From a virus, in IMG/VR virus record IMGVR_UViG_3300045988_123843, positions 5,414 to 37,413 of that record: DNA of 32,000 nucleotides. The stretch is one strand, 5' to 3'. How positions within the stretch are numbered: position 1 is the stretch's first letter; every line of letters starts with the position of its first letter. Shown here piece by piece: positions 1 through 32,000 of the stretch. The position numbers were made by a program, and so were the translations under genes. The notes beneath the pieces are model-generated. The model was not told where the DNA came from and did no database searches. It was given only the letters and a program-made list of their open reading frames with translations.

Positions 1-241
1 TCAGATGTCATGGCGATACATGGTGGACGAGGAATCATATGATAGAGATAAAAAGACGTGGACAACACGTAAAGTATCAAAAATTTATGATGTTTCGGCA
101 GTGTCGATTCCTGCAAATGATCAAACATCTATTGAAGCAAGGGCAAAGTCTTTAATGGATGAAGAACGGGTTAAAAAAGATAATGAAAAGAAACGAGAAA
201 GACTAAGTTTGTTGTTGCAGATTAAGGAGGCTATTAATTAA
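1..241 (+). CDS. Prohead maturation protease (HK97/S78-like), C-terminal fragment; gene begins upstream of window
   Basis: Reading frame is open to the window edge. The C-terminal motif DVSAVSIPANDQTSIEARA resembles the conserved end of HK97-type prohead proteases. The stop overlaps the capsid ATG (TAATG at 239-243). Confidence 0.5.
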   Translation, partial: QMSWRYMVDEESYDRDKKTWTTRKVSKIYDVSAVSIPANDQTSIEARAKSLMDEERVKKDNEKKRERLSLLLQIKEAIN

Positions 242-1539
242 TGTTTACAGAGCAACAACTAGCAGCATTCAATGCAATGAATCACGAACAGATTCAAAAA
301 AGATTTAAAGAAATTCAAGATGAGGTCAACAAAAACGATCCTAATACAGACTTGGAAATGTTACAGGCGGAATTTGATATCTTGCAAAAACGTGACAAAG
401 AGTTACAAGGCAAGGTTGCAAAACGTAAAGCGTTCTTAGATACTATGGCAAAATCTATTGTAGATGAAGATGAAGCTTTTGTTACACAACAGGAACAAGC
501 TCGTAGTAAAGCACATCCAAAAATGCCTAGTAAAAAAGGAATGGAAGACGATATGGAGTATCGTAGTGCATTCATGGAATTCGTTCAAAAGGGAAAACAG
601 TCAGAAATCTTAAGACAACGTAGCGCAGAAGCAGGCGTAGCAGCTGATCTAGGTATTTTAATTCCTGAAACAATTGTTCAGAAAGTAATGACTGAATTAA
701 GTAAATCACGTGGTTACTTATACAATGCAGTATTACATACAAATTTCCGTGGCGGTGTTAAATATCCTATCGGTTCATTTAAAGCTACTTTTAAACGTAT
801 TACAGAAACAACAGTATCTGATCGTCAAAAGGCCGGTTCTGTTACAGAATTTGTACAATTTGGATATTTGATTGGTGAAATTCGTTTAGCACGTACATTA
901 CTACAAACTGTATTAACTGTAAATGCATTCGAAACTGAATTAGCAAAAGTTATTGTAGAAGCTTATTTGGAAGCTATGGATCGTGAAATTTTAACGGGTC
1001 AATCTGAAAACAATGAGTGTGAAGGTATTTTAACAGAAGCTAATAAAGTAAGTGGACGTATTAAAGCAGATCACATTATTGAATTTACTGAGGAAGAAAT
1101 GAAAGATTGGAAATCATGGCAAACAAAATTCTTTGCGAAGATTCCATTGTCAATGCGTAAATTAAAACCAGAGTTCGTTATGACTCCTGCAACATATGAA
1201 GCAAACATTAAAACATTGGCTGATCAAAATAATCGTCCTGTTTATGCAGAAACATTTAATCCTATTGATGGCGCAGAACGTGCTACATTCGCAGCTAGAA
1301 CTGTTAATTTCGTTGAAAATGATACGTTTAAAGATTTTAATGAAGCAAAAAACGGTGAATATTTCGGAATGTATTGGGTAGGAAAAGAAGCCTATGCAAT
1401 CAACTCAAATATGCAGTTTGGTGTGAAGAAGTACTGGGATTATGAAAAGAATGAGGAAGTAACTCAGGCATTAGTTATCAATGATGGTAAAGTATTAGAT
1501 CCTCAATACATCTTCTTGTTAAAAAAAAAAGTAGCTTAA
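241..1539 (+). CDS. Major capsid protein (HK97-fold family)
   Basis: 432 aa. It has an N-terminal coiled-coil delta-like region, then a body typical of HK97-type capsids. It sits directly after the protease and before the connector genes. Confidence 0.85.
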   Translation: MFTEQQLAAFNAMNHEQIQKRFKEIQDEVNKNDPNTDLEMLQAEFDILQKRDKELQGKVAKRKAFLDTMAKSIVDEDEAFVTQQEQARSKAHPKMPSKKGMEDDMEYRSAFMEFVQKGKQSEILRQRSAEAGVAADLGILIPETIVQKVMTELSKSRGYLYNAVLHTNFRGGVKYPIGSFKATFKRITETTVSDRQKAGSVTEFVQFGYLIGEIRLARTLLQTVLTVNAFETELAKVIVEAYLEAMDREILTGQSENNECEGILTEANKVSGRIKADHIIEFTEEEMKDWKSWQTKFFAKIPLSMRKLKPEFVMTPATYEANIKTLADQNNRPVYAETFNPIDGAERATFAARTVNFVENDTFKDFNEAKNGEYFGMYWVGKEAYAINSNMQFGVKKYWDYEKNEEVTQALVINDGKVLDPQYIFLLKKKVA

Positions 1540-1685
1540 GCAATGGAGATGTTACAAAAGATGAAAGTCAAACAGGAACACAATCATTAAATGATGAAGA
1601 ACCTGTTGGAACTGATGATGAACCTATTTTATTAGATGATGAGCCTAAGAAAACTACTCGAAAAAGCAGTGCGAAGAAAGCTTAG
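1530..1685 (+). CDS. Putative -1 frame C-terminal extension of the major capsid protein (51 codons, acidic DDEP/EEP-rich)
   Basis: A10 run at 1521-1530 lies just before the capsid stop. The -1 frame is open for 51 codons to TAG 1683-1685 and has no ATG/GTG/TTG of its own. It fills the otherwise empty 1540-1695 gap. Confidence 0.45.
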   Translation, partial: SSLSNGDVTKDESQTGTQSLNDEEPVGTDDEPILLDDEPKKTTRKSSAKKA

Positions 1686-1695
1686 GTGATAGATA

Positions 1696-1998
1696 ATGGC
1701 GTTCAATATTTCTGAAAGCCTTCTAGAACGTGTTAGAACTGCTGCTACAAGAGCTAAATCACATGCTTATGATGATGAAATCAAAACGTATATCAATGCA
1801 TGTTTATACGATTTGGATAGATTAAATATCTTATTTGATGAAGATGATTTAGAAGATGAAATTGTAGTAGCGGTAATAGCATATGTAATGTCAAAATTTG
1901 GTACAACGGATGCTTCAAATAAAGAATCAATGGCTAAAACATATGAGGATTTACGTCAGATTCTTATGACAGATAAATCTCATAAGAAGGTGAAATAG
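1696..1998 (+). CDS. Head-tail connector protein (gp6-like / DNA-packaging family)
   Basis: 100 aa. Size, position after the capsid gene and a helical acidic sequence (DDLEDEIVVAVIAYV) are typical of gp6-like connectors. Confidence 0.55.
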   Translation: MAFNISESLLERVRTAATRAKSHAYDDEIKTYINACLYDLDRLNILFDEDDLEDEIVVAVIAYVMSKFGTTDASNKESMAKTYEDLRQILMTDKSHKKVK

Positions 1999-1999
1999 T

Positions 2000-2335
2000 A
2001 TGGCATATGAATATACTCGTGAGAATAATCTTTACTACGATGTGGCATATCTGATTGAAAAAGAAAGATATGTGGATGCAGATGGTGTGGAACGTGTTAA
2101 TGAAACGGAGAAGGAAGTATTTTGCCGTGTCGGTGGAATTTATTCAAAAGAATTTAATGAAGCCTACCAGGCAGGCATACAGTTAGCGTATAAGCTTGTT
2201 ATTCCTACTATTGATTACAATGATGAAACGACAGTGAAATACAACGACAAAAAGTATGCGGTTTATCGTACATTCCCATCCGGAGATACGATTGAACTAT
2301 ATGTTCAACAGGATGCTGGAGAATGGAAACAGTAA
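2000..2335 (+). CDS. Head closure / head-tail adaptor protein (SPP1 gp16-like)
   Basis: 111 aa. The pattern EKEVFCRVGGIYSKEF...YNDKKYAVYRTF resembles head-tail joining proteins. Gene order is conserved. Confidence 0.55.
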   Translation: MAYEYTRENNLYYDVAYLIEKERYVDADGVERVNETEKEVFCRVGGIYSKEFNEAYQAGIQLAYKLVIPTIDYNDETTVKYNDKKYAVYRTFPSGDTIELYVQQDAGEWKQ

Positions 2336-2661
2336 GACAACAGATTGTAGCTAAATTCACTGAACTTTTAGGTGAAGGACAATTTGTATATGGCAGTTTC
2401 AAATCAAAACCCCATACCCCCTATGGGAATTATGCATTGGATTATACAAATAATTACTTTGCAGACAATAGAACGTATTGTAAGATTGGAACTTACATAT
2501 ATAGATTAGTGACTGATCAAAAAGATTTTGAATTAGAAGCTAAAATCGAAGACATGTTTGATGAACTAGAAATACCATACCAAACCATCACAGATGAAGA
2601 TATAAACACTCAAAAAGTACACTGTACAGAATGGACGGTGACATTAGTTGGCCGTCAATGA
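2323..2661 (+). CDS. Neck / tail-completion protein (family not recognised)
   Basis: 112 aa, overlaps both neighbouring genes, and sits between the adaptor and the gp10-like gene. Confidence 0.4.
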   Translation: METVRQQIVAKFTELLGEGQFVYGSFKSKPHTPYGNYALDYTNNYFADNRTYCKIGTYIYRLVTDQKDFELEAKIEDMFDELEIPYQTITDEDINTQKVHCTEWTVTLVGRQ

Positions 2662-3058
2662 TGTATATTGTGACATTTCGCAGCTTGGGCCTGAAATCAG
2701 AAAGATTATTCAAGAATATAAAGAGCATTCTTTGGCGCAGATTGACAGAGCAGTAGAAGAAACTACAAAAGATTCTAAAGATATTATTAAAGCTAAGGCC
2801 AATGTAGATCATAGAAACACGCGCAGAAAGGGCAAATATAAAAGGTCTATAACATATAAGATAGAACGTGAATTAGCTCATACACGCGGTGTTATTTATG
2901 CGAGTGGCCACGAATACTCATTAACTCATTTACTAGAAAACGGACATAATTTATGGAATTCTCCTAGACGTACACGTGCATTTGAGCACTGGAAGGATGG
3001 AGAAACGAACGCAATCAAGGAACTGCCAAGTTTAATCGAAAAATATTTGAAAGGATAA
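2648..3058 (+). CDS. HK97 gp10-family tail-component protein
   Basis: 136 aa with a TTG start overlapping the previous stop. The motif RGVIYASGHEYSLTHLLENGH resembles the gp10 family signature. Confidence 0.5.
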   Translation: MAVNDVYCDISQLGPEIRKIIQEYKEHSLAQIDRAVEETTKDSKDIIKAKANVDHRNTRRKGKYKRSITYKIERELAHTRGVIYASGHEYSLTHLLENGHNLWNSPRRTRAFEHWKDGETNAIKELPSLIEKYLKG

Positions 3059-3063
3059 AAACT

Positions 3064-3708
3064 ATGGCAGAAAAAAACAAAGTACGATTCGGTCTAAAAA
3101 ATGTACATGTATGTTCTATTACAGAAAGTGCAGGATCAATTACATATGGTTCGCCTACTGCATGGAAAGGTGCTAAATCATTAACTCTAGATCCAGAAGG
3201 AGATACAAATACATATTATGCAGATAACACTGCGTATTTCACAACGAATACAAACAATGGATATTCAGGAAGCTTGGAAATGTCTGAGATTCCTGAAGAA
3301 ATTGAAAAAATGATTTTCAATACAGTGACAACAGAAGAAGGTAACTTAGCAGAAGATGCAAACGTATTGCCTAATAACGTTGCGCTTATGTTCCAATTCG
3401 AAGGTGATGTAAGTGCTACTAAACATATCTTCTATAAAGTTGTATTTGCACGACCAAATGTAGAAGGTGAAACAAAAGAAGAAAGCACTGATCCAAAAAC
3501 TACATCAATGGATATTACAGCAGTTCCTGTTGAGAAAGATGATCATCAATGGGTAAAAGCAAAATGTCGTAAAGGTGATACAAATTATGAGAGTTTCTTT
3601 ACAACTGCTCCAACATTACCTACTCCAAAAGCTGGTGAAATGAGCCAGGAAGAAAGTAAACCGGTAGTTGCACAAAGTGATGATGGAAAGGAAGTGAGCA
3701 CATTATAA
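3064..3708 (+). CDS. Major tail protein (phi13-type)
   Basis: N-terminus KVRFGLKNVHVCSITE...YGSPTAWKGAKSLTLDPEGDTNTYYADN matches my memory of the phi13 major tail family. It lies before the chaperone and tape-measure genes. Confidence 0.75.
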   Translation: MAEKNKVRFGLKNVHVCSITESAGSITYGSPTAWKGAKSLTLDPEGDTNTYYADNTAYFTTNTNNGYSGSLEMSEIPEEIEKMIFNTVTTEEGNLAEDANVLPNNVALMFQFEGDVSATKHIFYKVVFARPNVEGETKEESTDPKTTSMDITAVPVEKDDHQWVKAKCRKGDTNYESFFTTAPTLPTPKAGEMSQEESKPVVAQSDDGKEVSTL

Positions 3709-3730
3709 GAGGGGCAACCCCCTCTTTGTG
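3708..3730 (+). terminator. Hairpin / weak intrinsic terminator after the major tail gene
   Basis: AAGAGGGGCAACCCCCTCTT stem-loop followed by TTGTG. Confidence 0.45.
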
Positions 3731-3737
3731 AGGTTAT

Positions 3738-4169
3738 ATGGAACAGACACTAAGTATTGATGGTAAAAAATATAATTTATTGTATAAAGGCAAAACGGCT
3801 AGCATTTATAGAGATTGTTTCAACAGAGATTTGTTGGTGGATATTCAGGAAGTGCAAATCAAATTTGGCGAAGCTATCGAAAAAAATGTTCGTGAAGGAA
3901 ATCCTGATCGAGATCCTTATTTCACTTTATTACAAGCAAACGGATCTTTATTTTTTGAAAGATTAGTTTGGGCATGTATCAAGACGTATGACACATATCA
4001 TGGAAAAGAAACAAAAGCGTTCCAAGATTTTGTTGATGAAATTGAAGATTATCAAACCTATGTAATGAGCGGAGTTGTTATTCTAGAACAAATTATCAAT
4101 GCAAATAAAGCAACGGTAAAAGATGAATCCGATGAAGTGGTTTTAGATGATAAAAAAAAAGAAGCGTAA
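3738..4169 (+). CDS. Tail assembly chaperone (gpG-like)
   Basis: 143 aa, acidic C-terminus, located between the major tail and tape-measure genes. It ends in a slippery A9 run (4152-4160). Confidence 0.7.
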   Translation: MEQTLSIDGKKYNLLYKGKTASIYRDCFNRDLLVDIQEVQIKFGEAIEKNVREGNPDRDPYFTLLQANGSLFFERLVWACIKTYDTYHGKETKAFQDFVDEIEDYQTYVMSGVVILEQIINANKATVKDESDEVVLDDKKKEA

Positions 4170-4354
4170 GCTACACTGATTTAGTATTAGGTGGATTAAA
4201 TTTAGGATTAAAAATAGATGAAATAGAGGATATGGGCATAGGAAGATTGTTTGATTTGATTATTGCACGTGGAAATATGCAGTCCAAAGTAAATAATTCA
4301 AAAAACAAAATTCGTATTCGTAAAGCAATCCAAAGCGACTTTGACAGATTTTAG
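4160..4354 (+). CDS. gpT-like -1 frameshift extension of the tail chaperone (G-T fusion)
   Basis: The -1 frame from the A9 run is open for 64 codons (RSVSYTDLVLGGLNLGLKIDEIEDMGIGRLFDLI...) to TAG 4352-4354. It has no start codon of its own. Confidence 0.65.
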   Translation, partial: RSVSYTDLVLGGLNLGLKIDEIEDMGIGRLFDLIIARGNMQSKVNNSKNKIRIRKAIQSDFDRF

Positions 4355-4366
4355 GAGGTACTAAAA

Positions 4367-7300
4367 TTGTCAGGTTACAGTCAAGTAAGAGGTATCTCCG
4401 TAAAAATTGATGGAGATACTACAGGCTTTCAAAAAGCAATTAATAAAATAAAATCCGAAACAGCAGGATTAGATAAAACAATGTCAAAACTGAAATCTTC
4501 TATGAAATTCAACGAAGGAGATTTTCAGTCCTTTGCGACATATCAGAACTTGTTACAAGATAAAATCAAAAGCACAACTAAGCAATTGGAAGTCTATAAC
4601 AAGAAACTGATGAATTATCCAAAGACACAGAAGCAGTGGGCCGATGCGGTTTCTTCTGCTACTAAGTCTATTGATAATTACAATCATACATTTAATTCTT
4701 TGAATAAAGAATATGCAGACAACAACAAACAGATCAACGCATGGAAAGAAGCAATTGCGAACGGTACGCGTTCGGCAGAACAAGGTGAAAATGCTATTCA
4801 AAGATTAGCTTCACGAAATGTCACTTTAAAAGAAGCAATGGATGATTGTAATTCAGGCATTGCCGAACAAAAAAAGGTATTGGTTGATTTAGGTAGTACA
4901 TACGAAGATTCTCAACGCACATATCTAGGTTTAAAAGCAGGTGCTTTAGGACTTAAAAATGAATTGGCAGGTATGTCAAAATCATTCATTTCAACGAATG
5001 AAACATTATTAAGACTGTATGATACGTTAGGAAAAGTAAGCTCAAAATCAGAACAGTTTGCAAACACTGTAAAACCATTGTCTATGTTATCTTTTGCAGG
5101 TATTGCAGCCGCTACAAAGACGGCTATTGAGTTTGAAGATGCATGGACTGGTGTTACAAAAACAGTAAATGCAACCCCTCAACAGTTTGAAAAAATCAAT
5201 AAAGGATTAAAAGATCTAGCTCAAAATACCTCGAGCACATATCAAGATATTGCACATTATGCAGAACTTGCAGGACAAATGGGTATCCCTACAGATGCTA
5301 TTGTTGGATTTACTAAAACTATTACAGAATTGGGTGATACTACAAATCTTGTTGGTGAAGAAGCAGCACAAAGTATTGCCAAGTTCTCAAACGTAATGGT
5401 TTCGCAGTCTAAAAAGACGAATACATATTATTCTCGTTTAGGTTCTACAATCGTAGATTTGGGAAATAAATTCTCTACAACCGAAGCAGATATTATGAAT
5501 ATGGCTACTAGATTAGGTGTTGCAGGTAAGATGGTAGGCTTTAACTCTAACCAAGTATTAGGGTTATCAACTGCATTATCTTCATTAGGTATTGAAGCCG
5601 CTGCTGGTGGTAGTTCTGTTTCTAAAATGTTGAAGACAATTGATCTATCTGTTTCAACGGGAGATAAGAAACTACAGAAGTTTGCAGAAGTATCTGGCAT
5701 GACTTCTCAACAATTCCAAAAGGCTTGGGGAGAAGATGCAGCGGGAACATTCTTAAAGTTTGTAGAAGGTATTGGAAAATCGGCGGATGTTACAAAAACA
5801 TTGGATGAATTAGGCATTAAGGAAGTACGTCAAGCACAGTCAATGGGTGCTTTGGCACAAAGTTCGGATGTATTGGCTAGTGCATTAAATGTTTCTAAAA
5901 ATGCATGGAATGACAATACGGCCATGGCAAACGAAGCAGAAAAGCGTTATGCGACATTGAAATCACAACTATCTCAAACATGGGAAGCTATTAAGCAAGC
6001 AGGTAATGAATTAGGTCAGGCATTTACGCCTACTTTAACAGATCTATTAAAGATAGTAAAAAAGGCAGCTAACGCATTCTCTAATTTAGATGAAGGAACG
6101 CAACAGACAATCGCAAAGATGTTATTGTTGACGGCAGCCGCTTATCCAACCGCAAAAGGTGTAAGTAAAGTAGCTGGTGCAACGCAAAGTGCTGTTGGAT
6201 TCTTTACTAAAGCACATCCAAAATTACAAAAGGTAGCGGATGGATTTGGAATTGTTGCAAAAGAAGGAGAAGTAGCAAGTACTTCTATCGTTTCGTTAGG
6301 AAAAGGTTTTGTGTTAACTCATCCAGCTATCACGGCTGTTACAGTTGCACTTGGTGCTTTTGCAGGTGCTGTTGTTTGGGCCGATAAAAAACGCAAGGAA
6401 GCGATGGAAACTGCAAATAAAGAGCTTGCATATAAAGATACAGATTATGCAGTTACATTAAAAGTTATTGATGGTTATGAGAAGTATGCAAAGTCAATGT
6501 CTAAAACTAAGACAAGTATGGGTGAAATTGTAACTCAATATATGCAAAACAACAAAACCGCAAGTCATTTGATGAAAACAATTGAAGATCTTAACGCAAA
6601 AGAATCTTTAAATGCTACGCAAAAGGCTATGCTTGCAGAAGCGGTTATGGAGTTAAATCAACTTTATCCTGATTTGGGAGTAGAAATTGATGAGAATACT
6701 GGAAAACTGAATTTTAATAAAGATGCACATTATGAAAGTATTGATGCAATCAAAGAAAGAATCACTCAGATTCAAGAAGAAACAAAACAAGAAGCGTTGG
6801 CAAGTATCGTAAAGAAAAATGCCACTGCTCGATTGAAAGCGGAATTAAAGAATGCAGAACTAACAGAAAGCATAAAGAGCACAACAGAAGCATTTAAAAA
6901 ATTAAATGCAGAGTATATTGCCGGTCATATATCAATGCAAGATTACATGAATCAATCAAGTGCATTGAAAGAAACTGTATCTACATTATGTACTGATTTA
7001 GCAGACTCATATACAAAACTACATGAAACACAAACTCAGTCTATATTGCAGTCGAATTATTTGGAAACACAGTCGTTTGAACAGATGGGAACAAACATGA
7101 AGATTAAATTGACTGACATTGCAGCACAGGCAGCTCAAGCAGGTATTCGCATTCCTATTGGTATTCAAGAAGGTATTACAAATGGAACTGCAAATGCGGT
7201 AGAAGCAGCTAACTATATGGCTAGTTTGATGAATTTTCAACAACTTGTAGATCAAGCCGGTATGATCGGTGGTTCTATTCCTATGAGTGTAGCCAATAGT

Positions 7301-8140
7301 ATTCTTGCAAATTGTGGAAGTATCACAGAAGCAACCAATGCCATGAACAATTTAATTACATTGGCACAGGCAGTTCAAACTGCTGGTATTGAAGGACAAC
7401 AAATTCCTGCTGATGTAGCTGAAAAAGTTGCTAGTGGACAAATGTCTGTTGGAGATGCGGTAACTAAAATGATGCAAGACACAGATCCGAAAATGAAAGA
7501 AGCCGGTGAAAAGATGAAAAAACAAGCTGACAAATCAATCACTGGTATTGCGGATGCATTTGCGAATGACGGAACTACATCAGCTGCTGTTGGAAGTATG
7601 GGCGGAAAGATGGAAAAATCACTGCAACCTCATTTAGACGGCATGGTTACAAGCTCTGCTAAAGCTTATTCAGATATTAAATCAAATATTGATAAAGCTC
7701 AAAGTTATGCAGACAGTCATCCTATCACAGTTACACATACAACTATAAAAAAGACAAGAGTTGTTGAAGGTGATGACAATAAAAAATATTTCCCACAATC
7801 TTTGTTTAATGCGGATAAACCTGTTGTTGACACGGATATTATGCCAATGAGTGCAGATGCAATCGCTACATATTCTGATATCAGTCCGTATGCATCTGTT
7901 GCGAATGCTACAACAGCTATTATGGGTGGAACTACATCACGAAGCTATGGAAACGTTGGTAATATAAATTTGAGTGCAATCACAAATAGATTGGATCAAA
8001 TGATTAATGCAATTGGAAATTGTGATCTAACAATCAATCTACAACCTATGCAATTGGACGGAAATGTTGTTACAGATACTGTACAAGAAATTATATCAAT
8101 TCGAGATATGTTGAAATCATGGGGAAATGGAGGTTCATAG
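4367..8140 (+). CDS. Tail tape measure protein
   Basis: 1257 aa. TTG start 8 nt after AGGAGG. The TP901-type core motif is present (TGVTKTVNATPQQF...YAELAGQMGIPTD), with long helical and TM-like segments. Confidence 0.9.
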   Translation: MSGYSQVRGISVKIDGDTTGFQKAINKIKSETAGLDKTMSKLKSSMKFNEGDFQSFATYQNLLQDKIKSTTKQLEVYNKKLMNYPKTQKQWADAVSSATKSIDNYNHTFNSLNKEYADNNKQINAWKEAIANGTRSAEQGENAIQRLASRNVTLKEAMDDCNSGIAEQKKVLVDLGSTYEDSQRTYLGLKAGALGLKNELAGMSKSFISTNETLLRLYDTLGKVSSKSEQFANTVKPLSMLSFAGIAAATKTAIEFEDAWTGVTKTVNATPQQFEKINKGLKDLAQNTSSTYQDIAHYAELAGQMGIPTDAIVGFTKTITELGDTTNLVGEEAAQSIAKFSNVMVSQSKKTNTYYSRLGSTIVDLGNKFSTTEADIMNMATRLGVAGKMVGFNSNQVLGLSTALSSLGIEAAAGGSSVSKMLKTIDLSVSTGDKKLQKFAEVSGMTSQQFQKAWGEDAAGTFLKFVEGIGKSADVTKTLDELGIKEVRQAQSMGALAQSSDVLASALNVSKNAWNDNTAMANEAEKRYATLKSQLSQTWEAIKQAGNELGQAFTPTLTDLLKIVKKAANAFSNLDEGTQQTIAKMLLLTAAAYPTAKGVSKVAGATQSAVGFFTKAHPKLQKVADGFGIVAKEGEVASTSIVSLGKGFVLTHPAITAVTVALGAFAGAVVWADKKRKEAMETANKELAYKDTDYAVTLKVIDGYEKYAKSMSKTKTSMGEIVTQYMQNNKTASHLMKTIEDLNAKESLNATQKAMLAEAVMELNQLYPDLGVEIDENTGKLNFNKDAHYESIDAIKERITQIQEETKQEALASIVKKNATARLKAELKNAELTESIKSTTEAFKKLNAEYIAGHISMQDYMNQSSALKETVSTLCTDLADSYTKLHETQTQSILQSNYLETQSFEQMGTNMKIKLTDIAAQAAQAGIRIPIGIQEGITNGTANAVEAANYMASLMNFQQLVDQAGMIGGSIPMSVANSILANCGSITEATNAMNNLITLAQAVQTAGIEGQQIPADVAEKVASGQMSVGDAVTKMMQDTDPKMKEAGEKMKKQADKSITGIADAFANDGTTSAAVGSMGGKMEKSLQPHLDGMVTSSAKAYSDIKSNIDKAQSYADSHPITVTHTTIKKTRVVEGDDNKKYFPQSLFNADKPVVDTDIMPMSADAIATYSDISPYASVANATTAIMGGTTSRSYGNVGNINLSAITNRLDQMINAIGNCDLTINLQPMQLDGNVVTDTVQEIISIRDMLKSWGNGGS

Positions 8141-8141
8141 A

Positions 8142-8924
8142 ATGTATCATTTTAGATTTACACCTGAAAATAAACTGCGTTATACGCAAAATATTATGTA
8201 TTTATTAAAGGTAAGCGAACGTCCTGTTATTCCTATGGCGGAGGAAATTGTAGAAACATCTACACTTGGTGACGGTACTACATCGTATCGTCATACAGGT
8301 GTATATCAAGATCGCAAAATTCCTGTTAAATGCAACTTTGTTTTAAATAGCAAGAAAGAATATCTAGATCGTATCTATAAAATCCAACAATATTTCAATG
8401 GAAATAAAGGAATATTGGAGTTAACTAGTGATGATAGAGAACATTATTGGAAGGTAAAAAATGTAACGTTTGATATGGATTCAAGAGACTTTGGACGAGG
8501 AAGCGAATTTACAATCACATTTATTTGTGAACCTTACAGATACGTAAATAAGTATTCAAGGCCATACGATATTGTAAGTGGAAAAAAGGTAGAACTTGCG
8601 AATTATTATGAAACAGCATATCCAATTTATCGTTTATATAACACTTCCATGAATGCGAAAAACATTACGATCAATTGTAATGGAAATAATTTTACGATCA
8701 CAAATCCTTTTAATAGTACATCGGATATTTCGTATGTTGAAATCAATACGGAAAATTCTTATATGAAAACATACTATAAAAATGGAACGTATAAATATGA
8801 CACATTGAAAACAAGTGGATCTTTTGACGGACTTAAATTTAATTATGGTTCAAATAATGTATTGATCACAACAGATATTGGTGCTATTCGTGCAGAAATT
8901 ATACGTAATTATAGGGAGAAATAA
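8142..8924 (+). CDS. Distal tail protein (Dit)
   Basis: Lies immediately after the tape-measure gene and is about 260 aa. ATG 8142 is preferred over 8127 because GGAGG lies 8 nt upstream. Confidence 0.6.
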   Translation: MYHFRFTPENKLRYTQNIMYLLKVSERPVIPMAEEIVETSTLGDGTTSYRHTGVYQDRKIPVKCNFVLNSKKEYLDRIYKIQQYFNGNKGILELTSDDREHYWKVKNVTFDMDSRDFGRGSEFTITFICEPYRYVNKYSRPYDIVSGKKVELANYYETAYPIYRLYNTSMNAKNITINCNGNNFTITNPFNSTSDISYVEINTENSYMKTYYKNGTYKYDTLKTSGSFDGLKFNYGSNNVLITTDIGAIRAEIIRNYREK

Positions 8925-8926
8925 AG

Positions 8927-10516
8927 ATGATTCATTTATTCTTTTCTAGAAAAAAAACAACTTATGCACAAATGAAAGAACGTAATGGAGATGTGATTTT
9001 AAAACATTGTATTAGTGCTAAAGCAGTGTTTGAAAGAAATTCTATTTGGTGCGTAGAAATAGAATTCCCAAAAAGTGATTTGATGGGTATGGAAATCAGT
9101 GATGAATCCGTGTTTAAAGTTGACATAAATTTTGAAGAACCACAGTTATATAGAATTGTGTATCCAAAATACAACAAACAAAAAGATACATATACATGCT
9201 ATGCAACACATGTGTTCTTTGATTCTCAAAAAGAAGTGTTTGTGTTTGATGATCGTACTATGAGTGGTACGTGGCAAGATGCAGTGAATACCGCAAATGA
9301 TATTATCACAAATTCACGGCCAAATTATCCTTATAAAATTTATGGACATGGGGGATATGCAAATTATGCAAATGTTAATGCAGAGAATGAAAAAATCGTT
9401 TATTTCCAAAATGTTCAGAATAGTGGGTATTGTTTGGATGTTCCAAATGCCAGTGAAGATGCATCTATACAATTACAGATATATCAAAGAAACAGAACGT
9501 CTGCACAGACTTTCATGTTGAAAAAAGTAGGGTCAGACAAATATGGAGATATATATGGAATTTTATCTTTATGTTCATGTAGATGGCTTAAATTGGATTC
9601 AGGAAAAGTTGTGTTAGGTAGTCTATCTGAAAGCCCATCAGATGATTCTGAAAAATGGTGGTTCATTAATAATGGTTCTAACTATGAAATCGCACCGTAT
9701 GGAAACATATATTATGGTATTTGTTCTAGTTCAACAAGTATTGGAAATGGAAACAAAGTTGTTGTTGTAGATAGAGGTACTGCCGAAGTTGGAAATACAT
9801 GTAAATGGATGATTGAAGATGTGGATTCCACACAAACTGCATATTGGGTTCGATATAATCTGATTCAATGTTTGTTTGGAACAGAAGAAAATTCTATGAT
9901 GAATAGATGGCCTGAATGTGAAAATAACGGATTTGTTGCGATGTTTAACAATTATGATTGCTACTTTGGAAATCCAGATTATTATGCTTCCAATTTGAAG
10001 CCAAATGATTTCTTTATAAGTAATAAAGAAATGTCTGAATACACTCAGAAAAAATCAATGGAAAATGTAGTTACAGGAATCATACCTAAAGCGTACAATG
10101 GACGCATTTTACCAAATCACGAGATTATCAAGGCTAGTAATTGGGATACGAATGAAATTCACAGAATTGATGTGAAAGAATATTCCGATATCAAATTGAT
10201 TGCGGATGATTCACAAGCAAAGAAAACAACATTGGGCGTATTTACAAATGAAGCGAATTTTAGAAACTATCTTAGAATACAGGCAAAAAAATCTTTGGAG
10301 AAAGAACTGCAAGAACCAAAAACAGAAACTTCTATTAAATTTGAAGAACTATTTTCATCTAATGTGCCTGATGCACAGATGTTAAAGTTAAATGATTCGA
10401 TTTATGTAGAAACTGAGTTTGGTAAAAGGGAAAAATTTTATTTAAACAAACTGACATATAACTTGATCACAGCACTTCCCGAAGATCTGGATCTTGTATT
10501 AGAAAGTGAGGTATAA
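8927..10516 (+). CDS. Tail-associated protein (Tal / prophage-tail family) with inserted ricin-type beta-trefoil lectin domain
   Basis: 529 aa after Dit. The central segment (~9400-9830) shows three trefoil-like repeats ending in AQTFML, EKWWFI and CKWMIE. Confidence 0.55.
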   Translation: MIHLFFSRKKTTYAQMKERNGDVILKHCISAKAVFERNSIWCVEIEFPKSDLMGMEISDESVFKVDINFEEPQLYRIVYPKYNKQKDTYTCYATHVFFDSQKEVFVFDDRTMSGTWQDAVNTANDIITNSRPNYPYKIYGHGGYANYANVNAENEKIVYFQNVQNSGYCLDVPNASEDASIQLQIYQRNRTSAQTFMLKKVGSDKYGDIYGILSLCSCRWLKLDSGKVVLGSLSESPSDDSEKWWFINNGSNYEIAPYGNIYYGICSSSTSIGNGNKVVVVDRGTAEVGNTCKWMIEDVDSTQTAYWVRYNLIQCLFGTEENSMMNRWPECENNGFVAMFNNYDCYFGNPDYYASNLKPNDFFISNKEMSEYTQKKSMENVVTGIIPKAYNGRILPNHEIIKASNWDTNEIHRIDVKEYSDIKLIADDSQAKKTTLGVFTNEANFRNYLRIQAKKSLEKELQEPKTETSIKFEELFSSNVPDAQMLKLNDSIYVETEFGKREKFYLNKLTYNLITALPEDLDLVLESEV

Positions 10517-10517
10517 C

Positions 10518-11114
10518 ATGGCAATTGTATATAATGATTTAACCGTTAGTTTAACGAAGCCAAACGACAACTTGATTGTTGAAATGGTAAGAGCTGATTC
10601 GGGACGAGGATTAAGAATATTTGTCAGTGATGATGTGATTACTAGTAATAGCTCAAATGTTGATGAATCTTTGCATGCGATTTTATGGACTAAAAAGCCG
10701 AGTGGATTAATGGTTAGCATTGGTTCTACATCTGTATCAAGGTTTGAAAACTCAAATGCATACGAAATTGAATTTTCAGATACAGAAGCTTTTCAAAATA
10801 TCTTAGCAGAATTAGGAATTTGTGAATGCCAGGTGACATTAGAATCTAGTGGAACATTTGTCACAACTTTTAATTTTAAAATTAAGGTTGTTGATAATCT
10901 TGCAGCGCAGGAATCGTTAGAATCGACTGAAGAATACAAATCTATGATGGAATTGGTTGCGAAAGCAAATGCATATAAAAATGAATTAGAAAATTATGTG
11001 GCTCAATTTAAAAATCAACTGAAATTAACAGTTAATGTTAGATATGGAACTTCAGATCCTGTTGTACAAGATGGTGATAAAGTTGGAGATATCTATATCA
11101 AATATGAGGAGTAG
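10518..11114 (+). CDS. Baseplate / tail-fibre protein, BppU-N-like (tentative)
   Basis: ATG 10518 lies 6 nt after GTGAGG. There is an Ig-like N-terminal region followed by a coiled-coil. Position is downstream of Tal. Confidence 0.35.
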   Translation: MAIVYNDLTVSLTKPNDNLIVEMVRADSGRGLRIFVSDDVITSNSSNVDESLHAILWTKKPSGLMVSIGSTSVSRFENSNAYEIEFSDTEAFQNILAELGICECQVTLESSGTFVTTFNFKIKVVDNLAAQESLESTEEYKSMMELVAKANAYKNELENYVAQFKNQLKLTVNVRYGTSDPVVQDGDKVGDIYIKYEE

Positions 11115-11117
11115 TGT

Positions 11118-12164
11118 ATGACTGTTTTAGCGACATTACCATATAATCAGTATTTAATACTTACGTTTGAATCTTACAATGAGCGATATGAAGGTTCATA
11201 TCCGAATTTAAAATTTAAAGCGGATGTAAGGTTTAAATATACCGGAAACTTCAAAATCCAAGCAAACAATGTTGTTAGACTTGGAGGACTATCTAAAACT
11301 ATTTCAAGATGGGATTTAAATTATATCCAGGATTCAGGATGGTATTATCTAGGACAAATCAATGAACCTATGTATTGCAATAGACAACGTTCTTTTGAAT
11401 GGGATGCGAGTTGTCAGGGATTTCCTAATTTATCAGGAAAAGCAAGATTGACTACGCCTAAGATTGATTTGCCAACGTATGAAGCAAAGATATTGGATAT
11501 TAATAGTACCTCAATTTCTATTTATGGAAGGTTAAAAACGAATCCTTATAATTTGTATACTTTGCGTATTTATTCAAATGCAGCACAAAAATTTATTGTG
11601 GATAAATTAAATGGAACACATGTTGTAAGTGAATTGAAAGGTTCAACAAATTATGAATTTCATATTGAACCTTTTATGGCCGACTGTTCCGGATCACATT
11701 TACTTCAAACAGTATTAAAAGCAACGACACTAGAAGACTATAAAAAAATATCTGTTACGAGTGTAGATGTAACTATATCTCATATTGATGATAAGTATGA
11801 TAAAGCAGTGTGCGTTGCACATACAACGGATGATGCACATGTTACAAAGAGTCATTGGGATTATGATGGTATGGGAAGTGATTTAACTTCAGATAATCTT
11901 ACAAAGGAATTTAAAGTGCCGAATGGGAATGAGCGTAGAATGCTTGTTTATGTAACAGATACTTTGGGAAGAACGAGTGATTGGTTTTACTTTAATATTA
12001 TTGCGTCTGCATCTTTTAGAGAAGTATGGGTGTTTGATGGAAATAAATGGAAAAAAGGCAAATCACTTATCTTGAGTGGTGATGGAAAAACATTTGAAAA
12101 ATGTAGAATTTATTGTGATACAGGACTTGAATGGAAAGGTGCAAAAAGATACGGAGAGGATTAA
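11118..12164 (+). CDS. Tail fibre / baseplate structural protein (unknown family)
   Basis: 348 aa, beta-rich sequence, located in the tail-tip gene block. Confidence 0.35.
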   Translation: MTVLATLPYNQYLILTFESYNERYEGSYPNLKFKADVRFKYTGNFKIQANNVVRLGGLSKTISRWDLNYIQDSGWYYLGQINEPMYCNRQRSFEWDASCQGFPNLSGKARLTTPKIDLPTYEAKILDINSTSISIYGRLKTNPYNLYTLRIYSNAAQKFIVDKLNGTHVVSELKGSTNYEFHIEPFMADCSGSHLLQTVLKATTLEDYKKISVTSVDVTISHIDDKYDKAVCVAHTTDDAHVTKSHWDYDGMGSDLTSDNLTKEFKVPNGNERRMLVYVTDTLGRTSDWFYFNIIASASFREVWVFDGNKWKKGKSLILSGDGKTFEKCRIYCDTGLEWKGAKRYGED

Positions 12165-12166
12165 AA

Positions 12167-12460
12167 ATGGAAATTAAAAGAGATCATATTTTAATAAATC
12201 AAGGAGATACAATCTATACAGATATTTTAATTAAGTATAAGAATGGACAAGTGTTTATTCCTGGTAAGGATGATTCTTTAGAATTCATTATTTATAAAGA
12301 TGGCAAAGAATATATCAGAATTCCTATCGATGAATCTTTGAAAGTGATTTGCCAAACGGATGAACTTTCTGTTGGTGTTTATAATTGGATGGTTCGTATT
12401 GATGTGAATGGAATTAAAGAAACTCCGTTAAAAGGGATTCTTCAAGTGAAAGGAGACTAG
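12167..12460 (+). CDS. Small structural protein (unknown)
   Basis: ATG 12167 preceded by GGAGAGGA. 97 aa, beta-rich. Confidence 0.3.
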   Translation: MEIKRDHILINQGDTIYTDILIKYKNGQVFIPGKDDSLEFIIYKDGKEYIRIPIDESLKVICQTDELSVGVYNWMVRIDVNGIKETPLKGILQVKGD

Positions 12461-12462
12461 AA

Positions 12463-14115
12463 ATGGATGGATTGAAAGCAAGACTAAGTTTTGATGCAGT
12501 TGCTTATGATTATGATGACGAATATCTTACGATTGATACAGATACACATATAATTAATATTAATAATTTATCTCGTCTGTTTGGAGTACAATATGATGGA
12601 AATTCTAAACTAATTAAATTTAGAATCAGTAACAAATTATCTGATATTCAAAAAATGCAAGATTCAATTGTATATATAAATTGGATTGATTCAAAAGGGG
12701 TTAAGGGTCAGTCCATTGCGATTGACAAAACAATTAGTAATGATATTTGTGAATTTGCATGGAAAGTACCATTTGATGCCTTGAAAAACTCAAGAGTTTT
12801 ACATTTTGCGATGAGTGCGGTAATTACTGAAAATAGTTCGAGTGTGATTGATCAAAAATGGTCTACCCAAATCGCATCTGTAATTATACCTGATGGAATT
12901 TATATTAAATCGTATACTCCTAGTAGTGAAGAAGAGGATAGAATTGCACAAATCTATAACGAATTATCAAGAATGATAAATAAACAGAACGATGATTTAA
13001 AAGCAGATATTGATGTTGAACGTAAGCGTATAGATGTATTGAATGATGGCGGATTAATTATTAAAGATGAGTTAATTGAAAACATCATCAAAACATGGCT
13101 TGTTGAACATCCGGAAGCAACAACAACTGTACAAGATGGTTCAATAACAGAAAATAAGCTACATACAGAATTATTAGATAAACTTAATAATTCGTATAAT
13201 GCTATTAGTTTACAAAAAAAAGTTAATAAACATTCAAAGTTATATTTTTCTGAGCAGGCTTTGGTTTATGGAGATTATACAAATACAGTTAATAAATGTG
13301 TTGATGCTGGTATTAAAAATGCTCATATTTATGTTGCTCTTAATTATGATGAAGAAAGTGGAACACTTGTACCAGACAATGAAATTAGTAATTTAGATCA
13401 ATATTATGCATTTTGTAAATCGAAAGGTATTGTACAAGACGTTCTTAAAATTCATACAAATGAATCAACTAAAAAATTATTATCAGAAAATGAAACATTA
13501 AGAACAAAATACATTAATAAAGTAAATGAATTAATTGAGCATTTCAATGTTGATAAAAATTTGAAAATTGTTTATATATTGAATGAATGTGAAGTTGTTA
13601 CATTAAAAACACAATTTGATGATTTTGTAAAATCTGTAATTGATGCAATTCACACAAAGAATTTAAAAGCTGGTATTTCGTTCAGCGGTGAAGCTAATGC
13701 ATATTATTTCACTAGAAATTTACCGTTATCATATGATAGCATGGATATTATTGGTATTAATGCATATCCGGCAATTCATAGTGGTGAATACGCATCTATT
13801 CAAGATTCAATAAATGTATGGGATGGATATATGTTATATATGGAAAAAGTAAAGCAAGATGGTAAGCTATTAGCAATTACTGAAACTGGATTATGTCCAG
13901 CTTGGAGAAATTTACGTGTTCCTTATCATTGGGAAAATCCAATGTTAAGTGGAAATAAAATAGATGAATTTGTATTGCAATTATATTTATATGGTTTATT
14001 TAATAATAATAGAATAAATACAATGTGTGATTCGATTTGTCTATGGTTTGCCGAGTATATTCCATATATGGATTCAGTCATTAAATTTATAAAATTAACA
14101 TACATAGGAGGTTAA
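12463..14115 (+). CDS. Tail fibre with C-terminal clan GH-A-like glycoside hydrolase (putative polysaccharide depolymerase)
   Basis: 550 aa with an N-terminal fibre-like region and a coiled-coil. The C-terminal half has YILNECEV (Asn-Glu acid/base-like) and LAITETGL (nucleophile-like) about 100 residues apart, as in TIM-barrel GH-A enzymes. Confidence 0.45.
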   Translation: MDGLKARLSFDAVAYDYDDEYLTIDTDTHIININNLSRLFGVQYDGNSKLIKFRISNKLSDIQKMQDSIVYINWIDSKGVKGQSIAIDKTISNDICEFAWKVPFDALKNSRVLHFAMSAVITENSSSVIDQKWSTQIASVIIPDGIYIKSYTPSSEEEDRIAQIYNELSRMINKQNDDLKADIDVERKRIDVLNDGGLIIKDELIENIIKTWLVEHPEATTTVQDGSITENKLHTELLDKLNNSYNAISLQKKVNKHSKLYFSEQALVYGDYTNTVNKCVDAGIKNAHIYVALNYDEESGTLVPDNEISNLDQYYAFCKSKGIVQDVLKIHTNESTKKLLSENETLRTKYINKVNELIEHFNVDKNLKIVYILNECEVVTLKTQFDDFVKSVIDAIHTKNLKAGISFSGEANAYYFTRNLPLSYDSMDIIGINAYPAIHSGEYASIQDSINVWDGYMLYMEKVKQDGKLLAITETGLCPAWRNLRVPYHWENPMLSGNKIDEFVLQLYLYGLFNNNRINTMCDSICLWFAEYIPYMDSVIKFIKLTYIGG

Positions 14116-14119
14116 TATT

Positions 14120-14815
14120 ATGATATTAAGAGCAAGACCAGCAGTAAATGGTTATTGGAATTTTGCAAATATTTCAAAAAAAGATATGGTAGGAGATATT
14201 TTTCATGACCGTATGCCTATTAATATTGATGTTGGAGATGGAAGATCATATAAATATTTTATTATATATAATGAAAATGAACTTAAACTACGTGGAGTTT
14301 ATGCGAGCGATAATAATAATATTTTGTATTACAAAGAAGATAGTGAAAATGGATTATTGTATTTATATTTAGAAGTTGGTAAAGATGTCGAATATGTTGT
14401 TAGAATGGATGATTCTGTATTTAATGGAAACATTGTAAATACTTTTAGTGGTGCATTTGGTGTTGAAAATGTAGATGGATTAATACAAGCTAATAACACT
14501 TATTTTCAAACAGCGGATAATTATCTTAATAATATTGTTGGTAGTGATGTTGCTAAAGTTTTAGAAGCACAATATACAAGTGCAAAAGGCTATATGGCTA
14601 AAACACCAGATATTAATAATTTATCATATGGATTGCATTACTACGATGGTTGGGATGTTGTACCAAAAACTGGTGTAGCACCTTTCACACAATCATCTGG
14701 AGTGTGGTTTAGATTAGGACTAAGCGCAACATTTACGGTTGATTTAGTATTTAAAATTAATGATGCACATGTATATATTTCACAAGATAAAGGAAACACA
14801 TGGATACATTCATAA
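14120..14815 (+). CDS. Hypothetical tail-associated protein
   Basis: 231 aa. It is the last gene of the tail block. RBS GGAGG lies upstream. Confidence 0.3.
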   Translation: MILRARPAVNGYWNFANISKKDMVGDIFHDRMPINIDVGDGRSYKYFIIYNENELKLRGVYASDNNNILYYKEDSENGLLYLYLEVGKDVEYVVRMDDSVFNGNIVNTFSGAFGVENVDGLIQANNTYFQTADNYLNNIVGSDVAKVLEAQYTSAKGYMAKTPDINNLSYGLHYYDGWDVVPKTGVAPFTQSSGVWFRLGLSATFTVDLVFKINDAHVYISQDKGNTWIHS

Positions 14816-14892
14816 TACTAGTTAGTTAACTAAATAAGAAATTAGTAAATTGTTGCATTTAAATAGGATGAAAAGTTGAAAGGAAAACGAAT

Positions 14893-15186
14893 ATGAGTGG
14901 TGAATATCTTAGTGTTATTATTTCTGCATGCATGCTTGTAATTGCATTTATTACGTATAATCGTGGCACACGAAAGATGGATGGAGAGCAAATATCCAAT
15001 ATGGCATTTTTGAAGAATGAATTGGAACATATTAAATCGGATTTAGGTGATATAAAGGATTCAATTTCAGAAATAAAAAAAGGAAGCAATTCAATGGAAG
15101 TGGAGCTTTCAGAACTAAAACAACAAATAAAAACTTTGTTTAATCGGGTAAAAGCGTTGGAGCATCCTAATAAAAATGGATATTAA
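14893..15186 (+). CDS. XhlA-like membrane protein (N-terminal TM helix plus coiled-coil)
   Basis: TM helix SVIISACMLVIAFITY. The coiled-coil HIKSDLGDIKDSISEIKK resembles the XhlA haemolysin family. It sits upstream of the lysis genes. Confidence 0.4.
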   Translation: MSGEYLSVIISACMLVIAFITYNRGTRKMDGEQISNMAFLKNELEHIKSDLGDIKDSISEIKKGSNSMEVELSELKQQIKTLFNRVKALEHPNKNGY

Positions 15187-15409
15187 AGATGCAAACAAGA
15201 AACTTCAAAATGTAGAAGAAAAAGTAGATAACATTTATGGTTTTTGCTCAAAATTAATTGAAAGAAACTATAAAACAAGTAGAACGATTATTACGGTTTT
15301 AATCCTAGTTATTATTGTTCTTTATTCTACTATTGTTTGTTGTGGTTATTGGAAAGATGATCATGTGAATAATTGTTCTTGCGAAGCTAATTCAAACCAA
15401 CGAATTTAA
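15176..15409 (+). CDS. Small membrane protein (coiled-coil plus C-terminal TM; holin-accessory-like)
   Basis: 77 aa with TM helix TIITVLILVIIVLYSTIVCCGYW. It overlaps the previous gene. Confidence 0.35.
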   Translation: MDIKDANKKLQNVEEKVDNIYGFCSKLIERNYKTSRTIITVLILVIIVLYSTIVCCGYWKDDHVNNCSCEANSNQRI

Positions 15410-15417
15410 TTAAGGCG

Positions 15418-15651
15418 GTGGTTTATATTAACAAAGCTAACAGATTAAAAGAGATACGTCCTAATGATGCATTAATACTTATCAAATCTGTTGGATTAAG
15501 AAAGAAATATGAACAGATTTTGATTATGAGATATGTATATGATATGTCATGTACCGAAATTGCAGATGCATTACATATGGAAGTACAAACCATAAGGAAC
15601 AGAGTATGCAAAGCAAGAAAAATGTTCGATAAATATGTGAGCAATCTATAA
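15418..15651 (+). CDS. Sigma-70 region-4-only HTH protein
   Basis: LRKKYEQILIMRYVYDMSCTEIADALHMEVQTIRNRVCKARKMF follows the ECF/sigma-70 region 4 pattern. Start is uncertain: GTG 15418 lies inside the SD-like AAGGCGGTG. Confidence 0.55.
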   Translation: MVYINKANRLKEIRPNDALILIKSVGLRKKYEQILIMRYVYDMSCTEIADALHMEVQTIRNRVCKARKMFDKYVSNL

Positions 15652-15670
15652 TGGTTGCTCATTTTATTTT
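15637..15670 (+). terminator. Intrinsic terminator
   Basis: GTGAGCAA / TTGCTCAT stem with a 10-nt loop, followed by TTTTATTTT. It overlaps the stop codon. Confidence 0.6.
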
Positions 15671-15752
15671 GGGTATTTTATGAGTATTATTCGAGTATTA
15701 AATTATTTGTTGCGTAACCATATAATTAAAGCGTAATAAAGAGGTGGTTTAA

Positions 15753-16193
15753 ATGTATAACAATTATAATCCAGCACAAGCACGAATTGACAGTTTGATG
15801 CAGCAAAGACAAATGATAGATCAACAAATTCAGCAAGTACAACAGTATGCAAATATTCCACCTATCAACATTAATAATCAGATTACACCACAACAACAAG
15901 GTAATTTTGATTTTAATGGAAAATGGGTGAACGATGAGCAGGAAGCTAGAAACTTTGCGAATGCAAATTTACCAACGATTTTATTTGATAACAATAAATC
16001 TATTTTTTATATGAAATCTTTAGATGGAACATTTAAAAAATTTAAATTTGAAGAAATCACGGAAGATAATTCTAACAGTATTGAAAATCGTGTAAATGGA
16101 ATCGAAAAGAAATTAGATGATTTGATATGTGCATTAAGCAAACCACCAAAACAAGCTAATGAGCAACCAAAGAAAGGAGCACAAACAAAATGA
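15753..16193 (+). CDS. Q/N-rich protein of unknown function
   Basis: 146 aa. RBS AAGAGGTGG lies upstream. It has a Gln-rich coiled-coil N-terminus and a small globular C-terminal part (GKWVNDEQEARNF...FYMKSLDGTFKKFKFEEI). Confidence 0.5.
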   Translation: MYNNYNPAQARIDSLMQQRQMIDQQIQQVQQYANIPPININNQITPQQQGNFDFNGKWVNDEQEARNFANANLPTILFDNNKSIFYMKSLDGTFKKFKFEEITEDNSNSIENRVNGIEKKLDDLICALSKPPKQANEQPKKGAQTK

Positions 16194-16432
16194 ATCCTTT
16201 AAAAAGTATTATGGGTAATATGAATCCAATGAATATGATGAATATGGGAAATCCCCAGCAAATGTTAATGAATATGTTGTCACAGAAAAATCCACAAGCA
16301 TTTCAACAATTTCAAATGCTTATGAACAGTGGTCAAAATCCACAAATGATTTTAAATCAGATGATGGGTAATTTAAATCCACAACAAAAGCAACAACTTC
16401 AACAAATGGCAAAACAGTTTGGAATCAGGTAA
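16190..16432 (+). CDS. Met/Asn/Gln/Pro-rich 80-aa protein of unknown function
   Basis: ATGA overlap with the upstream gene (translational coupling). By hand count it has 16 Met, 17 Gln, 13 Asn and 6 Pro in 80 residues, with six NP-containing repeat units. Confidence 0.5.
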   Translation: MNPLKSIMGNMNPMNMMNMGNPQQMLMNMLSQKNPQAFQQFQMLMNSGQNPQMILNQMMGNLNPQQKQQLQQMAKQFGIR

Positions 16433-16473
16433 CAACGGATAAACCGTTATTATAGAAAGAAAGGAGAACATAT

Positions 16474-17097
16474 ATGATGGAAAATGGAATGGGAATTCAA
16501 CCAACTTACAACTTAGCTGAAAGAGATGACGGCTTTGGAAACGGCGGAGGTTGGTGGATTTGGATCTTGCTAATCTTCGTATTATTTGGATATGGAGGAT
16601 ATGGCAACGGAAACCTAACAAATGATTCTTTATTAAATGAAGAATTCATTAAACGAGACATTTTTAACACAAACACAAATGTATCTCAAACAGGTTGTCA
16701 AACTCAACGTGATGTATTAGAAAGTCGCTATACTAATCAGTTAGGACTTCAAAACTTGCAAGCTCAGCAACAAGAATGTTGCTGCAACACTCAACGAGCA
16801 ATTGACAATGTAAATGCTCAAAGTTTCAAAAACACTTGTGACATTACAACAGCAATTCATTCAGAAGGTGAAGCAACACGTGCGTTGATCAATGCAAACA
16901 CTATGCAAGAATTACGTGATCGTTTAGCTGATCGTGACCGTGAATTATTGACGGCTAATTTCCAATTAAGTCAACAAGCACAATCAGCAAACATCATTAG
17001 TACTTTGCAACCAACACCAAAACCAGCTTACATTACATGTTCACCATATTACGCTTATAACAACGGATGTGGATGTAATGGCTACAACAACTTATAA
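16474..17097 (+). CDS. Membrane protein with YjcZ-like G/W/Y-rich helix and Cys-rich Q/N-rich ectodomain
   Basis: RBS AAAGGAG. Features are the TM segment GGGWWIWILLIFVLFGYGGYGNG, a CCC triplet (QQECCCNTQR) and the C-terminal CSPYYAYNNGCGCNGYNNL. Confidence 0.5.
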   Translation: MMENGMGIQPTYNLAERDDGFGNGGGWWIWILLIFVLFGYGGYGNGNLTNDSLLNEEFIKRDIFNTNTNVSQTGCQTQRDVLESRYTNQLGLQNLQAQQQECCCNTQRAIDNVNAQSFKNTCDITTAIHSEGEATRALINANTMQELRDRLADRDRELLTANFQLSQQAQSANIISTLQPTPKPAYITCSPYYAYNNGCGCNGYNNL

Positions 17098-17138
17098 TCT
17101 AGCACATATGTGATTAGGCAATTGCCTTTGGATTTAAC

Positions 17139-17168
17139 GGGATAGTCGAAAGGCTATCCCTATTTTTA
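17139..17168 (+). terminator. Intrinsic terminator
   Basis: GGGATAGTC-GAAA-GGCTATCCC stem with a GNRA loop, followed by TATTTTTA. It is preceded by a small AGGCAATTGCCT hairpin. Confidence 0.65.
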
Positions 17169-17185
17169 ATAGGAGGATAAAAGAA

Positions 17186-17605
17186 ATGATTAATAGTATT
17201 GCTACGGCTGTTCAGACAGTCGATAATTCAAATAATGTATTGTTTCCTACAGATCGTGTAAGAAGCAAATCATGCCAGTGTCCATGTAAAGGATGGTTGG
17301 CACATGATCTAGGAAGTGGATTGTTTACACTAACAAAGCCAGGTATCTATGAAGTAACTTATACTGCGGATATTACGAGTGCAGCGGCAGGACAAGCTTC
17401 TTTAGTGCTTGAACTAAATGGAGAAGCAATTGGTGGAACACAATCTATTTATACTGTTGCAACTGCAAGTGCGTATGGAAATGTAAGTGGAGACACTCTA
17501 ATTCAAGTTCCATGTGGCGCATCTTATACAATTGCATTAGCAAATAACAGTGGTTTAGATCTATCTGTCCAAAATGCAAACATTATCATTAAAAAGATTG
17601 CGTAG
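17186..17605 (+). CDS. Stand-alone C1q/TNF-like jelly-roll protein resembling the BclA exosporium C-terminal domain
   Basis: 139 aa. FTLTKPGIYEVTYTADITSAAAGQASLVLELNGEAIGG...IALANNSG...NANIIIKKIA follows the BclA_C / C1q pattern. There is no collagen repeat, signal peptide or fibre stalk. Confidence 0.45.
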   Translation: MINSIATAVQTVDNSNNVLFPTDRVRSKSCQCPCKGWLAHDLGSGLFTLTKPGIYEVTYTADITSAAAGQASLVLELNGEAIGGTQSIYTVATASAYGNVSGDTLIQVPCGASYTIALANNSGLDLSVQNANIIIKKIA

Positions 17606-17614
17606 GTGAAATAT

Positions 17615-18088
17615 ATGCATAAAGCAATGGAAGTTAATGAGAAGATAATGCATGAGTCAGTAAACATGTTAGAGAAATATGGATATGCAGAATCTTATTT
17701 CCATGCATTATCTCAAGCTTTAGATAATATCAAAGACATTGAAACTATAGAAGCAATGAGAAATAAATATCAAATTGAGATAGGAAAAGATGGAGTTTCA
17801 ACTGTTGCAAGATTAAAAGAAGATAATGATGGATATAATATTCATGATCCAGAAACAGAAGATATTGTTTATAAGCTTGCAGAACATTTGAAAAAATATA
17901 AAGCGTTCAAAGAAGAATATACGCGTACAAAAGGTGATATAGATTTAGAAAAGTCTCATCGTGAATTAGATAAGACTATGAAATGTATGCAACAAATCGT
18001 AACTATGATTCATGGATGCGTTGATTCAGATGAAGAAAAAACAATGATTAAGACACATATACGAGACATGTTTAATATGTATCAATAA
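17615..18088 (+). CDS. Hypothetical helical protein
   Basis: ATG 17615 lies 6 nt after AGGTGA and is preferred over the GTG at 17606 that abuts the upstream TAG. 157 aa. Confidence 0.45.
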   Translation: MHKAMEVNEKIMHESVNMLEKYGYAESYFHALSQALDNIKDIETIEAMRNKYQIEIGKDGVSTVARLKEDNDGYNIHDPETEDIVYKLAEHLKKYKAFKEEYTRTKGDIDLEKSHRELDKTMKCMQQIVTMIHGCVDSDEEKTMIKTHIRDMFNMYQ

Positions 18089-18115
18089 GGCCGTTAAATA
18101 CGGTCTTTTATTTTG
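18087..18115 (+). terminator. Intrinsic terminator
   Basis: AAGGCCGT / ACGGTCTT stem with loop TAAAT, followed by a T-run. Confidence 0.6.
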
Positions 18116-18167
18116 TACAGTGTACAAACGATTTAAATACTATTATTAGGATAGGAGGTATTTGTAA

Positions 18168-18389
18168 ATGAAAAAATATAGTAAAGAATGGTGGATTCAA
18201 TATGGCTATTATGCAAGTATCAGAGCATTAAAGACAATTGCTCAAACTGCTGTTGGTGTTATTGGAGCATCTGCATTATTGGAAGCCGTTGATTGGCGAG
18301 TAGTAATTTCGTCAGCGGTTTTGTCAGGCATCGTCTCGTTGCTGACTAGTATTGGCGGATTACCTGAAATTAGTGTACCGGAGGAATAA
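18168..18389 (+). CDS. Holin (phi LC3 / Phage_holin_1-like)
   Basis: 73 aa. ALKTIAQTAVGVIGASALLEAVDWRVVISSAVLSGIVSLLTSIGGLPE matches the phiLC3 holin pattern. It lies directly upstream of the endolysin. Confidence 0.7.
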   Translation: MKKYSKEWWIQYGYYASIRALKTIAQTAVGVIGASALLEAVDWRVVISSAVLSGIVSLLTSIGGLPEISVPEE

Positions 18390-18391
18390 TA

Positions 18392-18505
18392 ATGAATGAT
18401 GAAGAAAAAGTAGTAGATTATGAGAATCTATCAGAAGAAGCAAAAGAAGAATTAAGCAATGGCAAGGAAGAAGGTGTAGATGAAGAATGTCGTATTCCGG
18501 ATTAG
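18392..18505 (+). CDS. Possible 37-aa highly acidic peptide between holin and endolysin
   Basis: GGAGGA lies 8 nt upstream of the ATG. The ORF overlaps the endolysin start by 19 nt. It is below the ORF-track cutoff. Confidence 0.25.
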   Translation: MNDEEKVVDYENLSEEAKEELSNGKEEGVDEECRIPD

Positions 18506-19563
18506 CAACATATTGTAACAGAACATCACAACATTATGATGGCCGTTTTGGATATAAGGTTTGTAAAATCACTCCACACTACATGGCTGCGGCATGGAGT
18601 GGTAAACAATGTGCAGATTATTTTGCACGAAATACTCGTCAAGCATCTTCCAATTATTGTATTGGAATTAATGGAGACATTGCATGCAGTGTTGATGAAG
18701 AAAATGCTGCATGGACAAGTTCAAATTGGTTGAATGATTCTCAATCAATTACAATTGAATGTGGAAACATTAATAACGCAACTGGAGAAATGACGCAAGC
18801 TACTTGGGATAGCTTGGTGAATCTATGTGTTGATATTTGTAAACGATATGGATTTAGATTGAACTATACAGGAAATTCTAGCGGATCATTGACTATGCAC
18901 AAAATGTTTGCGGCTACATCCTGCCCTGGAGCATGGTTGGAAGCACGTATGCCACAATTGGCTAATGAAGTAAATGCAAAGTTAGATGGAAAGGTTGAAA
19001 CACCAAAACCTACAACTCCAAGTGGAGAAAAATATTCAGTTAATTTACCTATCTGTACAAACACATTGAGTGTGAATTGCTACGGAACTTCTACAGTTAA
19101 AAAAGGTGATTGGTCAGGTGTCATTGGTAGAGTAATTAAAGGAACAAAATATCCATATCGTGTTGATCGCAATGGAGTAGCTATTGGATGGACAAATGAC
19201 GCGGGTATTGATACAGACCCCCATACACCAGTAGGCGCTACACAGTCTAGCGCAGAAGCTATCGACCAAATCTTGCATGAAGGAAGCTATGTTACATCTG
19301 TACATATGAAAATTGGCAATCAAGGATTGAAGAAAATTGGCGATGATTTATGTTGCTACTTGTCTAAATTAGGCGGTTGGTTTCCTATTCGTATGGTAGA
19401 CAAAGTACCTAATTCAGACGGATATAATGACAATGTATTGCATACCACAAATGCAGTAGTCTATGTATCTAGAATCAGAGTCGATGCAGTGAATGTTCAA
19501 AAGAATATTGTCAAGATTGGTGGCGTTTGGGTTGACCCAACACCATTAACAGAAATTGAATAA
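18487..19563 (+). CDS. Endolysin: N-acetylmuramoyl-L-alanine amidase (Amidase_2/PGRP) with C-terminal cell-wall-binding region
   Basis: ITPHYMAAAWSGKQCADYF...ASSNYCIGINGDIACSVDEENAAWTSSN...SITIECGN is a typical Amidase_2 core. The C-terminal ~190 aa are SH3-like. Confidence 0.85.
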   Translation: MSYSGLATYCNRTSQHYDGRFGYKVCKITPHYMAAAWSGKQCADYFARNTRQASSNYCIGINGDIACSVDEENAAWTSSNWLNDSQSITIECGNINNATGEMTQATWDSLVNLCVDICKRYGFRLNYTGNSSGSLTMHKMFAATSCPGAWLEARMPQLANEVNAKLDGKVETPKPTTPSGEKYSVNLPICTNTLSVNCYGTSTVKKGDWSGVIGRVIKGTKYPYRVDRNGVAIGWTNDAGIDTDPHTPVGATQSSAEAIDQILHEGSYVTSVHMKIGNQGLKKIGDDLCCYLSKLGGWFPIRMVDKVPNSDGYNDNVLHTTNAVVYVSRIRVDAVNVQKNIVKIGGVWVDPTPLTEIE

Positions 19564-19586
19564 AATAAAAAAATATAAAAAATTGT

Positions 19587-19615
19587 TTGACATAATATGG
19601 TTTATACTGTATTAT
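19587..19615 (+). promoter_or_regulatory. Near-consensus sigma-A promoter
   Basis: TTGACA (19587-19592), 17-nt spacer, TATTAT (19610-19615). Confidence 0.5.
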
Positions 19616-19621
19616 CTTTCT

Positions 19622-19785
19622 TGCGGAAGCAGTGAGGTACATTTTGGGGTACAAAACAACAAAGTGCTATCAAAACACGTAGATAATGATGTAAATAACA
19701 TCAAATATCAATAGATATGAGGTATTTTTATAATCCCCTCATCTGCTCCATTGAAATTTAAGCCTTTATTTAAAGGCTTTTTTAT
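19622..19785 (+). ncRNA. Candidate ~160-nt structured transcript or leader upstream of int
   Basis: It starts after the promoter above. A 12-bp end-closing helix forms between 19625-19637 and 19737-49. It ends in terminator AGCCTTTA-TT-TAAAGGCT plus T-run (19761-19785). No ORF is present. Confidence 0.3.
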
Positions 19786-19790
19786 TTACT

Positions 19791-19810
19791 TTGGGGTATA
19801 TTGGGGTATA
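19791..19810 (+). repeat. Tandem TTGGGGTATA x2 (further copies at 19644-19652 and, inverted, 19833-19840)
   Basis: Exact 10-bp tandem duplication. A related TTGGGGTAC lies inside the leader, and an inverted GGGGTATA lies in the spacer of the int promoter. Confidence 0.7.
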
Positions 19811-19826
19811 ATTTGATATTAAAATA

Positions 19827-19855
19827 TTGAATTATACCCCTTTTTTGCATATTAT
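19827..19855 (+). promoter_or_regulatory. Putative int promoter
   Basis: TTGAAT, 17-nt spacer, TATTAT. RBS AGAGGG precedes ATG 19878. Confidence 0.4.
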
Positions 19856-19877
19856 GGACATATAAGAGGGCACAAAA

Positions 19878-20975
19878 ATGGCAGTGGAATTAGATAAGAA
19901 GACAGGAAAATATATGTTTGCCGGAAAAATATATAAGGATGGTAAATGTATAAAGAGATATCGTAAGCGAGGTTTTGATTCTAAATGGGAAGCACAGAAA
20001 GCTGAGGTTGAATTCAGAAAAGATTTCTTTATGCTTCCATCAGATATGAATTTTGATAGACTATATAAAGCTTTTAAGGAGTACAACAAAAAGTACGTAA
20101 AAGAATCAACACTAAAATCAGATGAATATTTGTACATTGTTCTTTCTAAGGAAATGAAAGATATTGATTTTCTAGATAAAAGACAAATGCAAAACTTGAT
20201 CAACAAATTTGATGATAAATATTCAAAAGCATACGTATCAAGAATATATTTCTTTTTAAATAAGCTATATAAATTTGGTGTTACTTCTGAATACATCCAA
20301 TCAAATCCAATGACATATGTGAAACGTGATCTTAGATTGAATGAAAGAAAAGAAGAAATGACAATATGGCAGCAATATGATTTTGATTTATTTATTGAAG
20401 AAGTAGATGAACAAATGATGAAATGCTTTTATTCTGTTTTATTCTATATGGGATTACGAAAAGGTGAAGCCATGGCCCTACAATGGAAGGACATTGATTT
20501 TAGGAAGCAAACGATAGACATCAACAAAACATATAGATACAAAGAGAAAGACCCTAATAAATGGCTTACACCGCCAAAAACAAACAATAGCTATAGAACT
20601 ATCACAATGCCTAATACATTATCTAAAATGCTTCGAGAATGGTTTTTAGAATGCTCTAAATGGGATGATTTCACAAAAGATAAATTTGTATTTGGATACT
20701 ATAAACCAATATCACCTCAGACGGTACAAAGAAGATTTGATGATGCATACAATAAGGCAAAAGAAAAAGATGATGGATTGCCTAAAATAAGAATTCACGA
20801 TTTTAGACATTCACACGCATCATTTCTAATTAATAACATGGCAGGAGCTGGATTCTCAGATTTTGACATAGCCAAACGCTTAGGAGATACAGTTGAAACA
20901 TTGCATAATACATATGCACACTGGTTTGATACAAAAGATAAGAGTATTGTAGATATGATGAATAAGTTGTTGTAA
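19878..20975 (+). CDS. int: Tyrosine integrase (phage integrase family)
   Basis: 365 aa. The N-terminal arm-binding-like region is KTGKYMFAGKIYKDGKCIKRYRKRGFDSKWEAQKAE. Catalytic residues are seen in GLRKGEAMAL, HDFRHSHASF and TYAHW. Confidence 0.9.
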   Translation: MAVELDKKTGKYMFAGKIYKDGKCIKRYRKRGFDSKWEAQKAEVEFRKDFFMLPSDMNFDRLYKAFKEYNKKYVKESTLKSDEYLYIVLSKEMKDIDFLDKRQMQNLINKFDDKYSKAYVSRIYFFLNKLYKFGVTSEYIQSNPMTYVKRDLRLNERKEEMTIWQQYDFDLFIEEVDEQMMKCFYSVLFYMGLRKGEAMALQWKDIDFRKQTIDINKTYRYKEKDPNKWLTPPKTNNSYRTITMPNTLSKMLREWFLECSKWDDFTKDKFVFGYYKPISPQTVQRRFDDAYNKAKEKDDGLPKIRIHDFRHSHASFLINNMAGAGFSDFDIAKRLGDTVETLHNTYAHWFDTKDKSIVDMMNKLL

Positions 20976-21039
20976 ATGAGATATAAATAATGTTAATATA
21001 AATAGGTCTTAACTAGCACCCATTTATAAGGGAATATGT

Positions 21040-21398
21040 GGTGATTGAGACTTTTACAGATTTGATTCTGTTAAGCTATGATTAAACATTGTGTTCCAGA
21101 ATGCATAGTGTTTATAGCTTCCGTAGGGTTGTATGTGTTTACCTCAAGTTGGATAGGTCTGTTGACTGAAAGAAAACATTCTGATTGTGTATGTGAGGAT
21201 AGAAAGATGGCTATCGCGCACGAAAGTGTCAAGGGTAGGAATGTAAATTCTGATGAGATGTGGGAACTATCGCCCCATCATATACACAAAATGAACCTTG
21301 GTAGCAACATAGTTGTATACCATTGATTAATTTACCTTGGCAACGCAAAAGCGGATGTCACTGAATCGGTCCTTGTCATTTGACAAGGTCTTTTTTTG
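21040..21398 (+). ncRNA. Candidate large structured non-coding element (3' UTR of int / leader of downstream ORF)
   Basis: Visibly GC-enriched relative to its flanks. It shows nested helices, a GAAA tetraloop hairpin, repeated CCTTG/CAAGG segments and a strong terminator (CCTTGTCA/TGACAAGG, then T7 at 21391-21397). The only ORF (21078-21326) looks non-coding. Confidence 0.35.
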
Positions 21399-21427
21399 TT
21401 TATAAACTAAAATAGTTAGAGGTGTGT

Positions 21428-21601
21428 ATGAAGATAATCGATTATGTAATAAAAGGACTTAAAAATATAAACTTGTTTCCAAAGGCTGAGATTAAAATAG
21501 GATCGTTTTATGACGACTATATAGCATTATCTAATGATTGGAATATAGTTGGTGAAGATATTAAACAAGTTATGAATGAATATAAAATGAAAAACAGATA
21601 G
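21428..21601 (+). CDS. Hypothetical 57-aa protein
   Basis: AGAGGTG RBS, then ATG 21428 and TAG 21599-21601. Translation: MKIIDYVIKGLKNINLFPKAEIKIGSFYDDYIALSNDWNIVGEDIKQVMNEYKMKNR. Confidence 0.35.
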   Translation: MKIIDYVIKGLKNINLFPKAEIKIGSFYDDYIALSNDWNIVGEDIKQVMNEYKMKNR

Positions 21602-21632
21602 TGTATGCTGCTCAACACCACTATCTGTTTTT
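21594..21632 (+). terminator. Intrinsic terminator
   Basis: ACAGATAGTG (21594-21603) pairs with CACTATCTGT (21619-21628), followed by TTTTC. Confidence 0.6.
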
Positions 21633-21809
21633 CATTCTCTGCTAATCTTTTCTTGAGGAAATAGAAAAAAGCCTAAAATATTTATCATGTACACATGAAT
21701 AATAACATCACATTTTAAAAAGAGTAATGAAAAATGCAAAATATTAATAAATATTTACAAAGCAAAATAAGTTATTAATAATATAACCAAAAGTACATTA
21801 AAAATTCTA

Positions 21810-21826
21810 CCCCCCCCCGAAAAAAA
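21810..21826. repeat. Homopolymer tract C9 followed by G and A7
   Basis: CCCCCCCCC at 21810-21818, then GAAAAAAA, inside a ~390-bp AT-rich non-coding region. Confidence 0.9.
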
Positions 21827-21903
21827 TCCGAGACTGGTAATGTAATTTATAACCATTTGCACATTTTAGTATTATATTTGTACAATTTAATACTAAACAG
21901 ACA

Positions 21904-21931
21904 TTGACATATAGAATTTAAGACTTATTAT
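21904..21931 (+). promoter_or_regulatory. Near-consensus sigma-A promoter
   Basis: TTGACA (21904-21909), 16-nt spacer, TATTAT (21926-21931). Confidence 0.5.
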
Positions 21932-21993
21932 ATTAGAATAAGGAAAACGTTTTTCTTTTTATTCATAAAAAATGAATGGAAAGGGATGATCTT

Positions 21994-22113
21994 ATGGAAA
22001 GGGATTTATGGATAACGAAATTAATTATCCTAGCAGAAAAACTTAACGTGGATGATCTGCAAATTTTGTATAATCATGCACAAAGACTGCTGTTATCATC
22101 TAAAAATGAATAA
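21994..22113 (+). CDS. Hypothetical 39-aa protein
   Basis: AAGGGA RBS lies 8 nt upstream. Translation: MERDLWITKLIILAEKLNVDDLQILYNHAQRLLLSSKNE. Confidence 0.3.
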   Translation: MERDLWITKLIILAEKLNVDDLQILYNHAQRLLLSSKNE

Positions 22114-22162
22114 CACTAATACCTATAGGTATTTACGCGCAAATTTAAAAGAAGAATACTAA

Positions 22163-22273
22163 ATGGAAGAACAAAAGAGAATCGCAATTGCAGAAAGATT
22201 TGAATGCTATGAAGGCTAAATGAAGCAAGAAGAAATTTGGTCTGATGAAGTAGTTGGCAAAGAAGAAATATAA
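22163..22273 (+). pseudogene. Remnant of the C-terminal part of an AbrB/MazE-type antitoxin gene, with an in-frame TAA
   Basis: The translation ...AERFECYEG*MKQEEIWSDEVVGKEEI* resembles the conserved (E/D)IxWxxPVGKE(x)W tail of MazE/PemI-like antitoxins. The SpoVT/AbrB N-domain is absent, there is an internal stop at 22217-22219, and no toxin gene follows. Confidence 0.35.
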
Positions 22274-22296
22274 GCTAGGGAATTTACCCTAGCTTA
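22271..22296. terminator. Bidirectional hairpin terminator between convergent genes
   Basis: TAAGCTAGGG-AATTTA-CCCTAGCTTA (10-bp stem) with A/T runs on both sides. Confidence 0.6.
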
Positions 22297-22301
22297 TATT
22301 T

Positions 22302-23315
22302 TTAATATCCGTTTTGTGTTACACCATATTCTGCTTGTTCTTGTGTATAACCTTCATAAATCAATTGATCTATTAATCCTTGTCGAGAGAATGACGATAT
22401 GTCTAAATATTCTTTTGCTGATTTAGCGGCCTGCTCGTTCCAGTTTGTGTTGCAGTTATCAGCTGCATAAGTGGCTTCCTCTGTTGAGTAACCTTCATAT
22501 TCTAGTTGATGAATTAATCCTGAATAAGAGAATGCAGAAATATTTAAATATTCTCTTGCAGTTCTTAGTGCATTTTTTTCTCCTGTTGTTGGAGATGGAG
22601 TTGATGCATTTGAATTTGTACTTGGAGTAGTTGTAGTTGGTGAAGAAGATGAATTGTTTGAAGAAGAGTTTGAAGTGGTTGAATTTGTATTGCTTTGTTC
22701 TTCTTCCTCTTTTTTATCGTTAACAACTACATTATCAACAATACTATCAAATTCATTTTCGTAATCGTATTTCAATCCTTCGTTAGGCTGAATTAATATC
22801 ATACTGATAAATGATGTTTTGTTGTTATTTGATAAAAGATATATAAAGCATTTTGACGGTGTGCTTGTATCGTTGTTACTGTCATCATCATTTAACGTCA
22901 AATTTCCTGTTACTTCTGAATAATATACAGTACGACCGGCACTATTTAATGTTTTTATTCCATAACTTGTATCGGTATCCTCCATGAAATCATCTCTGTC
23001 TTTTAAAGCATCCATAAAGGCATCCGCTGCTTCACTATTCAATTCCATATCCATTAAAGTGATGGTTAAAATAGGATATCCTTCATCCGCCCTGAATGAT
23101 AGCCCTTCTTTTGTACTTACGACATTTTGAAAATACTCAGGTAAGTATATAGTAAAATCACCAATTTCAAAAGAATTTGCTTTTAAATCATCTGATTCTC
23201 TGTCGGTGATTTCTTCTGTTTGGTTATCAGCTTTAACTCTTTCTTTGTAGCTTGTACATCCTGTGCACATAGATAGTGCAAGCGTAGCAATCCCAATAGT
23301 TTTGAATAATTTCAT
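22302..23315 (-). CDS. ltp: Ltp-family surface lipoprotein (superinfection-exclusion type) with extra N-terminal domain
   Basis: Signal peptide plus lipobox-like LALSMCTGC and an S/T/N-rich linker. Two C-terminal Ltp repeats are present (NALRTAREYLNISAFSYSGLIHQLEYEGYSTEEATYAADN and AAKSAKEYLDISSFSRQGLIDQLIYEGYTQEQAEYGV). The position between int and cI is the same as in phage TP-J34. Confidence 0.7.
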   Translation of the reverse strand: MKLFKTIGIATLALSMCTGCTSYKERVKADNQTEEITDRESDDLKANSFEIGDFTIYLPEYFQNVVSTKEGLSFRADEGYPILTITLMDMELNSEAADAFMDALKDRDDFMEDTDTSYGIKTLNSAGRTVYYSEVTGNLTLNDDDSNNDTSTPSKCFIYLLSNNNKTSFISMILIQPNEGLKYDYENEFDSIVDNVVVNDKKEEEEQSNTNSTTSNSSSNNSSSSPTTTTPSTNSNASTPSPTTGEKNALRTAREYLNISAFSYSGLIHQLEYEGYSTEEATYAADNCNTNWNEQAAKSAKEYLDISSFSRQGLIDQLIYEGYTQEQAEYGVTQNGY

Positions 23316-23402
23316 TTTTTTAACCCTCTTTTGTTTACGTCAAGTAAACGCTTTCCATTTTCTATATTAATCATACAATAAATCTAACCAAAAAAGAACA
23401 AC

Positions 23403-23813
23403 CTATTTGTTGTTCTTTTCTTTTTCTCTTTTAGCTAATTCTCTATTTACAATTGACCACAAATAATCTGCAACTTGTTGCTTTATATCCGGCGGTGCTT
23501 CAAGGTATCCTCGCACAAGCCATTTATCTTCTGGCTTTAATCCATAATCTTCGATTAGCTGATCTATTTTTGAATCAGGTATAGAAATGAACATATCGTC
23601 TCCAATACCTTCAGTTAACCATACATAGTCAACGTTGAATTCTCGGCATATAGAATTGATGGTTTGGCTTGATGGATTGGTAGTTCCTTTTTCAATGTTA
23701 TTGATTGAACCTTTTGAGATACCTATTTGTTTACCGAATTTTTCCATACTCAAATTAAAATGTTTACGTATTTTATATATTCTCGACCCTATATGTTCTT
23801 CCACGATTTTCAC
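23403..23813 (-). CDS. XRE-family cI-like repressor
   Basis: HTH motif LSMEKFGKQIGISKGSINNIEKGTTNPSSQTINSICREFNV. It is divergent from the early operon. The likely true start is the GTG at 23804, 6 nt after AAGAGGTG. Confidence 0.8.
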   Translation of the reverse strand: MKIVEEHIGSRIYKIRKHFNLSMEKFGKQIGISKGSINNIEKGTTNPSSQTINSICREFNVDYVWLTEGIGDDMFISIPDSKIDQLIEDYGLKPEDKWLVRGYLEAPPDIKQQVADYLWSIVNRELAKREKEKNNK

Positions 23814-23848
23814 CTCTTAACTGCTTACACTGTGATTATACATTAAAA

Positions 23849-23940
23849 AGTATGCCGAGTATACAAAAAAACAAATTATTTGAATAATTTAAAGTTGACA
23901 TAGTATGCAACGCATACTTATAATGTATGTGTAACATACA
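23849..23940. promoter_or_regulatory. Genetic-switch region: rightward promoter plus 17-bp palindromic operators
   Basis: TTGACA (23895-23900), 18-nt spacer, TATAAT (23919-23924). Perfect palindromes are AGTATGC-AAC-GCATACT (23902-23918) and TGTATGT-GTA-ACATACA (23924-23940). A degenerate copy is at 23849-23865. A leftward TATAAT (complement of 23835-23840) could serve the repressor gene. Confidence 0.6.
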
Positions 23941-23966
23941 AAAAGTATTTTAAAAGGAGGGATGTA

Positions 23967-24119
23967 ATGACTGATGAGGAAAATGTCACTAAAGAAGCTT
24001 TGGATACGCTCGAAAAGATGGGATATGACATCAACGAGTATGATCGAGGTTTTATCGCATGTATTTTGACTCAGAGCAAAAGAAAAGGCTCAGAAGGAAA
24101 GGAGAACGAAGAAAAATGA
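23967..24119 (+). CDS. Hypothetical 50-aa protein, first gene of the rightward operon
   Basis: AAGGAGG RBS. Translation: MTDEENVTKEALDTLEKMGYDINEYDRGFIACILTQSKRKGSEGKENEEK. No obvious HTH. Confidence 0.4.
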   Translation: MTDEENVTKEALDTLEKMGYDINEYDRGFIACILTQSKRKGSEGKENEEK

Positions 24120-24376
24120 AAGCATATGTGACTGTTAGAGATGTGATGCTTGTTTTACCTGTAAAAGATACACAGGCTAGAAAGATTTTACATAATCTAC
24201 GCAGACAAAAAAATAAAAAGGGTGAAATATTTGAAGGATCATATCGAGACACTATGCTTGGAAAGATTCTTGCAGTTCCTACTCCGTTATTTGTTGAGTA
24301 TTTTCCTGAGACTAAAAGTGCGCTTAATGACATTTGGAAGGAACAAATAAAAAGCACGCTTGACCAAGCGTGCTAG
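24116..24376 (+). CDS. Small DNA-binding (excisionase/MerR-like HTH) protein, tentative
   Basis: ATG 24116 (ATGA overlap, AAGGAG upstream) is preferred over the track start 24059. YVTVRDVMLVLPVKDTQARKILHNLRRQ resembles Xis-type HTH proteins. Confidence 0.4.
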   Translation: MKAYVTVRDVMLVLPVKDTQARKILHNLRRQKNKKGEIFEGSYRDTMLGKILAVPTPLFVEYFPETKSALNDIWKEQIKSTLDQAC

Positions 24377-24443
24377 GGTAGTGAGCCCTGCATAAATTAA
24401 CCACATGATTATTATATCACAGAAAATTAAAGGAGTAATGAAA

Positions 24444-24662
24444 ATGGCAAAAAAAGAAGAAAAAGAAAATTGGGTGATTCCCGATTTCGATAACTATGAG
24501 ATCAGTAAGTTAGATGACAAGTATCTCCTTAATTTGAAACCTAAGCCAAAGAATTATGTAGTTGCATGTACGATCGTTAATATTGCTTTACTTGCATTGA
24601 ATGTATGTGTGTTCTTATCTACTACGATCTTGGTTTCAACAATCATCCAGGTAGTTAAGTAA
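24444..24662 (+). CDS. Small membrane protein (C-terminal TM helix)
   Basis: ATG 24444 lies 8 nt after AAGGAG. TM segment: VVACTIVNIALLALNVCVFLSTTILVSTII. Confidence 0.4.
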   Translation: MAKKEEKENWVIPDFDNYEISKLDDKYLLNLKPKPKNYVVACTIVNIALLALNVCVFLSTTILVSTIIQVVK

Positions 24663-24663
24663 T

Positions 24664-25566
24664 ATGACTAAGGATGAGTTACAAACAAAAATTAACGGGT
24701 TCATAAAAGAAGAAACAGCGGATGAGAAAAGTAAGAATACCATTCGTAAATACAAACATGTTGCTACTTTGTTTGTTAACTCATTGCCTGATGGTGAAAT
24801 ACAAAAGTCCGATATAGTTGGTGTTAAAGATAAACTGCTGCATGATTATAAAATCAGTACAGTAAACAACTATATTGTGATCATTAATAAATTCATTAAA
24901 TATGCAGAAATCGTAGATTCAGATGATGATTTCAATTTCTTGAAACTTAAAAAATATTATTCAAAGAATTTATTGAAGAACGTAAGAGTCCAGAAAGATG
25001 ATTCTTTGGATGATATTTTAGAGCCTAATGAATTTCAAAGACTATTGAAAAAAGCCAAGGAAATCAACCGTATAGACCTATACGAGGTTATGAAGGTATT
25101 TGGATATACGGGAATTAGGCTGAGCGAATTACAGTTCTTTACTGTGGAAGCAGTAACGGATGACAATGTGTATGTTATGAACAAAGGAAAAGGAAGAGGA
25201 ATCATTCTACGTTCAGACTTGCGTAGAGAACTTCTTAAATACTGCAAGGACAACAAAATTGAAGAAGGATATATATTTACTTCTTCTGATAAGAAAAGCC
25301 CTGTAAACGCTCGTGTGTTGTCTAGAGATTTAAAGATGATTGCTGGTAAATGCAGAGGGATTAAGCTTGGCAAAGTACATCCACATGCATTTAGGCATTT
25401 GTTTGCCATTCAGTATTTGATGCAGAATGGTGAAAATGCGATTGCAGAACTAGCTGACATTTTGGGCCATTCTAGTTTAGAAACTACAAGAATCTATGTT
25501 CGTACAACAAGGAAAATGAAAAAGCAGAATCTTGAATCATTGAGTTATGCGAAAAGGAGTAGGTAA
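24664..25566 (+). CDS. Second tyrosine recombinase (XerC/XerD-like)
   Basis: 300 aa. Catalytic residues are seen in GIRLSELQ, HPHAFRHLFA and LGHSSLETTRIYV. The N-terminal SAM-like domain is present. Confidence 0.85.
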   Translation: MTKDELQTKINGFIKEETADEKSKNTIRKYKHVATLFVNSLPDGEIQKSDIVGVKDKLLHDYKISTVNNYIVIINKFIKYAEIVDSDDDFNFLKLKKYYSKNLLKNVRVQKDDSLDDILEPNEFQRLLKKAKEINRIDLYEVMKVFGYTGIRLSELQFFTVEAVTDDNVYVMNKGKGRGIILRSDLRRELLKYCKDNKIEEGYIFTSSDKKSPVNARVLSRDLKMIAGKCRGIKLGKVHPHAFRHLFAIQYLMQNGENAIAELADILGHSSLETTRIYVRTTRKMKKQNLESLSYAKRSR

Positions 25567-25596
25567 AGAGGTAATTATACAAGACGGGAGAAACAA

Positions 25597-25860
25597 ATGA
25601 AAGAAGCTACTAATGTTAATACAGGAGATGTTATTCAGGTTCAAAATGCATCATATGAGGTTCTACAGGTAGTTCCTGATGCAGTTTATATGTTTGAAGA
25701 ATATGGAATAACAGCTGCACTTGTACAAAGAAAAAACATTTCTTGCATGGGTGCAGCATATCGTTTTTATCAGGTAGATGGAAGGCTTTTTGAACTTGTG
25801 ATTCTACCTAAAAGTAATACAAGGAATAGAAAGAGAATAAAGGAAATATCTTTATTCTGA
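25597..25860 (+). CDS. Hypothetical protein
   Basis: 87 aa with GGGAGA RBS, in an operon with the replication genes. Confidence 0.4.
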   Translation: MKEATNVNTGDVIQVQNASYEVLQVVPDAVYMFEEYGITAALVQRKNISCMGAAYRFYQVDGRLFELVILPKSNTRNRKRIKEISLF

Positions 25861-25869
25861 GGATAGAAA

Positions 25870-26670
25870 ATGAAACACAGTTTTGATGCAGAAATTGCGA
25901 ATGAATATGGAGTTGAAATAGCTATCATGTTCGATATGTTTTGTTTTTGGATCAGCAAAAACGAAGCGAATAATTACAACTTCCAGGACGGGAAATATTG
26001 GACGTTCAATACATATGAAGGATTGCATAAAATGTTCCCTTATTGGAATGTTCAAAAGATAAAAAGAATCTTAAATAAAATGGTTGAACTGGACTTGTTG
26101 GTCAAGGGAAACTATAACGAAAATCCATGGAATCATACAACTTGGTATGCGTTTGGAGAAGTAGGACAAAAGCTAAAAAATGCTTTATCTATCGATTGGT
26201 CAAAAGTGACTAATCGAACGGTCGAAAATGGCAATTGTAGAATAGTCAAAAATGACCAATGTACAATAGTCAAAAATGACCAATCTAAGACAGTTATATA
26301 CACAGTTAGTAACACAGTTAATAAAAGAAATATAAAAGAAAGTTCCGACGACACTGATTTATCAGCATCAGAAACAATCCCTTATGTTGAAATTATTGAC
26401 TACTTGAATTCTAAATGTTCAAAGCATTACAAACATAGCAATCGAATTGCTAGAGATAAGATTCATGCTAGATGGAATGAAGGATTCAGGTTAGAAGACT
26501 TTAAGCTTGTGATTGATGTTAAAGCTTATGATTGGTTAAACGATACAAAAATGAACAAGTATCTAAGGCCTGACACGTTGTTTGGATCTAAGTTTGAAAT
26601 TTATCTGAACAGTGTAGCACCTAAACAAAAAACAAATGATTTTGTGATCACGAAAGGAATGAAGATGTAA
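25870..26670 (+). CDS. Phage replication initiator / replisome organiser
   Basis: It has an N-terminal winged-helix-like region. The C-terminal IIDYLNSKCSKHY...ARWNEGFRLEDFKLVIDVKAYDW...KYLRPDTLFGSKFEIYLN matches the conserved phage C-terminal (YLRPxTLF) domain. Confidence 0.65.
   Translation: MKHSFDAEIANEYGVEIAIMFDMFCFWISKNEANNYNFQDGKYWTFNTYEGLHKMFPYWNVQKIKRILNKMVELDLLVKGNYNENPWNHTTWYAFGEVGQKLKNALSIDWSKVTNRTVENGNCRIVKNDQCTIVKNDQSKTVIYTVSNTVNKRNIKESSDDTDLSASETIPYVEIIDYLNSKCSKHYKHSNRIARDKIHARWNEGFRLEDFKLVIDVKAYDWLNDTKMNKYLRPDTLFGSKFEIYLNSVAPKQKTNDFVITKGMKM
26195..26284 (+). repeat. Iteron-like direct repeats inside the initiator gene (putative ori)
   Basis: AATAGTCAAAAATGACCAAT occurs exactly twice (26241-26260 and 26265-26284). 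Two degenerate copies lie at ~26195-26214 and 26217-26236, with a period of about 22-24 bp. Confidence 0.6.
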
Positions 26671-27464
26671 TGCAGTCAGTTAGTGAAATAATCCAAAAAC
26701 AAAATGATGCGAATAATGAGAAATATCTTAAAAGCAAACATTGCCAAAGCAATTGTGATAAATGCATGGCAGCCGGTGCATGTGGTATTTGGGAAAAGCC
26801 AGCGTATTACGACGGGAAATACTTGGTGGCTGCAACAAAGGTGTTCTGTTCAAAAAGAAATGACTGTGAGAAACTATCAAGCTATCGCAGTGAGTGGATT
26901 GAGAAGAACAAAAAGAACAGTGGCTTAAAAGATCTGTTGAATAAACGAATCAATGATTTTGTTGCATCTGATCCGTGGCAGGAAGCAATCAAAAAAATGG
27001 CAGTGAATTACATTCAGGATTGTAAAAACAATTTTGCAGAACACATGCCTTGCAATTGGCTGATGTTTTTAGGACAAAGTGGATGCGGTAAAACACATCT
27101 ATGTTCAGGAATCAGTAATTGGTTGCTCGAACAAAATAAACGCGTTCTGTACGTCAGATATATTGAGTTGAGTAATTCTATTAGCAACTTTGATTATTCA
27201 CTTCTAGAACGTGCTAAACATGCTCAAATCTTGTATCTAGATGATTTATTCAAATCTAGTGCCAATCGATTGGATGATAAAGCAATCTTTGATTTGATTG
27301 ATTATCGCTATAACAACAACATGCAGACGATCATATCCTGCGAAAGAACAAGCCAGGAAATGATTGATATAAATGAAGCGGTAGTTGGCCGAATTGTTGA
27401 AAAGTGCAATGGTTTCTTCTTTGAAATCGAGAAAGAGCCTGGAAAGAATTACAGGTTGAATTGA
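26670..27464 (+). CDS. DnaC/IstB-like AAA+ helicase loader
   Basis: Walker A GQSGCGKTH and Walker B ILYLDDLF. It lies immediately after the initiator gene (ATG overlaps its stop). Confidence 0.75.
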   Translation: MQSVSEIIQKQNDANNEKYLKSKHCQSNCDKCMAAGACGIWEKPAYYDGKYLVAATKVFCSKRNDCEKLSSYRSEWIEKNKKNSGLKDLLNKRINDFVASDPWQEAIKKMAVNYIQDCKNNFAEHMPCNWLMFLGQSGCGKTHLCSGISNWLLEQNKRVLYVRYIELSNSISNFDYSLLERAKHAQILYLDDLFKSSANRLDDKAIFDLIDYRYNNNMQTIISCERTSQEMIDINEAVVGRIVEKCNGFFFEIEKEPGKNYRLN

Positions 27465-27670
27465 TGGCACGAAAAATATATGGAATATACAAGGATGATC
27501 TTCCTGTTTGTATTGGAACAGAATATGAATGTGCATTGTTTTTAGAAACAACAATCAATACATTTAGATCCATGTGTTCCAAACAGAAAAAAGGAAAAAT
27601 AAAGCGTTCAAGGAATGGATTTATAATCGTAAAAATATGTGAAGAATTGGAATTGGAGGAAATAGAATGA
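27461..27670 (+). CDS. Hypothetical protein
   Basis: 69 aa, overlapping start and stop with its neighbours. Confidence 0.35.
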   Translation: MMARKIYGIYKDDLPVCIGTEYECALFLETTINTFRSMCSKQKKGKIKRSRNGFIIVKICEELELEEIE

Positions 27671-28110
27671 TTGAATTAAAAGTGATTGAAAAATTCATGG
27701 AAGAAAATGGTTTAGAACCATATGATGCATTTGATGTGGATGGTGAGCTAAAAAAATACAATCCATGTTATTTTACTGAAGAATTAGAATTACGATCAAT
27801 GTATCTTGATTTTAAAGGTGTTGATAGTCCACTTTGTACAATTTGGTTACATAGACTATTAACCGGGAAAGATCATGTAAAACATAAAAGAACAGAAGAA
27901 AATAATTCGGAAGTTGTTGCTGAAGAAAACAGAAATGTTGTTTGTAAGGTATCTGTTAAAGGATATGTTATGTCGGATGAAGAATTAGATTATTTAAGAA
28001 AAGCGTGTCATTTAGCAAGCAATGTTGCCTTTGAAAGCGACGAAAAAAATATTTATAGAAAATTAAATGAATATTTAATAACAGGTGAAAGATCCTATGA
28101 CAGAAAATGA
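27667..28110 (+). CDS. Hypothetical protein
   Basis: 147 aa, ATGA overlap with the upstream gene. Confidence 0.4.
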   Translation: MIELKVIEKFMEENGLEPYDAFDVDGELKKYNPCYFTEELELRSMYLDFKGVDSPLCTIWLHRLLTGKDHVKHKRTEENNSEVVAEENRNVVCKVSVKGYVMSDEELDYLRKACHLASNVAFESDEKNIYRKLNEYLITGERSYDRK

Positions 28111-28882
28111 TTTTATTCTATTCGACAGAATAGAAGTAATAAAAAAGACGATTGAGAAGTATGGGGAAGAAAACTTCTACATATCTTTCTCAGGAGGAAA
28201 AGACAGTACAGTTTTACATCATTTAATTGATGAAGCAATTCCTGGAAATCAAATACCAAGGGTGTTTATGAATACAGGGATTGAATATAACGATATACGG
28301 AGGTTCGTTGAGGAATTGACAGAAAATGATTTTAGATTTGTCATTGTAAATTCCAAAGTGAACATTCCACAAATGTTAAAAGAAAAAGGCTATCCTTTTA
28401 AATCAAAATTTCACGCAGAACAGGTGCGGAGATTTCAATTAAAAGGCGATTTTGAAAAAACAAACCGAAATTATTATGAAGGTGTAAAGGCAAGTGGAGT
28501 AGAGGCATCCGCCAAATTTAAATGCCCAGGTATACTGAAATACCAATTTTCAAAAGATTTCAATATTCCTTTAAGTCCAAATTGTTGTAATGAGTTGAAG
28601 AAAAAACCATTACATAAATGGGAAGAACAAAATAAAAGGAAAATTGCAATTATTGGTACTCGACAAGCTGAGGGCGGAATTAGATCAATGCACGAAGGAT
28701 GCATATTAACTAAAAACAATGAAGTTGTTAAATTCAAACCTTTAAATCCTTTGAATGATGATTGGATGGAATGGTACGTAAAAGAAAGAAACGTTAAATT
28801 ATGCAAGCTTTACTATCCACCTTACAACTTCAAGAGAACAGGATGTAAAGGATGCCCATTTGCGATACATCTACAGGATTAG
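28097..28882 (+). CDS. PAPS-reductase / PP-loop ATPase family protein, ending at an in-frame TAG
   Basis: PP-loop FSGGKDST and C-terminal CKGCPF. ATG 28097 lies 8 nt after AGGTGA. TAG is at 28880-28882. Confidence 0.75.
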   Translation: MTENDFILFDRIEVIKKTIEKYGEENFYISFSGGKDSTVLHHLIDEAIPGNQIPRVFMNTGIEYNDIRRFVEELTENDFRFVIVNSKVNIPQMLKEKGYPFKSKFHAEQVRRFQLKGDFEKTNRNYYEGVKASGVEASAKFKCPGILKYQFSKDFNIPLSPNCCNELKKKPLHKWEEQNKRKIAIIGTRQAEGGIRSMHEGCILTKNNEVVKFKPLNPLNDDWMEWYVKERNVKLCKLYYPPYNFKRTGCKGCPFAIHLQD

Positions 28883-29011
28883 TTGGAAGTTATGGAAAAG
28901 TATCTTCCAAATGAGCGAAAGCAATGTGAATTAATTTGGAAACCTGTATACGAGGAATATAGAAGGATTGGCTACAGGTTAAAAAGAATAGAAGAAAAGA
29001 GATTATTTTAA
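28883..29011 (+). other. In-frame continuation of the PAPS-reductase reading frame beyond TAG (42 codons)
   Basis: LEVMEKYLPNERKQCELIWKPVYEEYRRIGYRLKRIEEKRLF is in the same frame, with no RBS or start of its own. The same C-terminus is conserved in the orphan copy at 29483-29548. Confidence 0.5.
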
Positions 29012-29021
29012 GGAGATAAAC

Positions 29022-29468
29022 ATGGACAAATATTTGTTTAAATCGAATATATTCGCTCGATTATCAGAAATCGTAGAAGCTGATTCAGAAAAAGAAGTTA
29101 TGGATAAGATTAGAAATCGAAAATCTTTTGAAATTAAGCAAGAAGTTTTGAAAGTTTATCCATCATCAATTGAGATTACAAAAATCAAAGAAAAAAAGGA
29201 GAAAAACAACATGGAATTAAAAGAAACAGTAGAGTTAATGAACTCTGAAGATTACAAAGAAAGATTCATTGCAGAATATCACCAAGTAAAAATCAGATAT
29301 GAGAAATTGAAGAATTTCTGCAACAAAATTGAAGTTGAAGAAATGCTAGGCAAAGAAGTAACAAAACATGATTGCCCACTTGAACTATTAAGAGAGCAAC
29401 AAAAATACATGGGATTGTATTTATCCGTTCTTGAAAAAAGAGCATTAATTGAAAATGTTGAATTATAA
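29022..29468 (+). CDS. Hypothetical phage protein
   Basis: 148 aa with AAGGAG RBS. The C-terminal half (SEDYKERFIAEYHQVKIRYEKL...CPLELLREQQKYMGLYLSVLEKRALIENVEL) resembles a widespread small phage protein family of unknown function. Confidence 0.45.
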   Translation: MDKYLFKSNIFARLSEIVEADSEKEVMDKIRNRKSFEIKQEVLKVYPSSIEITKIKEKKEKNNMELKETVELMNSEDYKERFIAEYHQVKIRYEKLKNFCNKIEVEEMLGKEVTKHDCPLELLREQQKYMGLYLSVLEKRALIENVEL

Positions 29469-29482
29469 AAGGAGAAACAAAA

Positions 29483-29548
29483 TTTTATCAGGAATATAGA
29501 CGAATAAGTTATAGATTGAAGCGTATTGAAGAGAAAAGACTATTTTAA
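29483..29548 (+). pseudogene. Orphan 3'-end fragment of a second PAPS-reductase allele
   Basis: It translates as FYQEYRRISYRLKRIEEKRLF* with no upstream ORF or start. 18 of 20 residues are identical to 28949-29008 although 17 of 60 nt differ (hand count). Confidence 0.6.
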
Positions 29549-29563
29549 AAATGTGAGGTAAAT

Positions 29564-29860
29564 ATGAAACTAGAATGGAAAAAAAGAAATTTTGATAGAC
29601 ACGAAGTAATGCAGCTTGAATTGGTTGATGCCTACAATGAAAGCAGAACAATTGCATCCATCGTAACACTTCAGCCAAACACGAACGAAGAAAAAATGTT
29701 TGATTTACGATACACATTGTATTTTGAAGAATGGAAAAGTCCTTTTTGTTTGATTGGGAGTATGGAAGAAGCAAAGAGAACAGCTTTGCAATTCATTAAA
29801 GAAGAAGCGGTAGAAAGAATGAAAGAATTAACGTATATCATAAATTTTATTGATGAATAA
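29564..29860 (+). CDS. Hypothetical protein
   Basis: 98 aa, GTGAGG RBS. Confidence 0.45.
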   Translation: MKLEWKKRNFDRHEVMQLELVDAYNESRTIASIVTLQPNTNEEKMFDLRYTLYFEEWKSPFCLIGSMEEAKRTALQFIKEEAVERMKELTYIINFIDE

Positions 29861-29872
29861 AAGGAGAAACAA

Positions 29873-30121
29873 ATGACAACTACAGAAATGATTGAAGAAA
29901 GAATTGATGCATTAATTAAAGTGTATGAAGGATACATTGATGAGAACAACCAAAGTATCAAAAAACGCAAAAATCTTTTAATCTAGAAATTGGACGATGT
30001 ACGTTATGAATATCTTAAATTATATGTCGAAACGATTGAAATATATATGAGAGAAAATGAATTGTTTGAAATGTTTATTGAATCGTTAAAATATGCAAAG
30101 GCAGGGAAAGAAAATGAATAA
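29873..30121 (+). CDS. Hypothetical coiled-coil protein interrupted by in-frame TAG at 29984-29986
   Basis: AAGGAG RBS. There are 37 codons, then TAG, then 44 codons in the same frame. The TAA overlaps the next ATG (ATGAATAA). The downstream half has no RBS or start. Confidence 0.4.
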
Positions 30122-30413
30122 TAAAGAATTGAAAAAAAACTTAGAAAAGGAAAGAAAAAAGCAAAGAGAAGATGCTATAAAAATAAATACTTTTATCAGA
30201 TTAGATAAAAGCAGTGCTTCTGAAATCGATAAACAAATTGAGCAAACTTATTTATCTTTGCAAAAGAATATTAAATTTGTCTGTACCAATAAAGATTTGA
30301 TGAACAGTATGCTAGATGAATTAGACTACATTGTTTACGCATCGAAACTATATGGTGGAAAGCATGTTATGGAAGAATTGGATAATCGTTACAAAAATAA
30401 ATTAATGAGTTAA
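30114..30413 (+). CDS. Hypothetical protein
   Basis: ATG 30114 is preferred over the track start 30093. 99 aa, Lys/Glu-rich. Confidence 0.45.
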   Translation: MNNKELKKNLEKERKKQREDAIKINTFIRLDKSSASEIDKQIEQTYLSLQKNIKFVCTNKDLMNSMLDELDYIVYASKLYGGKHVMEELDNRYKNKLMS

Positions 30414-30426
30414 AAGGAGAATGAAA

Positions 30427-31059
30427 ATGAATGAAAAATTAAGGCCATGCCCCTTTTGTGGAGGGGGAGCAAGACTACAACTAACTGATGATGAAGGAAA
30501 CTTTAAAGATGAATCCTATTTAGAAAATCCATACAGTGGAGTTGGATATGTAGTTATGCACGATATAAGTCATTCAACAAGCTGTTGTCCAATTGCTACT
30601 GATTCCGATAGTTCGCAAGGCAGCTACATTTACGCATCAAAGGAAGCAGCAATAAACGCTTGGAACGGAAGAACAGATGATGATTTAACCGATTATATAT
30701 CTAAAATTATGAATATCTTCTATGGATCATTCATAAATCACAATAAAGAGCTAATTCTGATTCCAAAAACAAATCTATATTTCTATTTAGGTGATGTTAA
30801 TACAGTTGACGAAGTGAAGTACAAATTACTTGAATGGTGCAGCAGAAGTAGTTTTAAAGCAATGCCATACAGATATGCCAAGAAGAATAAAAAGTATCAA
30901 GACAATGTTTTAAGAAAAGTGAATGAATGTCTTGATGCGGAATTTACACGAGAACAAATGGAATTGATTTACACAAAATTAGGAAACTGTATAAATCATG
31001 AATTGACAATGAAATTTGTTAGTAGTGGTTATGATATGAAACAGTTAGAGGAAAAATAA
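30427..31059 (+). CDS. Lar-family (restriction-alleviation-like) zinc-ribbon domain fused to an unknown C-terminal domain
   Basis: LRPCPFCGGGARL...CCPIA...SKEAAINAWNGR follows the Lar family pattern. ATG 30427 lies 7 nt after AGGAG. The C-terminal ~120 aa are unrecognised. Confidence 0.5.
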   Translation: MNEKLRPCPFCGGGARLQLTDDEGNFKDESYLENPYSGVGYVVMHDISHSTSCCPIATDSDSSQGSYIYASKEAAINAWNGRTDDDLTDYISKIMNIFYGSFINHNKELILIPKTNLYFYLGDVNTVDEVKYKLLEWCSRSSFKAMPYRYAKKNKKYQDNVLRKVNECLDAEFTREQMELIYTKLGNCINHELTMKFVSSGYDMKQLEEK

Positions 31060-31060
31060 A

Positions 31061-31303
31061 ATGATGGATATAGAGTATCTGGAAACAAAGGCTAAGCTAG
31101 AATCGATAAATGCTTGCACTAAATATGCTTATTTCCTTGAATACAGTGATGATTCACGTAAAACTTACGACTTGATCATGGACTACTCAGATGAAAATAA
31201 AGATAATTATAAAACAATCATTGAGTGTATGACCTGGCACGAAGTGGTAAGTGTTATTAAAGCAATGTACTGCATCATGCAGCATGAATGCTTAGAAGGG
31301 TAA
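31061..31303 (+). CDS. Hypothetical protein
   Basis: 80 aa, tightly packed in the operon. Confidence 0.4.
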   Translation: MMDIEYLETKAKLESINACTKYAYFLEYSDDSRKTYDLIMDYSDENKDNYKTIIECMTWHEVVSVIKAMYCIMQHECLEG

Positions 31304-31317
31304 AGGGTAGAAAGAGG

Positions 31318-31566
31318 ATGTCTAAAGTTGAATTAAGACTTAACGAATTAATAGATGCATTAAAAAATAAAATTGATGAACTTCGTAAATCAAAAGAACT
31401 TGAAAAAGCGTTTTTAGATGATGAATTAGAAGTAAATGATAATGAACAAATGTTTACGCAATTCAAAATAATATGTAAATATGATTCTAAATTAATGATT
31501 TTAGAAGAGATTCTTAAATCACTTGAGTATGTAAGAACAGGGGAATATAAGAGAGAAAATAAATAA
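31318..31566 (+). CDS. Hypothetical coiled-coil protein
   Basis: ATG 31318 after AGAAAGAGG is preferred over the track start 31288. Confidence 0.4.
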   Translation: MSKVELRLNELIDALKNKIDELRKSKELEKAFLDDELEVNDNEQMFTQFKIICKYDSKLMILEEILKSLEYVRTGEYKRENK

Positions 31567-31568
31567 AT

Positions 31569-31817
31569 ATGAATAAGAAATACGAATACAATGGAAATAT
31601 TTATTGTGAAGATGATTTATCAACAATAATAAATAATTATGGAGGAAATTTACGCAACTTGTATTATGAATTATTGAAAAATAAAAAAGTTGAAGAATTT
31701 AATGGTTATTACCTCAAATGTGTTTTTTTTGACGGAGAATATTTTGAAAATTACAAAGAATTAATTAAAGAAGAATATGAAAAGTTAGGAATTGAGGTGT
31801 TACAATGCTATGAATAA
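31569..31817 (+). CDS. Hypothetical protein
   Basis: 82 aa. Confidence 0.4.
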   Translation: MNKKYEYNGNIYCEDDLSTIINNYGGNLRNLYYELLKNKKVEEFNGYYLKCVFFDGEYFENYKELIKEEYEKLGIEVLQCYE

Positions 31818-31932
31818 ATATAAGGAAGCTTTAAATACAATTATTGATGCCATAAGGGATTACGTGTCATATAGAGAATTTGATTTGTTGCCTAGTGAAA
31901 ATGAAATATACGGTGCAAAGTTAATAAAGTAG
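31810..31932 (+). CDS. Short ORF (40 codons) ending at TAG; probably the N-terminal part of a frameshifted gene
   Basis: ATGAATAA overlap with the upstream stop. Translation: MNKYKEALNTIIDAIRDYVSYREFDLLPSENEIYGAKLIK. Confidence 0.3.
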   Translation: MNKYKEALNTIIDAIRDYVSYREFDLLPSENEIYGAKLIK

Positions 31933-32000
31933 ATTTATATGAGTGGATTCCTGTTTCAGGAAGGCTTCCTAGAGAACATGATAGCATTTTTGCTAAATTG
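31929..32000 (+). CDS. Start-less -1 frame continuation with DUF551-like motif, runs off the window
   Basis: VDLYEWIPVSGRLPREHDSIFAKL contains the W-I/V-x-V/S-x-x-RLP motif common at the N-termini of small phage DUF551-type proteins. There is no start codon in this frame after the upstream stops. Confidence 0.3.

Follow-up and report, generated by a model that had tools for sequence, protein, structure and literature searches.

The RNA motifs drum (RF02958) and skipping-rope (RF02924) were described as conserved RNAs of unknown function which are followed by terminators and show a 'compelling association' with nearby proteins; the same study judged both to be improbable riboswitches or ribozymes, their conservation suggesting 'sophisticated' biochemistry (Weinberg et al. 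2017, PMC5737381). In type III toxin-antitoxin systems, a promoter is followed by an RNA gene, a terminator and an RNase gene, the terminator keeping the antitoxin RNA in excess (PMC5086642), and phages escape the type III system ToxIN by RNA-only antitoxin mimics, i.e. pseudo-ToxI (PMC3475682). The PBECR proteins, which are central to the analysis presented here, are predicted RNases of conflict systems (PMC5512222).

We analysed a stretch of 32,000 nt from the IMG/VR record IMGVR_UViG_3300045988_123843 (positions 5,414-37,413), hereafter called the window, which judged by its sequence is a temperate siphophage genome in an excised, permuted form. Downstream of the integrase gene, the window contains a protein-less cassette in which two known RNAs, drum and skipping-rope, are fused at a distance of 3 nt and share one terminator. 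Rather than representing a new RNA class, the element adds a further example of two catalogued families, which are here arranged in an unusual way, fused and protein-less.

Genomic context of the RNA block

Along the window, the genes for prohead protease, capsid and tail are followed by holin/endolysin, the integrase gene (int), the RNA block, a 59-aa ORF, the Ltp-type lipoprotein, a cI-like repressor and the replication/early genes (Table 1). The lipoprotein and the repressor mark the lysogeny/accessory region in which the RNA cassette is located. An earlier sequence-only reading had described the block at 21040-21398 as a GC-enriched, structured non-coding unit with its own terminator rather than a protein gene. 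All strings quoted in that reading are present in the sequence at the coordinates given there, and the Rfam matches and the terminator scan described below bear out its general view of the block. The G+C content of 21040-21398 is indeed raised (38.7%, compared to 29.8% and 27.3% in the flanks and 32.7% in the whole window), although with a position at the 95th percentile of 359-nt windows it is enriched and not unique. The G+C content of the lysin gene is as high as that of the RNA block. The 82-aa ORF at 21078-21326, which had been considered implausible, shows no match in Pfam or PHROG and is spurious, as it runs across the two RNAs into a scar left by an integrase fragment. A tRNA/tmRNA search of the window found none, and BLASTN of 20976-21420 against 50,697 phage records returned no match.

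The phage probably has its host among the Erysipelotrichaceae. The prophage is also present in a metagenome-assembled genome (MAG) labelled Solobacterium, which belongs to this family, and L244, a locus with a chromosomal skipping-rope-PBECR3 module, was placed by an MnmE search in a Holdemanella-like member of the Erysipelotrichaceae. The host of L244 and the Solobacterium-labelled MAG have the family in common, the host not necessarily being identical.

Table 1. Features of the window discussed in the text, with positions counted from its first nucleotide.
Feature	Position	Strand	Basis and remarks
Holin and endolysin	18487-19563		upstream of int
attP core TCCCCTCATCTGCTCCA	19734..19750	+	identical to host tRNA gene 3' end
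Phage tyrosine integrase (int)	19878..20975	+	Pfam Phage_integrase, PHROG 1
Short 5' hairpin ACAGA-UUUGAU-UCUGU	21057..21072	+	sequence; directly 5' of drum
drum RNA, RF02958	21073..21184	+	cmscan, model positions 1-112 of 112
skipping-rope RNA, RF02924	21188..21286	+	cmscan, model positions 1-80 of 80
Diverged integrase 3'-end remnant (probable)	21291..21326	+	reads MNLGSNIVVYH*; compare int ...KRLGDTVETLH...
Intrinsic (Rho-independent) terminator CCUUGUCA-UUUG-ACAAGG + U-run	21371..21398	+	terminator scan, fold
59-aa ORF, annotation without function	21422..21601	+	3' of PBECR3 in sister phages; absent in L028/L034
Ltp-type superinfection-exclusion lipoprotein	22302..23315	-	Pfam Lipoprotein_Ltp; PHROG superinfection exclusion
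cI-like repressor	23403-23813	-	Pfam HTH_19

Two Rfam families in the block

The sequence-only reading had been unable to match the block to any known RNA class and had proposed an Rfam/Infernal scan. Scanning the whole window against Rfam 15 with cmscan gave exactly two matches above the curated gathering thresholds, both in the RNA block and both full-length, so that two catalogued families take the place of the unassigned element. The drum RNA scores 82.2 bits compared to a gathering score of 43 (E 3e-14) and the skipping-rope RNA 53.7 bits compared to 36.7 (E 2.6e-10). A permissive Rfam scan of 19500-22300 revealed nothing credible besides these two, and 21287-21400 is without a known RNA match.

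The window copy of drum shows the helices P1 to P4 and the unpaired conserved blocks GGGUUGU, ACCUCAA, GAUAGG and GAAAGAAAAC. Across ten variants of the phage group, the paired cells amount to 98.3%, with changes on both sides in three pairs, whereas slid controls are paired to 24-42%. A helix between 21097-21103 and 21177-21183 that had been traced by hand does not persist in this comparison: the two strands are complementary here, but the central pair is broken in eight of ten relatives without compensation, and 21097-21103 forms a conserved loop in the Rfam drum fold. Directly 5' of drum lies a short hairpin which, by its sequence, is probably the counterpart of a longer 5' hairpin of chromosomal drum loci, here called P0 (for example GACAGGCAACGGCGUGUGUCUGUC). 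P0 is located outside the Rfam model and precedes drum in dozens of loci, among which its stem varies; the stem of the window hairpin is invariant within the phage group, hence no covariation signal is possible.

In the skipping-rope RNA, P1 closes a junction of three hairpins, and the GAGG and GAGAUG blocks are present. The hand-traced helix 21187-21196/21278-21287 with its three enclosed hairpins corresponds to this P1 and the three hairpins, and it shows compensatory changes in relatives. A lineage-specific insertion of 20 nt creates an extra GUAA-tetraloop hairpin at 21238-21251, which is also found in related chromosomal copies. Among ten sister-phage variants, 99.6% of the cells are standard-paired (slid controls 24-48%), and the pairs 5-95, 34-39 and 53-62 changed on both sides, one of these being in the insertion hairpin. 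P1 covaries further when compared with the chromosomal copies L240 and L244; the mean column identity of a four-sequence alignment of these with the copies of the window and of the sister phage L028 is 92%. The covariation in homologues which the sequence-only reading had suggested looking for is present in the form of compensatory changes in both RNAs.

The drum RNA of the window has no terminator of its own; the only one lies 187 nt downstream, at 21371-21398, compared to canonical drum loci in which the terminator is found within about 10 nt. The window copy therefore has no immediate 3' Rho-independent terminator of the kind described by Weinberg et al. (2017). It has no adjoining PBECR4 gene (PF18813) either, and the skipping-rope copy has no neighbouring PBECR2, PBECR3 or PBECR4 gene. 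No strong promoter candidate is evident just upstream of the window copy of drum. The promoter-like TTTACA-18-TATGAT at 21053-21082 was rejected, as its start would fall inside drum P1. By eye, a weak TTAACT-17-GAATAT at 21010-21038 can be noted as a candidate only. The terminator scan found none between the int stop codon and the RNAs, and the sequence makes read-through transcription from int into the RNAs possible.

The 3' end of the block

The terminator scan yielded four sites compared to 0.8 expected and found the terminator at 21371-21388 with its T-run that had been recognised by eye. Judged by position and fold, this terminator is likely the 3' end of the drum/skipping-rope transcript, which would comprise about 330-350 nt. 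It is common only to L012 and L026, other relatives having different ones. Between skipping-rope and the terminator lies a segment (21291-21326) that is probably a diverged remnant of an integrase 3' end: 34 nt of it match L033 at 5814-5847, where the match runs on into a clear second int 3' fragment. The remnant is probably best read as a recombination scar at the place where relatives carry a terminator and a PBECR3 gene. A hairpin reported at 21300-21321 exists as a string, but it lies in this remnant and is probably part of the scar.

The same site in sister phages

We compared the locus with a sister set of 39 IMG/VR contigs with int genes 97-99% identical to that of the window, the architecture counts given here including the window as well. 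The spacer between int and Ltp, a hypervariable accessory region, varies from 763 to 2159 bp. Nine phages carry drum, skipping-rope, a terminator hairpin, a gene for a 127-aa PBECR3 protein (PF18812, E 6e-14) and the 59-aa ORF. Both RNAs are present without any PBECR gene in seven, one of them the window phage; four have skipping-rope alone and two have drum followed by PBECR4. The remaining contigs have neither RNA, about half of the set being without RNAs. The window phage and its sisters thereby constitute a natural allelic series at one locus, i.e. RNAs with PBECR3, drum with PBECR4, RNAs only, and neither.

An alignment with the sister phage L008 shows that the segment with the terminator and PBECR3 has been replaced by window 21291-21400, which contains the int scar and the other terminator; from the ribosome-binding site of the 59-aa ORF onwards, the two sequences are homologous again. 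PBECR3 has been lost from the window phage, which retains both RNAs with compensatory changes. A second arrangement is seen in the near-identical phages L028, L034 and L035 and in the MAG contig L177, which keep drum and skipping-rope and lack the segment corresponding to window 21290-21590 with its hairpins, the terminator and the ORF; in L028 and L034 the RNAs run directly into another terminator, that of window 21594-21633. Searches for a PBECR gene elsewhere in the phage were negative: tblastn with PBECR2, PBECR3 and PBECR4 queries found none in the window or in the remaining ~13 kb of one sister prophage, and Pfam scans of 30 window ORFs showed no PBECR domain. A profile search with a PBECR2/3 alignment retrieved the same phage group only.

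The attachment site and the integrase gene

The attP core shares 17 identical nucleotides with the tRNA 3' end, and in integrated relatives the host tRNA gene abuts int. L004, L006 and L028 have tRNA genes on the upstream side of int, and the homology between L004 and the window begins at 19734, inside the tRNA 3' end. In integrated relatives, int and the RNAs stay contiguous. Since attP lies upstream of int, the RNA block is not an attP block, nor is it a sib-like element; the sequence-only reading had named an attP homology block as an objection to its own RNA interpretation and sib-like 3' UTR control of int as an option, and the position of attP removes both. In L028, a DUF3800 gene separates int from drum and skipping-rope, and most members of the two RNA families lie at a great distance from integrase genes and possess a sigma-70 promoter of their own.

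drum and skipping-rope next to PBECR genes

About 280 loci were included in the overall comparison. A strict drum pattern gave 71 loci in GTDB genomes, mostly of Lachnospiraceae and Oscillospiraceae. In 48 of the 64 drum loci with enough downstream sequence, a coding sequence for PBECR4 (PF18813, E down to 4e-40) begins ~50-60 nt 3' of drum, on the same strand and behind a terminator. Promoter and 5' hairpin thus precede drum, and a terminator and a ribosome-binding site lie between drum and PBECR4; about a third of these PBECR4 genes are degraded. Starting from the protein side, drum was found 50-65 nt upstream in each of six independent PBECR4 clusters, which comprise 35 loci flanked by unrelated housekeeping genes, and all six clusters show a near-consensus TTGACA-17-TATAAT promoter, the 5' hairpin and the terminator. 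No PBECR4 without drum was seen among the six clusters checked, while drum occurs without PBECR4 in the other 16 of the 64 genome loci and in four of five drum copies in unrelated viral contigs.

Members of the skipping-rope family were collected with nhmmer profiles and a helix-aware pattern and confirmed with Rfam, MAFFT misaligning the diverse members. IUPAC patterns for skipping-rope were too unspecific in large collections, a stricter version retrieving mostly the same phage group. The placement of skipping-rope relative to PBECR genes is variable. In L240 and L244 it is located 5' of a chromosomal PBECR3 gene, with a promoter and a small hairpin in front of the RNA and a terminator and a ribosome-binding site between RNA and gene. 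In L207 it directly follows a solo PBECR3 gene, and in L209 the gene of a PBECR2-containing protein whose C-terminal match to MuF is weak; L183 and L196 have drum, a terminator, PBECR4 and then skipping-rope. Arrays of RNAs only also exist: the phage contig L195 carries two skipping-rope copies followed by drum, and in the 104-kb contig L059 two drum copies and one skipping-rope lie among tRNA genes, one drum being 5 nt away from a tRNA-Tyr gene.

A literature search on the function of PBECR4 returned no paper, PADLOC and NCBIfam hold no model matching it, and a PDB sequence search with PBECR4 gave no significant relative; a confident AlphaFold model of PBECR4 (pLDDT 88) had no significant neighbour in the PDB according to Foldseek. 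The PBECR proteins are thus predicted nucleases with a putative nuclease fold, on the grounds of Pfam and profile matches.

Discussion

Of unknown function since their listing in 2017, drum and skipping-rope are now tied to PBECR genes in a regular architecture of promoter, RNA, terminator and nuclease gene, PBECR domains being widespread predicted phage RNases. The dependence is one-way, drum often occurring alone and PBECR4 never in the six clusters checked, as would be expected if the protein were a toxin and the RNA its antitoxin. We tentatively favour a model in which both RNAs act in trans on PBECR nucleases in the manner of an antitoxin, the tandem of the window being a retained antidote cassette. 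The RNAs would bind and neutralise their cognate PBECR nucleases, and the terminator between RNA and gene would keep the RNA in excess over the putative PBECR toxin, as it does in type III pairs. The orphan tandem would then be kept since it neutralises PBECR3/PBECR4-type nucleases made by others, candidate sources being chromosomal modules of the host, co-resident or competing prophages, and nucleases injected by superinfecting phages. The cassette may in this way act as an anti-toxin decoy comparable to the pseudo-ToxI of phage PhiTE. We rank this model first because of the type III-like layout, the one-way dependence and the existence of RNA-only antitoxin mimics in phages. Speaking against it are the single complex folds of the RNAs in place of short tandem repeats, the assignment of the PBECR proteins as nucleases by Pfam and profile matches, and the window copy of drum having no evident strong promoter just upstream.

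More doubtful, though well conceivable, is a generalisation of this model: drum and skipping-rope might belong, as the RNA partners, to a large class of toxin-antitoxin or immunity systems made up of RNA and protein, in which complex, non-repetitive RNAs neutralise RNases of the PBECR family, with phages carrying protein-less antidote cassettes and, in the present case, two antidotes in one transcript.

The RNAs could instead be cofactors of the PBECR nucleases, i.e. an RNA subunit, guide, sensor or activator, and orphan copies would activate or redirect nucleases provided in trans, such as PBECR domains delivered by virions. We consider this unlikely, even though the tight co-location of RNA and protein is explained equally well and the many invariant unpaired nucleotides, taken by Weinberg et al. 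as a sign of 'sophisticated' biochemistry (PMC5737381), would suit a cofactor. The occurrence of skipping-rope on either side of PBECR genes also points in this direction; it is less regular than in type III loci and counts against the antidote model. Speaking against cofactors, the order promoter-RNA-terminator-gene over-produces RNA relative to protein, as known for antitoxin RNAs (PMC5086642), and RNA-only cassettes in phages lacking PBECR genes are explained more easily as antidotes.

It is improbable that the tandem is a functionless remnant, its orphan state being the product of a recent neutral deletion of PBECR3 and the RNAs being in neutral decay. Such a deletion could have occurred, as the int-fragment scar and a foreign terminator stand in place of the terminator and PBECR3, the int-to-Ltp spacer with its range of lengths is a recombination hot spot, and a fraction of the PBECR4 genes adjoining drum is degraded as well. 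Decay is, however, not what the RNAs display: both score far above the Rfam thresholds with all conserved blocks kept, orphans of the window type and of the L028/L034 type represent at least two sub-lineages, which differ by compensatory and not by disruptive changes, and protein-less arrays recur in unrelated phages.

Quite improbable is a cis-acting leader, i.e. a riboswitch or attenuator controlling the read-through of the terminator into the downstream gene, which the sequence-only reading had proposed for the ORF at 21422 (there started at 21428). It is true that canonical copies are preceded by a promoter and followed by a terminator and a gene, and that in the window a terminator and an ORF follow; the RNA-terminator-gene layout thus holds for drum and skipping-rope elsewhere, but not for this ORF. 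The downstream ORF and the terminator are not conserved with the RNAs: relatives such as L028/L034 keep the RNAs and lack both, and in nine sister phages PBECR3 intervenes between the RNAs and the ORF, so that the RNAs are not a leader of the 59-aa ORF. Members of both families are found after genes, in tRNA arrays and in RNA-only arrays, and canonical terminators begin 4-8 unrelated nt after the RNA, inspection showing no conserved alternative pairing of RNA and terminator. The three CCTTG and two CAAGG strings on which mutually exclusive folds had been built are present, three of the seven CCTTG in the 32-kb window falling in the RNA block, but the folds do not survive, as CAAGG at 21230 is AAAGG or CAAGA in relatives and the terminators differ. 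Weinberg et al. also judged a riboswitch role improbable (PMC5737381). A structured 3' UTR regulating int in the manner of lambda sib can practically be dismissed: the RNAs come right after int on the same strand and no terminator separates the two, but integration leaves int and the RNA block coupled as attP is upstream of int, a DUF3800 gene intervenes in L028, about half of the sister phages do without the RNAs despite nearly identical int genes, and both families mostly have no integrase nearby.

If the antidote model is confirmed, drum and skipping-rope would represent a new family in RNA-based toxin neutralisation and phage counter-defence; if it is not, the window holds an ordinary new instance of two catalogued RNA motifs. 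The regular RNA-PBECR architecture together with the allelic series makes the function of the RNAs directly testable.

Comparison with known systems

With lambda sib and riboswitch-type attenuators, the block has in common the position after int and a hairpin-rich RNA that ends in a terminator. It differs from sib in that attP lies on the opposite side of int in the window phage, and from the attenuators in having neither a conserved alternative pairing nor a conserved regulated gene. The DUF3800-associated RNA motifs (Weinberg et al. 2017) are likewise structured, have terminators and accompany a single protein that is predicted to be nuclease-like, and in L028 a DUF3800 gene is located just upstream of drum and skipping-rope; the window, however, has no DUF3800 gene, and the RNA folds are different.

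As a member of the drum motif (PMC5737381), the window copy agrees with the full-length model, the four helices, the single-stranded blocks and the setting in Bacillota and phages, and two sister phages have the PBECR4 partner at the same site. It departs from the motif in lacking an own terminator and PBECR4, in running into skipping-rope and in a 5' hairpin much shorter than that of chromosomal copies. The skipping-rope copy likewise matches its motif (PMC5737381) over the full length, with P1 and three hairpins, the GAGG/GAGAUG blocks and a terminator downstream, whereas the 20-nt insertion with its extra GNRA hairpin and the missing PBECR3 partner of nine sister phages set it apart.

The type III systems ToxIN, CptIN and TenpIN share with the canonical drum-PBECR4 and skipping-rope-PBECR3 loci, including the sister phage L008, the order of promoter, RNA, terminator and predicted RNase, a layout from which the protein gene is absent in the window. 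Unlike type III antitoxins, each RNA is one complex fold and does not consist of tandem repeats of 34-45 nt, no tandem repeats being found in 20950-21650, and the partner proteins match only Pfam PBECR2, PBECR3 and PBECR4, and not ToxN, CptN or TenpN, with no PADLOC match. Because of the absence of tandem repeats and the unrelated proteins, the drum/skipping-rope cassette is not a member of the type III family. As RNA-only copies carried by phages, drum and skipping-rope resemble the pseudo-ToxI decoy.

Possible recombination traces in the accessory region downstream of int

Across the 39 IMG/VR contigs carrying the same integrase (L001-L039), the region between int and the lipoprotein and repressor genes Ltp/cI is a hypervariable accessory hot spot with exchangeable cassettes (see the table), and the Ltp variants themselves share just 39-67% identity. 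We identified a probable diverged fragment of an integrase 3' end downstream of both the drum and the skipping-rope RNA, as well as a second, clearer int 3' fragment in contig L033, suggesting that int 3' ends serve as recombination points at which the cassettes are exchanged. Two direct repeats containing ACCTTGG are found at the integrase-fragment region of the window. A microhomology of 11 nt (GATTGTGTATG / GATAGTGTATG) is shared by the drum/skipping-rope junction and the distal terminator, and the junction present in contig L007 (…ACAGATAGTGTACGTGAGG) looks like a product of recombination between these two sites. The AT-rich spacer ahead of a 45-aa ORF contains a homopolymer tract of ten C, one G and seven A, a possible slipped-strand site.

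Integration site and early-region genes

In sequence, the attP core and the 3' end of a host tRNA gene are the same. Between this core and int, close to the start of the gene, lie an inverted repeat with a 17-bp stem (GGGGTATAATTTGATATT...AATATTGAATTATACCCC) and direct repeats TTGGGGTATA; both are probably sites for the integrase or arm sites. The early genes include a second tyrosine recombinase of 300 aa (Phage_integrase, E 3.5e-19), which is kept in the sister prophage L230, and several genes of this region, those for the PAPS-reductase-like, the crAss001_48/'Sequestin' family and the Lar-like proteins, likely act in counter-defence or DNA modification.

Features of the window and of compared loci
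Feature	Locus	Position	Context
attP core	window	19734-19750	
Inverted and direct repeats	window	19803-19840	between attP core and int
Stem-loop upstream of drum	window	21057-21072	
Stem-loop upstream of drum	L137, L140, L162, L172, L179, L183, L188, L245-L279		
Microhomology	window	21183-21193; 21597-21607	RNA junction; distal terminator
ACCTTGG repeats	window	21290-21301; 21329-21340	
int 3' fragment	window	21291-21326	
int 3' fragment	L033	5814-5908	
C10-G-A7 tract	window	21811-21827	
Second tyrosine recombinase	window	24664-25566 (+)	early genes
PAPS-reductase-like protein	window	28085-28882	early region
crAss001_48/'Sequestin' family protein	window	29022-29468	early region
Lar-like restriction-alleviation protein	window	30421-31059	early region
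ArdA	L228	3831-4331	genome part outside window
DUF3800 cassette	L028		int-Ltp/cI
DUF6978 + DUF1828/DUF1829 cassette	L007		int-Ltp/cI
DUF2335 membrane protein cassette	L004		int-Ltp/cI
PBECR3 and PBECR4 cassettes	some of L001-L039		int-Ltp/cI
drum/skipping-rope/tRNA array	L059 (IMG/VR 3300021400_001310, 104 kb)	6500-11900	

PBECR4 and the RNAs in other contexts

For the predicted RNase PBECR4, the model of one protein (P0011) shows a confident fold (pLDDT 88, pTM 0.83), but no PDB structure is significantly similar to it; the invariant residues include R25, K26, H43, H48, R151 and K173.

In nearly all chromosomal loci, the interval between the promoter and drum, i.e. position 1 of the Rfam model, contains a stem-loop, the stems of which differ between loci (e.g. 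GACAGGCAACGGCGTGTGTCTGTC and GGATAGCGACGAGATCAGCTATC), and the copy in the window comprises 5 bp only. This 5' helix seems to be missing from the Rfam drum model. In the large phage contig L059, two drum copies and one skipping-rope are contained within an array of tRNA genes (Gln, Phe, Tyr, Thr, Leu), suggesting co-transcription of the RNAs with the tRNAs and tRNA-type processing.

Follow-up and report, generated by a model that had tools for sequence, protein, structure and literature searches.

Two early genes of a phage are each interrupted by a single in-frame TAG codon in the 32,000-nucleotide stretch analysed here (hereafter the window). These codons might be translated, through a suppressor tRNA, through recoding of TAG as glutamine or through regulated read-through, or they might be plain nonsense mutations; the initial annotation of this DNA had listed these options and had argued against global recoding. 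We find that both TAGs are very probably independent and recent GAG to TAG nonsense mutations, which have turned the two genes into ordinary pseudogenes with no altered genetic code. The features on which the argument is built are the following.

28097-28882, forward strand: 5′ part of gene A, a PAPS-reductase / DndC-like PP-loop gene, 261 codons and TAG
28880-28882, forward strand: site A, TAG where relatives have GAG (Glu), a single G to T change at 28880
28883-29011, forward strand: 3′ remainder of gene A, 42 codons and TAA, encoding the conserved C-terminal three-helix part
29022-29468, forward strand: intact Sequestin-domain gene with its own ribosome-binding site (PF21825, 1.5e-16)
29483-29548, forward strand: orphan duplicate of the 3′ end of the PAPS-reductase gene, from a different allele, a recombination scar flanking the Sequestin cassette
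29873-29986, forward strand: 5′ part of gene B, a short gene with a helical product, 37 codons and TAG
29984-29986, forward strand: site B, TAG where relatives have GAG (Glu), a single G to T change at 29984
29987-30121, forward strand: 3′ remainder of gene B, 44 codons and TAA (30119-30121), the stop overlapping the next start
31810-31932, forward strand: 5′ part of a DUF551-like gene (full gene 140-142 aa), interrupted by a deletion of 19 nt at 31918/31919

An in-frame TAG in a PAPS-reductase gene

The TAG at site A is real and lies in the frame of the open reading frame that starts at ATG 28097 (GTG 28085), and 42 sense codons separate it from the TAA at 29009-29011. The earlier proposal that these 42 codons are true coding sequence also stands: PHROG 424 matches gene A (1.6e-29) over residues 14-292, crossing the TAG at residue 262, and the read-through protein is matched over 100% of its length by homologues of about 300 aa. 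None of the full-length homologues listed for gene A is split at the site A column. In shuffles of positions 27000-32000, an open stretch of at least 42 codons following a stop arose by chance in 1.6% of cases; the coding nature of the downstream sequence is settled by the full-length homologues, which cross both TAG sites.

Motif, profile score and the modelled fold of a homologue all indicate that gene A belongs to the PAPS reductase / PP-loop ATP pyrophosphatase family. The PF01507 profile scores 62.1 bits against a cut-off of 22.5, and the 261-aa part retains the SGGKDS PP-loop, invariant in the family alignment, as well as the CC...CxxC cysteines. A sequence search of the PDB with the gene A protein gave no match. 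The AlphaFold model of P0001, a homologue 94% identical to gene A, has a pLDDT of 92, and a fold search with it retrieved CysH (6vpu) and APS reductase (2goy) with a probability of 1.00 and E-values of about 1e-7. Gene A has the PP-loop and the cysteines in common with phage PAPS-reductase-like proteins (PF01507 / PHROG 424; DndC/SspD-like PP-loop enzymes, with the fold of CysH and APS reductase). Identity to solved enzymes is ∼15-19%, and there is an additional conserved C-terminal part, modelled with high pLDDT as three helices (259-269, 271-280 and 282-290 in P0001). It is this part that is cut off here. No other block of the enzyme is as well conserved as the lost C-terminus: 11 of its residues are invariant among 39 homologues (L263, P271, C277, W281, Y285, E287, Y288, R289, Y293, R294 and L295).

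What relatives carry at site A was read from DNA and from proteins. Two contigs that are 99.8-99.9% identical to the window have a G at 28880, hence GAG (L002, with 3 differing bases in 1.7 kb, and L003, with 1 in 1.27 kb), and so does the IMG/VR contig L029. Among full-length proteins, the two most similar ones (P0001 and P0002, 94% and 90% identity, 304 aa) have Glu at this position, and more distant homologues have Gln or Glu in the column. A scan of species-representative genomes found only full-length relatives of at most 54% identity, the best one in an Erysipelotrichaceae MAG, and megablast of positions 27600-32000 against 50,697 phage reference records gave no match, so that there is no annotated close relative among them. 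The 261-aa truncated product is called on three contigs, among them scaffold_81, where the TAG is present in both copies of the repeated unit. Since otherwise (near-)identical relatives carry GAG at site A, and likewise at site B (below), each TAG amounts to one G to T substitution, and gene A is best read as a recent pseudogene.

An in-frame TAG in a small helical gene, and a nearby frameshift

The second TAG, at site B, is in frame with ATG 29873, 37 codons downstream; relatives start at ATG 29888, which leaves 32 codons before the TAG. The initial annotation had noticed that 44 further codons follow in the same frame, and homologues confirm the continuity. These proteins (74-85 aa, about 77 aa) start with MIEERID, pass through the TAG column and cover the 82-aa read-through frame; among those listed, none is split at site B. 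The best-conserved block of the family, NELFEMFIESLKYAK, falls within the 3′ remainder. The stop/start overlap ATGAATAA described at the end of the gene is indeed present at 30114-30121 (ATG of the next gene at 30114), and the same arrangement is found at 31810-31817.

All 9 further relatives retrieved from Logan and ENA assemblies, IMG/VR and a metagenome-contig collection have G at 29984. One of them, L009, matches gene B over all 234 nt with this G as the sole difference; the others are L008, L010, the IMG/VR contigs L030-L033 and the metagenome contigs L034-L035. Gene calling gives the 37-aa product on 5 contigs, which stem from three sample assemblies or more. As with gene A, the comparison of sequences shows a single G to T change of GAG, and gene B is best read as a recent pseudogene.

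A third TAG-associated break had been reported at 31930, in the DUF551-like gene, and proved to be of another nature. Homologues of 140-142 aa span both halves of this gene, and in a DNA alignment with L016 the segment TGGCATTACTTAGAAAATT is missing from the window. The TAG at 31930 is thus an out-of-frame stop exposed by the frameshifting 19-nt deletion, and not an in-frame TAG. With GAG in close relatives at both sites and this deletion as a further inactivating lesion, the option of two nonsense mutations raised initially is the one that the comparisons favour.

Use of TAG in the rest of the phage

Recoded gut phages are recognised by a gain of more than 10% in coding density on translating TAG as sense, on contigs of 5-100 kb; in every known TAG-recoded phage TAG stands for Gln, and a suppressor tRNA was detected in only ∼40% of the recoded genomes (bioRxiv 10.1101/2021.08.26.457843; PMC9523058). 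Computed from the collection's gene calls over the complete 45,231-bp phage unit, coding density goes from 87.5% with code 11 to 88.7% with TAG as sense, a gain of about 1.1 points; the code 11 versus code 15 comparison suggested initially therefore gives no sign of recoding. A naive six-frame ORF coverage (83.9% to 88.0% under code 15) was inflated by spurious ORFs and was replaced by this figure. Neither ARAGORN nor Rfam detected any tRNA in the full unit, covered by the window, L001, L011 and L013 together. This leaves a phage-encoded suppressor, one of the options first considered, without support, and pyrrolysine decoding of TAG, which would require a pylT tRNA(CUA) and pyl genes, was rejected on the same result. 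Taken alone the absence of phage tRNAs is weak evidence against recoding, because a suppressor is detected in only ∼40% of recoded genomes.

TAG terminates 16 of the 76 called genes (21%), among which are those for the large terminase and the tape measure. Read-through of two late gene pairs lying in the same frame, at 11112 and 17603, was also considered and rejected: each TAG is located at the ribosome-binding site and start of the next gene, inside or next to that site (junction contexts GAGGAG-TAG-TGT-ATG and TAGGTGA...ATG), and the TAG at 17603 is the precise end point of two profiles matching the upstream gene, BclA_C and PHROG 20016. The evidence that the initial annotation had brought against global recoding is therefore strengthened. 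In-frame TAGs number just two, both in early accessory genes, and the structural and lysis genes have none.

Comparison with code 15 gut phages (crAss-like, Lak, Agate and others) summarises the case. Both are low in GC and come from the human gut, and both have in-frame TAGs that homologues read through. However, recoded phages have numerous TAGs, concentrated in structural and lysis genes, whereas here the residue is Glu and not Gln, neither a suppressor tRNA nor a release-factor gene is present, TAG is a frequent stop, the density gain is small, and near-identical relatives carry GAG at the sites. Recoding of TAG to Gln finds no support, since the closest relatives have Glu (GAG) at site A as well as at site B. 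Conserved programmed read-through, put forward at first as regulated read-through, was rejected, as the stop codon is not conserved among relatives.

Genome state, neighbourhood and order of events

The reassembled genome is a complete unit of 45,231 bp, which was assembled as a head-to-tail concatemer of two units; the phage unit is therefore circular or excised. Its structural, lysis and lysogeny gene set is unbroken, and the lesions are confined to accessory early genes. The term decaying prophage, used initially for one of the options, is thus imprecise. The phage looks like a gut temperate siphovirus-type phage that is otherwise intact, and it probably infects Holdemanella or some other genus of the Erysipelotrichaceae.

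Genes A and B lie in what the sequences indicate to be a variable, mosaic accessory / anti-defence region, with a Sequestin gene, a Lar-like protein and ArdA as anti-defence neighbours. Sequestin (PF21825) is an anti-Thoeris signal sponge family (bioRxiv 10.1101/2025.07.12.664507). In L029 and L030, which are devoid of the Sequestin gene, the PAPS-reductase 3′ end joins a 98-aa gene directly, and the orphan 3′ end in the window marks the cassette junction. Over its 66 nt the orphan copy differs from the gene A 3′ end by 19 nt and 3 aa; the values given initially (18 of 20 residues kept, 17 nt differences) are exact once the first codon is dropped. The use of this orphan as a proof of current function was rejected: the synonymous-looking differences reflect the divergence of two alleles that predates the cassette recombination, and not selection on the orphan. 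Breakage of the gene A family takes other forms in relatives: P0020 is frameshifted, P0073 is a deletion-fusion, and P0183/P0189 and P0003 involve a deletion or duplication of 73 codons between repeats of 18 nt.

TAG at either site is confined to one near-clonal lineage, and its distribution there suggests an order of events. The site B TAG and the 19-nt deletion are older, because every member of the lineage that is readable at these positions has both. The site A TAG is the newest lesion, because L002 and L003 still have GAG.

Alternative explanations

Both lesions are ambers, both replace GAG, which is a rare path, and the downstream halves of genes A and B are still wholly undamaged, in an AT-rich genome of the kind proposed as the setting in which recoding starts. 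Amber suppression in trans, by a tRNA of the host or of a co-resident phage or by leaky termination at TAG, would account for these observations: full-length proteins would be made, and the TAGs would be neutral or act as conditional switches. We hold this to be very unlikely. The complete phage genome has no tRNA, and general suppression would be harmful because TAG is a common terminator here, at the end of essential late genes included, where the next starts overlap or are adjacent. The aligned residue is Glu and not the Gln of known recoded phages, the mutations are too recent for the undamaged downstream sequence to carry weight, and the 19-nt deletion in a third nearby gene is beyond rescue by any suppressor. 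The more specific proposal that a suppressor tRNA in trans lets the ambers be read through conditionally, with the anti-defence genes expressed only in certain cells, is scarcely probable; if it were true, the repeated GAG to TAG change would represent amber tolerance and, for a small temperate phage of Firmicutes, an early step to TAG recoding. It is also highly improbable that the products work in pieces, either with the truncated 261-aa core and the stub active alone or with the downstream halves made by termination-reinitiation. The PP-loop and the CC...CxxC motif do persist in the 261-aa product, and possible starts are found in frame 0-3 codons past each TAG (TTG 28883 and ATG 28892; TTG 29990), contrary to the initial statement that the downstream halves have no start codon. 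The other half of that statement was correct, as no Shine-Dalgarno sequence precedes TTG 28883, ATG 28892 or TTG 29990. Moreover, no listed full-length homologue of gene A or gene B is split at these columns, and the C-terminus removed from gene A is its best-conserved block.

The nonsense mutations might be just what they seem and yet have been selected, if loss of the proteins is advantageous, be it that a host defence recognises them or that they are a burden in hosts from which the matching defence is missing. Three lesions lie within 3.05 kb of accessory region in a lineage with a handful of SNPs per 45 kb, the PAPS-reductase gene is repeatedly broken in different ways in relatives, the adjoining Sequestin, Lar-like and ArdA genes are anti-defence genes, and phage PAPS reductases have been discussed as DndC/SspD-like anti-defence candidates. 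However, the near-identical genomes are too few for a selection test, both genes are intact in most relatives, with strongly conserved residues, and contig ends or errors of gene calling may account for some of the truncated proteins in the databases, so that we consider selected loss rather unlikely. The chance that the TAGs are absent from the real phage DNA, as sequencing or assembly artefacts, is close to negligible. G to T is a typical artefact of oxidative damage, and outside the window the site A TAG has so far turned up only on contigs that possibly come from one sample. Yet such damage errors stay at a low read fraction, short of the assembly consensus, and neither site is in a homopolymer. 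The site A TAG is found on three contigs, with both unit copies of scaffold_81, and the site B TAG in at least three sample assemblies (ERZ28568765, ERZ27229757, ERZ28573323), for which different assemblers were used.

Predicted consequences and known parallels

Under the preferred reading of two plain nonsense mutations, ribosomes would terminate at the TAGs of both genes. Gene A would yield a 261-aa protein deprived of the conserved C-terminal three-helix part and most likely inactive, and gene B a stub of 32-37 aa; the downstream halves, for want of a Shine-Dalgarno sequence, would remain untranslated, although a low level of read-through, or re-initiation at the TTG and ATG codons just past the TAGs, may occur. 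The phage presumably tolerates these losses, because both genes are part of a variable accessory / anti-defence region, in which genes routinely come and go.

Classical amber mutants of T4 and lambda were selected in the laboratory, affect essential genes and grow only on suppressor hosts. The same single-base change to TAG truncates a phage protein here, but the alleles are natural, the genes would be dispensable and no suppressor is needed. A closer parallel is provided by the pseudogenes of accessory (moron / anti-defence) regions in temperate phages and prophages, where recent nonsense, frameshift and deletion lesions accompany whole core genes for replication, morphogenesis and lysis. We see no substantive difference from these, except that the element is excised or circular and not a degraded integrated remnant. 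The value of the present case is mainly that of a negative result, given that code 15 is often suspected when a gut phage contig has in-frame TAGs. Recoding and nonsense alleles can be told apart by the codon of near-identical relatives, the use of TAG elsewhere, tRNA content and the density gain. The locus also allows a few gene losses to be placed in order within the anti-defence region of an apparently active phage: the 19-nt deletion and the gene B amber came before the gene A amber. For annotation, gene A, gene B and the DUF551-like gene should be flagged as disrupted, and code 15 translation should not be applied.

A minor observation concerns the mutational path. Of the codons in this genome that a single change can turn into TAG, only 8.5% are GAG, and GAG to TAG accounts for 145 of the 6,624 one-step nonsense paths; that both ambers (2 of 2) took this rare path is unexpected under uniform mutation, but this is a post hoc count with n=2.

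Sequence beyond the two TAG codons is coding

Re-reading the sequence confirmed the two in-frame TAG codons and the open frames behind them that the initial annotation had pointed out:

28880-28882 (+), site A TAG, in frame with ATG 28097 of gene A (the PAPS-reductase gene), then 42 sense codons up to TAA 29009-29011
29984-29986 (+), site B TAG, in frame with ATG 29873 of gene B (ORF 29873-30121), then 44 sense codons up to TAA 30119-30121

When 27000-32000 was shuffled, at least 42 open codons came after just 1.6% of stops. The ATGAATAA stop/start overlaps noted for gene B are present. Both downstream halves had been described as having neither RBS nor start codon. The first statement holds and the second does not: in-frame TTG or ATG codons at 28883 and 28892 (site A) and 29990 (site B) are restart candidates, none of them preceded by a Shine-Dalgarno sequence.

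From its matches, gene A can be assigned to the PAPS-reductase / DndC-like PP-loop enzymes. PF01507 scores 62 bits (cut-off 22.5), and PHROG 424 aligns to residues 14-292, with the TAG (residue 262) inside the match. Over 7,000 database proteins are similar to it; the top matches, of 296-304 aa, extend across 100% of the read-through sequence. The 42 post-TAG codons are thus genuine coding sequence, as proposed, since both profile and homologues cross the TAG. Among homologues, the SGGKDS motif and the CC...CxxC cysteines are invariant or almost invariant. The AlphaFold model of the full-length homologue P0001 (94% identity to gene A) has a pLDDT of 92 and the CysH / APS reductase fold in structure comparison. 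Truncation at residue 262 should be disabling, because the part lost holds 11 positions invariant among 39 homologues and, in this model, three confidently predicted helices.

Gene B, a small helical protein, had no match among Pfam and PHROG profiles. Its relatives form a real family of 74-85-aa proteins, which start with MIEERID and run across the TAG column, so that here too the sequence after the TAG is coding. Directly past the window, a 163-aa protein (L001, a piece of scaffold_81, 13185-13676; unit 32206-32697) has an N-terminal domain (MIEERI...) paralogous to gene B's helical domain (29% identity, pairwise E = 1e-5), and its WMPLPNPYK tail is similar to the C-terminal end encoded by the DUF551-like gene at 31810. 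This combination suggests that the gene B family is a module also serving as an N-terminal domain.

Close relatives carry GAG at both sites

At site A, contigs from two other sample assemblies, L002 (3 bases different from the window over 1.7 kb) and L003 (1 base over 1.27 kb), read GAG at 28880, and the IMG/VR contig L029 has G. The nearest full-length proteins (94% and 90% identical) have Glu at this position, those further away Gln or Glu. At site B, the related contig L009 matches the window across the entire 234-nt gene bar one base, a G at 29984; GAG is also found in the related contigs L008 and L010, as well as in four contigs from IMG/VR and two from metagenomes. The Gln that had been suggested to align with each TAG is therefore Glu in the closest relatives, and of the explanations put forward, nonsense mutation is the one that agrees with these sense codons. 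Since relatives carry GAG at both sites, each TAG is a single G>T change, limited to one near-clonal lineage. The site B mutation is the older: its TAG is on 5 contigs, against 3 for site A, and L002 and L003 carry it but have GAG at site A.

Both changes followed the same path, a rare one here: of all codons a single step away from TAG, only 8.5% are GAG, and GAG>TAG accounts for 145 of the genome's 6,624 one-step nonsense paths (∼2%). As n = 2 and the test is post hoc, we regard this as a curiosity, for which G>T mutational bias or chance could account; no other observation leaves even slight room for a tolerance specific to amber codons.

TAG serves as an ordinary stop in an otherwise intact phage

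Suppression by a phage-encoded tRNA would require a tRNA gene, and neither ARAGORN nor Rfam found any in the complete 45,231-bp unit. The doubts already raised about global recoding were borne out: TAG ends 16 of the 76 genes, including those for the large terminase and the tape measure, and coding density rises only from 87.5% under code 11 to 88.7% with TAG as sense. The TAGs at 11112 and 17603 lie inside or adjoin the RBS and start of the following gene, and the BclA_C and PHROG 20016 profiles stop exactly at 17603. The survey defining recoded gut phages required a coding-density gain >10%, reported TAG-to-Gln as the only reassignment, and found recoded stops mostly in structural and lysis genes; the present phage has no such gain, no Gln reassignment and no such TAGs in structural or lysis genes. 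With TAG working as an ordinary stop throughout this genome and GAG present in the relatives, neither site points to recoding or programmed read-through. The protein ending at the genuine TAG 17603 is a 139-aa BclA C-terminal (C1q/TNF-like) domain protein (17186-17605, +), encoded between the tail and lysis genes.

Decay of a prophage had also been envisaged. The window differs by 4 mismatches in 32 kb from scaffold_81 of ERZ28568765, whose 90,813 bp contain the phage twice, head to tail. The complete unit is 45,231 bp, its circular junction was verified, and the window is a circular permutation of it, running from the capsid gene through the integrase region to the early region. Because it was assembled as a concatemer across the integrase-proximal region, the phage is excised or circular, not a degraded integrated remnant. 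Its morphogenesis, lysis and lysogeny set is unbroken (small and large terminase, portal, protease, capsid, tail genes, amidase, integrase, repressor). We conclude that both genes are best read as recent pseudogenes of an ordinary kind, disabled by nonsense mutations, within the accessory region of a temperate phage that is intact in other respects.

Holdemanella, or some other member of the Erysipelotrichaceae, is the probable host: the 90%-identity cluster to which gene B belongs includes a protein annotated from an uncultured Holdemanella, and the best match among species-representative genomes is an Erysipelotrichaceae MAG. Megablast against 50,697 phage records found no annotated record similar to 27600-32000.

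Other lesions and the accessory region

The break at 31930, initially listed as a third TAG-associated one, is a frameshift; its TAG is not in frame with the ancestral gene:

31810-31932, on to about 32213 in L001, broken DUF551-like gene, 19-nt deletion with junction 31918/31919

In homologues the product is one protein of 140-142 aa, in some cases with a PF04448 (DUF551) match. DNA alignment with the related contig L016 showed that 19 nt (TGGCATTACTTAGAAAATT) are absent between 31918 and 31919, which puts the frame onto the TAG. The deletion is older than both ambers, because the two gene calls, of 40 and 51 aa, recur in the contig L014 (95% identity to the window). Since no suppressor could rescue a gene broken by a deletion, the region evidently tolerates the loss of genes.

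PAPS-reductase genes of related phages are damaged as well, by a frameshift in P0020, and in P0073 by a deletion through which the gene is fused to one downstream. Gene A contains an exact 18-nt direct repeat, TGACAGAAAATGATTTTA, at 28098-28115 and 28317-28334, 219 nt apart; between these repeats database relatives have a matching in-frame 73-codon deletion (231-aa forms P0183/P0189) or duplication (369-aa forms P0003/P0004). Published work discusses the phage PAPS reductases found in variable regions as candidates for DndC/SspD-like anti-defence, and the broken genes sit amid accessory, anti-defence or exclusion genes:

22302-23315, Ltp-type lipoprotein, beside the repressor
29022-29468, Sequestin-domain gene (anti-Thoeris sponge family), own RBS
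30421-31059, Lar-like restriction-alleviation domain fused to a PHROG 7711 domain
L011 (a piece of scaffold_81) 3831-4331, opposite strand, ArdA, further downstream, right before the terminase genes

The orphan copy of the gene A C-terminus at 29483-29548 is as initially described. With the real 3′ end (28946-29011) it forms a diverged direct repeat flanking the Sequestin gene. L029 and a second contig, L030, lack that gene, their PAPS-reductase 3′ end being joined directly to a 98-aa gene. The orphan is thus a scar left when recombination added or removed a cassette.

The two G>T substitutions created the two TAGs, at which translation would stop, yielding a C-terminally truncated, probably inactive enzyme from gene A and a 32-37-aa stub from gene B. 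The Sequestin gene downstream of gene A should be unaffected because of its own RBS; the gene after gene B, which starts within B's normal stop (ATGAATAA), may lose translational coupling.

Directly downstream of the integrase gene (365 aa, 19878-20975), Rfam placed a drum RNA (RF02958, 82 bits, 21073-21184) and a skipping-rope RNA (RF02924, 54 bits, 21188-21286) back to back on the + strand; the mechanical ORF 21078-21326 that overlaps them is probably not a gene. A second tyrosine-recombinase (Phage_integrase) domain protein of 300 aa is encoded within the early operon (24664-25566, +).
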